From the IMG/VR virus record IMGVR_UViG_3300021091_000024: a stretch of 55,045 nt of DNA. One strand, written 5' to 3'. Made by a program: the position numbers and the translations under genes. The notes under the pieces were generated by a model. It searched no databases. It was given only the letters and a program-made list of their open reading frames with translations, and was not told the DNA's origin. This DNA comes from an uncultured virus (IMG/VR IMGVR_UViG_3300021091_000024) (taxonomy: Duplodnaviria; Heunggongvirae; Uroviricota; Caudoviricetes). Shown here one piece after another: positions 1 through 55,045 of the stretch (position 1 is its first letter; each line of letters starts with the position of its first letter).

Positions 1-535
1 CATAAATATACAGTTGGAAAAACTTTTCGTCCAAGTACTGAGGTTTTGGTGTTTTGCCGGTCTTATAGTCGCTAACGATTATCTGACCAGTTTTCTCGGA
101 CGTAGAATATCTATCTATAAAGCCCTTTATCACTACACCACCAATCAAACCATAAACTTCAAACTCAAGACCGTCTGGTTCAATTTTTTGTGGGTTCTCT
201 ATCTTCCATAGATTCTCTATGCACCACCATGCCTGCCATCTGAACATTTTTAGTTGTTCGGCATTGTGAATATAGGGAGAGACTTGCTGTTTCCACGACA
301 AATCCCACATGTTTTTCGCAATGGTTTTTGCCACCCCTAGAGTTCTATCCTCCGGAGGAAGGCCGTAAAGATTTTCCAGAGCGTCGTGAACAAAGTTTCC
401 CAACATCGCGGCCTCGCCGGGCTCTTCGGGAATTTGGTCAATCTTGCTGAACTTAAATTTAAGTGGGCATTGCCGAAATGTGCCTATAGAGGAAGCAGAA
501 AGGTGTGGTGGTGGTGTTAGTGCAGAATCACTCAT
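1..535 (-). CDS. RecB/Cas4-like PD-(D/E)XK exonuclease (3' end runs off window)
   Basis: Manual translation from ATG at 535: MSDSALTPPPHLSASSIGTFRQCPLKFKF...GNFVHDALENLY...KGFIDR...IVSDYKTGK...FFQLYIY. Shows the LS.S...CP, G..H..LE, G.ID and DYKTG motifs of PDDEXK_1. Overlaps the stop of the Rad52-like gene. Not in the ORF track. Confidence 0.85.
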   Translation of the reverse strand, partial: MSDSALTPPPHLSASSIGTFRQCPLKFKFSKIDQIPEEPGEAAMLGNFVHDALENLYGLPPEDRTLGVAKTIAKNMWDLSWKQQVSPYIHNAEQLKMFRWQAWWCIENLWKIENPQKIEPDGLEFEVYGLIGGVVIKGFIDRYSTSEKTGQIIVSDYKTGKTPKPQYLDEKFFQLYIY

Positions 536-1205
536 CTGATGCGCTCGGGGAATCGAATTTGATTTTGATGATTTCAGCAATCAACTCATCGAGTTCCTCA
601 TGCGTGGCGCTGGTCTTTGTCGGCTTTGGTTTGCCACCACTGAAGCTTTCCCAGTGGGCATTCAGCTTGTTTTTCTGTTCGGAATCTAGGCTCTTTGCAA
701 GTCCCATGAAGTTTTCCCACTTCTGGATTCTCTCGCCTTCTTCTTGCGATACAGGAGAAGTTGAGGCAGCGATTACCTCCTCGACCTCCATCGCATCTTC
801 GGAACGGGCTAGATAGAGGCCAACACCCATGGTCTGAGCGGCCTTCTTGAGGGCATCAGAAACAGCGCCCTTCATCTCGTCGCCAAGGTCAACGATGTCG
901 CCCTGCCTGGTTCGCTTTATCTTCTGACCGCCGTAGCCGTCGCGGTGAACTGCACTTACCGAACCTGACGTATTCGCATGCCAGGTCAATCTGACATGGG
1001 CAACGATGTAGTCGGGGTCAATGGAATCACGTTGACAAGAAACAATTTCGAAAGACCATTGGTCAACGCCGAGAACTTTATTAAGTCTCGCAATCACTTC
1101 ACTAACAGGAATATATGTAAGTGAAGCACCCCCCTTTTTCAATATGCGCTCCATTTCTGGGGGGAATGGCTCAGAGAGCATTTGCATGATGTTTGCGCTT
1201 GTCAT
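528..1205 (-). CDS. Rad52/Rad22-family (Sak-like) single-strand annealing protein
   Basis: LTYIPVSEVIARLNKVLGVDQWSFEI and KGAVSDALKKAAQTMGVGLYL match the Rad52 core. Adjacent to the exonuclease, forming a recombination pair. Confidence 0.88.
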   Translation of the reverse strand: MTSANIMQMLSEPFPPEMERILKKGGASLTYIPVSEVIARLNKVLGVDQWSFEIVSCQRDSIDPDYIVAHVRLTWHANTSGSVSAVHRDGYGGQKIKRTRQGDIVDLGDEMKGAVSDALKKAAQTMGVGLYLARSEDAMEVEEVIAASTSPVSQEEGERIQKWENFMGLAKSLDSEQKNKLNAHWESFSGGKPKPTKTSATHEELDELIAEIIKIKFDSPSASDE

Positions 1206-1699
1206 TGGTTATCTCCTTTTCTGACGATGATGCTTGTTTTAAGCTGCCCCGTCTCGCAGTACATATCGGGATTGATTCCAATATTGTTGAGTTCTTTGAC
1301 CCGCCAGTAGGAGGGTGCACAGTATGTAAAAATTTGCATTGCAATGTCTTCGGGGGAATTTAGAATTTCCCCCGTATCCATGTCAACCGACATTTGGGAA
1401 AGCCTGTCAACAACGGCACGAGCAAGGTCTTTGTGTTGCCATGCCTTACGCTCGTACGAACTCTTCTTCTCAATGAGGGCGTTACCATCAAGTGTGACTA
1501 CAGACTCCCCGGCCATCATCTCTCCAAACTTTGCCGAAAATGAGTCGTAGATAATGGAGAGGTCTCTCTTAATGAGGTTAAGAGCAAGCAGGGTATTCCC
1601 CACTTCGACAACATCTCCGGACGACTCCAGCAGTTTGGTGAGGTCGGAATCTAGGGATAAAATAAGTTCCTTGATTTCGTCAATCTTTTCCATAGACAA
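1202..1699 (-). CDS. hypothetical phage protein
   Basis: 165-aa ORF, translationally coupled (ATGA overlap) to the Rad52-like gene. Confidence 0.7.
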   Translation of the reverse strand: MSMEKIDEIKELILSLDSDLTKLLESSGDVVEVGNTLLALNLIKRDLSIIYDSFSAKFGEMMAGESVVTLDGNALIEKKSSYERKAWQHKDLARAVVDRLSQMSVDMDTGEILNSPEDIAMQIFTYCAPSYWRVKELNNIGINPDMYCETGQLKTSIIVRKGDNQ

Positions 1700-1757
1700 C
1701 GTTTAGTAGCGCTTTCTTGTAGGTAGGTGGGTAGGTATTGCCGGCGATAATTCCGAC

Positions 1758-3086
1758 CTAGAGGACTATAGCAATCCTTCTTTTAGATGGCAACCCCAAT
1801 TCGGCAAGATGTGTAAAAGCCCCCACGGCGGAGTCAACCTGGTCATCATGGTCACAGGCCTCCGGGAAAGAGGAAAGCTCGTCCATCCAGGCGGTAAGCC
1901 ACGGCCCCCTGATAATTCTCACGTTCCCATTGGCGACGGCTGCGGCAAATGGCCTAGCCCTGGTTACCTTGTCCCCAGTGGCCCTAGCCCCCATAAAGTC
2001 ATAGCCAGGAAGCACATATCTGGCATATTGGTCCAGGAGGGCCTTCCCGGAGGAGCCCGGCTCCTGTTCCATTCTAATTGGGACACTTGGGCCGTCCTCA
2101 TAGGCGGTCTGGGCTATCAATTGCTCGACTTTTTCGCCCCTCAGGCGCCCCCGCTTGATGTCCAAAATATAGACAATTCCGTCGGAAAACATCATCAAAG
2201 TCCCAACCGTCCAGTCGGGGTCAGGGTTTGAGTGACTCGGCTCGGTGGCTGCAAGGTCCCAAAATCGCACAATTCTTGCATTTGGGTCATTTTTGGGCAC
2301 ATCCGCCATGTCTATAATTTCCACAGATTCCCGCTCAAAAAGGGTTCCAAGGGTGGTGCTCCACCAGTCTCCCTCCTCAAGTCTGCGCCTTTCGATGGGG
2401 TCAAGGGCGGAAAGTGCCTGACGGTAGGAAACGGCGTCAATTCCTGGGTTATCAGCAAGCTTGCTGGGTACAAATATTCTGCCATCCTCCATTCCCTCGA
2501 CAATAAAACGCTGCCTAACCCAGTTGGGGGCAGGGTTTGAGGCGCACCTCATCCTAAGGGGCACCTGAGAAAGTGGTCCACTAGCAGGGCGACGAAGGCG
2601 GGAAAACATGTATCTATAGTCTGCTTCACGGATTTCCGTTACTTCGTCCATGCCTATGAATTGGAATTCTGAACCCTTGTATCTCAGGTAGTCGTTTTGA
2701 TTGTTTAGGTAACCAAAGGAAATTCTTGCCCCCGATGGAAACGTGCCAACAAAGCTGTTGTTATTCCAGTGGACACCGTCGTAAAGATTTATCCAGCTTT
2801 TAAATCTGTCCATTAGGGCGCCGGGGAGAGATAGGTCGGCAAATGTACGCCTAAATAATATTGCAGAATAATTCGGTATGTCTACATATTGAAGTGCCGA
2901 CATCAATAGCGCCGACGACTTACCGCCCCCGGCCGCCCCACCGAATAGTGCTTCGATAGCATTGGTGCGGAGAAAAACCTTCTGCGTTGTTGAGGGGTCC
3001 TCGGGGCAGAAGGGGGGGACACGCGGCTGAAGATATTCGAGTATCTTGCTCCACTTTTCTTCCTCTGCACTGCTCATATCTACCAC
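1758..3086 (-). CDS. terL: terminase large subunit
   Basis: Walker A FGGAAGGGKS, Walker B FIGMDEVTE, motif III ASNP; RNase H-like nuclease RFWDLAAT...DWTVG...HDDQVDS. Confidence 0.93.
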   Translation of the reverse strand: MVDMSSAEEEKWSKILEYLQPRVPPFCPEDPSTTQKVFLRTNAIEALFGGAAGGGKSSALLMSALQYVDIPNYSAILFRRTFADLSLPGALMDRFKSWINLYDGVHWNNNSFVGTFPSGARISFGYLNNQNDYLRYKGSEFQFIGMDEVTEIREADYRYMFSRLRRPASGPLSQVPLRMRCASNPAPNWVRQRFIVEGMEDGRIFVPSKLADNPGIDAVSYRQALSALDPIERRRLEEGDWWSTTLGTLFERESVEIIDMADVPKNDPNARIVRFWDLAATEPSHSNPDPDWTVGTLMMFSDGIVYILDIKRGRLRGEKVEQLIAQTAYEDGPSVPIRMEQEPGSSGKALLDQYARYVLPGYDFMGARATGDKVTRARPFAAAVANGNVRIIRGPWLTAWMDELSSFPEACDHDDQVDSAVGAFTHLAELGLPSKRRIAIVL

Positions 3087-3129
3087 GCCTTAATACTGCA
3101 GGCCATCACAATAGGCTAGTGTATAGCAC

Positions 3130-3309
3130 ATGCCAAAACTTATAGAAAAAGTCCGGGCAAAGACGACTCGGGCATTGTTCGCTTATATTTTCATGCTTTC
3201 ATTTATACTATTAACCAGTATTGGCGCTGCGTTAATATACCCTCCTGCCGGCTTACTGGTGGGAGGGACAACGTGTGGTCTTTTTGGCTACCTCCTAGGT
3301 CGTGAGTAG
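3130..3309 (+). CDS. small membrane protein preceding the portal
   Basis: Manual translation: MPKLIEKVRAKTTRALFAYIFMLSFILLTSIGAALIYPPAGLLVGGTTCGLFGYLLGRE (59 aa, two hydrophobic segments). Ends 5 nt before the portal ATG. Confidence 0.7.
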   Translation: MPKLIEKVRAKTTRALFAYIFMLSFILLTSIGAALIYPPAGLLVGGTTCGLFGYLLGRE

Positions 3310-3314
3310 GAAAT

Positions 3315-5417
3315 ATGGCTTGGAATTCTCCGGTAAATAAATCCCTTTCCAATGAGAGTAATAAAGAAATAGGCCCAGGAGCACCAGTAGCCAACAATCC
3401 CGGACTTGCGGGGAGGGCATATAGGGATTCCTGGGACATTGAAAGGGCATACCGAGAAGGGATGCAGAAAGTCACGTGGGTGGCTAGATGTATCGACGCA
3501 ATTGCCGGGAACCAGGCAAGACTCCCAATAATCCTCAGAAAAGATAACTCTCCAGATGGCGAGATTCTTTCAAAAAGGGCTTCTCAAAACTCCGAGTTAA
3601 TGGAGATTCTCAATACAAAATCGAACATCGGAGAAAACGCCTTCATCTTCAGATACAGACTTTCGGCACAGATACTTCTTGGAACTCGCGGTGCATTTGT
3701 GGAGAAGGTGCGAGGAAGGGACGGCGGGATAGTTGGACTGAACCTTCTTCCCGCACAGTCAACGGCGCCAATACCAGATGCAAAAAAGTTTGTTTCTGGT
3801 TATGAGGTGACAATGCCGTATGGACAAAAAGTCATACTGAAAAAAGAGGACGTAACCTGGATTAGAAGGCCTCATCCACTCGACCCATACCTGTCCTTAA
3901 CTCCCCTTGAATCAGCTGGCGTTGCTATAGAGATAGAAAATCTAGCGAAGCTCTACAACAGAAACTATCTCCTGAACGACGGCAGACCTGGCGGGCTGCT
4001 TGTTCTCCGTGGGGAAATAGATGATGACGACAAAGAAGAGCTGCGCAGCAGATTCAGGGGGAACCTATCGCGTGTTGGATATACATCCGTTATCTCTTCT
4101 GATGATGGCGTTGATTATGTAGACACATCCGCAAATCCAAGAGACGCTGCCTACATACAGATGAGGCAGTTAACTAAGGAGGAAATTCTTGCATCATTCG
4201 GAGTTCCAGAGTCTGTTATTGGAAACGCTTCCGGTAGAACGTTTAGCAATGCTTCGGAAGAGATTCGTGTCTTTTGGATGGAGACGATGCTTCCCCATTT
4301 GGAGATTCTTTCACGGGGTCTAGACGAACTAGACGATAAGAACTACGTCGATTTCGACACAAGCGAAGTTCCAATCCTGATGCTCTACAAGCAGGAAAGA
4401 CATCGCTATTTGATGGATGAATTCCAAAACGGCCTAATCAGCAACAACGAGTACAGAATTCTTTCCGGAAGAAAAGAAACAGAGTCAGACCTTGCTGATT
4501 CGCTATTGCTCAATCCAAACCTGATTCCGATTGCCAATACTAAGAAGAAAATGGAGGATAAAGCTTCCGCGACCGTCCCTGGTGCTCCAGGTATGCCGGG
4601 GATGCCTCCGGGTATGCCGGGGATGCCCCCAGGTATGCCGGGGATGCCTCCGGGTCCAGAGCAGATGGTGCCAGGTGCCGATGGCCAACCACTTGACCCA
4701 AATACTATGGCTGGGGCAATGGCGGAAGTTACGGCGCAGGGTGGCGGGGAGTTGGCACAAGCGCCGATACCGGGTCTACCCACTCCCCCGCAGCCAGAAG
4801 CAATGCCAGCAGGAATGTCAACGGGAATGGCACCAGTTCCATCGGGAGCAGCCTCAATCGATAATGCGGATATTCAGACCAAATCAGAGCAAGAAGTTGA
4901 GGTGCAGAGATGGGAAGAGATTCTCTATCGGAGCATAGAGAGGGTTCTTGAAAGACAGCAGCGCGTTGTTCTCGAGAAGTCGAGCGGTGCAAAGGCCAAA
5001 AAAGCACTTGTGGCCGGAACTATCGATATTCCATCAATACTTCACTCCGAGACATGGGATAGACAATTTGAGGACGACATCAAGCCGGTCATAACAGCAA
5101 TAATCAAGGAATCTCAGGCAGCATCGGGTGTGAAGATTTCTAGGAAATCCTCCAAAAATCATTTAATTGAATCTGATGTTTCTGTTCAGGTTGAGTCTCA
5201 GATGGAGAGAATCAAGTCGATTAACTCCGAAATGACATCAGAAATAACAAATATCATGCTTGCCTCTCTTTCAGTTATCGGTGAAGAGCAGAGAGTGAGC
5301 ACATTTAGGTCGAATATCGTCTCGCTGTACACCAATTTGCTTGGGAAAAGACTCCCAGAGATTGCCGAGGACGAAACTCGTAGGGCCTGGCTATTCGGCC
5401 AACACTTAACTAGATAA
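3315..5417 (+). CDS. HK97-family portal protein with Pro/Met/Gly-rich linker and C-terminal extension
   Basis: WVARCIDAIAGNQARLP, LSLTPLESA, NGRPGG-like LNDGRPGGLL, EEILASFGVPESVIG, TFSNASEE, GLISNNEYR. Lies directly upstream of the prohead protease. Confidence 0.92.
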   Translation: MAWNSPVNKSLSNESNKEIGPGAPVANNPGLAGRAYRDSWDIERAYREGMQKVTWVARCIDAIAGNQARLPIILRKDNSPDGEILSKRASQNSELMEILNTKSNIGENAFIFRYRLSAQILLGTRGAFVEKVRGRDGGIVGLNLLPAQSTAPIPDAKKFVSGYEVTMPYGQKVILKKEDVTWIRRPHPLDPYLSLTPLESAGVAIEIENLAKLYNRNYLLNDGRPGGLLVLRGEIDDDDKEELRSRFRGNLSRVGYTSVISSDDGVDYVDTSANPRDAAYIQMRQLTKEEILASFGVPESVIGNASGRTFSNASEEIRVFWMETMLPHLEILSRGLDELDDKNYVDFDTSEVPILMLYKQERHRYLMDEFQNGLISNNEYRILSGRKETESDLADSLLLNPNLIPIANTKKKMEDKASATVPGAPGMPGMPPGMPGMPPGMPGMPPGPEQMVPGADGQPLDPNTMAGAMAEVTAQGGGELAQAPIPGLPTPPQPEAMPAGMSTGMAPVPSGAASIDNADIQTKSEQEVEVQRWEEILYRSIERVLERQQRVVLEKSSGAKAKKALVAGTIDIPSILHSETWDRQFEDDIKPVITAIIKESQAASGVKISRKSSKNHLIESDVSVQVESQMERIKSINSEMTSEITNIMLASLSVIGEEQRVSTFRSNIVSLYTNLLGKRLPEIAEDETRRAWLFGQHLTR
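4587..4655 (+). repeat. 21-nt tandem repeat (x3+) encoding PGMPGMP in the portal linker
   Basis: cc(a/g)ggtatgccggggatgcc(t/c) repeated three times. Confidence 0.9.
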
Positions 5418-5442
5418 TTTTTAGTAAATAGTTTACTAAAAA
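5418..5442. promoter_or_regulatory. perfect 11-bp inverted repeat upstream of the giant protease gene (operator-like or terminator)
   Basis: tttttagtaaa-tag-tttactaaaaa. Confidence 0.45.
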
Positions 5443-5517
5443 CACTGCAAAAACACCGAAACTTTCAATGAGCACGAGCTTTCGTCGTTTATTATCTTTC
5501 TTTGACAAAGGAGTCTC

Positions 5518-6040
5518 ATGTCAAAATCCTTCGTGAATCCTGAAATTCAGTACAAAGCTGCCACTCAGGGTGCAATAAACCTAGACGAAGCCAGGGGCAT
5601 AGTCGAGTGTTTCGTGGCAGGAATTGGCAACAAGGACTCCGTTGGCGATGTTTGCGCCCCTGGGGCATTCGCCAAAAGCCTATTGCGCCGGAAACCAAGA
5701 GTTGTGTGGGGCCATAACTGGAACGACCCAATCGGCAAGGTTCTAGAAATTTACGAAGTTCCAGCAAACGACCCAAGACTTCCGAGCAAGATGAGAGCAG
5801 CGGGTATTGGTGGGCTCTACGCAAAAGTTCAATTCAACCTAATGTCAGAAAAAGGCAAGGAAGCATTTGCGAGTGTTGCATTCTTTGGCGAAGAGCAGGA
5901 ATGGTCAATTGGGTATAAGACAATCAACGCAAAATTTGACCAGCAGATGCAGGCGAATGTTCTATTTGAGGTAGAGCTTTACGAGGTGAGCCCTGTTCTT
6001 CACGGTGCAAATCAATTGACTGGAACAATATCTGTTAAGT
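5518..6040 (+). other. domain: HK97-type prohead protease (peptidase S78)
   Basis: GNKDSVGDVCAPGAFAKSL, VVWGHNWNDPIG (His), WSIGY (Ser), LYEVSPVLHGAN. Confidence 0.9.
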
Positions 6041-9000
6041 CGGATGAAAATAATGCCACCGCAGTGATGGAAAGGGCTGTTAGTTCCATCGCGAATGCCG
6101 ATAGTGAAAATTCTCCGGAACTAAAAGAGGTTCTATACGCACTCAGAAATATTGCTTCCATGATTTCCGATAACGAGAAGCATGAGTATGGAATGCCCTC
6201 AGTAATGCCTTCAGCAAATAGACAACCTATTCCATCAATGCCAAGCCCTGCTCCGTCCACGGCGCCGAGGTCAGTAGTCAAGCCAACAAGACCATCTATC
6301 CCTGAAAACCCCATGGTAGTTGCTCTTCGCCGTGAGCTGGTCGCAAGAACTGGGTCGAACATAATTGTCCGCTCTGCTGGAGACAATGTTGTTGTATTTG
6401 ACCGAATTATGAGCGACGGTTCGTCTTGCACGTACAGACTTGCGTATCACTATGCAGATGGTGAATTCATGTTTGGTAAGCCAGAGAAGGTCAACGCGCA
6501 GACCGTTTACACTCCCGAGACTCCTGGGGCACCAGGAGATGCATACTGGGGAGACGATTACTCAGAAACACCAAAGTCATTGCAATCTGGTGATTTTTGG
6601 AGTGCCGGTTTTTATAGCGAGCTGACCTCGCAGCCAGACACAAGCAATGCCCTCATGGAGGTGATAGAGAGTCTTCAACATCTAATCAATGAAAAATCGG
6701 AATACGTAATACCAGTAGAGCCGGCAGAGGCTTTTGAGTTAAGGCAAATGATTGACCCAGTTCTCGAGTATTACAACGCTGACGCCAGAGTAACCGAGGA
6801 GGGGATTGTAGTTAAGTCAGCACACAATCCAGAGCTAATTGAAGCTCTTGATGTCGCGACTAAGTCCGTGCTGGGAAAAATCCGAAGGGGCATTGGCGCT
6901 GGAAGGCGTCTTGATGCTCCAAACATTGGTGGCGGTAAAGGTCGTAGCAGAGCAGCGCGAGCAATTGGCGCAGCAACTGGCGGTGTAGCTGGAAATCTAG
7001 ACCCTTCAAAAATATCTCTCAACGACCCGGACGGAGACGGGTGGGCCAGAGAGGGTTCAAGAAATCCTGTTTGGGTTGGGTTTAAAAAAGCAGTAGAAAA
7101 AATTGCGGGCAGCGTTGGCCGGAAGAAGAAGCCATCAAAAGACAAGCAAAGGGCCCGCTCTGCTGTTAATGCAGATAAACCCGGTCCGCCGAGAGTAAGG
7201 TCCGGAGCGCCGTGGGATGCTCCATTAACTCCTGCTCCGCCTCGTCCTAGCAGAGTGACGCTTACAGATGATGCTGGAGCAAGACTAAGAGAACTCGGCA
7301 AAGAAAGAGCCAGAGAGCTTGGCTTTGACAGAAACATTGACCCCGTCCTTCCAAGACCGCGCAAGAAACTTACAAACCAAGTATCCGCTGCCCCACGCCC
7401 TGGAGAGGGCAGAAGTAGGGCATCGGGCGAATCAATTGCGAATGCAATACGTCGCTCAAAGAGCGCACCAAACCCTGTCCTTGGCCAGGAAATGGCAAAT
7501 GATGTAGCTAAGTTCGGCTACCCGGAAGAGATGTCAACGGATGACCTAGTGAGAACGGTCGGCAAATTTAGAGGAGAAATAGCCAAGGCTAGAGAGAATC
7601 TAGAAAAGATTCAGGCAGATAGAGACTCTGGCAAAAAAGTATCTTCTTCAGAAATCGGAAAAGCTAGACAAAGTGTCGACTCCCTCCGTCAGAGAGCGTC
7701 TGTTTACTCATCCGAAATATCAAAGCGCGACAAAATAAAAGGTTCCGACAGATTCTCTTCAGGAAAAGCCATTACCCCAGAAGACAGACGCAAAAGAAGA
7801 CATGCTCCGCTGGGTACAACTGGAGAATTTGACCTTCCAGACGAAGTTGCCACAAGAAATAAGCACGAAGAGTTTGTAGCAGAATTTAGAAAAAACAACG
7901 GATTTTGGCTGGATATCCCAAGAGAGGGAACCGTCGCTTCAATGAATACGTCGGAGGAGTGGCAGAGGGCTAGAGAAATAGCAACAAACGTCGGGATTCT
8001 TGAGTGGCAGGAAAATGAAAGAAATAGAAGGCCGAAGGGTTTTAGCGAAAAAGCGCGTTCGTCCATGGACTACCTAACATGGTTCGGTGGATATACAAAG
8101 CGCCTTGGTGACTATCTCGATAGGGAAGAGTCCAGTGAAAATGTAACCGATGACGAACTTGCTGGTGCAAGGGCGGCAGTACTAGATGCATTGGCATTCA
8201 GAATGGCAACGCCAACTGGTCCAGAAAGCCAAAATACGCTTGCGGCAATGCTCGCAGACGCCGGATTCGGTCCAAATGGAAAACACGAAAAAGCATTCGG
8301 TGGGCGCAAGAAATCCAGCGTTGTTGGATTCTCTTCTGGTCGCGGAAACAGAGTAGACACTCGAGTGCTAGACCAACTTATGAACGATGGTAAAGAGGTC
8401 AGCGACGATGACGTGAAGGCAATACTTATGCCTAACGCCGGCATATTGATGCATCCAGAATATAACGACAGAACCGGCGAGGTATCTCTTGGCTGGAAGA
8501 ACGTCCTAGAATCCTCATTAGAGGACAGGAGTTTCAATAGGGGTTCCCAGAGGGCGATGATTCGCCTTGACGATGAGGGTTATCAAAAATTTACAGAGGC
8601 ACTAGAAGCAGCAAATGGAGAGCTGACCCCATCGGACGGCCTGCCATCTAGCTCAAGAAGCGTAAGGGACAGGGAATACCCATATTCATGGGGCAAGTCT
8701 CGAATGGGGGCTTTTTCATCTGGGCGCAAGTATCCACCAGAAATAGAAGACGAGCTTGTATTCGATTCCGAACTGGGCGGCAATAGAGCAGCAGACAGAA
8801 TCAATACCGAAAATGTCGACATGGAGATAGTTCCATCTTCCGATATTGGCCTTGATGGTCCAGATGATGGAGCATGGACTGTTGTCGGCATGTACAGGGG
8901 AGAAGACTATGGCTCCGTCGACTACATCTATGAACTAGATACTTTTGATTCGGTAGAAGAAGCAAGACGCTTCATAGAGACATTTGACAGATTGATAGAT

Positions 9001-12000
9001 GAGGAAATTAGACCTGGCGACCCAGATTTCTTCCTCGATATAGATAACTACAACAAAGACAACAAAATATCCCTGGATGATGACCTTGACTCCGCTATAT
9101 CTAAGGCTGTTCAGTCAAGAAAAGATAGAGAGAACGACCCATACGACTATGGCAGTCTCCTGTCATCAGTTCTTTCCGACAGGTCATTAAACCTTTTTGG
9201 TGATGGAGAATCAAGATTCTCTTCCGGAAGAAACAAAGCAGAAAGACGCCAATCTGTCAAGAGAGTCATGGCAGAAGATATGGCCGATAGAGAGGTCAAT
9301 CTAGGAATACTTTCTCGCCGCATGAAGGGTGAAACCCTGGACGAAGTAGGTAGAGCATACGGAATAGACAGGGGAACAGTCCGCCAAATGGAGATGCGCG
9401 AGATGAAGCGTCTCAGGGATGGAGCAACACCAAGCGAAATACTTGCCTACAGAATGACAGGCCTCACACTCGACGATATGGGCAGAATGCTCGGCATGTC
9501 CCGTGAAGAGGTTAGAAGAATCGAGTCTAGAGAAATAGCACGGATGAGACTCGGCGGTCGCGACGGAAGCGACGCGATATTCGAGGGTCGTAAAGCTGGT
9601 CTAAGCCGCAATTCAATCAAAAAGCTAACTGGCATGTCTATGGATGACATAGCGACTAAGGAAAGAAAAGGATTTGAGAGGGCCGTAACACGAGAAGATG
9701 TCTCTCATCAGATATTTGACAAATACGTAACTAGATTCGGCGAAGACGAACTAACTGATGCGGAACTTGCGGAGGAGCTAGGGGTTAGCGAAAGAATTGT
9801 TTCCGAAGTTCGCGCGGGGGCAAAGAAAGACATACTCGATGCCCGTCGTGGCATGGACGAACACTACAGCAGCCTTCCGGAGCCAACCGACGAAGAGCTT
9901 CAGGAGATGGCAGACTACTATGCAAATGATTTTGCTAGAGAGCAGGGTTTTGGCTCCTATGCGGAGTATAAGGATTATGTTTCCAGTGTCGGCAGGGAAG
10001 ACGATGGAGAGAGGCTGTCTTCTGGAGCAGGTAAGCGCGACCTTACATTTAGTCAAAAAGTTGGTCAAAGAGTATTTGAGGAAGCAGAAAAGATAGCCAA
10101 AGAAGACAATAGGGACATTTTCGACACCCTGGATTCGCTCGTCTTTGATAAGCGCATGGATTCAACGAATCGTAGAAAAGATTTCGATGTAGCAGAGATG
10201 TATTCTCACATTAATTCCCTTCTTTTCCCAGAGGGTGCTAGAGAAAGCAGGAAGCGCAGACTCTGGAGAAGAGAAAGACTCTCCTCTGGCAGAACCGGTA
10301 GAGGTCGGAAGAATCGGCGACAGGGCAAATCAAATCAGGGAGCATGGTCAGAAGAGGACCTTCAGAGATTCCGCGATAGAAATGTTCTACGCGCCAAAAC
10401 TCGTCCCGGAAAGCGCAAGGATGGCCCATCAGCGGAAGAATTCTCTTCTGGACGCAAGAGAATAGATACGGCCGGTAGTTCAGCGCTGACTGGAGCATTC
10501 TACGATGCCGACAACAAAAGGCTTGTTGTCGGATTCAACAAGGGTGGGGTATATGCCTATGACGGCGTAACCCCAGAAGACATAGAAGAGATGCACAATG
10601 CCGAAAGCAAAGGTGCAGCTATGGCTTCTATCAAGAAGAAGTACAAAGGCGTAAGACTTTCAGAAGCGGACGACAGCTTTAAGGCCACCAAACAGGGTGA
10701 CGAATGGGTTGTAAATCCAGATAACGAAACGACTTACTCAATATCCGAAGACGGTGGAGAGTTCTTTGTTCTGAGAACTTCTGGAAGCTACGCACGCGAT
10801 GGCGGCCAGTCTGGAGATGAGTACTACCATCCAGAGTCGTTTAAGAATATGGACTCCGCGATGAAGTGGGTCGAGCAGGACTTCCTGCCATCAATAACTC
10901 CAGAACCGTGGGACGAAGATGACTACGATGTAGACAGGCTTTCATCTGGTGGGCCAGCTCGCGCCGCAGCCCAGATGCAATTTGATACTCGTAGAAGTAG
11001 AAAAGCGACAGAAATGACATACGACCCGCAAGACGGTCGTGTTGGAATAACTTATAACGATGGAAAGCAGAGATTCTTCTCCGAGGTGCCTTACGAGGTT
11101 GCTAGGGCGGCAGGCAATCCATCAAAAGATATAGACAACTTCATTGATGACCTAGAGCGCGGGAAAGTGGGCAAGGAGGGCGGAAGATTTAGTTCCGGTG
11201 CAAGCTCGGTGCCTCGCACTGACTTTGATTACTCCTATCAGAAGTTCCCACCGACAGAAGAGCAGGCAGTCATTGCGGATGCGGTGGCGACTGGCGAGAA
11301 CGTAATTGTAAGAGCATTCGCCGGCACTGGCAAAACTTCTACTCTTGTAATGATTGCTGAGAGACTGAAGCGTCAGGACCCAAAGAAGAAAATCGTCTAC
11401 ATGGCGTTCAACAAGGACATCCAGCTTGAGGCTGAGGGAAAGTTCCCTGGCAATACAGAGTCACGAACAGGCGACTCCATATCGTGGAACTGGGTCAAGC
11501 AGACAATGGGCGAAGCCTTCACGGACAGAATGAAGGGCAACCCACCAGAAAGAGTGAAGTCAAAGGGAACAAGAAACAAGGATATATCTATTCATTTCAA
11601 GATTAAACAAATGGAGCATCCGGACGGGCTAAAAGATGAGAAAACCGGAAACCCCATAGTCCTTGATGCTGTTGATGTTACAAAGCTTGTAAGAGAAGCG
11701 GTTAAAGAATTCCTTATTTCGGAAGACGATGAGATAGGCACACAGCACTTTAAGAAAATACAGAATGTTCCACCAGCTCTTTTGGGACATGCCAAAGCTA
11801 TATGGGATGACATGAACGACCCTGATGGCGTGATGAAATTGGATAACTCCGTATTCACCAAGATGTGGGCACTATCTAGGCCTCAGCTCAGTGACGGTGT
11901 CGGTCTATTCAAAGGAAAGCCATCAGTAATATTCTTTGACGAAGCTCAGGACATAAACCCAGTAATGGCAAAAGTCATGCGGGAACAGAACATCCAAGTT

Positions 12001-15000
12001 ATATTTGTTGGAGATAGTTACCAGGCTATTTACGGATTCCGTGGAGCATCGGACAGTCTCGAGAAAGCGGAAGCCACATATGACTTGCCTCTCACTGGGT
12101 CATGGAGATTCGACAGCAAGATAGCTGGATACGCAAACAGATTCCTAGCGTACATGGGTTCAAAAGATAGAATTCGTGGCGTAGGAAAGCCGGGTGATGG
12201 TGTTGTTGAACCAGAGTCGATGGTTGACCCAGATGCAATTCTGACAAGAAGTAACGGTGGGGCGCTACGTGCAGTTGTTGAGCAAATAAAAAACGGAAGA
12301 ATCGTAGGGACTTCGGAAAACTTCAAGAAAGACCTAACGAAATTCGCATGGCACGCAATAAGTCTCAAGGCCGATAAGCCAGTAAAAAATCCACATCCAG
12401 AACTAGAGGAATTCTCTTCATGGCAGGAGGTTACAGATGCAGCCAACGCCGAGGATGCAAGCCCTCGACTAAGAATGCTTGTACAGCTATTCAATGACAC
12501 ACCAAACATTATCGAGATACTGGACCAAGTCGTTGTCGGTGGCAAGCTCAGGGGGGAATCTGGTGGAGGCTCCGGCAAGAGGATTCTTCCTAGCGAAGTA
12601 ACAGATGGCTTTGAGATGTCCATAGACCCAAGCAGTCTGGGTAAATGGGCAGGAGACAAAAAGACATCCGTTTTGTACAAAAATGGAAAACTGTTCTTTC
12701 AGTTGCCATACACAGCAAAAGGCTCATCTGGTGATGACAGCAAAAAGAGCTGGATTAAAGAAAACTTAGGAAAAATCAATCGCTTTGAGTATGGCAAGCC
12801 AGAAGAGACTGGCGGCAAGTTTGCAGTATTCGTAGACGCAACACCAGAACAGGCTGCAAAACTTCTCTCCGGAATAACATCGGGTGATGCTCAGGAAGTA
12901 GACGTCATGGTAATGACGGCACACAGGTCAAAGGGTCTTGAGTTCGGAAAAGTTCAGCTTTACGGAGACTTCCCAAGACCAAGAAAGAACAAGAATACCG
13001 GTGAGATGGAGTACCCAGCTCCGGAAGAGCAAAGACTTCAGTACGTTGCATCAACTAGGGCCATACGCGAACTAGACCCAGGCCCAACTTCATGGATATA
13101 TAACGAAACATCTGAAGATGACGAAAGCCCAGGCGTACCTAGTGGTTTCTCGTCTGGCGCAAAAGGTAACCCAATGCCGAGCGCCATTGGTAAGGACATG
13201 GTTCTAGAAGACGGCGGCACATACGAAGACAACATGTTTAGGGGCACGTACGTTGCCGACTTTAATGGCGGGAAGATGGTAATCCAGCCGGCAGGCAGGG
13301 ATTCGTGGGCTGTTTACAGGGCAGACTTTATGGGCGGCGAAGATGGGCCTTCTTACAACTTCAGCTATGGTCCACCAACGGACGAGTCTGAGTTCAGTTC
13401 ACTCGCAGACGCATACGAGCATGTTCTCAATTATGTAAAAGACAACGACATAACGCTTGACCAGATGGATGGAAGTCGCCGCTCAAAGGGGAGTGAGTCC
13501 TTCTCGGTGGCAAAAATCGGAAACTCCGGTTCTGGAATATCTGAAAGATTTAGCTCAGGTCGCAAGAATGCCGATAAAAGATTAAAGGCAGCTAGAAAAT
13601 TTTCAAGGGGGGGAGATGCCGATGATGATGGTCGTCTGTCTTCTGGAAAGAGAGATTCTGACGAAGGGTTCGCATCGGGCCGAATACTGTCTCGACTTCG
13701 CGGCCGAGAAGAAACCACTCAGAAAGAAGCAGATGAACTCTATAAATGGGCGGCGGAAGCAAGCAAGAAGCGTCCCGACGACGAATACTTGAGTCGCGTT
13801 GTTGGTAAGGGCTCAGAATACGGAGAAGGTCTAGACGAAAAAGACTTCGAATACATACGCCAACAACAGCTCATTGATTTTATAGTCGATAACGACCTGC
13901 ACCTACGCGACCCGGAAGGAGCTGGTCGAATATTAGATATATGGACCGGTGAAAGCCGGGGAAGAATTAAAGATAAAGACTGGGAGGCCCTGTCGGAACT
14001 CCGATACCGGCGCCAACAGAGAGAGGACGACGCATTTAATCGTGAAGCATTAAAGGACGTTGCCGAATCGCAAGGCATGCCACGTGACGACCAGCAAAAA
14101 CTTGCCATTTTTGCGTGGGCGGCTTCTCGATTTGGGAAATATCCACTGGTAGAAGACGTCGTGAGAGGTGGGAGAACAAACATCCCAAACAGCCTCGACG
14201 ACAGAGAATGGAAATTTCTTAAAACCGAATGGCTCAACAGCGACGCTCCAGACCCACAACCACTCAACACTAGAATGACCAATGGTGACATGGGCCCAGA
14301 TAGGTATCTAGAACAAGACTATCTAGCGTACATGCGCGAGAGCGGTATGACCGGCTTGCTGGAAAAGTACCAGACGCGAGGTGGACTGACCGGCAAAGAT
14401 TGGGCTTATGTAAAGAAGTTACACGACGACCTTGGCCCAAGGGGATGGCGAAATCCAAAGAGTGCCTCATACAGGGGAATAACTAGAAAAGAAAGAAGGG
14501 AAATTGACAAAAAAACTGGACGCCTGAGTGATTGGGATGTTCTGACCGAGGCACAAAGAGCTTCACTAGAGAAGCGCAAGGAAAAATTCAACCTTACAGA
14601 ATCAATGGCCAACGCGCTTTCTTCAGGCCGTACCACCCCGAATAAGCCCAAACAGGATGATGGTCGTTTGTCTTCTGGCGGTGACCCTACTCCTGAACAG
14701 ATTGAAGCCGAAGACAGAGAAAATAGGGCTGACTTCTACAAGAACAGCTCTGGTCTTTATGAAAATGAACTTGCCGAATGGCTGGATGCAAATCCAAGCA
14801 AGACAGAAAAAGACTATGAGTCAAGCCCTGAATTTGCAGAGAGACTTGACGATATGGACAGCATCATGGGCGATTTCGCCGATGCTGAGGCAGAACGTCG
14901 TCTAGATGATTATGCAAATCGCATGTCGTCCGGGGGAAAGCCACCCCGTTATCCACGACCCCCCACGCTCGGAGCGTTTCTCGGTTCTACGGATGACTTA

Positions 15001-18000
15001 TTCAAAAATGTAGATTCATGGGAAGATTTCAGGAATATATACAACGACCAAGAAATCATATTTTTTGATTACGAAACTACCGGTTTAGTATTTGATGAAT
15101 TCGGCAGAGCGACTAGCAACGGAGCACCAGTTCAGTTTGGTGCAGTAAAAATTAAAAACGGCAAAGAAATAGGCCGAATAAACCTATTCATGAACCCCGG
15201 CGAGTCGCTCGGAGAATGGTCGCGAAACAATCTCAAAGACATAGACGGAAATCCACTAACAGATGACTGGCTTGGTGGACAGATTTCCGTTGAAGATGCT
15301 CACAAACAGCTAATCGAGTTCGCTGGGGCTGATGCAATATTCGGAGTTCAAAATGCAACGTTTGATAAAGCTGTTTTGGACGATGTGTTATCAAAAATGA
15401 AATCGGACTGGAGGCCGTCAGGCTACATAGATACACGAGAGCTCGCAAGCCTTGTGCTCCCCAGATGGACACCAGAAACAGAAGATGGGCCATTTCAGAC
15501 AAACAAAGATGGTGAAAAGGTCCCTTCCTCAAGTCTTGCCGCAATTACTGAATATCTTGACGTTGAGCTTGGAGATGGCCACCACAACGCAGATGTTGAT
15601 GCTTTCGCAGCAAGCGAAGTAATGAGAAAAATGATTGATGGGGCAATCGAAAATGATTGGTCGCGAGATGCCCTATCAAAAGAAAAACGTGATTCTCGTC
15701 ATGCGGAAACGATTGCAAAATTTGAAGAGAGCGTTCGGCAATTTGAGTCAGAATTAAGCCAGTATGGTCTATCTTCTGGGCGCCGCCAGCGGCCATCTGA
15801 TGAGGAGATTTATAACCTCAGAATGTCTGGCCCAACCCTAGAGGAAGTCGGGGAGAAGTATGGAATGACGCGCCAAGAAGTGCGCGCTGCAGAAATGCGC
15901 CATATCAGGAAAATGCGTGATGCCGACTTTGAGGCAACTGGGGCACAGACATCTAGAAGAGAGCGTCGTCTATCTTCTGGAGGGAGACCCACACGCGCCG
16001 GTTCAGCAAAACAAAGAGGGAAAGTAGTCCTCACAAGCCAAGAACCAGGCGGTAAGTGGACTGACGTACCAGAAAACCAACTAAGTCGAAAAGACGATTT
16101 CTTTGACAATGAAACAGCTTCAAGAATATTGGATAACCCACTAGAGAATTACAACGACCAAACCGGCTGGCCAGTAGCTGCTAGGGATTTCTTCCAAAGC
16201 CTAGTTTTGCAGCAAGAAGGAAGAGACATTCCTGTAATGGATGAAGATGGAAGGTTCACGCCTGAAGGACGCAACCAAGTCAAGAAGATGCTTTTCGGCT
16301 CTAATGAAGCAAGGGAAAAATTCCTAGACCAAATAGAGTCAGGCGATGTATCTCATATGCAGGCCGTTGCGGCTATCACAATTCTCGAAAAGCTTGGCGA
16401 CGATAATACAAAACTGGGCCCAAGGGGTGCTTCAGACCACATGTTGGAAACATTTGGGTTTAAGTCTGCACCAGTCTGGGTTTCTGGCCTGGATTCAAGA
16501 GACCCCGACTACGACCTTATAAGAGGAGAGGTCAACTGGACTCCGTTGTCCGAAGAGCAGTGGCTTGATGAGGTCAAGCAGGCGTATGTTGATAACAAAA
16601 ACATAACCAACTATGTTGGAAATAGAAGAGATTGGGTTACAAAGAATAAGGGCAAGTCTGAAAAAGACTACGAATCAAGTCCTGAATTCATCGCAGACGC
16701 TAAGCGCGCATACTTGGAGAACAAGAACACCATTGGTCCTGCAGAAGTCTACTCTCACCCATTCACACATTTCTATGGGATGCGTGAAGAGCAAAAAGAT
16801 ACAGTCAAGAAGAATTGGCTTTCCCAGAACCCTGGCAAAACAGACGCTGATTACGACAAAGCAATGTCGTGGGACGGAGAGGGTGACCCTGACAAGTCAA
16901 CGGAAGCTGGAAGTTGGGGATTTGGAGACCCACGCAGTCTTGGTGGGAAACCATCTACACAGGCAGATGGTGCTTCTAGTAAGAGGCCGACTTCAGCACG
17001 GGGTACGACTAAGAGGCCGACTTCAGCACGGGGTACGACTACTTCTTCATTGCCGCCGGAAACGACACAGAAGCTATTCCAAGCCATAAAGCTCGATACG
17101 ATTCTGTCGGCGCTTGGTATAAAAGACGATGTTACCAGAGAAGAACAAAGAAAGAAGCTTTCTGAACTTATTGGATTTACGATAACGGAGGACTCATTCA
17201 AGGGCTACAAGCGCACGGGTCCGAGGCCAAGAATTATTCTGGAACTTCTACGCAGGGGTCACATTAAGGACCTAGATTCGCTACGCGAAGCCGACAGGAC
17301 AGATGCAAACCTGGGGAACCTTGTCAATCAAGCAAGAGACTCAGTTTTCATTGCTACCGCATACGGAAGACTGCGTGAAGCAGCAAGAGGTGCTGGTTTG
17401 TCTGAGGATTCATTTGGAGCAAGGCTTTGGGGGAGACTCGGGAAAGAATACGAAGACCATGTTATTAATGGTAAGGGGCAGCCAAGAAGCAGGATGGCTG
17501 ACGGTGCAATTCCAAAAACGTTTAACCTAAGCAAACTAGACCTTATTGGGGAAACGGAACTGTCAGAACTTGTTGACGGCCTAAATGCAATGGCTGAATC
17601 AGAGGGCTCTTCTGCTCGGTTTACGATTGACGATATATTCCCCAAGAACGATAGAGGTTACATCGATGCATTCGGTGAATCAAAGATAAGAATGAGCAGC
17701 GGAAAACCATCTACGCAAAAGGGACAGAGATTCGTTGCCAAGCCTAAGGGGAATAGGCTAACCAGTGCTGCAAATGACACTGCTGAAATGAGATTCTCCT
17801 CGGCGGCTAGACCAACGTACAGAACACCTGGCGGAGGAATCGACAAAGATGCAATGTCTGCAGATATTGAAGATGCGATTCGCGGTCCTCGACTTGGCGC
17901 TGTTGCAATAACTTCTGCAAATGCAGAAACGGTCGGCAGAGAGCAAGTAGATAATCTCACTAGAGCCATAACTCTTCGTCAGCACATAGCAGACATGTTC

Positions 18001-19728
18001 CCAAGCGTTGTTAACGATAGAACACAGGTCTCCTACGATATAGAGCCTCTCCTGACGGAGCAAGGCATAAGTCCAAAAGATGCAGAAAAACTGACAGACC
18101 TAGTTAACGACCTAGATGAATACATCGACGGGATAGTTAAGCAGTTCGAGGACGAGGGTGACAAGCTAGAAAGCGGTCTGCGCGAAATGACAGACATGCT
18201 CGACGAGGTATCTGAGCTACGTAAGTATCGCAAAGAGACAATCGACAAGTATGGCGAAGATGACGCAAGAAACTTGATAGACAGACTTGACGAAAAGATA
18301 AATAAACTTACGACATCAATTGATGACAAGTATCAGGCTACCATAGGTAGCAACAGAACAAACATGGCAAAACTTCGCGATGAAGCGCTTGCCTTGGTTG
18401 ACGAAAATCCAGGGTTTGACAGGCCAAAGAAGGGCGGCGACAAGCCGCGCCTATCAAGCGGCGCCAACTCCCTGTCGTCGAAGCTGATAGGCATTGAAAT
18501 GGCCATGGGCCGAGCCGAAGAAGGCGGTCTACCTAAATACAAGCCGGTCAGCAAGATGGACATGAACCTTCCAAACGGAACGCGCCTGTCTTCTGGCAAG
18601 GCTGACGAATGGTACGAGAACCTGACAGCGAAGCTTGTAGAGCAGATTGAAAAGATTCAGGCATCGGGCGGGGACAAGTGGGAATTCCCATGGCATCGAA
18701 CTGGGGCCATGCCGAAGAACGCAATCAGCGGCCACGTTTTCTCTGGTATGAACCCATTTGTCCTGTTGCTTGCTGCTGATGAAAAGGGTTACTCAACACA
18801 CCGCTGGGCTACATACAAGCAGTGGCAGAGCGTGGGTGGAAATGTAATGAAGAACGAAAAGGGCCAGACACTCCTGAAGCCAGTTTTCAAGAAGGTTAAG
18901 GACCCAGACACAGGTAAAGAAGAGACAAAGCTTGTCAACTGGAGCGCATATACCGTGTTCAACGTTGCCCAGGTGGAGGGAATAAATCCAGAAGATTACG
19001 ACGACAAGCCCAAAGACCTTCTTGATGAGGCAGCCAGAGTGGAGAGGGCCGAAAAAGCATTCGCCATAGTCGGTGCAGACATAGAAACCGGAGATGGCTC
19101 ACGTGCTTACTACAGCCCGTCAAACGATAAGATAGTTATGCCGCCGTTTGCTTACTTCAAGACCCCAGAGGGCTACTACGCGACCCTTGGCCATGAGCTT
19201 GTTCACTGGACTGGACACTCCTCCAGACTTGATAGGCCAAACATGAACCGCTTCGGCACCCCTGCATACGCTCGGGAGGAATTGGTTGCAGAGCTTGGCT
19301 CGGCTTTCTTGATGGCCAATTTCGGCATGGCTGCAGAGCCACGAGAAGACCACGCTCACTACCTGGCCAACTGGCTAAAGGTTTTGCGCGAGGAGCCAAA
19401 GGCCCTACAAGAAGCAGCAAGAGAGGCCCAAAAGGCGTCGAAGCTTCTCATCGAAAAGATGAGGGAAGTGCTTGAGGGTGCCGAAGTAGCCGAAGAAACG
19501 CTTGATGATGTTGACGGGACGAAGAGCGCATGGGTCGGAATGTCTGACGACATTGGGAGAGAATCACTGCTCCAGGTTGCAGGCATTCTTCCCGCATACC
19601 TACGCATGGAGGTGGAAGCGGCCATTAAAAGCACCGCCCCAGGGGGACCCCTATCAACTAAGGTTATTAACAGAATTTCAAAAACAATTGAACTTCTAGA
19701 GACATTCTCAAAGCAAAAAGGTATTTGA
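5518..19728 (+). CDS. giant (4736 aa) prohead-protease fusion / polyvalent polyprotein
   Basis: Uninterrupted ORF with RBS aggag at ~5509. Contains an N-terminal HK97 protease, HTHs, KTSC x2, an SF1 helicase, a DEDDh exonuclease and C-terminal ArdC. 20 [FLM]SSG motifs. Confidence 0.93.
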   Translation: MSKSFVNPEIQYKAATQGAINLDEARGIVECFVAGIGNKDSVGDVCAPGAFAKSLLRRKPRVVWGHNWNDPIGKVLEIYEVPANDPRLPSKMRAAGIGGLYAKVQFNLMSEKGKEAFASVAFFGEEQEWSIGYKTINAKFDQQMQANVLFEVELYEVSPVLHGANQLTGTISVKSDENNATAVMERAVSSIANADSENSPELKEVLYALRNIASMISDNEKHEYGMPSVMPSANRQPIPSMPSPAPSTAPRSVVKPTRPSIPENPMVVALRRELVARTGSNIIVRSAGDNVVVFDRIMSDGSSCTYRLAYHYADGEFMFGKPEKVNAQTVYTPETPGAPGDAYWGDDYSETPKSLQSGDFWSAGFYSELTSQPDTSNALMEVIESLQHLINEKSEYVIPVEPAEAFELRQMIDPVLEYYNADARVTEEGIVVKSAHNPELIEALDVATKSVLGKIRRGIGAGRRLDAPNIGGGKGRSRAARAIGAATGGVAGNLDPSKISLNDPDGDGWAREGSRNPVWVGFKKAVEKIAGSVGRKKKPSKDKQRARSAVNADKPGPPRVRSGAPWDAPLTPAPPRPSRVTLTDDAGARLRELGKERARELGFDRNIDPVLPRPRKKLTNQVSAAPRPGEGRSRASGESIANAIRRSKSAPNPVLGQEMANDVAKFGYPEEMSTDDLVRTVGKFRGEIAKARENLEKIQADRDSGKKVSSSEIGKARQSVDSLRQRASVYSSEISKRDKIKGSDRFSSGKAITPEDRRKRRHAPLGTTGEFDLPDEVATRNKHEEFVAEFRKNNGFWLDIPREGTVASMNTSEEWQRAREIATNVGILEWQENERNRRPKGFSEKARSSMDYLTWFGGYTKRLGDYLDREESSENVTDDELAGARAAVLDALAFRMATPTGPESQNTLAAMLADAGFGPNGKHEKAFGGRKKSSVVGFSSGRGNRVDTRVLDQLMNDGKEVSDDDVKAILMPNAGILMHPEYNDRTGEVSLGWKNVLESSLEDRSFNRGSQRAMIRLDDEGYQKFTEALEAANGELTPSDGLPSSSRSVRDREYPYSWGKSRMGAFSSGRKYPPEIEDELVFDSELGGNRAADRINTENVDMEIVPSSDIGLDGPDDGAWTVVGMYRGEDYGSVDYIYELDTFDSVEEARRFIETFDRLIDEEIRPGDPDFFLDIDNYNKDNKISLDDDLDSAISKAVQSRKDRENDPYDYGSLLSSVLSDRSLNLFGDGESRFSSGRNKAERRQSVKRVMAEDMADREVNLGILSRRMKGETLDEVGRAYGIDRGTVRQMEMREMKRLRDGATPSEILAYRMTGLTLDDMGRMLGMSREEVRRIESREIARMRLGGRDGSDAIFEGRKAGLSRNSIKKLTGMSMDDIATKERKGFERAVTREDVSHQIFDKYVTRFGEDELTDAELAEELGVSERIVSEVRAGAKKDILDARRGMDEHYSSLPEPTDEELQEMADYYANDFAREQGFGSYAEYKDYVSSVGREDDGERLSSGAGKRDLTFSQKVGQRVFEEAEKIAKEDNRDIFDTLDSLVFDKRMDSTNRRKDFDVAEMYSHINSLLFPEGARESRKRRLWRRERLSSGRTGRGRKNRRQGKSNQGAWSEEDLQRFRDRNVLRAKTRPGKRKDGPSAEEFSSGRKRIDTAGSSALTGAFYDADNKRLVVGFNKGGVYAYDGVTPEDIEEMHNAESKGAAMASIKKKYKGVRLSEADDSFKATKQGDEWVVNPDNETTYSISEDGGEFFVLRTSGSYARDGGQSGDEYYHPESFKNMDSAMKWVEQDFLPSITPEPWDEDDYDVDRLSSGGPARAAAQMQFDTRRSRKATEMTYDPQDGRVGITYNDGKQRFFSEVPYEVARAAGNPSKDIDNFIDDLERGKVGKEGGRFSSGASSVPRTDFDYSYQKFPPTEEQAVIADAVATGENVIVRAFAGTGKTSTLVMIAERLKRQDPKKKIVYMAFNKDIQLEAEGKFPGNTESRTGDSISWNWVKQTMGEAFTDRMKGNPPERVKSKGTRNKDISIHFKIKQMEHPDGLKDEKTGNPIVLDAVDVTKLVREAVKEFLISEDDEIGTQHFKKIQNVPPALLGHAKAIWDDMNDPDGVMKLDNSVFTKMWALSRPQLSDGVGLFKGKPSVIFFDEAQDINPVMAKVMREQNIQVIFVGDSYQAIYGFRGASDSLEKAEATYDLPLTGSWRFDSKIAGYANRFLAYMGSKDRIRGVGKPGDGVVEPESMVDPDAILTRSNGGALRAVVEQIKNGRIVGTSENFKKDLTKFAWHAISLKADKPVKNPHPELEEFSSWQEVTDAANAEDASPRLRMLVQLFNDTPNIIEILDQVVVGGKLRGESGGGSGKRILPSEVTDGFEMSIDPSSLGKWAGDKKTSVLYKNGKLFFQLPYTAKGSSGDDSKKSWIKENLGKINRFEYGKPEETGGKFAVFVDATPEQAAKLLSGITSGDAQEVDVMVMTAHRSKGLEFGKVQLYGDFPRPRKNKNTGEMEYPAPEEQRLQYVASTRAIRELDPGPTSWIYNETSEDDESPGVPSGFSSGAKGNPMPSAIGKDMVLEDGGTYEDNMFRGTYVADFNGGKMVIQPAGRDSWAVYRADFMGGEDGPSYNFSYGPPTDESEFSSLADAYEHVLNYVKDNDITLDQMDGSRRSKGSESFSVAKIGNSGSGISERFSSGRKNADKRLKAARKFSRGGDADDDGRLSSGKRDSDEGFASGRILSRLRGREETTQKEADELYKWAAEASKKRPDDEYLSRVVGKGSEYGEGLDEKDFEYIRQQQLIDFIVDNDLHLRDPEGAGRILDIWTGESRGRIKDKDWEALSELRYRRQQREDDAFNREALKDVAESQGMPRDDQQKLAIFAWAASRFGKYPLVEDVVRGGRTNIPNSLDDREWKFLKTEWLNSDAPDPQPLNTRMTNGDMGPDRYLEQDYLAYMRESGMTGLLEKYQTRGGLTGKDWAYVKKLHDDLGPRGWRNPKSASYRGITRKERREIDKKTGRLSDWDVLTEAQRASLEKRKEKFNLTESMANALSSGRTTPNKPKQDDGRLSSGGDPTPEQIEAEDRENRADFYKNSSGLYENELAEWLDANPSKTEKDYESSPEFAERLDDMDSIMGDFADAEAERRLDDYANRMSSGGKPPRYPRPPTLGAFLGSTDDLFKNVDSWEDFRNIYNDQEIIFFDYETTGLVFDEFGRATSNGAPVQFGAVKIKNGKEIGRINLFMNPGESLGEWSRNNLKDIDGNPLTDDWLGGQISVEDAHKQLIEFAGADAIFGVQNATFDKAVLDDVLSKMKSDWRPSGYIDTRELASLVLPRWTPETEDGPFQTNKDGEKVPSSSLAAITEYLDVELGDGHHNADVDAFAASEVMRKMIDGAIENDWSRDALSKEKRDSRHAETIAKFEESVRQFESELSQYGLSSGRRQRPSDEEIYNLRMSGPTLEEVGEKYGMTRQEVRAAEMRHIRKMRDADFEATGAQTSRRERRLSSGGRPTRAGSAKQRGKVVLTSQEPGGKWTDVPENQLSRKDDFFDNETASRILDNPLENYNDQTGWPVAARDFFQSLVLQQEGRDIPVMDEDGRFTPEGRNQVKKMLFGSNEAREKFLDQIESGDVSHMQAVAAITILEKLGDDNTKLGPRGASDHMLETFGFKSAPVWVSGLDSRDPDYDLIRGEVNWTPLSEEQWLDEVKQAYVDNKNITNYVGNRRDWVTKNKGKSEKDYESSPEFIADAKRAYLENKNTIGPAEVYSHPFTHFYGMREEQKDTVKKNWLSQNPGKTDADYDKAMSWDGEGDPDKSTEAGSWGFGDPRSLGGKPSTQADGASSKRPTSARGTTKRPTSARGTTTSSLPPETTQKLFQAIKLDTILSALGIKDDVTREEQRKKLSELIGFTITEDSFKGYKRTGPRPRIILELLRRGHIKDLDSLREADRTDANLGNLVNQARDSVFIATAYGRLREAARGAGLSEDSFGARLWGRLGKEYEDHVINGKGQPRSRMADGAIPKTFNLSKLDLIGETELSELVDGLNAMAESEGSSARFTIDDIFPKNDRGYIDAFGESKIRMSSGKPSTQKGQRFVAKPKGNRLTSAANDTAEMRFSSAARPTYRTPGGGIDKDAMSADIEDAIRGPRLGAVAITSANAETVGREQVDNLTRAITLRQHIADMFPSVVNDRTQVSYDIEPLLTEQGISPKDAEKLTDLVNDLDEYIDGIVKQFEDEGDKLESGLREMTDMLDEVSELRKYRKETIDKYGEDDARNLIDRLDEKINKLTTSIDDKYQATIGSNRTNMAKLRDEALALVDENPGFDRPKKGGDKPRLSSGANSLSSKLIGIEMAMGRAEEGGLPKYKPVSKMDMNLPNGTRLSSGKADEWYENLTAKLVEQIEKIQASGGDKWEFPWHRTGAMPKNAISGHVFSGMNPFVLLLAADEKGYSTHRWATYKQWQSVGGNVMKNEKGQTLLKPVFKKVKDPDTGKEETKLVNWSAYTVFNVAQVEGINPEDYDDKPKDLLDEAARVERAEKAFAIVGADIETGDGSRAYYSPSNDKIVMPPFAYFKTPEGYYATLGHELVHWTGHSSRLDRPNMNRFGTPAYAREELVAELGSAFLMANFGMAAEPREDHAHYLANWLKVLREEPKALQEAAREAQKASKLLIEKMREVLEGAEVAEETLDDVDGTKSAWVGMSDDIGRESLLQVAGILPAYLRMEVEAAIKSTAPGGPLSTKVINRISKTIELLETFSKQKGI
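9290..9670 (+). other. domain: tandem sigma-70 region-4-like HTH repeats
   Basis: GETLDEVGRAYGIDRGTVRQME and GLTLDDMGRMLGMSREEVRRIE resemble sigma region 4.2 TLEEVG..fgvtrERiRQiE. A weaker third copy follows. Confidence 0.7.
10460..11160 (+). other. domains: two KTSC-like domains (~10460-10650 and ~10980-11160)
   Basis: SSALTGAFYDADNKRLVVGFNKGGVYAYDGV...AESKG; degenerate second copy MTYDPQDGRVGITYNDGKQRFFSEVP. Confidence 0.75.
11200..13140 (+). other. domain: UvrD/REP-like superfamily 1 helicase
   Basis: AFAGTGKTS, YMAFNK, FFDEAQD, VGDSYQAIYGFRGA, LTGSWRF, MTAHRSKGLEF, YVASTRA. Confidence 0.92.
15040..15760 (+). other. domain: DEDDh 3'-5' exonuclease (DNA Pol III epsilon-like)
   Basis: ExoI FFDYETTG, ExoII QNATFD, ExoIII HHNADVD. 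Confidence 0.9.
15790..15925 (+). other. domain: single sigma-70 region-4-like HTH
   Basis: LRMSGPTLEEVGEKYGMTRQEVRAAEMRHI. Confidence 0.7.
16981..17040 (+). repeat. exact 30-nt tandem duplication (KRPTSARGTT x2)
   Basis: aagaggccgacttcagcacggggtacgact twice. Confidence 0.95.
18600..19480 (+). other. ardC: domain: ArdC-like antirestriction module (ssDNA-binding N-domain + zincin/MPTase)
   Basis: WEFPW...PKNAISGHVFSGMN...WATYKQWQSVGGNV...VFNVAQVEG; AYYSPSNDKIVMP...HELVHWTGH...YAREELVAELGS...YLANWLKVL. Confidence 0.9.
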
Positions 19729-19815
19729 CATTAGCGGATATATGCCGCAATACATACTCGAATGATAGTTTAGAGTATAATTTTACGGCAGTGACAATAT
19801 AGGAGACCGTCTTTT

Positions 19816-21393
19816 ATGGACAAAGAAATGCAGAACACTCTCAGTGTTGACGTCGACGGGAATGTACTTAAGTGCGCGAAGGGTGCCGACGTCTCTGCCT
19901 GCGGCTTCGAGGCCGACTCGAAAATATGCGGTAAATGCGGCGCTATTCCTGTTCAGGCCAAAATTGTACCAGTAGATGAAGAGATGCCAGAGGACGAGGA
20001 AGCACAAGACGAGAAAGCATCTGAAGAGGAGTTGCCCGAGAACGAGGAAGACGAAGAAATGGACTCCGAAGAGGAAAAAATGATGGGTTCGTATAACCCT
20101 CCGTCCAAACTTCGTCGGAAACCCGCCAAGGGGATGCGTACCGACGGAGATATGTCGGAAGACGTAATGGAAGAGGAAGACGACTCTGAAGACGAGGAGT
20201 CGATGAACGAGGAAAAGTACTCCTACTACAAGAAGTACGGCTTTGATAGGTATGTAAAGAAATATGGCAAGAAGCCTTGGGCTCCCGACATGGAGGACGA
20301 GGAAGAGGACATGGAAGAGGAAATGTCCAAGAAAGAAATGAACGAAGAGGACATGTCGGAGGATGACATGGACGAAGATGCCATGGACGACGAAGAGGAC
20401 ATGCAGTACGACGAAGATGAAGAGGAAGACGAAGACGAAGACGAAGACGAAGAGGATATGAAAGGCGCTATGGACCGTGCGTATAAGCGCCGCCTACAGA
20501 CAATGGGCATCAAATCAGCCGATATTGGCTCCTCCGGATATCTTTGCGCTCTTGACAGAAAGGCATATGCGGGACATATTCCCGTGTGTGACAACTGTGA
20601 GGGCGGTTGCGCTTCAGAAAAAGGTATGCCTGGTCTTATTCACGCCGAGGGAATGGCCGAAGAGATTATTGACGGCGTAACCGTGGCTTCTGGCTATTCA
20701 GTTCTTAACGATTTATTTGTCGTTGATGTTCAAAAGAAGTCGGGCAAGACATACGAGGTTTTCTACGAGGCTTCGACCGGGGAGCTACTGGGCTTCCATA
20801 AACTTGAGGACACCCTTAGTATCAAGTCAGCACTTGATGACCTGAGAGTAATTACTATGTTTGAGGCTGCTGATATTGCCGTAAAGGCGATTGACGGTCA
20901 CGTAATTGCGGTTGAGGGAGATTCATTCGAGGGAATAGATGCGTTTGCAGTAGAGGTTGACGGCTTTGATGGCAAATCATATGACGTTTTCGTTTCACTG
21001 GACGGCGAATTGCTTGGATATGACAAGTACGAGATGGATGAGGCTGAGGAAATTGAAGCAGAGGCTGCCGAAATTGCTTTGAAGCGCGCATTTAGCGATG
21101 ATAAGAGACAGGCGATGGCCAAAGAGGGCACGGCAATGCCGGATGGTTCCTACCCAATAGCGGGTGAGGAAGACCTCAAGAATGCAATCCAGGCGTTTGG
21201 TCGAGCCAAAGATAAAGAAGCAACCAAGCGCCACATCATGAAGAGAGCTAAGGAAATGGGCAAAGAAAGCCTGATTCCTACAAACTGGGTGATGGGCGGA
21301 GACTCTGAGAAGAAGTCCTCTGAAGTTGACGCAGAGCTAATGGCATCGCTAATTGAGTTCGAGCTTCTTCAGGCCGAAACAGAAATCAACTAA
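19816..21393 (+). CDS. acidic head-associated protein with Cys clusters, tandem PepSY-like domains and a C-terminal DUF6582-like domain
   Basis: RBS aggag; CAKG..CG..CGKCG; long D/E tract. Two PepSY-like units, e.g. EAADIAVKAIDGHVIAVE...YDVFVSLDGELLG. C-terminus AMPDGSYPI...DLKNAIQAFGRAK...RHIMKRAKEMG. Confidence 0.7.
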   Translation: MDKEMQNTLSVDVDGNVLKCAKGADVSACGFEADSKICGKCGAIPVQAKIVPVDEEMPEDEEAQDEKASEEELPENEEDEEMDSEEEKMMGSYNPPSKLRRKPAKGMRTDGDMSEDVMEEEDDSEDEESMNEEKYSYYKKYGFDRYVKKYGKKPWAPDMEDEEEDMEEEMSKKEMNEEDMSEDDMDEDAMDDEEDMQYDEDEEEDEDEDEDEEDMKGAMDRAYKRRLQTMGIKSADIGSSGYLCALDRKAYAGHIPVCDNCEGGCASEKGMPGLIHAEGMAEEIIDGVTVASGYSVLNDLFVVDVQKKSGKTYEVFYEASTGELLGFHKLEDTLSIKSALDDLRVITMFEAADIAVKAIDGHVIAVEGDSFEGIDAFAVEVDGFDGKSYDVFVSLDGELLGYDKYEMDEAEEIEAEAAEIALKRAFSDDKRQAMAKEGTAMPDGSYPIAGEEDLKNAIQAFGRAKDKEATKRHIMKRAKEMGKESLIPTNWVMGGDSEKKSSEVDAELMASLIEFELLQAETEIN

Positions 21394-21409
21394 AGAAAGC
21401 GGACCCCAA

Positions 21410-24400
21410 ATGGCGGGTACGTTTACGCACAAGACGAGAACACTTGTTTCTCCACGTTTTGTATCTCCACTTGCAGGAAGAAAAAACTTTATAGAGTCTG
21501 CTCAATCGTTCAGACTCTCGATTGGTGCCTCTTCAAAAACACTCACTCTTGACCCGGACTATGCAGTCAAGGCTGCTATGGCTGGTGGTATGGCCCTGCC
21601 CGGCCAAACTGACGATAAGAAGCGGGAGAATAAGGGGGGGCCGCCGGGAATGAAGCATGAGGTCGACGGTTACAGGTTGATGCCTAACGAAACTGCTGGC
21701 CCGGGAAAAGTTCTTCGTTTATTTCCATCATTTGAATCAAGGAATTCAGCGAAGATGGAGCCCAACTTCGGCTTTCTGCCAAAATCTAAACCAGTTTCCG
21801 TGGAGGAAATGAAGCGAAAGCTTGCAGAATCTCCGCTTATTCGCATGGAGAAGTATCAAATAAATCCAAGAAACGGAGAAAAAATAGAGGGTTCAGAGAA
21901 ACTGATGGACCCACTGTACTTCAATAGGGAACTAGATAGAGACAGAAATCCAGACCTCGATGGCATCGAAGGTAAAAGTCTTGGTGACTCGATAGGCAAA
22001 ATCGCTCGCGGGAATAGCCTCATTGGCAGAGTTGCGCAGGGTATAGGTGTGGTCTTTGACGAATTAGGTAAAATGAGATGTCCTCCGGGCACTCCAGCCG
22101 CTAACCAATTTACTGACGCAAACGGTTCTAACTGCTTCGGCGTGAGCCTCCCGAAGCTTGTTGGCAAACTTGTTGAACTAGCTAGGGAAGCCGCGCCAGA
22201 GGGTGAAGAAAGAAGAAGCGCAAAAAGTCTCCAAAAGAGAATTGCCAATTTTATATTTGACTTCGATAACAGCAGATTCGGCAGAGTTTCGTGGTATGAC
22301 GAAAACGGCAAGCGAATGGGTTTCGGCGAGTACAGAAAGTACCGCGACAAGGGCGGGGTTGCAGAGGGCGAGCGCTGGTTCGTCAATGCAATGGTTCGAG
22401 CCGAGGAGGAGTTTAGACGTCAAGGCGAAAGAGTAAGGGAGCTCCAGGAAAGGCTAGGAATAGATTCCTCTGATGCCAAAAGAGCAACAAACGCAGACCT
22501 CGTAGAGACAATCGACAAACTCCGAGAAAATGGGGTCATTAATACAAGACTAAAAAACAGAGATACTCCCGACATTGTCGAGGCAAGAATCAGGGCTCGA
22601 CTGGAAGCTGACCCAACATACAAGTCCTTGTCAAGAGAGGATAAAGAGATTCTTGTTAAGGGTGACATAGCTAGGTATTACGAGACAGAAAGAGCCTCAC
22701 TCGAGGCGTTCATAGACGAGGTAATCAAAAACCCGGAGCACATAAAGGACGTAATTGACTCCATCAGTTATGTCAATGGTAGAGATGAGGACGACGGAGC
22801 TTTCTCTATAGGAGGAATAGTTGGCGGAGAAAAGCTTTTAGGGAACATAGACCTAGATATAACCCACATGATGGGCAGACAAGAAAGCGAAATGCCCAAT
22901 CTTAAAACGAATGAGCGCTTAAGAATATATGCAGAAGGTGGAAAAACTGAAGCAGAGAGAGTTGCACATCTGCACGACTTTTTAGTTAACTCAAATGCTT
23001 TTGCCACCAATATGGCATGCATGGTTGAGGGGCCTTCTGGCATAGGTCGCCATACGATGAAGCACGAAATAGCGCACTCAATACAAGCCAAAGCACTTCA
23101 CGAATACGTTAAGAACATGCTTGCTACTGGTGGAAGCATCAAGATTGGAAGAAGGGAAATAACCGACCCGTCAAAGCTCACGGCCGGAGATATACTCAAA
23201 ATAATGCGGGGGGAGACAAGCGTTCCTCTCGACGCAATTAAGGGCCTCCAGACCAGGGGTGAAGCAGTCTCCTTCCTGGCTGGAAGATATATATGGGAAG
23301 CAAACCCAGAAGGCACGTCAAGCCGCTCGATGGAGATAGGCGCGGAGCTATGGGCTCTCAGAAGCCTTGGTCTTATTTTTGGAGATGACGTAGACGCCGC
23401 ACTTGAGTACATGGACGACTTCGCCTATGGAAAAACTTTCTCAGATAGGGCCGCATCTGACGCTGATGCCATTAGAGCGGTGGCTGATTCCTATTATGAC
23501 GCCGGTAGCAGAATAGCTAGAGATAGGGCTGAAAGAGTAAAAGAGCGCTATATAGAGGCCAAGAATGACGAGATAAAGCGTCTAAAAGAGCGTGCAAAAA
23601 CGATGTCAGAAGACGACATTATCGACATGCTTCTCACTCTGAACGAAGACCTCAATGTGATGGATGAGGCGCTTGAAGGGTCTGACGAGACTGCAGACTC
23701 ACTGTGGCGCGAGGTAGCGGATAGAGACGCCGCAATAAGAATGATTCACGAACTGACAAAGGCTTGGGCCAAGAGGTTTACCGTCTTGCCATCACGTGAG
23801 GCAATGGAAAGGCTCGAAGAGCTTCTTGCCGACAAGATGGCAGATAGGGGAACTCTTCCTCCTGACAAGGTTAAAGAGCGCGCAGAGGCAGTTTTCATGG
23901 AGACCATCAGGACCGATGCCTCGTCTATGTCCATGGACGACCTGGTCAATGCATTCGTAGACGCTGAGCTTTCTAGGAAAGCGGAAGGCTTGTCTACCGA
24001 AGAGCGCGATGTCCTAAAGAAAATGGCAGGAATATATAGGGACGAGTACATAAAGAGAAGAACATCCGGAGTTGACTCAGTTGACAGAGAGGATGCTGTA
24101 AAAGAGCTAAAGGGAAAACTCAAGGAAAAATCAAAGCCAGAAACTATCGGTGGAGATGAAAGTGGTGGTTTTTCCGGAACAGGGCCAAAGAAGAAAAAGC
24201 CAGCAAAGAAATTTGACTCCCATAATGGGAAAAATGGTGCGCGCACTCATGCAATAAGCGAAAGAGAAAAACTTCTCGAGCAGGCAACTGCCGCCGAAAG
24301 GGATGCTCTCGTTGAGATGGGCGACGCTGAAAACGACACCGGGAAACTCCTAGACCCAGAAACTGTCATGGGGGCAATTGCTGCCATAGCCAGAAGACGC

Positions 24401-27400
24401 AGAAGAGCGCAAAAGCTCGGAATTAAAGATGACCCAAAGAATAGATACATAGCAGACCTTGAGCAGCAGCTAGAAAATATATTGATTCCGTTCCTGGAGT
24501 TGATGGATAAATCATCACTTTCCGAGACCATAGAAATAGAGGCAACAGAAGGAATACCTGATGAGATAATTCAGGAAATACTCAGGGGAGAATTAACTGA
24601 GCTAGAGCACAGCCTGTTGACTGGCCGAGTTCCTACGTCGTCTAATCCAGTTGGCCCTGGAAAGGTAGTAATTCGCGTACCGGAGGGAAGCAAGGGCATT
24701 TATCCTGACTGGTCATTTGATAAGGAAAAGGACGACGGGATACAAAGGATAGTCCTTCCAAGTGGAGATGTCCGTGTTGCAGAAATAAGAGAAGACGGCA
24801 CCATTGTTCTAGAGGTAGTTTCTCAGAAAGATACAGAAGCAGCCCTGGACGACCTAGTTAAGAGCGTAGCCCCTGGAGATGGAAGTCCTGATACTAAGGA
24901 TTGGGCGCAACGCAAGGGCGCAGAAAAGAAGATAAAGAGAGTCGTTGATAAGCACATCAACAAGCGGCGTGAAGAAGGGCGGTACTCAGAACCAAGAGTT
25001 GCCGAGCCAGAAAAGACACGCATAGAAGACGACAACGATTCCGTATTGGATATATTCGATTTTCCTGATGAGCCTTCAGATTCAGACCCATCTCCAGATA
25101 AACCAAAGCCGAAGCCCAGCAACCCATCTGGCGGCGGGGGTTCTGCTGGTGAAGAAAAGCCGTTTTCGTGGGAAGATTTTGGTAAACCAAAACCAAAACC
25201 GGAAACTCCAAAGCCAAAGAACAGGCCTTCATATGGCAGGGAAAGAAGAAATTCAACGGCAGCGATTAATAGAGTTGTCGAAGCCGGTAAGAGAGATAGA
25301 TTTCCGGGCCCTGGCTCTGTTGCTAGAGATGAACTGCAAAGAATACAGGAACAACTAGACGGCACAAGATACACAAATTACAGTTCTTCCGCAAGAAAAG
25401 TCACCTCGTTGATGAGGGAAAAGTTTGGTACGGACCAATTATCGGACCTTACTGATGAACAGTTAAGCGAACTGATAGATGATGTCAAAAAAATTGCTGA
25501 TGGTATCACTGGGGACAAGAGGTCGAGAAGCGGAGAAATATCACTAAACCAAAAGCAGTCAATGAGTAGACTTGCATCTTCGCTGCATGACTTTTTGGAC
25601 ATACGCAGCATGATAAAGAACAATAACTATTCGGACCCATACGAAGGTCCTTCTCGCGGTTATCTGATTGACTGGGACAACATCCCAGAGATTAAGCCAT
25701 ATATGGGTGGCGGGGACAGAATGTCATCCGGGAAAAAATGGGGCTCTGCTCCTTCCGGCGAAGTGTTAAACAGGGCGAAAAAGTCATCAAGAACTGACGA
25801 GCTAGATGAAATTTTTGGCATGCCTCAAAGCCGGACCGAAAGAATAGGAATGATGCATGAACAAAGAAACAGCGTCCTGGCTTCTTTGAGAGACATGCTA
25901 GACAGGGTTCCGGGAGCAGAAGAAGAGCTCGGCCTTAACTCCGGCGGAATAGACCCAGTAGTTCTCGATTTGATTAAAAATTCTTCCGATGAAGAAATTT
26001 CTGAAATTCTAAATACGGCTGCCAAGAGGTTCCATTCCCAGATTGACTCAAGACCGAGAGTCAGGATGCGTACAGAAGAGCTTGACGCATTTGTTGATAA
26101 TGGTAGATATGGAAGAGAATCAAGATTTAGTTCTGGAGGAAAATCACGCCCAGATATAGCCGGAGTTGTGCTAAAGGGCGGACTAAAGAAGAGAGCAAAA
26201 GACGCAGCCATCAGCAAGGTCATAGAGAGATTCGACCTTAGCGAGGAAGAGCGCGATGTTGCTGAGATAATTCTTGATACAACCCTAAACCTGAGATATG
26301 GGCCACAAGCAGCTCTTACTGGTTTGGCCATAGAACTAGCAAGACGAGGTGGCAGAGAAGTAGCGGAAAGAACGCTAGACAAGCTTGTAGAGAACGGAAA
26401 AATCACTAGAGCTCAAGCTGATTCTGTTCTTTCAAAGATAGGCAGAATTGCTCCAGATGGACTGCCGGATAGGGCTGTTGATGCTGCGGTCGACAGCCTA
26501 AAGAGGGCAACAGAGAAAGCCAAAGAGCTAGCCGAAAGTGACTCCGTTAGGGCTGCTGGAGAGAAAGCCAAAGAAGTTGCTGGTGCAGCTGGAGATAAAG
26601 CGCGGGATGCCGCCAGTGCGGCGCGCGACAAAACCAGAAGTGTTGTTGGCAGATTGAGCAGGAGGGCCAAGGGCGACCGCTCGGTGGCAGACATAGAGGC
26701 TCTTGATTCACCAGAAACCGCCTTCACAGTTGGCGACGTAATAGATGACCCGTTTGGTTTACCCCCATCAGATAGTTCAAGATTCTCATCTGGGGCAACT
26801 AGGCGCAAGGTTAAAAATGGTTCTGTAAACAAAGAAACAGAAACTCTAACGACACCAGTTCTTAGCGATACAACTGATGATGTTTATGGCATTAGAACTC
26901 AGAAAAGATTTTCCTACCCGGTACACACAATAGACGGTCAAAAAGTTTCATTTGGTGGCCCCAAGGAGGGTATTGCTGATGATGTGGAAAGATTACCGAT
27001 AAACCCATATGCCATAAGTGGTTTAGACAGAACGACAAAAGAAGGTCGCGATATGGCTAGAAAATGGATTACTGCAAGGGCATATCACAGAGAGTATGGG
27101 GATAAAAATACCGAACCAACATACGTAGACGCCCTCCTATATGCGGCATCGCGAGGAGACAGCGACGCAGCAAAAGAATTGGATGAACTATCAGAAGCTG
27201 GTGAAAAAATAATAGCGAGAATGAAAGGGGAACAAAAAGAATTCCAACTTTCTCGCTTCTCAGACCAGGCGTCAAGCGCTAGAGCTTTTGGAGCAAAGAA
27301 AGAAGACCTATTTTTCGTACATGCCGTACCAGCAAAGTTTGAACCAGAAGAAGACGAAGCCGGAAATGTAATAATTCGTCCGCTCGGCGACCATGAGCTA

Positions 27401-27994
27401 AAGAAGGTGGACGGCACCCCTGGCGAGCACCACAGAGGAACTATTCACTTTGCGGTAAATCATTATGTAGGTGGACACGAAGAAAGAACGGGTGGAGCTT
27501 CTACGGTAATCATCGTTCCAATGACGGAAATGATTGATTCAAATCCAGACTCTCTTGAAAACCTATATCCAATAGATTCGTGGATGGTCCCACCGCCTGG
27601 TTCCGGTCTTAAGGTTCCAAAAGGAAAATTTAAAATAGTTAAAACAAATGGAGACAATGGCGACCAGAAAATAGTTGACGATGCTCTCGTTGAGATGGGG
27701 ATGAAGCACCCCATAGAGCCGGGAAGGCTAGAAACAAATACTCGTGGAGCCGCTAAAGCGCTTAATGACATCGCAGCTGAGCTTGGGGCAACCTCCGGGA
27801 TACACAATGGTGCGAGTGTCTCTTCAATGTACGAGGGGGTTACGTTCGATAATGGCTACCCTCTTTATATTTCCCTAGAGGAAATTTCCCGGATAAGCCC
27901 GAACGGCTCCATAAGAATTGCTGATGGTGATAGATGGACGTCAGCAAAGCCGGCAGATATAACAGAGAACACAAGAGGGGGGATTGATTTCTGA
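21410..27994 (+). CDS. second giant (~2190 aa) head-associated multidomain protein: zincin motif, degenerate ART-like fold, [FM]SSG motifs
   Basis: Long ORF; ATG 21410 preferred over TTG 21353. HEIAH at 23063; VVIRVPEGSKG...IVLPSG. RMSSG 25718, RFSSG 26123 and 26780. Confidence 0.85.
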   Translation: MAGTFTHKTRTLVSPRFVSPLAGRKNFIESAQSFRLSIGASSKTLTLDPDYAVKAAMAGGMALPGQTDDKKRENKGGPPGMKHEVDGYRLMPNETAGPGKVLRLFPSFESRNSAKMEPNFGFLPKSKPVSVEEMKRKLAESPLIRMEKYQINPRNGEKIEGSEKLMDPLYFNRELDRDRNPDLDGIEGKSLGDSIGKIARGNSLIGRVAQGIGVVFDELGKMRCPPGTPAANQFTDANGSNCFGVSLPKLVGKLVELAREAAPEGEERRSAKSLQKRIANFIFDFDNSRFGRVSWYDENGKRMGFGEYRKYRDKGGVAEGERWFVNAMVRAEEEFRRQGERVRELQERLGIDSSDAKRATNADLVETIDKLRENGVINTRLKNRDTPDIVEARIRARLEADPTYKSLSREDKEILVKGDIARYYETERASLEAFIDEVIKNPEHIKDVIDSISYVNGRDEDDGAFSIGGIVGGEKLLGNIDLDITHMMGRQESEMPNLKTNERLRIYAEGGKTEAERVAHLHDFLVNSNAFATNMACMVEGPSGIGRHTMKHEIAHSIQAKALHEYVKNMLATGGSIKIGRREITDPSKLTAGDILKIMRGETSVPLDAIKGLQTRGEAVSFLAGRYIWEANPEGTSSRSMEIGAELWALRSLGLIFGDDVDAALEYMDDFAYGKTFSDRAASDADAIRAVADSYYDAGSRIARDRAERVKERYIEAKNDEIKRLKERAKTMSEDDIIDMLLTLNEDLNVMDEALEGSDETADSLWREVADRDAAIRMIHELTKAWAKRFTVLPSREAMERLEELLADKMADRGTLPPDKVKERAEAVFMETIRTDASSMSMDDLVNAFVDAELSRKAEGLSTEERDVLKKMAGIYRDEYIKRRTSGVDSVDREDAVKELKGKLKEKSKPETIGGDESGGFSGTGPKKKKPAKKFDSHNGKNGARTHAISEREKLLEQATAAERDALVEMGDAENDTGKLLDPETVMGAIAAIARRRRRAQKLGIKDDPKNRYIADLEQQLENILIPFLELMDKSSLSETIEIEATEGIPDEIIQEILRGELTELEHSLLTGRVPTSSNPVGPGKVVIRVPEGSKGIYPDWSFDKEKDDGIQRIVLPSGDVRVAEIREDGTIVLEVVSQKDTEAALDDLVKSVAPGDGSPDTKDWAQRKGAEKKIKRVVDKHINKRREEGRYSEPRVAEPEKTRIEDDNDSVLDIFDFPDEPSDSDPSPDKPKPKPSNPSGGGGSAGEEKPFSWEDFGKPKPKPETPKPKNRPSYGRERRNSTAAINRVVEAGKRDRFPGPGSVARDELQRIQEQLDGTRYTNYSSSARKVTSLMREKFGTDQLSDLTDEQLSELIDDVKKIADGITGDKRSRSGEISLNQKQSMSRLASSLHDFLDIRSMIKNNNYSDPYEGPSRGYLIDWDNIPEIKPYMGGGDRMSSGKKWGSAPSGEVLNRAKKSSRTDELDEIFGMPQSRTERIGMMHEQRNSVLASLRDMLDRVPGAEEELGLNSGGIDPVVLDLIKNSSDEEISEILNTAAKRFHSQIDSRPRVRMRTEELDAFVDNGRYGRESRFSSGGKSRPDIAGVVLKGGLKKRAKDAAISKVIERFDLSEEERDVAEIILDTTLNLRYGPQAALTGLAIELARRGGREVAERTLDKLVENGKITRAQADSVLSKIGRIAPDGLPDRAVDAAVDSLKRATEKAKELAESDSVRAAGEKAKEVAGAAGDKARDAASAARDKTRSVVGRLSRRAKGDRSVADIEALDSPETAFTVGDVIDDPFGLPPSDSSRFSSGATRRKVKNGSVNKETETLTTPVLSDTTDDVYGIRTQKRFSYPVHTIDGQKVSFGGPKEGIADDVERLPINPYAISGLDRTTKEGRDMARKWITARAYHREYGDKNTEPTYVDALLYAASRGDSDAAKELDELSEAGEKIIARMKGEQKEFQLSRFSDQASSARAFGAKKEDLFFVHAVPAKFEPEEDEAGNVIIRPLGDHELKKVDGTPGEHHRGTIHFAVNHYVGGHEERTGGASTVIIVPMTEMIDSNPDSLENLYPIDSWMVPPPGSGLKVPKGKFKIVKTNGDNGDQKIVDDALVEMGMKHPIEPGRLETNTRGAAKALNDIAAELGATSGIHNGASVSSMYEGVTFDNGYPLYISLEEISRISPNGSIRIADGDRWTSAKPADITENTRGGIDF

Positions 27995-28194
27995 TGGATA
28001 ACAAAATACCATCAACCCCAGAAGACGTTCCATTTGGCGACTGGAATCCATTCACAGTGTCTTCAGAGCCGTCGGGGGCTTCTTCACGGAGACTTGACAG
28101 AAGAACAGCATTCAAGAATCCCAAAAAAGAAATTCGCAAAAGGAAAGGAATGGTGGCCAAAAGGACATCGTTCACTGGTAACAAAGATGACTGA
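27994..28194 (+). CDS. small basic hypothetical protein
   Basis: Start overlaps the upstream stop (TGATG) and its stop overlaps the next start (ATGACTGA), implying translational coupling. Confidence 0.55.
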   Translation: MDNKIPSTPEDVPFGDWNPFTVSSEPSGASSRRLDRRTAFKNPKKEIRKRKGMVAKRTSFTGNKDD

Positions 28195-29182
28195 GTACAT
28201 AAGGAAGAGATACGAGTCAAGACTCGGCATACCGGATGGGGCCCCAGACGAACTAAGACCAGTTATCGGCTATGTGCGCAATAAGTCAAACGACAAAAAA
28301 GTTGAGTCGAACGCAAAAAGAGACACCAATCCGTGGAGTACTGCCCCAATAGAAGAGGGGGATATTTCACCAAATGGTGAAGTCACGCTTCAGGGCGAAA
28401 TAGAAGTAATACTGAAGCCAGAAATTTCTGGAAGAACAGCCTACATGCGCGGCGACAGCATGGAAACTGGCGGAAGACCAGTGGCGATGCGTTCGGAAGA
28501 TTCTGAAGAAATACTCGACGCCCTAATACATGACGATGGCGCAGACTCTAAGAAGAATATGGCTAGAACAATTATCGGACTGCTAAAGGCGTCTATCGAC
28601 GATGACTTCTCTGGTCTAAATGCCCTCCCCGACAAAGAGGGAAGAATGCCACCGGTAGGCAAAGATGACCCATCTAAAGACAGAGCGCATGAAACCTACG
28701 AAGCACAAATACTTGGCGGCTTCCTTAAAGAAGACGTTCAGGGAATACACTTCCCCTATACGAAAGTTTCTCAAATAGCGGAATCATTGGACATATCAGA
28801 TTTCGCTAATGACAAGTTGTTCATGGACAGGGCAAAGCGTCTAGCCCCATCAATAGAGCCATCACTCATAGTTTCGGCCATAACCGAAAAGGGTCCAATA
28901 AACACCCCTTCTATGCAGAAGTTGCGTGAATATAGAACAGCCAGAAACGTACGGAAAAAGTATGAAAAGTCTGGAATTGGCTATATCAAGTTTTCGCACC
29001 CGGAGGGTAGAAATATAGAGGACCCTAGAAACTACGACAAAATGGCTAGACCGTCAGACGACGTAGAGACAATCATCAAGTCCTTGATAGTCAAGGAGAT
29101 TGACGACATGATTAAAAGCTCCATATCCAAGGGGTTTGGCTTTGAAGGCAAAGTAAAAAAACCAGAAGGGGCTAAGAAATGA
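28187..29182 (+). CDS. DUF3626-like protein (lacks the usual N-terminal segment)
   Basis: R..E..LG...LRPVIGYV, GEIEVILKPEISGRTAYMRGDS, YEAQILGG..EDVQGI. Start taken at ATG 28187. Confidence 0.6.
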   Translation: MTEYIRKRYESRLGIPDGAPDELRPVIGYVRNKSNDKKVESNAKRDTNPWSTAPIEEGDISPNGEVTLQGEIEVILKPEISGRTAYMRGDSMETGGRPVAMRSEDSEEILDALIHDDGADSKKNMARTIIGLLKASIDDDFSGLNALPDKEGRMPPVGKDDPSKDRAHETYEAQILGGFLKEDVQGIHFPYTKVSQIAESLDISDFANDKLFMDRAKRLAPSIEPSLIVSAITEKGPINTPSMQKLREYRTARNVRKKYEKSGIGYIKFSHPEGRNIEDPRNYDKMARPSDDVETIIKSLIVKEIDDMIKSSISKGFGFEGKVKKPEGAKK

Positions 29183-29625
29183 ACAAAGTTTTAGTCGCTT
29201 ATGTCGGTGATTCAAAGCTCTACTACATAGTCGGCACTAGTCCAGGAGAAAAGGATGGCTCCCTCGTCGGCAGGGACGGCAAGAGTAAGGATGTAAACGT
29301 ATTTTCTTACCTATCGAAGACATCGGGGATAACCAAAATCTCTTCCTCCCCTTTTCATAAGTTCTTCTGGGATGGTGATTCTGACCCAAGGAAACGCGCG
29401 ATGTGGAAAGAGGTGTTTGTCCTCAAAATAGAAGACATACCAAAAGAGATGCTTGAAGGGGTAGTCGTATCAGACGGCAAGTCGCAAAAAAGAAAAGCCG
29501 TCATAGACAAAAAGGCCGCAGACTTTGCCAACGGGAATATCCGTGTTCTCGTTAATGACAGACTAATATCGTCTAAAATGATTAAATCAGAAGTTTTACG
29601 CTCGGAAAATATGAGGCGGGACTAA
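29179..29625 (+). CDS. hypothetical protein (head module)
   Basis: 148-aa ORF, ATGA-coupled to the upstream gene. Confidence 0.7.
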   Translation: MNKVLVAYVGDSKLYYIVGTSPGEKDGSLVGRDGKSKDVNVFSYLSKTSGITKISSSPFHKFFWDGDSDPRKRAMWKEVFVLKIEDIPKEMLEGVVVSDGKSQKRKAVIDKKAADFANGNIRVLVNDRLISSKMIKSEVLRSENMRRD

Positions 29626-30264
29626 ATGTCAATAGAATTTGAGAAAAAGGCACCCGGCGAAGGGGTGCTCCCAGATTTCATCCCGCAGGAGCTCATAACC
29701 GGCGACATTCTGAGGGGCTACGGTCCTCGCCGTGGGAATCTAGAGAGACTTCTCCGCTATTGGAGACCAATCATGAGAAAACCTGGCGGGTTCCGCAGGT
29801 GCAGGGTCATTCTCGCGAACCATCCTGAACTATATCCACTAGAAAGAATTTGCGCCTGGCTCCACCACGAAACAACTGGACTTTGGCCAAATGAGGGCTG
29901 TCACCACCCGGGGATGAAGAATTGTAAAGGCAAACTAAGGAAGAGGAACTGGGGTAATGCCCAGTTTAATGCCCGTCTAAGGAAGCTCAGGGGCGGCAAA
30001 AAGAAGGACGCATTCGGGGAGGAGATGTTCTTTTCCGACTTCTACGAATACAAGAGCGACGAAATGCAAAATTACGTTGTAACAGAGGCGGATTTTAAGC
30101 ATGCCATTTCTGTTCTTCTTGACTTTGTGGAACTTGAACCGGTATTTGTGAAAGAACTACGCGATGTTTCTAACTGGGAAATTGAGGCAGAATTAGACAA
30201 CGGCGAATTTAAAATTCTGCCATTCGATTACGAAATGATTGAAGACTGCTGCGATGAAAAATGA
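29626..30264 (+). CDS. hypothetical head-associated protein with Cys/His motif
   Basis: LLRYW...PGGFRRC...CAWLHHETTGLWP; abuts the upstream stop. Confidence 0.7.
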   Translation: MSIEFEKKAPGEGVLPDFIPQELITGDILRGYGPRRGNLERLLRYWRPIMRKPGGFRRCRVILANHPELYPLERICAWLHHETTGLWPNEGCHHPGMKNCKGKLRKRNWGNAQFNARLRKLRGGKKKDAFGEEMFFSDFYEYKSDEMQNYVVTEADFKHAISVLLDFVELEPVFVKELRDVSNWEIEAELDNGEFKILPFDYEMIEDCCDEK

Positions 30265-32287
30265 GGACTTCTCGGAATGTTGCGGAGAAAAGCCTGCAAC
30301 TATAACAAGATTTATAGTCGCTGACCTTTCGAAAAAGGCACTTAACGTTTTTAAGGACGTTGCCTCGTCGAATAAGTCAGTAGTCGAATATAAGGCTTCC
30401 GTTAACCGGTCTAGCTCAATGCGTTCGTACTCCAGAAAAACTATTACCGCAGAGTCTGGGATAGAGACGAAAATTACAGCGCGGCAGGTTGGCCGCTCTA
30501 TTGTCTCCACAATAATTCCGGGCGACGTTAGCCCAATTCGTTCACCAATCCGCTCCGCAGTGTGGAGAACAATCACCCCAGGACTACCTGGTGGTGGTGG
30601 AGGGGGAACTGTTCCTGGCCGCAATAGGGGGTACAGATGTCCCGAGGGATATCAGTACGGTGGAAGGTTTACCGACTCAAGACTTTCAACATGCGGCGCA
30701 AAGCTATTTGACATACCTTCACCATTGGGGTTGGCGTTATCTGCGGTCAGGAGAGCAATTCGTGGCCCTGCAGCAATGCCGGGAGTCACTGGTGAAATAT
30801 TGGGGGGCGCTCCATCTCCAGGGAACATAATAGTTTCACGCGACCCTAATACGGTTATTCCTAAAGTTTCTGCCTATAACCAAAAAGCGGCGCTCGCCCG
30901 TATAAAAGAGATGGTAGAAGGTCTATCTAACCATAGGTCTCGAGCCGCAAGAATGGTTAGAAGAGATGGTTTTGTTCTTGAGCCAGTAGTGCCAGCAAGA
31001 GTTCTTCGCTCCGTCCCGGACAACAGGGATATGGAGGGGGCTACCTATCTCCTATCTGCCTTTTCCGCCAAGGATTTTGGCAACGACGAAATGGGGCTCC
31101 TATCCAACACTGGGATTAGTTCAGTGATGTATGTAATGCCCGGGGGTTCTGTAATTTCCCTATCTAAAGCCCGTGAATTGACTGTTGGGGAAAGAAGAAA
31201 ACTGGGCAAAACAATCAAGGTTGCCGAACGCATGATTAATAGCAAAGACCCAGCAGCACGCCTCAAGTATGTTGCTGATGAAATGGGCGACGGTATTTCC
31301 TATTCTGAAAAGTTCGTCGGAATAAAAAATCCAAACGAAATAATAAACGGCAAGCCAAATTGGACAAAATACGCATTTGATATGTCCAGGATGAAGTCTC
31401 CCAAAAAGGCTCCCAACTTTGAGTCAACGAAAGATACAGATAGTGCGAGGGCTGCCGGTTCAAAAATAAAATCTGTTGATGAAGCGCTTGAGCATGTAGC
31501 AAATGGCGGCTCCCTATCGGATATTGATTCTTCAATACTGGGAACTGTTCTCGCTAAATCAGACACCATAGCTAAACAGCGAATAGATGCGAAGCAAACA
31601 GTTGTAGTGGTAGGCAATAGAAAGTACGTTTTCTATACAAGACCTGACTATAAATTCCAGCACCTTGCTGAGCGTTTTGCTTCAGACGTACAGCAGCATC
31701 TTGGACTCGAGTCTCCAGATGTTCTTTTTGTTGGTAAGGCTGGTGACAGGAGGCAGTACCTAAGAGAAGATATAGAAACATCTATACCTGGGGCAACATT
31801 CAACCCAAATGCAAAAATGTCAGATTTTAAACCGCAAGACGTAGCAAGAATGATGATTTCTGACATTCTTACAGACCAGCGCGGCAGGCCGATGACTTCA
31901 GTTTATGGAGTAACAACAATGGACGGCGAAGTACCGGTCCTTGCGCAGAACTTCACTTCCGGTCTCGTTGACTTAAGCAAAATAGAAATTACAAAACGCA
32001 TGAAGCTAGGAATAGCTGGTCTTTATGGCGTAGAGGGCACAGTTGACTACTCTAAATACTATAAAGAACTAAAAATAGAGCAACAAATAGTCTTCAGAAA
32101 ATTCCTTGATTCGCTCATCAGGAGAGCAAGAGAGTTTGAAGTAAGAGAACTAAGGAGAAAACTAAATATCGGGGGCCTATCGGACGGGGAGAAACAGCAT
32201 CTTGAGATAATCGGAAAAATATACGCTATAAGACTCGATTTATTGACCTCGAGCAAGCGCTCAATTATTGATTATTTGCGAGGATAA
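30254..32287 (+). CDS. head-associated protein with RCPxG motif and a degenerate HipA/PI3K-like kinase fold
   Basis: RCPEGYQYGGRFTD; AERFASDVQQHLGLESPDV...MMISDILTDQRGRPMTSV. Confidence 0.7.
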   Translation: MKNEDFSECCGEKPATITRFIVADLSKKALNVFKDVASSNKSVVEYKASVNRSSSMRSYSRKTITAESGIETKITARQVGRSIVSTIIPGDVSPIRSPIRSAVWRTITPGLPGGGGGGTVPGRNRGYRCPEGYQYGGRFTDSRLSTCGAKLFDIPSPLGLALSAVRRAIRGPAAMPGVTGEILGGAPSPGNIIVSRDPNTVIPKVSAYNQKAALARIKEMVEGLSNHRSRAARMVRRDGFVLEPVVPARVLRSVPDNRDMEGATYLLSAFSAKDFGNDEMGLLSNTGISSVMYVMPGGSVISLSKARELTVGERRKLGKTIKVAERMINSKDPAARLKYVADEMGDGISYSEKFVGIKNPNEIINGKPNWTKYAFDMSRMKSPKKAPNFESTKDTDSARAAGSKIKSVDEALEHVANGGSLSDIDSSILGTVLAKSDTIAKQRIDAKQTVVVVGNRKYVFYTRPDYKFQHLAERFASDVQQHLGLESPDVLFVGKAGDRRQYLREDIETSIPGATFNPNAKMSDFKPQDVARMMISDILTDQRGRPMTSVYGVTTMDGEVPVLAQNFTSGLVDLSKIEITKRMKLGIAGLYGVEGTVDYSKYYKELKIEQQIVFRKFLDSLIRRAREFEVRELRRKLNIGGLSDGEKQHLEIIGKIYAIRLDLLTSSKRSIIDYLRG

Positions 32288-32290
32288 ATT

Positions 32291-33022
32291 ATGAAACTTT
32301 TCTCACTTATTTATGACCCGATAACATCGTCGCCATTCGCAGTAATGATTAAGTCGTCACCAAACGATGAATCAATACTTGCGATAACAGATAGAGCTAA
32401 AGAGACATATTTTTCCTATGGTTACTCTTTTGTTCCGGAGGGAATGGTAAAGACTCCATATGGACCGCTAACGGCGAAAGCTCAAGAAAAAGTCTCATCC
32501 ATGATTGCCGGCGATGATTTTTTTCCCCTTTCGGAAATTAGAGAAATGCTAAGTCCCACATATGTGTATGTTGGTAGAAAAATGACGAACATTACAGCGA
32601 ACGAGAAATCGGTGAACTTCAAAAGGAATAGTCATGGATTCTCGCAGGGCAGCCTCGATTATAGAACTACGCTATTTATCACTCATAGCAAGCAAATTTC
32701 AGCATTGTCACACATGAAAGCGTCGCATGTGTTCTTCGACCCCATAACAAATAGGCCTTCTGTTTTACCAAACGATGCTGGCTATGGATATGAAGGAGAG
32801 AGAATAGAGACATCGGTTGGTCGGTCTTCTGCAAGAAGAATGGGGCTCGCATCAAAGAATTACCTGCCAGTCCCATACTCAACAAATAGCCGCATAAATC
32901 GAAGGGTAAAAAGTCTCATAGGTGTCGATTACGTCGTCGGACAGGGAAAATCGATACAGGCGAGAATCTTTGAATCAAAAATCGAATACTCCAGACGTAG
33001 GGGCAGAAATGGCCAGGGATAA
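32291..33022 (+). CDS. hypothetical protein (head module)
   Basis: 243-aa ORF with RBS gagga. Confidence 0.7.
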   Translation: MKLFSLIYDPITSSPFAVMIKSSPNDESILAITDRAKETYFSYGYSFVPEGMVKTPYGPLTAKAQEKVSSMIAGDDFFPLSEIREMLSPTYVYVGRKMTNITANEKSVNFKRNSHGFSQGSLDYRTTLFITHSKQISALSHMKASHVFFDPITNRPSVLPNDAGYGYEGERIETSVGRSSARRMGLASKNYLPVPYSTNSRINRRVKSLIGVDYVVGQGKSIQARIFESKIEYSRRRGRNGQG

Positions 33023-33659
33023 GAACAAGAAGAAAAGAGTCCTTTCTGGCGATTTAGCTAAAAAGGAAGCAATCAGAATGGCCGAAATACTCGGATGTTC
33101 TGGAATTCATCAGGACAAAAATGGAAACTGGGTGCCGTGCTCTTCTCATGAGGAATTACAGAAAATTTCTAACGCTGCTGAGTCTGACGAGACTTTCAAG
33201 GAAAACAAGGACTCGGGATACGGCGGAAAATCCGAAAAACCAAAAAGATTCAGAAGAGGCAAAAAAGCAAGAAGAAGAGGTGACGACTGGGAGAACCTTG
33301 AGGAAAGGGGTCCAATATCAATTGACACGCTTCCCGGCGGGGGCCTTGTTTCCGGGGGCCTTGTCAGCAAGGCGGAATCTCGCAAGGGGCCGGAATATGT
33401 TAGAGACAACGACCCAGACGTATTTGTGGACCCGGAGTCGGCTAAATTCCGCTCGAGACAGCTTGGGTGTATAGGGATAAGCAGAAGAATATCCAAAACA
33501 GGCAGAGCAGTATGGATGCCATGCAGCAACATGAGCGACTATGCCCGTGTCGCAGGCTCAACTTCGTTGGGCAGGAGGGGAAGAGTGGCGGAATTTGAGC
33601 GTTCCGTGAGAACAATAGTCTCGCGAGAACTAGATAAGCGTAAGAAAAAAAATCGCTAA
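33009..33659 (+). CDS. protein with two DUF3721-like GC.G...W.PC repeats
   Basis: EAIRMAEILGCSGIHQDKNGNWVPCSSH and SAKFRSRQLGCIGIS...VWMPCSNM. Start taken at ATG 33009. Confidence 0.65.
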   Translation: MARDKNKKKRVLSGDLAKKEAIRMAEILGCSGIHQDKNGNWVPCSSHEELQKISNAAESDETFKENKDSGYGGKSEKPKRFRRGKKARRRGDDWENLEERGPISIDTLPGGGLVSGGLVSKAESRKGPEYVRDNDPDVFVDPESAKFRSRQLGCIGISRRISKTGRAVWMPCSNMSDYARVAGSTSLGRRGRVAEFERSVRTIVSRELDKRKKKNR

Positions 33660-33799
33660 AAGATTTACACACAAAAGTTGTAAATTTAAGTAGTTACACT
33701 AATAGGTGTAAATCTCTGTTATGTTTATCTAACAGCGCTGGGTGCTTACCTAAGCCGAAGCAAAAATCCACCCATCTCACTTCACAAGAGGTAAACACA

Positions 33800-35131
33800 A
33801 TGTCGCAAGACAAATCAAGAATCGATGAGCTCCAAGCAGCTCTCCGTCAGAAAATGTCAGACAACAAGGCAATCGCCGACTCCTTCAGAATCGAAGACGG
33901 CGCTGTTGTTGTTTCTGCTGAGCAGAAGTCAGCGTTCGACAAGAACATGGCCGACATCAAGGAAATCAAGAGCCTAATCTCTGGACTTGAGGACATGTCG
34001 CAGGTTACTGCGTGGTCAGCAGAGCCACAAGAGACAGTTTCCGGTGCATTTGCTGCCGCGCAAAGCGAAATGCAGCAACTCACATCACGCGAAATCAAGA
34101 CCATCGGTGAGATGTTCCTTGATTCACCAGAGTTCAAGTCACTGAACAATGGTCGTAATGGCGCAAACATGTCCGCTCCGTGGCAGGCTGGCGTTTCGCT
34201 GACCGGCTATAACGTCAAGGATGTCTTCTCGGCACTGCCGACTGGCACCCCTGGTTCATTCGGCACAATCCAGCGTGACCCGATGGTTACTCCTCCAATG
34301 CGCACAAAGCGTGTTCGCGACCTGTTCCCAGTTCGCACCACGACCGCAGCGGTTATCGAGTACTTCCGTCAGCTCGGCTTCACTACCATTTCGGGGGGCG
34401 GCACAAACAATGCTGCCGCAGTCGCTGAAAGAACCGGCGCCGCTTTTGCACTTAAGCCGCAGTCGTCGTTCCAGTTCGTTGGTGAGCAGGCTCCAGTTCG
34501 CACCCTTGCGCACTGGGAGGCAGCACACCGCAACGTTCTGGCTGATGAACCGCAGCTGCGTTCAATCATCGACAACGAGCTGATGTACGGTCTACGTCTC
34601 CTTGAGGACTCGCAAATTCTCAACGGCAGCGGCACCGGCGAGAACCTGACTGGTGTTCTTCAGACCTCAGGCATCCAGGAGTACGACTGGTCAGACGGTG
34701 CGTCAACTCCGGTTGCAGACACGAAAGCTGACGCTCTGCGTCGCGCGGCGACACTGTCGTTCCTCGCGTACTACGAGCCAACCGGCATCGTTCTTCACCC
34801 GAACGACTGGGAAGACATCGAGCTAGCCAAGGATGCCAACGGCCAGTACCTCATCGCGGTTTCGGTCGCGTTGGGTGGCGAGCCGAAGGTTTGGCGTATG
34901 CCAATCGTCGACACTCCGGCCATGACCGAGGGCACGGCTCTCGTCGGCGCCTTCGGCACCGGCGCTCAGCTGTACGACCGCGAGCAGGCAAGCATCCGAA
35001 TCTCAGAGCAGCACTCGGACTTCTTCGTCCGTAACGCCATCGTCATCCTCGCGGAGCAAAGACTGGCACTCGCCGTCAAGCGCCCAGAGGCTTTCGTTAA
35101 GGTGACGTTCGACGAGGCACCTGGGGCCTGA
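33800..35131 (+). CDS. major capsid protein (HK97 fold, N-terminal delta domain)
   Basis: VRDLFPV, VRTLAHW, LADEPQLRSIIDNELMYGL..LEDSQILNGSGTGENLTG, VLHPNDW, KDANGQYL, FVRNAIVILAEQRLALAVKRPEAFV; RBS gagg. Confidence 0.95.
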   Translation: MSQDKSRIDELQAALRQKMSDNKAIADSFRIEDGAVVVSAEQKSAFDKNMADIKEIKSLISGLEDMSQVTAWSAEPQETVSGAFAAAQSEMQQLTSREIKTIGEMFLDSPEFKSLNNGRNGANMSAPWQAGVSLTGYNVKDVFSALPTGTPGSFGTIQRDPMVTPPMRTKRVRDLFPVRTTTAAVIEYFRQLGFTTISGGGTNNAAAVAERTGAAFALKPQSSFQFVGEQAPVRTLAHWEAAHRNVLADEPQLRSIIDNELMYGLRLLEDSQILNGSGTGENLTGVLQTSGIQEYDWSDGASTPVADTKADALRRAATLSFLAYYEPTGIVLHPNDWEDIELAKDANGQYLIAVSVALGGEPKVWRMPIVDTPAMTEGTALVGAFGTGAQLYDREQASIRISEQHSDFFVRNAIVILAEQRLALAVKRPEAFVKVTFDEAPGA

Positions 35132-35147
35132 GCCTAAATAATTAATA

Positions 35148-35198
35148 GCGAGAGCCCCACCGAAGCTGAAAAGCGGAGGTGGGGCCTTTCGCATTTAT
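35148..35198 (+). terminator. probable intrinsic terminator after the capsid gene
   Basis: gcgagagccccacc...ggtggggcctttcgc hairpin followed by atttat. Confidence 0.65.
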
Positions 35199-35277
35199 GG
35201 GACATTTATACTGATGTTTATGGGATAATGTTTTACCCGTGCACACCACTTAACGGTCATAGGCAGGAAGCGCTTCG

Positions 35278-36531
35278 ATGGATGATATAGATAGCGAAAT
35301 AAAAGAGCTGGAATCCTTGAAGTTGATTACAGTTCGCGTTAAAACGGAAGAGGAAGAACTCTTTGCAGATTTCCCCATGCCGCAGATATGGGAAGACTAT
35401 TCTGATGAAGCTCTCTTTGGGGATGAGGATGGACTTGATGCCTATGATTCAAAATCCCTGAAACAGTGGTTTAAAGAGAAATGGGTAGACATTTCCAGGC
35501 CAAAGCCTGGCGGTGGGTTTGAGCCGTGTGGGAGAGATAAGGCCGGCAAGGGTAAATACCCCAAATGCGTTCCAGCATCACGAGCAGCAAAAATGAAGCC
35601 ATCCGAGATTGCCTCAGCAGTAAGGCGCAAAAGAAAAGCGGAGTCCACCCAGCAAAGGGACGGGAAAAAGCCCATATATGTCTCGACAATGAAAAAAGAC
35701 GCCAGAGGTGAGGATTTCGGTGAGAAGGCCGCTATTCCAACAAATAGGGCGCTTTACGAGAGAGTTAAGGCGGAAGCAAAAGCCAAGTTCGATGTTTACC
35801 CATCGGCCTATGCAAACGCCTGGCTTGTAAGAGAATATAAAAAGCGTGGTGGTGGGTACAGAGAAGGCGCAAAAGAAATGGACGCCGACTACGTGGATGA
35901 GGTGGAGGAATTAAGCGAAAAACAACTCTCTGACTTCATAGATTGGGTTGACGAAAAGGCAGCGAAGAGAAATCCTCGCTTAAAAGACCCCAAAGGTGGC
36001 CTCACGGCGGCCGGTAGGGCGTACTTTAAGAGGACTCAAGGGGCAAACCTGAAACCGGGGGTTCGTGGACCGGCAGATACTCCGGAAAAAATGCGCCGTA
36101 AGGGTTCTTTTTTGACAAGATTTTTTACCAATCCTTCTGGCCCCATGGTCGACGATAAGGGCAGAGCCACTCGGCTTGCGCTATCTGCTGCGGCGTGGGG
36201 CGAACCTGTTCCCAAGAACGCGGAGGATGCGGCTCGTCTAGCAGCAAAAGGCAGAAGGCTTCTAGACAGGTATGAGAATACAAAAAAACGTAAAAAAGAC
36301 GACGCTCCCAATGTGGAACCTCAGTCAATTTCAATGTCCAACGAAGATATGGCTCAAAAATTCATAGACGGCCTATCCGACGATGATTTTGAGAAGATAT
36401 TCCCAGAAGGTAGCGAGTGGGTAATACCGACAGAAGAAAAGTGGCTGTTTGACGTCGCAGGTGCATTTTTGCGTCGCAGCATAACCAACAGAAGGAAAAG
36501 GAAACGCAAAAAGCGGAGAATGTTCCTATGA
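35278..36531 (+). CDS. multi-module basic phage protein (DUF5872/DUF6321-like modules)
   Basis: LKQWFKEKWVDI...PCGR...YPKCVP; LYERVKAEAKAKFDVYPSAYANAWLVREYKKRGG; DPKGGLTAAGRAYF...RKGSFLTRF. Confidence 0.7.
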   Translation: MDDIDSEIKELESLKLITVRVKTEEEELFADFPMPQIWEDYSDEALFGDEDGLDAYDSKSLKQWFKEKWVDISRPKPGGGFEPCGRDKAGKGKYPKCVPASRAAKMKPSEIASAVRRKRKAESTQQRDGKKPIYVSTMKKDARGEDFGEKAAIPTNRALYERVKAEAKAKFDVYPSAYANAWLVREYKKRGGGYREGAKEMDADYVDEVEELSEKQLSDFIDWVDEKAAKRNPRLKDPKGGLTAAGRAYFKRTQGANLKPGVRGPADTPEKMRRKGSFLTRFFTNPSGPMVDDKGRATRLALSAAAWGEPVPKNAEDAARLAAKGRRLLDRYENTKKRKKDDAPNVEPQSISMSNEDMAQKFIDGLSDDDFEKIFPEGSEWVIPTEEKWLFDVAGAFLRRSITNRRKRKRKKRRMFL

Positions 36532-36938
36532 GTAGCAGATTTTGGTATGGAGCGACCACGCTTGGGATTGTTGACGGTGACACAATAGACCTGATGATTG
36601 ACCTTGGCTTCAATATCCACCACAAAATCAGAGTCCGGCTCTATGGCGTGAATGCCCCAGAATCAAGGACAAAAGACCTTGCCGAGAAAGAACTAGGTTT
36701 GAAAGCGAAAAAGTTCACCGAGGAATGGCTTACTCAGAACAAGTGGATTTATGTCAACACAATCCCAGACAAAAATGACAAATACGGAAGAATTCTGGCC
36801 AAAATATATACAGACGAAAACATCTACAGACCAGAGGTGAAGTGCCTCAACGAGGACATCATTAAGTCGGGATTTGCCCGCGAGTACTACGGTGTTGGCG
36901 ATAAAACGTGGGCAGAATTCAAGAAGAAAGGGTCGTAG
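36528..36938 (+). CDS. thermonuclease (SNase-like)
   Basis: IVDGDTID, RVRLYGVNAPE, DKYGRILA, LNEDIIKSGFA. Confidence 0.9.
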   Translation: MSSRFWYGATTLGIVDGDTIDLMIDLGFNIHHKIRVRLYGVNAPESRTKDLAEKELGLKAKKFTEEWLTQNKWIYVNTIPDKNDKYGRILAKIYTDENIYRPEVKCLNEDIIKSGFAREYYGVGDKTWAEFKKKGS

Positions 36939-37696
36939 TGGAAGAGAAAAACATACTCGCAATGCTCATGTCTGGCATGCCTATTCGCATTGTTTCAGAC
37001 AGCAAACCGGAACATCATTCGCTTGCCCCTGAAGAGAGAGAGCTTGCAGATTCGCTAGTGCGAATAGCCGAAAAATTCGGGAAATTCAACGAAGACGGCA
37101 AGGGAATCTGGGCTGGATACAAGCCCGCATCGAGCAACACCAAAGCCTCAATCGGGGTCAAATGCTCAAACTGTGTTCTTTATTTGGGCGGCGGCCAGTG
37201 CAGGATAATACAAAATACCGTTGAGCCGGAAGGAAAGTGCCGTTTTGCTGTAATTCCAGACGGAGTTGTTGAGGGTTATAAATCAGCGGAGGACGGCATC
37301 GAGTATAAAGTGGGCGACAAGTGCCCCACCGCCACACGCGACATAGCCGTAAACCTCAAGAATAGAGGTAAGGCAATCAAGACAGCAATGTATGGGCCCC
37401 TGAATCCATCAGAAGAAAATAACGAATACTGGGCGAAGATTGGCTCAGAATGGGATGTCACTGCTGATGAGGCAAGAAAGCAGAGATGCGGAAATTGCGC
37501 CGTCTTTATAGTCACACCAGAAATGAAGGACTGTATCAAAACAGGCCTAACCGAAGAGAACAAAATGGACGATTGGGATTCAATTGACGCGGCGGGTGAA
37601 CTTGGGTACTGCGAGGCTTTTGATTTTAAATGCGCATCCAAGAGGACATGTAGGGCCTGGGTCACGGGCGGACCAGTAACTCGGACTAAGAAGTAA
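36938..37696 (+). CDS. Cys-rich two-module protein (HiPIP-like module + CGNC module)
   Basis: KCSNCVLY...QC...VEPEGKC and RCGNCAVF...GYC..FDFKCASKRTC..W. GTG start at 36938 overlaps the upstream stop. Confidence 0.65.
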   Translation: MEEKNILAMLMSGMPIRIVSDSKPEHHSLAPEERELADSLVRIAEKFGKFNEDGKGIWAGYKPASSNTKASIGVKCSNCVLYLGGGQCRIIQNTVEPEGKCRFAVIPDGVVEGYKSAEDGIEYKVGDKCPTATRDIAVNLKNRGKAIKTAMYGPLNPSEENNEYWAKIGSEWDVTADEARKQRCGNCAVFIVTPEMKDCIKTGLTEENKMDDWDSIDAAGELGYCEAFDFKCASKRTCRAWVTGGPVTRTKK

Positions 37697-37698
37697 AC

Positions 37699-39624
37699 CT
37701 ACTTAATTGGGCATGCCCCTGTAGCACAGTTCTCTGCATCGATATCTTCGCCGACTTTAGAAACGTAAAGCGGTACGGAGAAGTCGACTTTAGCAAGCAT
37801 CTTTTCGTATGAATCTTTTGTTATTTCCTCATATGGAGCAAGAGCAAAATTGTGCTCTGAATGGAGAAGGAAAGAAACAGATTTAACGGAAGAGTCGTAG
37901 TTCTTCTCAAGCCATTCTTTTATGTCCGTTAGCTCCTCTTTTCGGTAGTAAACAGTCACAGAAACGGCGTTATCTGCCCACACGGTCTGCATCATCTTAA
38001 CCCACTCAAGTTGTTCAATTGCTGTCATTTCTGCTGCGAGCACCGCGTTCGCTGGAGACTCACACGGGAATTCGACGACGTACCTTGTGTGGTCTTCGCG
38101 GCCGTCAATACCAATATCCCACTGAACCCTGTATCCACGCTTGCGGCAAGCCTCAACCAGGGGGTCAGCCGAACCAAATCGAACTCTTCTTATGTAATAC
38201 CTAGCGTAGGCTGGGTGCACCCCTGGAGTTATGCCCGGCAAGAGCGAAAGAGTTCCGGACGGCTGAACAGTAGTAAGCCTTACAGACTTGGGGAAATTAT
38301 TTTCTTTTGAGTAATTCTCATCAAATTCGCGAAGGTTTCTATAAACGGAATCTAGCCATGAAGTCTGTTCTTCTGATGCCTGAAGAATGCCAGTTACTGA
38401 CTGCCCCAGTCGTGCGTTCTGCTTAACAATATTGGTTGTCTTCTCATACGGGTAGTTCATTCGTGTTATCTGCTTCTGGACCTTATACAGCAGAATGCTT
38501 ATTTCCTGAAACTGCTCAATCGAATCTATATTCGGCAAGAAAATTGTTGCAAGGTTGCAAGATTCACCATCGGCAAGACCTATTTCTGCGCAAGGGTTGA
38601 ACCCGTCTACTGTGTTGTCTTGCCTCTTTTCACCTAGACGTCCATATGTACGCGCAAGGCGACGATTTAGCAGACCGTATGGTTCCCCCGAGCCATCATA
38701 CCCCTTCCATAGTTCAGGCATTATTTCATCAAAATGGTCTGCATAAATACTGTTATTGGAATTAGCCCTCCATGCGGGGACGTTCCCTGATGACCAATTC
38801 TTTGCACGAAGGAAAAGAACGTCATCGGGGTCACCCATCGCTATTTGCGCTGACCGCCTTGACGAGCCGGAAACAACAATGCGACCAATAATGTTGCAAA
38901 TATCCAAAACATCAACAGACCTCAATTTCTTGCCAATACGATTATCTAGAACTTTACAGATGTCAGTAATTCCTTCAATCAACGCACCAGGACCGGAAGC
39001 TGTGCCCCCGAATGTTTTTAGCGGAGCACCAAACTCTCTAATTAATAGCGTGGAATACGTGAAAGACCGTCCAGTATCAAAGTAAGACTTTAAAACACTA
39101 TGTAGGAGTCGGCGCCACCCGGTTCGACTATCTGGAACAATAATATCTGCATCATTCGTGCGCTCATGCGCAATCACAACGCCAGCCTTGACTTTAGGGA
39201 GCTCGTGAATTTTCGAGCGCTCTACCGAAAACCCAACCCCGCCACCGAGCATGAGATAATCGAAAAGCATTTCGAAGTCCTCAATTTTTTCTATGTTTGT
39301 GAAGTAGCAGTTATTCAGCGATGTTGCATTGAATTTGTTAACGAGAGGCGTACCAAGCTGCCATAGCGAACGGCCGGAAAATGAGCACCGGAGATTAAAG
39401 CAATGGTCAAACAGCTTCTCTGCTTCTTTCTCTGATAATGGGACTCCAATTTCAAGAGCGCCATTTATCACACGCTCAAGCGTTTCAGTCCATGTTTCAT
39501 TATTTCCATTATCGTTCCGTCTGCTATATGTGCGAAGAAAAACTATTTCCCCCAAGCCGTTAAAGCCCCACGGGGGTGTTTTTAGGGAATATGAATCTAC
39601 AAAATCTCTTCCTAGCTGCATCAT
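37699..39624 (-). CDS. nrdJ: class II (adenosylcobalamin-dependent) ribonucleotide reductase
   Basis: VFLRTYSR, SLNNCYF, LMLGGGVGFS, GGTASGPGAL, RRSAQIA, NPCAEI..ESCNL, TTVQPSGTLSLL, C-terminal CATGACPIK. Confidence 0.92.
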   Translation of the reverse strand: MMQLGRDFVDSYSLKTPPWGFNGLGEIVFLRTYSRRNDNGNNETWTETLERVINGALEIGVPLSEKEAEKLFDHCFNLRCSFSGRSLWQLGTPLVNKFNATSLNNCYFTNIEKIEDFEMLFDYLMLGGGVGFSVERSKIHELPKVKAGVVIAHERTNDADIIVPDSRTGWRRLLHSVLKSYFDTGRSFTYSTLLIREFGAPLKTFGGTASGPGALIEGITDICKVLDNRIGKKLRSVDVLDICNIIGRIVVSGSSRRSAQIAMGDPDDVLFLRAKNWSSGNVPAWRANSNNSIYADHFDEIMPELWKGYDGSGEPYGLLNRRLARTYGRLGEKRQDNTVDGFNPCAEIGLADGESCNLATIFLPNIDSIEQFQEISILLYKVQKQITRMNYPYEKTTNIVKQNARLGQSVTGILQASEEQTSWLDSVYRNLREFDENYSKENNFPKSVRLTTVQPSGTLSLLPGITPGVHPAYARYYIRRVRFGSADPLVEACRKRGYRVQWDIGIDGREDHTRYVVEFPCESPANAVLAAEMTAIEQLEWVKMMQTVWADNAVSVTVYYRKEELTDIKEWLEKNYDSSVKSVSFLLHSEHNFALAPYEEITKDSYEKMLAKVDFSVPLYVSKVGEDIDAENCATGACPIK

Positions 39625-39725
39625 TTCTTCCTTTGGAGACCGTGGGTGGCTTTAGAGATACGATTGTATCTCATTGGAAAATACTGAAACCGTCCAGTGT
39701 CCCCGGAAGTTTGACCGTTCAGTTT

Positions 39726-40064
39726 TTATAGAGATTTTGGATTCTTGACTATTCCAAGACGAAGTGCTTCAGAAAAGGGAACATACTTTCCCTTGCTGTG
39801 GATAAGAACATCTGCCTTAACGTATGGATTTATATGTCGCTCTTCATAAATGTCCTCTTCTACGAGAATCATCTGCGACTCCATTAATGTTTCGCTTATT
39901 CCTAGACCAAATATAATTTTCGGTGCAGACTCTTCTGAGCCGGGACAGTCCCCTGTTGGGTGTCCGCAAATCGGACATGGCCCTCTATCTCCGCTCAGGA
40001 TTGTTGTGTCGGGGAATACCCTCCTGTTCCCCCCATCATTCGGCGTGTTATAAAAGGAATTCAT
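39726..40064 (-). CDS. hypothetical protein (CPICGHPTGDC motif)
   Basis: 112-aa ORF co-oriented with nrdJ. Confidence 0.65.
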   Translation of the reverse strand: MNSFYNTPNDGGNRRVFPDTTILSGDRGPCPICGHPTGDCPGSEESAPKIIFGLGISETLMESQMILVEEDIYEERHINPYVKADVLIHSKGKYVPFSEALRLGIVKNPKSL

Positions 40065-40081
40065 TGGATAATTATACAGTA

Positions 40082-40717
40082 TTACATTTCCTGTACGAAA
40101 AATCCGTTCCTGACCATCGCCATCATCAACTCGTCGAAGGCCTCGGGTGGTAACTCTTCAGAATTTATATCCTGAGAAATGGCCATGCCAAGCATCTTGG
40201 GATATGTGTATTCTCTCATAACTTTTTCCCCGCCGCCAGGGTGAATAAGCATGTCGAGCCATGTAATTTTCCTTCCCTCGCCATAGACGTACGGAACTGC
40301 AACAACATCGACACGAGGCTCGCCATCTATGAGAGATGCGTGAGATATTGTCACACACTCATGAACTCCAGAAATACTGTCATCTGCAAATATTTTAGCT
40401 AGGTCTAATTCATGAGTTTTTTCTTTATCGAATGAGCAAAACCCCTCCGCGACCATTGTTATGTCCGTTGCGCCCCAGAATTTACGGAGCGCCACGCACA
40501 GGGAGCCGCATTGAGCCAGTCTGTCAGCCGGGGGCATTCTCATGTATTCCCTCTGAAGTTGAGCCACGATAGACAGACGACCGTCCGCCCAGCCAAAAAA
40601 ATTGAAATTTAGGTCTTCGCCGAGCCCGTATTCCGTTACGGACAGGGCTTTTGCTAGTTGGGCAGACGTTACGGACAGCGCTATTTTACTAAAAATGTTG
40701 TCATAATTTCCGTCCAT
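40082..40717 (-). CDS. hypothetical protein
   Basis: 211-aa ORF co-oriented with nrdJ. Confidence 0.7.
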   Translation of the reverse strand: MDGNYDNIFSKIALSVTSAQLAKALSVTEYGLGEDLNFNFFGWADGRLSIVAQLQREYMRMPPADRLAQCGSLCVALRKFWGATDITMVAEGFCSFDKEKTHELDLAKIFADDSISGVHECVTISHASLIDGEPRVDVVAVPYVYGEGRKITWLDMLIHPGGGEKVMREYTYPKMLGMAISQDINSEELPPEAFDELMMAMVRNGFFVQEM

Positions 40718-40794
40718 TTAAAAAATTCTAGTATATTTTTCCTACATTTCAGGACATCCCCTGGGGCCGCGCTTCTACTACTAATATTGGCGAT

Positions 40795-41196
40795 ATGAGC
40801 AACACTAAGAAAAAAACAGTCAAAAAGACAACGGCCAAAAAAGCACCCGCGAAAAAGCAGGTAGCCAAAAAAGCCGCAGCACCCAAAGCCCCCGTGAAAA
40901 AGCAGGCGGCCAAGAAGGCTGCACCAGCTAAGAAGGCTGCACCGGCTAAGAAAAATAAAAACCTTATTGATTCAATCGAAAACAAAATTGAGGCAGCTAC
41001 GGGCATTGAAATTCCTCAGTCCGTAATTAAAGAAGTTAAAGAAATGCACAACGCTTTGAGCGAGATGGATATGCCAAAGTTTTCGACAACAAAAACCAGC
41101 AACGGCGATGTAAATGTAAGTGTGTCATTTTCTACTCCCCCATCGCTAAAAAAGCTCTCCTGGTTTAAAAGAATATTTGGTCCTAAAAAAAAGTAA
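40795..41196 (+). CDS. histone H1-like (AKKA-rich) DNA-binding protein
   Basis: KKAPAKK/AKKAAPAKK repeats. TAATAT lies 6 nt before the ATG, suggesting a leaderless transcript. Confidence 0.75.
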   Translation: MSNTKKKTVKKTTAKKAPAKKQVAKKAAAPKAPVKKQAAKKAAPAKKAAPAKKNKNLIDSIENKIEAATGIEIPQSVIKEVKEMHNALSEMDMPKFSTTKTSNGDVNVSVSFSTPPSLKKLSWFKRIFGPKKK

Positions 41197-41205
41197 ACTT
41201 CGCCC

Positions 41206-41610
41206 GTGACGACGGAGCACAGGAAAGCCCCAAGGCGGAAAATAGTATCCGTTAAAAGAACGGGCCGATGGGGTCAATATCAGCACGAGCACAGGCTTAG
41301 CTGCGGTCACGTTGAATTACGCCCAAGAAAAGCGTCTACCCCCACCCTCGCGTGCGCATGGTGCTATAGGGCGGCAAGGATGCAAATTGAACTTTCGTCG
41401 CTGGGAAAAAATGAACAGCAGCAACTTGACGAGGGCGATGACCCGACTGTAGAGTCGCGCATCAGTCAGATACGGGCATCAATAGCTGCGAGATTTTCTG
41501 TTCCGCTGGAAGCAGTGGACATAGTTTCGAGCATTGCGACTGGGGAAGTTGTTGTGAGTTATGCAACTGTTTTTCTTTCGCAAAACGACATACGCCGCAT
41601 ATCTGAGTAA
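41206..41610 (+). CDS. hypothetical protein (CGH...CxxC)
   Basis: 134-aa ORF; LSCGH...ACAWC. Confidence 0.65.
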   Translation: MTTEHRKAPRRKIVSVKRTGRWGQYQHEHRLSCGHVELRPRKASTPTLACAWCYRAARMQIELSSLGKNEQQQLDEGDDPTVESRISQIRASIAARFSVPLEAVDIVSSIATGEVVVSYATVFLSQNDIRRISE

Positions 41611-41626
41611 AGCATCTACGGCATGG

Positions 41627-42001
41627 GTGGGAAATTTGGGAGACAAATTCGATGAAGCACCAGAAAATGGGAGATGCAGCGGGGAAGACCCAAACATATG
41701 GTTCCCTGTATTCAGCAGGTCGCCAAGCAAGCGGGAACGCACGGCGGTAAACAAAAGAATAGCGATAGCAAAATCGTTCTGTTCAACCTGCGAGCACTCA
41801 GTCCAGTGTCTCGAATACTCCTTGCGTCACGAACCCCTGGGCATATGGGGGGGAATGACGGAGCTGGAGAGGGCCAAGTTGAGGTCAGCGCGCGGAATCA
41901 ATCTCTCCCGTGAGGGTAGGATATTTTTTCCTGGTGTCGGCATGAGGAATGCCAACGGCACAAGTGCTAGCTACAGGGCAAAGATAGATATCGATGGCTA
42001 G
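41627..42001 (+). CDS. whiB: WhiB-family transcription factor
   Basis: C...DPNIWFP...AKSFCSTCEHSVQCLEYSL...GIWGGMTELER: four Cys plus the G[IV]WGG motif. Probable GTG start at 41627. Confidence 0.92.
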   Translation: MGNLGDKFDEAPENGRCSGEDPNIWFPVFSRSPSKRERTAVNKRIAIAKSFCSTCEHSVQCLEYSLRHEPLGIWGGMTELERAKLRSARGINLSREGRIFFPGVGMRNANGTSASYRAKIDIDG

Positions 42002-43736
42002 CGCTCAATATAAACACACGCAAACGCTCCTCAGCAGACTCGTCGGTGTCAGGTCGACCCCTGCGGGGTGGGAGGCCTCATGCCCCTGCAGGGACGATGA
42101 CAGGAATCCTTCCCTATCCGTGGCGGAGGGTGACGATGGGAAGGTATTGCTCCACTGTCACAGGGGGAACGGGTGCGATGTGGACAAAATATGCTCATCG
42201 ATTGGCCTGACCACATCTGACCTATGGCCACCGAAAGAACCAGAGCCGATTAAAGAAAAAGACAAGCTTACTTTTGTCAAGTCTTACGACTATCTAGGCG
42301 AAGACGGAAACTTACTGTTTCAAAAAGTTAGATATGTAAATCAATATGGGGTAAAAACATTTAGGCAACGAAAGCCGTCAGGAAGAGGAGAGTGGACCTA
42401 TTCCTTGGGCGACACTCCAAAGGTTCTATATAACCTTCCGACGGTATTAAAAGCCGTTAAGGGCGGCGACCCAATCTGGATTGTCGAGGGCGAAAAGGAT
42501 GCAGACACCCTCACCGAGATGGGTGCGACAGCAACAACTGCCCCAGGTGGCGCCGGCAAGTGGCTAGACATACATACAGCAGCTCTTGCTGGTGCAACGA
42601 TTGACATAATTGCAGACAACGACACACCAGGGAAAGAGCATGCCGCACTCGTCTGCTCGGAGTTAGAAAAAGTCGGGTGCGACGTTCAGGTATGGATATG
42701 CCCAGACGTAAAAGACATTACAGAGCATCTTAATTCTGGTAAGGGCATAGATGACTTGGTTTTTTTTGATGTATCTACGGTGGAAAAAACAAATACATCA
42801 ACTGGGCTGGACCAGGGCGAAGGAGCCAGCGATGGTGAGGTCGTATTATCGAAAATATCTACTCTTCTAAACAGGGACGACCTAACTATCGAACAGAAGA
42901 TAGTCAAGGTGTCGAATGCTATTCATTCCTATTCCTCCACAGAATTAACGCTGGACGCTGGCCGCCTTGTTAATTGGGAGGAATTCCTAAAAGAGTCATC
43001 CAGTGATAATTATGACTGGGTAATACCGTGGCTTCTTGAAAAGTCGGAGCGAGTTATCGTTGTCGCAGCAGAGGGCGTTGGCAAAACAATGCTTGCGAGA
43101 CAGGTCGCCATACTCACCGCGACTGGAATGCACCCTTTTACGTATCAAAGAATTAGTCCTGTCCGGACTCTTACCGTGGACCTGGAAAACCCAGAAAAAA
43201 TTATCAGACGAACCTCTCGGTCTATTCAGGCCCAAGCCCTCAGCTATGGATTCGAGAGAAAATCTCTGGCCGAGCTCTTTATTAAGCCATCTGGCATTGA
43301 CCTGTTGAGAGTAAGCGACAGAATGCTTCTTGAGGAGCAGATAGAGAAAACTCAGCCGCAGATACTCGTAATGGGACCTCTTTATAAGTCATTTGTCGAC
43401 CCTGGTGGAAGAACGTCGGAGGCGATAGCAGTTGAGGTGGCCAAGTATCTTGACTACATCAGAACCGTCTATGGGTGCGCATTGTGGCTGGAGCACCATG
43501 CCCCCCTCGGCCAGACTACGTCTACAAGAGACCTTAGGCCATTCGGCTCGGCAGTATGGTCTCGGTGGCCGGAATTTGGAATATCACTCCAGCCAGATTT
43601 CGGTGCTTCAACGCCATACACATATGATGTTCGACATTTCCGTGGTGCCAGAGATGAGCGCCCATGGCCTACTAAAATAAAGAGGGGTAAACGATTCCCG
43701 TTTGAGGTCATCGAATTCTCCGGAAGCTCCACATAG
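41994..43736 (+). CDS. DNA primase-helicase (Zn-finger, TOPRIM, RecA-like AAA_25)
   Basis: CPC..D..PSLSV...LLHCH; IVEGEKDAD, ADNDTPG; AAEGVGKT, VDLENP. Confidence 0.88.
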   Translation: MASAQYKHTQTLLSRLVGVRSTPAGWEASCPCRDDDRNPSLSVAEGDDGKVLLHCHRGNGCDVDKICSSIGLTTSDLWPPKEPEPIKEKDKLTFVKSYDYLGEDGNLLFQKVRYVNQYGVKTFRQRKPSGRGEWTYSLGDTPKVLYNLPTVLKAVKGGDPIWIVEGEKDADTLTEMGATATTAPGGAGKWLDIHTAALAGATIDIIADNDTPGKEHAALVCSELEKVGCDVQVWICPDVKDITEHLNSGKGIDDLVFFDVSTVEKTNTSTGLDQGEGASDGEVVLSKISTLLNRDDLTIEQKIVKVSNAIHSYSSTELTLDAGRLVNWEEFLKESSSDNYDWVIPWLLEKSERVIVVAAEGVGKTMLARQVAILTATGMHPFTYQRISPVRTLTVDLENPEKIIRRTSRSIQAQALSYGFERKSLAELFIKPSGIDLLRVSDRMLLEEQIEKTQPQILVMGPLYKSFVDPGGRTSEAIAVEVAKYLDYIRTVYGCALWLEHHAPLGQTTSTRDLRPFGSAVWSRWPEFGISLQPDFGASTPYTYDVRHFRGARDERPWPTKIKRGKRFPFEVIEFSGSST

Positions 43737-43744
43737 TAGGAATA

Positions 43745-44389
43745 ATGACAAACGACAAAAACAAGCCCATATCTCGAGAATTCCTCAGTGAAAGAGATGC
43801 TCGCATATTTAAGATGCGGCAGGCCGGAACATCGACTTCAGAAATAGCGAGACGGTTCGGGGTGACAACTAGGGCAGTCTCTAAGGCCATTCAGCGCCAG
43901 CTAGAGAAGATGAATCAAGAAACGATGATGGCATACCCAGAGGTCCTCAGAATGGAGCTAGAGCGCTTAGACAGCCTCCAGCAGGCAATATGGCCGATGA
44001 CTCAGCATCGTAAGGTCAAAATGGACGACGGCTCAGAGGTGCCCGTTGAGCCGGATATGAAAGCGATTCAACAAGTTCTTTCTATTATGGATAGAAGAAC
44101 GAAATTGCTCGGTATGGACCACGTAAATCTAAACGTGCAGATGGATATGAACCAAATAAATTCCGACCCAATTAAGGTCACTCTTGCCGGTGCCCTGGGA
44201 AATCAGGAAAGCGAAAAATTTGACCCCGAATCGGAGGCCAAAAAACTGCTCGAACTTATGGGCGCTTCAGGGATACTCCCACCGGCTATGGTTAAGAAAC
44301 TGCTTGATGGCGATAGCGATGTAATAGACGCAGACATCGTCGAAGACGAAATGGTCGCTGAGGGAGAATTAATAACTGAGGATGAGTGA
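43745..44389 (+). CDS. HTH protein, probable terminase small subunit
   Basis: N-terminal HTH (MRQAGTSTSEIARRFGVT), then ELERLDSLQQAIWP...KAIQQVLSIMDRRTKLLGMD, a pattern typical of actinophage TerS-like proteins. Confidence 0.6.
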   Translation: MTNDKNKPISREFLSERDARIFKMRQAGTSTSEIARRFGVTTRAVSKAIQRQLEKMNQETMMAYPEVLRMELERLDSLQQAIWPMTQHRKVKMDDGSEVPVEPDMKAIQQVLSIMDRRTKLLGMDHVNLNVQMDMNQINSDPIKVTLAGALGNQESEKFDPESEAKKLLELMGASGILPPAMVKKLLDGDSDVIDADIVEDEMVAEGELITEDE

Positions 44390-44720
44390 GAAAAACTCTA
44401 TGAGAAAAGCTATGGACAAGGTAGTTGGCGAAATGCCCAATCTATCCGTTGCACCAATGACCAAAGACGACGATGGGCCAGTAGACAAGCAGGTTCTAAT
44501 CCGCGTAAACGAAAAAGACCGAGCGAAATGGAAAAAAGCAGCCGAAGTAAGCGGAGTGAATTTATCAACCTGGATTAGGCACGTTCTGAACGCAGCGGCC
44601 ACCGATTTGCTTGAGTGCGGACACCCCATTAATCGACGGAAATACTATCCATGGGCGGAGTTCTGCCTAGATTGTGGTATGCGTCTTTCCGAAAAGCGAC
44701 CTTCCGCTAGCAAACTATAA
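44382..44720 (+). CDS. ribbon-helix-helix-like protein with C-terminal Cys motif
   Basis: QVLIRVNEKDRAKWKKAAEVSGVNLSTWIRHVLN; CGH...CLDCG. Confidence 0.6.
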   Translation: MSEKNSMRKAMDKVVGEMPNLSVAPMTKDDDGPVDKQVLIRVNEKDRAKWKKAAEVSGVNLSTWIRHVLNAAATDLLECGHPINRRKYYPWAEFCLDCGMRLSEKRPSASKL

Positions 44721-44742
44721 TTAAAAGTACAATGCATTCGTT

Positions 44743-45816
44743 ATGGAAAAAAACAATTCCGGCCAACCACGTCGCCGCAGCATAGTCTCCGTTGACCCGG
44801 AAGCCCCTCGAAGAAAAATAACCGGCAAAAGAATGCCGAATATCAATATTGAGAGAAAATCAATAGAACCATCTCTTATAAAAGCCTTAGATTCGGCCGA
44901 GAGGACAGTCGCGCCGATAACTAGGCCGCCCCTCGCCGATGGACGGTCAATGTATTTTGGAATGACACCATCAGAGATATCAAAGATGTGTGTTCCTATG
45001 TCAAGAGACGAGCAATTTACCTCTCTGGTAAAGATGAATTCGCTCGATAAATCAAATAAAGAAATAATTGAACCGTTTAGAAAAAGATTCGATAAATGGG
45101 CAGAAAATAAGTCTAACGCCGTTGATTTTTCCACTGGCCCCCTATCGCAGCTGCGCACCGCAGTCGAAAGGGCACTACTGGAATCAAGCGAGTTTCTAAA
45201 TGCCGTGCACAAATATGGCATGCCATCACTCGTTATTCGTTCTGAATCTGCAGAGAAAAGTTTGATGGAAACAGGATTTATCAAAGAACATCTTGATGCA
45301 GCAGAAAAATCAGACCAGAGCATTGATTTCGTTCATTCAGTATTTGACCCGTTTGGCAATGAAATAAGTTTTTCCCCCAAATCTCTAATACCGAGGGAGG
45401 CACTCGACGGCTCCCCAGAAAGCGGAGACATACAAATAGATTCGTCATTCTCTGGACACCTGCGTCATGAGTGGGGCCACTATTTGCACATAGCGGTCCT
45501 CAATGACTCTGAAAGGTCTGTTGGCATAGGGTCGCTCAAGAACAGGGAAAGTTCTCGACTGCTTGAAATAGCGGAAAAATATTGCTCGAATCAACCGCTA
45601 TCTAAATACAGGGCAATACCGTTCGGGGATACGCCGGATACGCCGAGAGCCATATCGCAGCTTTCTCACGAAAGTCTTCTGGAAATGTTTGCGGAGGGCA
45701 TATCCGCCTACTTGCATCCAGACGCAGAAGTAGGGCGGAAATCAATCAACTCTGTTTTGCGTAAAGACATAGAAACTATTCTGGGAGTCGTCCCGGATGA
45801 GCCTGAAATTCAATAA
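44743..45816 (+). CDS. zincin-like metallopeptidase
   Basis: LRHEWGHYLH followed by ISQLSHESLLEMFAEG (third-ligand E..AE pattern). Confidence 0.7.
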   Translation: MEKNNSGQPRRRSIVSVDPEAPRRKITGKRMPNINIERKSIEPSLIKALDSAERTVAPITRPPLADGRSMYFGMTPSEISKMCVPMSRDEQFTSLVKMNSLDKSNKEIIEPFRKRFDKWAENKSNAVDFSTGPLSQLRTAVERALLESSEFLNAVHKYGMPSLVIRSESAEKSLMETGFIKEHLDAAEKSDQSIDFVHSVFDPFGNEISFSPKSLIPREALDGSPESGDIQIDSSFSGHLRHEWGHYLHIAVLNDSERSVGIGSLKNRESSRLLEIAEKYCSNQPLSKYRAIPFGDTPDTPRAISQLSHESLLEMFAEGISAYLHPDAEVGRKSINSVLRKDIETILGVVPDEPEIQ

Positions 45817-45995
45817 TGACCATGCCACGCTTTGAGGATAGTGACGACCTCTACGATGAATACCAGCGCTATGCACAGGGGGCTCATGGTGAGCCGGAAG
45901 ATTACGACACGTGGCTTGAATCGGAATACGGCAGAACCAAGCGTAAACGCCCTAAAAAGCAAAAGCCCATAAGGTTTGATAGGGACGGTGACTAA
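45816..45995 (+). CDS. small hypothetical protein
   Basis: Manual translation MTMPRFEDSDDLYDEY...KPIRFDRDGD (59 aa), TAATG-coupled to the zincin gene. Confidence 0.55.
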   Translation: MTMPRFEDSDDLYDEYQRYAQGAHGEPEDYDTWLESEYGRTKRKRPKKQKPIRFDRDGD

Positions 45996-45998
45996 ACT

Positions 45999-46187
45999 AT
46001 GTCAACAATTTTCGGCTCAACCAAGGAGCCAAACTCAACCGCCCTGATTCGAATACTGAACTCTCAAATGCTCAGACAAAACGACTCGCTGATGGACGCG
46101 ATAGCCATCGACGAGAGCGAATCCAAGAGTAAGCTTCCATCTCGAGAAGAGCGACTTAAGATGTCCCTAACAGAGACAAAAGAGTAG
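45999..46187 (+). CDS. hypothetical protein
   Basis: 62-aa ORF continuing the operon. Confidence 0.5.
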   Translation: MSTIFGSTKEPNSTALIRILNSQMLRQNDSLMDAIAIDESESKSKLPSREERLKMSLTETKE

Positions 46188-46197
46188 GAACTAAGTT

Positions 46198-46407
46198 CTA
46201 CTTTTCTGCCTTCATTAGTTCCTTGAGTTCGGCCGCAAGAATATTCTCGTAGTCCTCTGGGTAACGATGCTGCAAAACGATGAGGGCACGGCGACGAGCC
46301 TCCTGTCGGATGGTCATGAGACGCTTCCGTTCGGCCCTTTCGCCTTCGGACAGCCTCGGCCGACCCCTGTGAAGCCCCTTGTTCTTGAGCTTGCTGTACT
46401 CGGACAT
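46198..46407 (-). CDS. small basic protein with GRPR (AT-hook-like) motif
   Basis: Strong RBS ggagga upstream; HRGRPRLS. Confidence 0.65.
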   Translation of the reverse strand: MSEYSKLKNKGLHRGRPRLSEGERAERKRLMTIRQEARRRALIVLQHRYPEDYENILAAELKELMKAEK

Positions 46408-46507
46408 TGAAATTCCTCCGTTTTATGTAGGTGGTAAGAATATATGCCATCTAAATACCCGATGCAACCCCCAACCGAGATTTTTTTTCTACTAATATCT
46501 CGCTACT

Positions 46508-46693
46508 ATGACTGAACTAGACAAATACCTAACAGAATTATCTGAAATGTATGTTTATGACCAATTCTTTAGAGTTTCTATCTCAAGTGTTATAGATAGG
46601 CTTTTGGAGATAAGAAACAGCCTAGAACAGAATGCGGTTGTAATGGACGGGGACGAAATGGTGAAGCATTTTAACCGAAAGGGCCCCAAATGA
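46508..46693 (+). CDS. hypothetical protein
   Basis: 61-aa ORF with TAATAT just upstream. Confidence 0.55.
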   Translation: MTELDKYLTELSEMYVYDQFFRVSISSVIDRLLEIRNSLEQNAVVMDGDEMVKHFNRKGPK

Positions 46694-46920
46694 CAGAGTT
46701 GCAGTGGTCCTGGCTGCTCGCCGGGATGGGCGTTATGGGGATGTACTTCGTTGGGAAAAAGAGGTGGGAGGCATTTCTCTGGCTAATCGTTATGGAGTGC
46801 CTCTGGGTAGTCTTTGCCATACAAACCCGGACATATGGGTTTATATTGGGGTCAATTGCCTATATTCTCGTTTACCTGAGAAACGTCAAACACTGGAGGA
46901 GCGGTGGAACAGGTCGCTAA
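46690..46920 (+). CDS. small membrane protein (PnuC-like fragment)
   Basis: WSWLLAGMGVMGMYFVGKKRWEAFLW...LWVVFAI...YGFI; three hydrophobic segments. Confidence 0.6.
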   Translation: MTELQWSWLLAGMGVMGMYFVGKKRWEAFLWLIVMECLWVVFAIQTRTYGFILGSIAYILVYLRNVKHWRSGGTGR

Positions 46921-47128
46921 TGTCTGGATTATATTTTTTCTCGCTGTTTTTTACCTGTTGATGAAGTCTTCGTCTGGCGATAGCTGGAAAGACTAGCGAC
47001 CCTACGGTGGGCTCTTCTTTTCCTATCGCTACTGAGGTGGGCGTAAGTTTCGTTTAGTAAAAATTCCATTGGACAATGGTATTGAGAAGTGATAAACCAC
47101 AGTGTAAGTTTCGTGTGACATGGCACAC

Positions 47129-47208
47129 GGGCTTGTGGCGGAACTGGCAGACGCGCAGGATTTAGGTTCCTGTTCTACGGAGTGAGGGTTCGACTCCCTC
47201 CAGGCCCA
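47129..47208 (+). tRNA. tRNA-Leu(UAG)
   Basis: Acceptor GGGCTTG/CAGGCCC, anticodon arm CAGGA-TTTAGGT-TCCTG, long variable region, GGTTCGACT T-loop. Confidence 0.9.
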
Positions 47209-47227
47209 CCGAACAATCAGAGGAACA

Positions 47228-47425
47228 ATGAGCGACAATTTCAAAGAAGAGACCTTCATCACGGAAGATGTGGAATGGCTTTCTGCAAGCCTTTACTTCT
47301 CAAAAAAAATAAAATCCCTTGAAGAGAGAATTAAAAGTCTTGAGTCGTCTCTTATGAATGCGAAAGATAGGGCCATAACGGCTGAAGAAATGATAAGAAA
47401 GATAGAGAGGGCCCTAAGTGAGTGA
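47228..47425 (+). CDS. small coiled-coil protein
   Basis: RBS gagga; IKSLEERIKSLE. Confidence 0.6.
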   Translation: MSDNFKEETFITEDVEWLSASLYFSKKIKSLEERIKSLESSLMNAKDRAITAEEMIRKIERALSE

Positions 47426-47612
47426 ATACAGTATGGACGAGCTCGGAGAAGACCTTCGACTCTTAATTAAGGCCGGTCTTGTCGATATTTCGATTAAGGA
47501 AAATGGCGATTGGGTGTACAGAGCCGTCGATGGGGTTTCCGATATTTCTACCGAACAAATTCTTGCGGCCATCAATGCAGTAATAGAAGAAGAAGAATCA
47601 GAAGGTGTTTAA
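47418..47612 (+). CDS. hypothetical protein
   Basis: 64-aa ORF overlapping the upstream stop. Confidence 0.55.
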   Translation: MSEYSMDELGEDLRLLIKAGLVDISIKENGDWVYRAVDGVSDISTEQILAAINAVIEEEESEGV

Positions 47613-47617
47613 TACGC

Positions 47618-47691
47618 CCGAACGTGGCGCAGCTTGGTAGCGCACCTGCTTTGGGAGCAGGGGGCCGCAGGTTCAAATCCTGCCGTTCGGA
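47618..47691 (+). tRNA. tRNA-Pro(UGG)
   Basis: Acceptor CCGAACG/CGTTCGG-A, anticodon arm CCTGC-TTTGGGA-GCAGG, GGTTCAAAT. Confidence 0.92.
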
Positions 47692-47700
47692 CTGGCGCAA

Positions 47701-47774
47701 CCGAACATAGCCCAATTGGCAGAGGCAGGGGACTTAAAATCCCCTCAGTGCAGGTTCGAGTCCTGCTGTTCGGA
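47701..47774 (+). tRNA. tRNA-Leu(UAA), short variable arm
   Basis: Acceptor CCGAACA/TGTTCGG-A, anticodon arm GGGGA-CTTAAAA-TCCCC, 5-nt variable loop, GGTTCGAGT. Confidence 0.85.
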
Positions 47775-47799
47775 CACATGGCACGTAGAATGAACGCTG

Positions 47800-48105
47800 A
47801 TGAATAACATAAAAGTCATCTTCATCTTTTTTGGGAAGATTTTTTTAGCCATTAAAACCATGTCCTCACCGTCCTATTGGACGCGCGCCAACACCCTGGA
47901 GGCATGTGGATTTGCCACAAAAATTGCAATTATCTTTCCTGGTCTTCTATTTGGCAAACAGTTCTGGTGGATATACATTTTTGCAATTATTTCCAGCATT
48001 GCACTCATCTGGACATCCACAGTAAAAACGCTCCCCACCATAATCATTTTCAACGTTTTATGGGTAGTCCTTGCTTCCACGGCAATAATAAAACATTTCT
48101 CCTAG
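47800..48105 (+). CDS. membrane protein
   Basis: 101-aa hydrophobic ORF between tRNAs. Confidence 0.6.
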   Translation: MNNIKVIFIFFGKIFLAIKTMSSPSYWTRANTLEACGFATKIAIIFPGLLFGKQFWWIYIFAIISSIALIWTSTVKTLPTIIIFNVLWVVLASTAIIKHFS

Positions 48106-48110
48106 CTCGA

Positions 48111-48183
48111 GCCCCTATAGCTCAGTTGGTAGAGCAGCGGACTTTTAATCCGTGGGTCGCAGGTTCGAGCCCTGCTGGGGGTA
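48111..48183 (+). tRNA. tRNA-Lys(UUU)
   Basis: Acceptor GCCCCTA/TGGGGGT, anticodon arm GCGGA-CTTTTAA-TCCGT. Confidence 0.92.
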
Positions 48184-48287
48184 CAAAATAAAACATAAAA
48201 TTGCTTATTATTCGGTTGAACTATCCTGATGAATGAGATATGGTTGCGTCGCTTGATGGGGAAATTTCGAACGTAAAAGCGAAAAGG

Positions 48288-48360
<73 letters not shown>

Positions 48361-48361
48361 C

Positions 48362-49060
48362 ATGAAAAATGAAAAAAACAACTGCATCTACATAGGCTCG
48401 TCGGGCTTTGTTCGGCTGGACGGCTGTATGGGCGATGACCTATCAGTGGTAAATGCTGCTCGCGTTTCCTTCGCAAAGCGTTCGGAAGAAATGACAACCG
48501 CAGACATCGGATTAATAGGTTTTCTAATGCGTGAGCGTCACGGCACACCGTTCGAGCATAACGCCTTCAGATTTCACGTTCGATGCCCAATATTTGTCGC
48601 TCGTGAGTGGTTTAGGCATCGCATCGGCTCTTTCAATGAATTTTCTGGAAGATACTCAGAGATGACGGAGGATGCATACATGCCAGAGTATGAATACATA
48701 AGAACTCAGACTGGGAAGCCTGGCGCATACAGTTTTGAGCCGATAACTGATGAAAATAAGTTACTTTCCATAAGTAGCGAAATCGAAAAATCGTACACTC
48801 AATCGTTTACGCATTACCGTCAATTACTCAGTATGGGCGTAGCGAAGGAATTGGCCAGAGTGGTGATACCGGTTGGTGCATATACTGAATTTTATTGGAC
48901 AGTCAATGCAAGGTCACTAATGAACTTCCTATCTCTGAGAACGCATGAAACGGCCCAGCTAGAGATACGGGAATTCGCCAATGCGGCAGCATCTCTTTTT
49001 ATGGAAGAAATGCCAATCACCCACAGCGAGTGGGTGAAGAATAATAAGACGGCGCCATGA
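48362..49060 (+). CDS. thyX: FAD-dependent thymidylate synthase
   Basis: VVNAARVSF, HGTPFEH, PIFVAREWFRHRIGSFNEFSGRY, NARSLMNFLSLR..AQLEIR. Confidence 0.95.
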   Translation: MKNEKNNCIYIGSSGFVRLDGCMGDDLSVVNAARVSFAKRSEEMTTADIGLIGFLMRERHGTPFEHNAFRFHVRCPIFVAREWFRHRIGSFNEFSGRYSEMTEDAYMPEYEYIRTQTGKPGAYSFEPITDENKLLSISSEIEKSYTQSFTHYRQLLSMGVAKELARVVIPVGAYTEFYWTVNARSLMNFLSLRTHETAQLEIREFANAAASLFMEEMPITHSEWVKNNKTAP

Positions 49061-49512
49061 AGGGTTTTGATATTTCCAATAAGGAGTTCAATTTTGACGA
49101 GGACTTAAAGTTCGGTGAGATGGGGGAAGATTATGCTCGTTCTTTTCTTAGGGCAATAACAACCGGCGATTATGAAGTCAAAACAGATAGATACAGAAAT
49201 GGTCGCATGGTCATAGAGACCAACCAAAACCCCAGAGGGATGCTCGACCAAAACGGACAAAGAATTTGGGTCCCGAGCGGAATTAATGTAACTACCTCTA
49301 AATGGTGGATTTATATATTTTCTTTAGATGGAGCATTTTTAATGCTCGAAGTTGCAAGATTAAAAAGATACTTAAAATTTAATAAAAAAGTCTTTAATGA
49401 TGCTACGAAAATATCTCTTGGAGGCCTTGACAATCCTGCCCGTGGATTCATACTATATCCAAAGCACGTCAGCGACTTGCTGGCTAGTAGCGAATATGAC
49501 CTGGGAGGGTAG
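49057..49512 (+). CDS. hypothetical phage protein (possible PD-(D/E)XK fold)
   Basis: FDEDLKFGEMGE...YEVKTD...GRMVIE...PSGINVTTSKWW. Confidence 0.65.
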   Translation: MKGFDISNKEFNFDEDLKFGEMGEDYARSFLRAITTGDYEVKTDRYRNGRMVIETNQNPRGMLDQNGQRIWVPSGINVTTSKWWIYIFSLDGAFLMLEVARLKRYLKFNKKVFNDATKISLGGLDNPARGFILYPKHVSDLLASSEYDLGG

Positions 49513-49569
49513 AAGATGCCCAATATTTGGCCTACTGAAATTTCAGAGCGAATATCCGCCTAACTCCGA

Positions 49570-49642
49570 GCCTTCGTAGCTCAGTGGTTAGAGCAGCACT
49601 CTTATAAGGTGTTGGCCGTGGGTTCAATTCCCACCGGAGGCA
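49570..49642 (+). tRNA. tRNA-Ile(UAU)
   Basis: Acceptor GCCTTCG/CGGAGGC-A, anticodon arm GCACT-CTTATAA-GGTGT, GGTTCAATT. Confidence 0.88.
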
Positions 49643-49654
49643 CTGAGAAAGGAA

Positions 49655-50434
49655 ATGATGTCATCCTTTAAATATCCAAAACATCCACTCGAACGTCTCA
49701 ACTATGAAGATGTCGTTAAGCAATACAAGACGATGAAATTGTCCAAGACACCGGAAACGCAGTGGGAAAAAGACGTTCGTGGCTACGTCCATCGTTCTCG
49801 TCTCATAGGCTGCGACAGGGTTGTCCGCGCACCGCGCTTCAGCAAAAGCAATAGGGGAGAAACTGGGCCGATACCGAGAAACAGCACCTACTACAAGATG
49901 CTTACTTCGTTCAATAAACTTAGGCGCAATAAAGTTCAAGCCAACTGGAACATCCCAGCATGGGGCTCATGGACTAACTACTGGTGCTCGCTTCCAGATT
50001 GCAGCGGGCCACGAATTACGCACTGGAAAGACCTGGGCAACGTAATAGGCACCGGTCTAATGTGGACGCAGGATTGGGAGCCGGTTCCAGATTCTATTGA
50101 ATTCGATTGCATCAATGGGGCAACAGAAATTTTGATTAACGAGCTAACAGATATCGATGTTTCCATCGGCATGGACATTACTGAGCATGATGGGTTTGAT
50201 AGCGTAAATGTCATTTTCAGGGGCGATGGCGAAACATGCCTTGCTAAATGGGAGTGGACCGACCAAATGTTTACGGCTGAATGGATTGAACCAGAACCGA
50301 TAGGCTCGGTAGTCAATGACATCTCTCGCTATTTGCCGAAATTTGCCCTAGAACGACCGCCATCAAGAACAATGATTCATTTCGAAGTTGTTGGAGACGT
50401 GGCCAAGTTCATCAAAGAAAACCAACTACCGTAG
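49655..50434 (+). CDS. hypothetical protein
   Basis: 259-aa ORF, RBS aagga. Confidence 0.7.
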   Translation: MMSSFKYPKHPLERLNYEDVVKQYKTMKLSKTPETQWEKDVRGYVHRSRLIGCDRVVRAPRFSKSNRGETGPIPRNSTYYKMLTSFNKLRRNKVQANWNIPAWGSWTNYWCSLPDCSGPRITHWKDLGNVIGTGLMWTQDWEPVPDSIEFDCINGATEILINELTDIDVSIGMDITEHDGFDSVNVIFRGDGETCLAKWEWTDQMFTAEWIEPEPIGSVVNDISRYLPKFALERPPSRTMIHFEVVGDVAKFIKENQLP

Positions 50435-50447
50435 AAGGACTAAAGAA

Positions 50448-50732
50448 ATGCCCAACAATAGAGGAACACTTGGCGAGATACACATCGGCGGAAACGATTA
50501 TGAAGTTGTTTACGTCATTTGGCATACCACAGACCCGGTTGCTAGATGGTTTGTGACTATCGAGGAAACCGGCGAGAGAGCGATATTGAAATCTCTTGTC
50601 GACAGACGCCCTCACCCCGGAAATCTCGGATATACACAGGATGCATGGACATACAATATTGTTGATGAAAAGACATGGCTCAGAATGAACGCCGGGGGGC
50701 TTCCAATACCCCCAAAAAAGATGATTCCATAG
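50448..50732 (+). CDS. hypothetical protein
   Basis: MPNNRGTLGEI... start at ATG 50448, RBS aagga. Confidence 0.6.
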   Translation: MPNNRGTLGEIHIGGNDYEVVYVIWHTTDPVARWFVTIEETGERAILKSLVDRRPHPGNLGYTQDAWTYNIVDEKTWLRMNAGGLPIPPKKMIP

Positions 50733-50750
50733 GGCGCCAGTAGAGTAGGT

Positions 50751-50969
50751 ATGGGGCCACGTGGCGGTGACTCCGTAAAAAAGTCTCTTCTAAAAACCAC
50801 TACTTGGTATTTTACTGACCTTATTTTAACATTTACTATTGCATTTGCCATAACACGCGACTTAAAGCCATCTATTGCTATTGGCATTGCCCAGCAAACA
50901 TGGGAACTACTTCTGTACTTCTTCCATGAGCGAGCGTGGGTAAAGTTTGGCAAAGACAAGGGCGCTTAG
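50751..50969 (+). CDS. DUF2061-like small membrane protein
   Basis: KSLLKTTTW...LYFFHERAW; the stop overlaps the 5' end of tRNA-Val. Confidence 0.7.
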   Translation: MGPRGGDSVKKSLLKTTTWYFTDLILTFTIAFAITRDLKPSIAIGIAQQTWELLLYFFHERAWVKFGKDKGA

Positions 50970-51031
50970 CTCAGCGGTAGAGCAACTCGTTTACACCGAG
51001 TAGGTCGGGGGTTCGAGACCCTCAGCGCCCA
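50960..51031 (+). tRNA. tRNA-Val(UAC)
   Basis: Acceptor GGGCGCT/AGCGCCC-A, anticodon loop TTTACAC, GGTTCGAGA. Confidence 0.9.
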
Positions 51032-51039
51032 CTTCACCC

Positions 51040-51068
51040 TTGACTTCTGGGGGCCCAGCCTGTAGCGT
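51040..51068 (+). promoter_or_regulatory. sigma-A-type promoter
   Basis: TTGACT-N17-TAGCGT. Confidence 0.5.
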
Positions 51069-51088
51069 ACTGAGACATAGCTCGTCAA

Positions 51089-51334
51089 TTGACGACGATA
51101 GAGAGGAGAACCGTGGGGGATGACCTGACAACGAGCGACATCATTACTCGGCTTAAAATTGGCGCCACGCTACTTGACGAAGAAGTCAATAATGATGCGT
51201 ATATTCGCAGGCTCTTGCCGCCGGCAGAAATTTGCCTTGCCGCCGTCAAAGAGCTTGAAAGTCTTCAGGCTCGCTGTGTAGCGTACGAGGAGACCATCCG
51301 TCAATTGACGGCTGAGTTGAACAAAACCAGATAA
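51089..51334 (+). CDS. hypothetical coiled-coil protein (true start probably GTG ~51113)
   Basis: RBS gaggag precedes the GTG. Confidence 0.55.
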   Translation: MTTIERRTVGDDLTTSDIITRLKIGATLLDEEVNNDAYIRRLLPPAEICLAAVKELESLQARCVAYEETIRQLTAELNKTR

Positions 51335-51357
51335 ACAAACAACAGAAAAGGACAACA

Positions 51358-51549
51358 ATGAAGCCCATAAAAATACTCAAATCAACAACAATTCTTGCGG
51401 CGCTCGCTGGCTTGATTTTGAGCATCTCGCTCTTCTTCAGTGGTGACACCGAGGCAGACAAACTCAACGGCATCTACGTCGGCATCTGGGTGCCCTCAAT
51501 TCTCGCCCTCGGTTGCTTCATGCTCACCATTAAGGACAGGGATTGGTGA
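51358..51549 (+). CDS. small membrane protein
   Basis: GIYVGIWVPSILALG; RBS aagga. Confidence 0.65.
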   Translation: MKPIKILKSTTILAALAGLILSISLFFSGDTEADKLNGIYVGIWVPSILALGCFMLTIKDRDW

Positions 51550-51746
51550 CCGTGTCTCAAGCAACTCTTTTTTGTTTTGGGGCGGTGATTTTTCTCATAG
51601 CCTTCACGGGGGCAATTCTGTATGGCATGTCCGCCACAGAACAAAAGTTTATGAAAGATACGAATACGAAATCGGGAAACCCCAAGGCGTGGGAGGTTTC
51701 TGCTGGCGGCATCGTTTCGGCCAAACGAAAAGTGAGGAATAGGTGA
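51543..51746 (+). CDS. small membrane protein
   Basis: Single TM segment; overlaps its neighbours. Confidence 0.5.
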   Translation: MVTVSQATLFCFGAVIFLIAFTGAILYGMSATEQKFMKDTNTKSGNPKAWEVSAGGIVSAKRKVRNR

Positions 51747-51958
51747 CGAGCAGGGACACATACGACATAGAGGAGTACGCCAGAGAACAGGAGCGCGAGA
51801 TGAAGCGCATAAATGTTCAGCCAGCGCTTCTCATAAAGCTCCTGATGGAGTCTGAGCCATGTCTGTTCTCGAATAAGTCGGAACCCATCCCCGTAAAAGA
51901 GGTGAGTTCCAGCATTAAGGTGCCCCAATTTGAGAATGTCATTTGGCGCGAAGAATGA
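51743..51958 (+). CDS. hypothetical protein
   Basis: 71-aa ORF, RBS gagga. Confidence 0.5.
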   Translation: MTSRDTYDIEEYAREQEREMKRINVQPALLIKLLMESEPCLFSNKSEPIPVKEVSSSIKVPQFENVIWREE

Positions 51959-52016
51959 GTAGCGCCCTCATGTTGGTCAGGCTCGACGGATAAGAGAGTC
52001 GTTCGGACACAAGTTC

Positions 52017-52089
<73 letters not shown>

Positions 52090-52195
52090 CTATGCAGGAA
52101 ACAAAAGATTATTCAGGAGGGAAAATGCAGTTTCCATTCATCGGACTACACCTCCTAAAGCCAGATTCGGTTTCGCCAAAAGAGACACGCCAAGG

Positions 52196-52687
52196 ATGAA
52201 GCATCGTAAAAAGATAAGGCCGAAGGATTACGGCCCTGACCCGGGGTTCGAGCTATACCCAATCGTCATTCGCCAGACTCGCTATAGCGGTCTGTACGAG
52301 GGCGGGGAGTGGGCGGCATTTCCCAACGTTTACACCACGCTCGATAATGCGGCATTTGGCGACGATAAGTCCTGTTCCGCCTACTGGTGCTCACCTGCCG
52401 CCAAGCGCGTAGGCCTAGGCAGCACGCCCCAGGAGGCCTACGAGGACCTCATCAGGAGAAACGCCTATATCTGGAAAAAGCCGCCCCAGCGCCGCATCCC
52501 CCGTTACGCTGCTCGATTCTGGCTAAAACATTCCCCCGAAGGCGTAAGCCCCAACGCGATTTTTTTTAAAAAGGGCCCTCTCGAACTGCATCAGTTCGAG
52601 ATTGACCAGGATGACGACCAAAATGTCGGACGATATTCCGCACCAAAGTACCCAGACCCAGGACACCCCAATCCCAAGTTCGGATAG
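52196..52687 (+). CDS. hypothetical protein
   Basis: 163-aa ORF; YPIVIRQTRYSGLYEGGEWAAF. Confidence 0.65.
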   Translation: MKHRKKIRPKDYGPDPGFELYPIVIRQTRYSGLYEGGEWAAFPNVYTTLDNAAFGDDKSCSAYWCSPAAKRVGLGSTPQEAYEDLIRRNAYIWKKPPQRRIPRYAARFWLKHSPEGVSPNAIFFKKGPLELHQFEIDQDDDQNVGRYSAPKYPDPGHPNPKFG

Positions 52688-52775
52688 ATTTATCCGGAAA
52701 CCAACCCGAGCCTATATGTGTCAGCAAGGCTGATACTTGTAGACTCAAGATTCACCCATCCTGAAAGGACACCAA

Positions 52776-53063
52776 ATGAGGCCAAAGAAGCCACGCCAGG
52801 GATACCCCATTAGCTCACCAGAAGTCGCCAGACACGCTCTGCGCTACATTCTGGGGTATGTGAAAGAAAACGGGTTTGCGCCCAGCGTACGCGAAGTGGG
52901 GGCCTGTGTGGGCTATACCAGCTCCTCTACGGCCCACCTACTCATCCAGCATCTCATAGATGAGGGTTATGTCGAGATGAACCCCAAGATTGCTCGCTCC
53001 ATCCGGGCGACAAAAGGGGGCGTAAAGCTGGCAACTAAGCGACCGGCGGCCAAACGCCCGTAA
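52776..53063 (+). CDS. LexA-like N-terminal DNA-binding domain protein (no peptidase domain)
   Basis: YVKENGFAPSVREVGACVGYTSSSTAHLLIQHLIDEGYV...ARSIR; RBS aagga. Confidence 0.8.
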   Translation: MRPKKPRQGYPISSPEVARHALRYILGYVKENGFAPSVREVGACVGYTSSSTAHLLIQHLIDEGYVEMNPKIARSIRATKGGVKLATKRPAAKRP

Positions 53064-53074
53064 TTCCGATAGAT

Positions 53075-53491
53075 TTATCCACAGGAGCTGAAATATCTGT
53101 CAAAATTCTATTTGCCACAACGGCTAGGAGACAAAAAATGACCTTACGTACACCAGAGGACAGAATCAAGACAGTTATCAGGCTGCTAAGGGAGTACAAA
53201 AACCCTATTGCGGATGCCTACATCTCTTACTACGAGAGAAATGGCGATTTGACACCCGAAATGCTCAATGGTGCAGAACGTCTGGAGCGAAATCTGGATA
53301 AGCAGCGACTAACCGGATGATGTCCGTTAAGCCAGAAACGAGAGTTTTCTAGGGGTGTTTGGATAAATCTAACAGAGAAAGTTTGGGGTCAAAAATTTGA
53401 AATTTGGCTCCCCCCCGTATTCTCAGTAAAACAGGAAAGTATGCGGGGCTCCCGAGGCAGTTATCCACAGTTATCCACAGGCTTATCCACA
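53075..53491. promoter_or_regulatory. DnaA-box cluster (possible origin or DnaA-titrating locus)
   Basis: Perfect TTATCCACA at 53075, 53461, 53471 and 53483; one-mismatch boxes on the minus strand near 53294 and 53358. Confidence 0.7.
53138..53320 (+). CDS. hypothetical protein
   Basis: 60-aa ORF with RBS aggag. Confidence 0.6.
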   Translation: MTLRTPEDRIKTVIRLLREYKNPIADAYISYYERNGDLTPEMLNGAERLERNLDKQRLTG

Positions 53492-53513
53492 GGGTCAAAC
53501 ACCGTGGAAATGC

Positions 53514-53542
53514 TTGACTCGACCATTCCATTCGTGTACCGT
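53514..53542 (+). promoter_or_regulatory. sigma-A-type promoter driving a probable leaderless transcript
   Basis: TTGACT-N17-TACCGT, with ATG at 53550 seven nt downstream. Confidence 0.6.
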
Positions 53543-53549
53543 CGAAGGT

Positions 53550-53915
53550 ATGAGGACACACACCCTACACACCACCTACCACCCAACCACTCACCCACGG
53601 GCTACCCGTATCAGGTGGGAAGCAACACCGAAGCACGCTCGCCGTCTCGCAGTTCGTCGCCGTCGCCGTATCGTGAAGGCGTTGCTCGCAGTCGCACTCG
53701 TTTATTCATTCGTGTTCGTCATCGGCAAGGTAGTCGATAGCAAGTACGCCTATTCGTGTCCGTCTCTCACCGTGACCGTTCTAGGTGGCGACACACTTAG
53801 CAGTATCACCGAAAGGTATTGCGAGGGACACACACTACAAGCGGCGTTCGACCTCGCAGACAAGCGAGGCTCGTCATTCATTCAGGTCGGCGACATTATC
53901 ACGCTCGGCAACTAA
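53550..53915 (+). CDS. single-TM LysM protein (YneA/ChiZ-like architecture)
   Basis: Basic RRRRR, a TM helix, then VTVLGGDTLSSITERY...IQVGDIITL. Confidence 0.7.
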   Translation: MRTHTLHTTYHPTTHPRATRIRWEATPKHARRLAVRRRRRIVKALLAVALVYSFVFVIGKVVDSKYAYSCPSLTVTVLGGDTLSSITERYCEGHTLQAAFDLADKRGSSFIQVGDIITLGN

Positions 53916-53933
53916 GAGAGGTATGCTCGCACT

Positions 53934-54137
53934 ATGACTACACACACCGACACGCACGACAGGTTTCGCCAGTGCCCCCGTTGCCACGGTTTCATTCCGA
54001 ACAATGAGACACCGGGGGCATACCCCGGTGCTATCTCACGCCTAGACAACACGACCGAAGTGTGCTCATCGTGCGGTACGGAGGAAGCGATAGAACAATG
54101 GCAGGGGCAGCTCGTGGACTGGCGTGCGACTAAGTGA
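53934..54137 (+). CDS. small Zn-finger-like phage protein
   Basis: CPRC...GAISRLDNTTEVCSSCGTEEA. Confidence 0.65.
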   Translation: MTTHTDTHDRFRQCPRCHGFIPNNETPGAYPGAISRLDNTTEVCSSCGTEEAIEQWQGQLVDWRATK

Positions 54138-54688
54138 ACGACGCAGGCGACACGGGTACACCACGGGATACCCACACACCCACACCCCTACCCATCGACT
54201 TCACTACCGATAACGATACGACACTCGACGCACTAGGCGCAGAAGTCGGCGGAGGCGTACGGGTATCTATTGGTTGGCGACACACTCGCACAGGTGACGC
54301 ACCCGTATCAGTCACCATTTCACTACTAGATAGTGACGCACTAGGTACACCGTCACGCACTCGTGAACTCAACGGCAAGATACTACGCTCGCTAAGACTC
54401 GGCACACTCATTCGTTCAGTCCGACGCAGTAGATACACACCACCAAGTATCACCGCAGGCAAGGTTGAGATACCCTCACACAAAGGTTCACGCACCACAG
54501 TTGAGATGCTCGCATACATAGCAACTCTTTATCGTGAGGCATACGCAAGAGGCGAACCGATACAGGCATACATAGCGAACCAAACAGGCAGACCACTATC
54601 TACCGCAGCGAAACTCATTATGAGAGCACGCAGGCAGGGACTACTAGGAGTCACCACCCGAGGCAGGTCAGGCGAGACAGAACTATGA
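54134..54688 (+). CDS. HTH protein (DUF6214-like C-terminus)
   Basis: IATLYREAYARGEPIQAYIANQTGRPLSTAAKLIMRARRQGLL. Confidence 0.6.
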   Translation: MNDAGDTGTPRDTHTPTPLPIDFTTDNDTTLDALGAEVGGGVRVSIGWRHTRTGDAPVSVTISLLDSDALGTPSRTRELNGKILRSLRLGTLIRSVRRSRYTPPSITAGKVEIPSHKGSRTTVEMLAYIATLYREAYARGEPIQAYIANQTGRPLSTAAKLIMRARRQGLLGVTTRGRSGETEL

Positions 54689-55023
54689 GAGATGAGGAAA
54701 GTGAAGCACACGACGAAACAGATGAGGAAAGTGAAGCACACGACGAAACAAAAGACAGACTGACTATCGAACTCACGATTAGGGAAGCCGAAGCATTAGA
54801 GGCATTACTGAAAAGTCAGATGAGCGTTCTCAATAGGCGTATTCACGAAGGGCGACAGAAGCGTGACGGAAAGTATCTAATCTCACGCACGATACTGTCT
54901 AAGGTGAGTGACGCAGTAACCACACACAAGGCGGAAGAAATCATTAGTGGAAATGTCAATGACGCTATGTTACGCCTCGTAATGGAACTATGGTCGGAAG
55001 ACGGCGGTATCTGGCGAGACTAA
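54685..55023 (+). CDS. hypothetical protein
   Basis: 112-aa ORF, ATGA-coupled. Confidence 0.6.
   Translation: MRDEESEAHDETDEESEAHDETKDRLTIELTIREAEALEALLKSQMSVLNRRIHEGRQKRDGKYLISRTILSKVSDAVTTHKAEEIISGNVNDAMLRLVMELWSEDGGIWRD
54691..54750 (+). repeat. exact 30-nt tandem duplication (DEESEAHDET x2)
   Basis: gatgaggaaagtgaagcacacgacgaaaca twice. Confidence 0.95.
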
Positions 55024-55045
55024 CGAATAGCAACAGAGGCGCACG

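Follow-up and report, generated by a model that had tools for sequence, protein, structure and literature searches.

In phages, prohead proteases such as T4 gp21, which acts with capsid-targeting sequences (CTS), and phiKZ gp175 process internal head proteins, and processing of the type seen in T4, phiKZ and SPN3US takes place after Glu. Herpesvirus assemblin follows the consensus (V/L/I)-x-A↓S (arrow, scissile bond). The polyproteins of eukaryotic RNA viruses and retroviruses (3C, NS3, Gag-Pol) are cut by their own protease at short sites repeated in linkers. Across T4, phiKZ and SPN3US, the capsid protease recognises a short consensus present in numerous proteins packaged in the head, in some of them more than once. 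In SPN3US, prohead protease gp245 cuts numerous ejection proteins at a consensus motif (PMC10052503). For the polyvalent proteins of phages and conjugative elements, delivery together with the DNA and processing by peptidases were predicted (Iyer et al. 2017, PMC5512222). These chains each carry many effector and DNA-handling domains, including ArdC-N with a zincin MPTase; in the consulted portion of the same paper, processing is ascribed mainly to MPTases, assemblin-like peptidases are placed 'always' C-terminally, and no repeated cleavage signal is mentioned (PMC5512222). The literature covered, mostly at abstract level, yielded no description of a repeated x-[FLM]-S-S-G site, and so does not contradict an earlier note on the DNA studied here, whose author knew of no such explicit repeated site.

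The window, a stretch of 55,045 nucleotides from an uncultured tailed phage (IMG/VR record IMGVR_UViG_3300021091_000024), encodes a 520-kDa protein in which S78, sigma-r4 HTH, KTSC, UvrD, RNase_T, ArdcN and MPTase-PolyVal domains share one ORF, as in polyvalent proteins (Table 1). This protease-cargo giant lies directly 3' of the portal gene and upstream of the capsid gene. Its S78 region also matches phrog_3244, head maturation protease (4.7e-14), and the part that follows (aa 173-745) is presumably a scaffold or capsid-targeting portion. The ArdC module consists of an ArdC-N ssDNA-binding domain and then a zincin, with HExxH readable in the translation of the MPTase (aa 4509-4635); phrog_7245 is an anti-restriction protein.

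Table 1. Coordinates of the features discussed, in nucleotides of the window, with the start of the codon that precedes each motif of the giant ORF.
Feature	Position	Strand	Preceding codon	Evidence and remarks
Portal protein	3315..5417	+		Pfam Phage_portal 159.5 bits; no motif
Giant ORF, 4736 aa	5518..19728	+		S78 prohead protease N-terminal, polyvalent cargo chain behind
Peptidase_S78 domain, aa 28-172	5599..6033	+		Pfam 35.2 bits (cut-off 21)
N-terminal remainder, aa 173-745	6034..7752	+		no motif; conserved to about aa 480, then basic low-complexity
Site 1 FSSG, aa 746	7753..7764	+	7750	regex scan; pLDDT<50 coil
Site 2 FSSG, aa 938	8329..8340	+	8326	regex scan; pLDDT<50 coil
Site 3 FSSG, aa 1066	8713..8724	+	8710	regex scan; pLDDT<50 coil
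Site 4 FSSG, aa 1234	9217..9228	+	9214	regex scan; pLDDT<50 coil
Sigma70 region-4-like HTH repeats, aa 1267-1445	9316..9852	+		Pfam Sigma70_r4 52.9 bits; phrog_351
Site 5 LSSG, aa 1500	10015..10026	+	10012	regex scan; pLDDT<50 coil
Site 6 LSSG, aa 1588	10279..10290	+	10276	regex scan; pLDDT<50 coil
Site 7 FSSG, aa 1642	10441..10452	+	10438	regex scan; pLDDT<50 coil
KTSC domain, aa 1654-1703 (envelope 1652-1715)	10477..10626	+		Pfam 45.6 bits
Site 8 LSSG, aa 1808	10939..10950	+	10936	pLDDT<50 coil; dialect equivalents at that border in relatives G001 and L034
Site 9 FSSG, aa 1891	11188..11199	+	11185	regex scan; pLDDT<50 coil; border compared in relatives
UvrD-like SF1 helicase, aa 1903-2520	11224..13077	+		Pfam UvrD-helicase, UvrD_C, AAA_19; phrog_1967 1.7e-79
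Site 10 FSSG, aa 2544	13147..13158	+	13144	regex scan; AlphaFold model; border compared in relatives
Site 11 FSSG, aa 2678	13549..13560	+	13546	regex scan; AlphaFold model
Site 12 LSSG, aa 2707	13636..13647	+	13633	regex scan; AlphaFold model
Site 13 LSSG, aa 3034	14617..14628	+	14614	regex scan; AlphaFold model
Site 14 LSSG, aa 3051	14668..14679	+	14665	regex scan; AlphaFold model
Site 15 MSSG, aa 3136	14923..14934	+	14920	predicted helix end, low-confidence segment edge
DnaQ/RNase_T-like exonuclease, aa 3177-3397	15046..15708	+		Pfam RNase_T 31.7 bits; phrog_192
Site 16 LSSG, aa 3418	15769..15780	+	15766	regex scan; AlphaFold model
Site 17 LSSG, aa 3485	15970..15981	+	15967	low-confidence segment edge
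Site 18 MSSG, aa 4059	17692..17703	+	17689	regex scan
Site 19 LSSG, aa 4312	18451..18462	+	18448	regex scan
Site 20 LSSG, aa 4357	18586..18597	+	18583	4 residues ahead of ArdC module
ArdC module (ArdcN + zincin MPTase-PolyVal), aa 4361-4650	18598..19467	+		Pfam 84.6 + 150.9 bits; phrog_7245 1e-79
Second giant ORF, 2213 aa	21353..27994	+		no family match; first ~1450 aa motif-free, add-on modules behind
Second-giant site MSSG, aa 1457	25721..25732	+		motif scan
Second-giant site FSSG, aa 1592	26126..26137	+		motif scan
Second-giant site FSSG, aa 1811	26783..26794	+		motif scan
HK97-fold major capsid protein	33800..35131	+		Pfam Phage_capsid 149 bits; N-terminal extension ~140-160 aa; no motif

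The locus departs from each described system in a different respect. Unlike the polyvalent proteins described by Iyer et al. (PMC5512222, as far as consulted), the giant carries its assemblin-fold S78 domain at the N-terminus and has about 20 marked joints, with lineage dialects of the mark. Its core has the same shape as the assemblin consensus (hydrophobic, any, small residue); compared with herpesvirus assemblin and HK97 gp4-type enzymes, the N-terminal domain falls in Peptidase_S78 and the capsid protein has no full motif. In T4, phiKZ and SPN3US each cargo comes from a gene of its own and bears an N-terminal propeptide, whereas here one protease-fused chain has sites between modules and a conserved Ser; membership among T4-type CTS cargoes was rejected, the cargo being covalently joined to the protease and the sites being internal joints, though the chain may function in a T4-like way. 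In contrast to RNA-virus and retrovirus polyproteins, the chain belongs to a dsDNA tailed phage, and its products would probably be injected accessory proteins rather than a replication or structural core. A frameshift switch between short and long forms is not supported here: the protease-cargo junction has no slippery A-run, the sole run of at least 7 A in the giant gene being at nt 14509, a long way from it. Cultured relatives are distant, capsid identity to the closest phages in GenBank being 48.6%. Gordonia phage DalanDe gp27 (ON755184.1), a 'capsid maturation protease' of 1633 aa, is one of the closest cultured relatives of the protease domain (42.8% identity) and also a large fusion, but its S78 lies at about aa 1124-1296 after a 1120-aa extension, and the repeated motif was not found in it.

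A regular-expression scan of the 4736-aa giant returned exactly 20 [FLM]SSG tetrapeptides, reproducing all the positions given in the earlier note, against 0.34 expected from composition; 5000 shuffles gave a mean of 0.34 and a maximum of 4. In the protein as a whole no tetrapeptides are commoner than LSSG (10) and FSSG (8), and F, L or M precedes 20 of its 22 SSG tripeptides. Comparison with the phage's other ORFs likewise favours the proposal of the earlier note, [RK][FLM]SSG being absent from the 205 other stop-to-stop ORFs of at least 100 aa (40,066 aa). The residue before the motif is R in 14 cases, G in 3, A in 2 and E in 1, and the one after it R in 8 and K, A and G in 4 each, which agrees with the arginine and the following R/K/G/A already noticed; the variants FSRG (F at nt 13600), FASG (13669) and FSSA (17794) are present too. 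All six Ser codons are used at the motif serines, and with varied Leu, Phe and Gly codons this excludes a DNA repeat as the main cause, although a residual codon bias remains: TCT accounts for 11/20 and 12/20 of the motif serines, while its share at the remaining 337 Ser codons is 19% (p 4e-4 and 7e-5), and among lineages TCT is favoured in SSG and TCA in GFASRG. The earlier view that the peptide and not the DNA is constrained thus stands in its main part and needs qualifying in another, since the TCT excess points to a DNA-level component and the constraint is mainly, not purely, on the peptide. This excess counts against the explanation preferred below.

The sites lie between domains. None of the 20 falls within the Pfam/PHROG envelopes of S78, sigma-r4/HTH, KTSC, helicase, exonuclease and ArdC, which together cover about 32% of the giant, and the motif is missing from the interior of the 653-aa helicase piece and the 282-aa exonuclease piece, as the first reading of the sequence had it. 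Mapping onto two AlphaFold models, both of low confidence (mean pLDDT 54.5 and 57.5) and built on shallow alignments, gives the same picture: 9/9 sites of aa 730-1905 are in coil with pLDDT<50, a range that includes 51% of the residues of that model, and in aa 2535-3500, where 43% of residues are below 50, 6/8 sites are in such coil and 2 at its edge. Within 10 residues on each side of the sites, the hydrophobic share is 16% and 13.5%, against 26.7% overall.

Comparison with relatives indicates that the motif is under selection and that it varies by lineage. When the giant is aligned with a relative of 81% identity, 46/48 positions of the motif core match and the flanks, 12 residues on either side, reach only 68% identity; since the core is kept while the flanks drift, and since all six Ser codons occur, selection appears to act on the residues. 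Among 73 related ORFs, 37 carry [FLM]SSG, 5 G[FLM][AS]S[RG] and 12 G[LM]RS, and no protein mixes dialects; the remaining 19 have fewer than two sites and include cargo-free relatives of 659-733 aa, from which the motif is absent. At the same module borders other lineages have G-F-A-S-R-G, G-[L/M]-R-S or G-L-A-S, each lineage using its own dialect at the orthologous borders on the N- and C-sides of ArdC, at the KTSC-like module and on the C-side of the helicase; at the border of site 20, for instance, seven relatives each carry the motif of their own lineage. On sequence comparison, the SSG motif belongs, as one dialect among several, to a core found throughout the family, [G/R/K]-[L/F/M]-[S/A/R]-S, and the element common to the dialects is hydrophobic-x-Ser. 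Enrichment for [GRK][FLM][SAR]S, a pattern into which the invariance of Ser is built, was found in 47 of 84 cluster representatives of at least 1000 aa, with the first site usually at aa 470-800, and at E≤1e-30 the number of matching cluster representatives is 282. The prediction that homologues keep the motif at equivalent borders is therefore borne out, each in its own dialect; the occurrence of other versions at the same borders extends the original claim in a way invisible from a single sequence.

Module order varies among these relatives. Of the 80 ends of homology blocks, 34 come within 15 aa of a motif, whereas shifted sites give 14.9% (P about 0.002). ArdcN and MPTase always occur together as one ordinary ArdC module, motif-bracketed and mobile along the chain, and relative G005 has a homologue of the giant's exonuclease module in its second giant. 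Judging from the alignments, whole motif-flanked modules are what relatives acquire, drop or rearrange; the motif was already suspected of marking such units, a view now upheld by the reordering between relatives and the clustering of homology breaks at motifs.

The signal is shared with two other proteins, and to that extent the original list of sites was incomplete, having overlooked three R-[MF]-SSG in the second giant and two R-L-SSG-A in the tape measure. In the second giant, [RK][FLM]SSG occurs 3 times against 0.019 expected, a count reached in 0/3000 shuffles; its N-terminal 1449-1450 aa had no Pfam or PHROG match, no tblastn match in GenBank phages and only sub-threshold matches in the ESM Atlas. 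The two motifs of the tape-measure ORF (1655 aa, outside the window) compare with 0.02 expected, again reached in 0/3000 shuffles; they occur at aligned places in 2/2 SSG-lineage genomes, and a variant form is found in the GFASRG lineage.

The short peptide in these flexible joints is most likely a 'cut here' mark. We consider it probable, if well short of certain, that the motifs mark where a head-delivered polyvalent polyprotein is processed, being cut into about 20 pieces by its own N-terminal S78 domain. S78 is put forward as the cutter because it is the only constant partner of the motif and the only capsid protease detected. It leads every motif-bearing giant examined and is the only Pfam domain in 6/6 complete G[LM]RS giants; H66 and S130, the candidate catalytic pair, are invariant in an alignment of 16 diverse relatives. 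In the record (79% complete) and in a complete relative, the only S78 match is the giant's own and no ClpP or S49 profile match was obtained; the S77 search was uninformative, its control being silent. A PDB sequence search with aa 1-481 returned no match at E≤1, and a predicted complex of S78 (aa 1-200) with a 40-aa linker containing site 9 scored 0.00, which was counted neither way. The S78 domain and the next 300-550 conserved residues would bring the whole chain into the procapsid, where x-[F/L/M]-S-S-G in the disordered joints between modules would be recognised by the protease. Cutting beside the invariant Ser, by analogy hydrophobic-x-Ser↓Gly with a hydrophobic P3 and Ser at P1, would give about 20 pieces: the ArdC anti-restriction module, UvrD-like helicase, DnaQ-like exonuclease, sigma-r4-like HTH, KTSC, uncharacterised domains and short basic peptides. 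The released pieces would be retained in the head and pass into the host along with the DNA, and the identical signal would mark the add-on modules of the second giant and the two places in the tape measure. Enrichment, linker position and conserved borders thus speak for the cutting into about 20 products that the earlier note proposed; cleavage itself, its enzyme, scissile bond and place are what we infer, as is delivery into the host, which we deduce from the fusion to the capsid protease and the position in the head module.

Other readings account for part of the same evidence. The motif might remain uncut, as a conserved flexible joint, a recombination-favoured junction, or a signal by which an intact chain is docked or threaded during packaging or ejection, which we regard as unlikely. 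The lineage-specific codon bias at the motif serines, the clustering of homology breaks, the motif-free capsid protein and the dialects' mismatch with a protease that hardly differs between them would all suit an uncut joint, as would the giant packaged proteins reported, in the parts of the sources consulted, for N4 (vRNAP; PMC5512222) and phi24B (gp47; bioRxiv 10.64898/2026.04.10.717836). Against this, the varied Ser codons and the retained core argue for selection on residues, a mere linker requires no invariant Ser and hydrophobic pair, some neighbouring sites form pairs 17-54 aa apart that resemble spacer excision, and the cargo-free short forms have no motif. The absence of the motif from those short forms fits host- and phage-protease models alike.

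If the sites are cut, the enzyme could be another. That the C-terminal zincin MPTase-PolyVal of the same protein acts on them, in the head or after injection, seems to us decidedly unlikely, even though the giant has an HExxH-bearing MPTase, ArdcN and MPTase are present in 8/8 complete SSG and GFASRG giants, tape-measure sites were seen only in MPTase-bearing lineages, and the mechanism is proposed for polyvalent proteins generally in the portion consulted of Iyer et al. 2017 (PMC5512222). Repeated sites occur without an MPTase in all 6 complete giants of the G[LM]RS type, PF18818 was absent from the three G[LM]RS records searched (only 31-45% complete), and the MPTase always accompanies ArdcN in an ordinary module that is itself bracketed by motifs and mobile. 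A host protease that cuts the chain and the tape measure after ejection, with dialects following hosts, is very improbable: it would explain why the dialects are uncoupled from the protease tree, and the proteins that carry the motif, both giants and the tape measure, would all be expected to leave the virion at infection, but two proteases are already encoded in the same phage chain, and we know of no host protease with matching [FLM]SSG specificity. Self-cleaving (N-O acyl shift) and 2A-like skipping sites were set aside, since the motifs occupy disordered linkers with no fold around them and are unlike the 2A consensus; loose hydrophobic-x-Ser spots near the expected maturation point of the capsid protein were discounted, the pattern being too common.

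If cutting at the motif is real, the sequence alone would reveal which roughly 20 mature proteins are injected, and many uncharacterised domains of the chain would become candidate anti-defence or takeover factors; through the 282 cluster representatives, the same would extend to hundreds of related metagenomic phages. It would provide the first specificity rule for a cargo-carrying S78-type prohead protease, explain how giant polyvalent proteins work despite their size, and give an experimental handle (protease domain plus motif reporter) on the old prediction of polyvalent processing; dialects and exchange at the marks would show injected arsenals evolving through cassette swapping. A broader proposal, which is possible but doubtful, is that an evolving 'punctuation code' of the form [G/R/K]-hydrophobic-[S/A/R]-Ser, with dialects, is shared by a large clade of uncultured phages and read by the fused assemblin-fold capsid protease, which would make the giant genes plug-and-play racks of injected anti-defence enzymes. 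Any module placed between two marks, in either giant, would then be packaged, freed and delivered automatically. Tailed dsDNA phages would thereby have their own version of the polyprotein strategy of RNA viruses, and the mature virion cargo could be predicted from sequence by a general rule.

Some observations fit poorly with simple cleavage in the procapsid. The capsid proteins of three dialect lineages, 71-86% identical, carry no dialect motif. The first 200 aa of S78 are 74-86% identical across all dialects, and a quick tree of the protease requires 4 changes for SSG and 3 for G[LM]RS, so that the dialects do not follow the tree and are not simply explained by co-evolving protease specificity. 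Finally, the motif is borne in two lineages by the tape measure, which is not a head protein; if the punctuation code is real and the same enzyme processes this protein too, it would be active outside the closed procapsid.

The repeated [F/L/M]-S-S-G motif of the 4,736-aa giant protein is a real pattern, far above chance, which is selected as peptide, lies in linkers and is part of a family-wide system of dialects, that is, of counterpart peptides in other lineages. A regular-expression scan returned exactly the 20 sites that the earlier note had placed in the giant; composition predicts 0.34, and 5,000 shuffled sequences averaged 0.34, with never more than 4. F, L or M precedes 20 of the 22 SSG tripeptides. 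Counts from the site table agree with the note that the preceding residue is usually R (14/20) and that R, K, G or A follows (20/20), and the three near-variants it claimed are all present. The sites do bracket the domains, all 20 falling outside the Pfam and PHROG envelopes, several of them 4–12 residues ahead of a domain start. AlphaFold was run on two stretches of the giant with shallow alignments of unaltered relative fragments. All nine sites in the model of aa 730–1905 (mean pLDDT 54.5; 51% of residues below 50) are in coil at pLDDT below 50, as are six of the eight in that of aa 2535–3500 (mean 57.5; 43% below 50), the remaining two (aa 3136 and 3485) being helix ends at the edge of segments below 50. 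The predicted placement in linkers (15 of 17 modelled sites in low-pLDDT coil, two at its edge) is taken as supporting evidence only, both models being weak overall. In the ten positions that flank the motif on each side, G, S, P and charged residues are frequent and hydrophobic ones scarce (16% and 13.5% vs 26.7%).

Relatives were collected by scanning IMG/VR with aa 1–481 of the giant (543 matching stretches, 79 loci kept). Among 1.84 billion cluster representatives, 3,674 matched at E ≤ 1e-3, of which 282 reached E ≤ 1e-30; many are giants with an N-terminal protease, of up to 5,358 aa. Compared with a co-linear relative of 81% identity (L006), 46 of 48 motif positions are identical, the changes being L/F swaps only, and the flanks are 68% identical, under the protein average. 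The peptides repeated in remoter relatives include K-L-SSG, D-G-F-A-S-R-G and G-[L/M]-R-S, and a wider survey added G-L-SSG, G-L-A-S, G-M-A-S and G-S-R-S. Among 73 related ORFs, the SSG form occurs in 37, G[LM]RS in 12 and GFASRG in 5, with no mixing within one protein; the 19 with fewer than two sites include complete cargo-free forms of 659–733 aa together with a few ORFs truncated at the end of a contig. The core common to the dialects is a hydrophobic residue, then S/A/R, then Ser. Pooled as [GRK][FLM][SAR]S, it is enriched (at least 4 sites and more than any of 200 shuffles) in 47 of 84 cluster representatives of 1,000 aa or more, the first site lying mostly at aa 470–800, directly past the conserved N-terminal part. 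Each lineage carries its own dialect at the orthologous borders compared, namely the N-side (eight proteins) and C-side of ArdC, a KTSC-like module and the C-side of the helicase.

The parent virus record spans 119,344 bp and is 79% complete (CheckV). The closest phages in GenBank, Brevibacterium phage Cantare and Gordonia phages of the GMA6/DalanDe type, are actinobacterial and distant (capsid identity 48.6%; 39–43% across the protease domain only). The 525-aa ORF runs 41 nt into the second giant, with a counterpart of 467–523 aa at the same position in all three other lineages examined.

Gene order around the giant (window nt) and domains called within it by Pfam and PHROGs (aa of the giant)
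Feature	Position	Strand	Remark
Terminase	1758-3086	minus	head module
Portal	3315-5417		head module, upstream of giant
Giant, 4736 aa	5518-19728	+	head module
Peptidase_S78	aa 28-172		domain of giant
Sigma-70 region-4-like HTHs	aa 1267-1445		domain of giant
KTSC	aa 1654-1703		domain of giant
UvrD-like helicase	aa 1903-2520		domain of giant
RNase_T-type exonuclease	aa 3177-3397		domain of giant
Complete ArdC (ArdcN + MPTase-PolyVal)	aa 4361-4650		domain of giant
ORF, 525 aa	19816-21393	+	no assigned function; between the two giants
Second giant, 2213 aa	21353-27994	+	head module
Five more ORFs			between second giant and capsid gene; four without Pfam match, one with DUF3721
HK97-fold capsid protein	33800-35131		head module
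DUF6321/DUF5872 protein	35278-36531		directly after capsid gene
Class II (B12-type) ribonucleotide reductase	37699-39624	minus	downstream of capsid gene
Toprim/AAA_25 primase-helicase	41994-43736		downstream of capsid gene

Cutting after the second Ser of each motif would give 21 products of, in order, 748, 192, 128, 168, 266, 88, 54, 166, 83, 653, 134, 29, 327, 17, 85, 282, 67, 574, 253, 45 and 377 aa. Near the junction of protease and cargo there is no run of seven or more A that could act as a slippery site for short and long forms. The strongly basic 54-aa inter-site peptide (aa 1588–1645; nt 10279–10452) is 62% identical to that of a complete relative (G005) despite its 'spacer' position, and may work as a small DNA-binding product in its own right, not as a linker.

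The earlier list of sites, complete for the giant, missed three in the second giant and two in a tape-measure-like ORF. The second giant, for which no family match was found, has a first part of ~1,450 aa that is motif-free and syntenic in four lineages; motif-flanked add-on modules follow, with three R-[M/F]-SSG sites, the first at aa 1457. In G005 it reaches 3,517 aa with nine sites, all beyond aa 1470, and no sites occur in the 1,481-aa and 1,744-aa second giants of two other lineages. The other ORF, of 1,655 aa, lies outside the window (G000:C1:31967-37045 of the parent record, minus; L089:65-5032) and has two R-L-SSG-A sites (aa 39 and 682). Visual inspection suggests a tape measure: glycine-rich segments are present, and the C-terminal end resembles a peptidase, specifically a zinc D-Ala-D-Ala-peptidase. 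Occurrences of [RK][FLM]SSG (3 vs 0.019 expected in the second giant, 2 vs 0.02 in the tape measure) exceed all 3,000 shuffles in both, and there are none in the remaining 205 stop-to-stop ORFs of at least 100 aa (40,066 residues in all). In the two SSG genomes compared, one of them G005, the tape measure has the motif at two aligned positions; the GFASRG genome (G001) has a GFASGG variant in that same Gly/Pro-rich region, and three G[LM]RS genomes have no motif there.

The proposal that modules are gained and lost as units delimited by the motif is supported by several lines of evidence. Domain order varies, ArdC being last here, mid-chain with the helicase after it in two related loci (L034/L035) and after the helicase in another (L059). 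Of the BLAST homology-block ends between the giant and seven relatives, 34/80 (42.5%) are within 15 residues of a motif, against 14.9% with circularly shifted sites (observed value reached in 11 of 5,000 shifts). The exonuclease module has a counterpart in the second giant of G005, itself motif-bearing.

The motif probably signals proteolytic processing in one form or another, and a non-cleaved joint or recombination mark is unlikely. S78 heads every one of these related proteins. The only S78 match of this record and of the complete relative is in the giant, and neither has a ClpP or S49 match; judged from these sequence matches, the capsid protease has to be the fused enzyme. This would place the chain at the procapsid and make S78 the most economical candidate for the sites. 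We lean towards the fused protease acting on a head-packaged polyprotein at the motifs. Assemblins cut between A and S in (V/L/I)-x-A-S, and T4 gp21 after E in (L/I)-x-E; by analogy, cutting would be expected after the invariant Ser or, less probably, before it. The metallopeptidase MPTase-PolyVal (PF18818) could instead make the cuts, ArdcN+MPTase being present in all eight complete SSG or GFASRG giants. This is quite unlikely, however: S78 is the sole Pfam domain in all six complete G[LM]RS giants, PF18818 is absent from three G[LM]RS records (31–45% complete), and MPTase always accompanies ArdcN in what is an ordinary ArdC module, itself motif-bracketed.

Other observations stand against a simple S78 model. 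Capsid proteins of three dialect lineages are 71–86% identical and contain no dialect motif. The first 200 residues of the giants are 74–86% identical across all dialects, with H66 and S130 invariant across relatives. In a quick tree of aa 1–340, GFASRG forms one clade, SSG needs four changes and G[LM]RS three. Either the enzyme reads the shared core only, the other positions drifting together, or phages exchange cargo arrays by recombination. The motif in the tape measure suggests that a different enzyme acts or that the action takes place outside the closed procapsid. TCT is over-used at both motif serines of the giant (11/20 and 12/20 vs 19% background, nt 7753–18597), similarly in G005, L016 and L059, and TCA is favoured at the motif Ser of the GFASRG dialect (10/14 vs 29%); the linkers therefore retain a DNA-level memory, be it by common descent, by gene conversion or by recombination at the joints. 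Cutting of the sites by a host protease is very unlikely.

Ejection proteins are processed at a protease consensus in T4 and phiKZ. Such cutting is also established in SPN3US (PMC10052503). The cargoes of these three phages are separate genes, whereas here cargo and protease are fused in one chain. The accessible part of Iyer et al. (2017; PMC5512222) defines polyvalent proteins and predicts their processing by peptidases, mainly MPTases, placing assemblin-like peptidases at C-termini; it describes no repeated site, unlike the ~20 in this giant. No published description of the motif was found in the literature searched, and we rate the system as joining two known kinds, polyvalent proteins and prohead-protease processing. 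In the cultured relative DalanDe, gp27, the 'capsid maturation protease' (ON755184.1; L104:5632-10533), is a 1,633-aa protease fusion with no repeated motif and the opposite arrangement, S78 lying in the last third (about aa 1124–1296) behind a long unannotated N-terminal extension. Two further relatives (L038:5072-7195 and L057:3588-5552) carry a Cys-rich insertion that looks like a zinc ribbon, with several C-x-x-C-like pairs; it lies past the protease domain and ahead of the conserved C-terminal part. At aa ~495–525 of the giant (nt about 7000–7090), an acidic stretch resembling D-x-D-x-D-G, with E-G-T/S behind it, may form a metal-binding loop; in alignment A3 most relatives keep it, immediately past the conserved N-terminal part.
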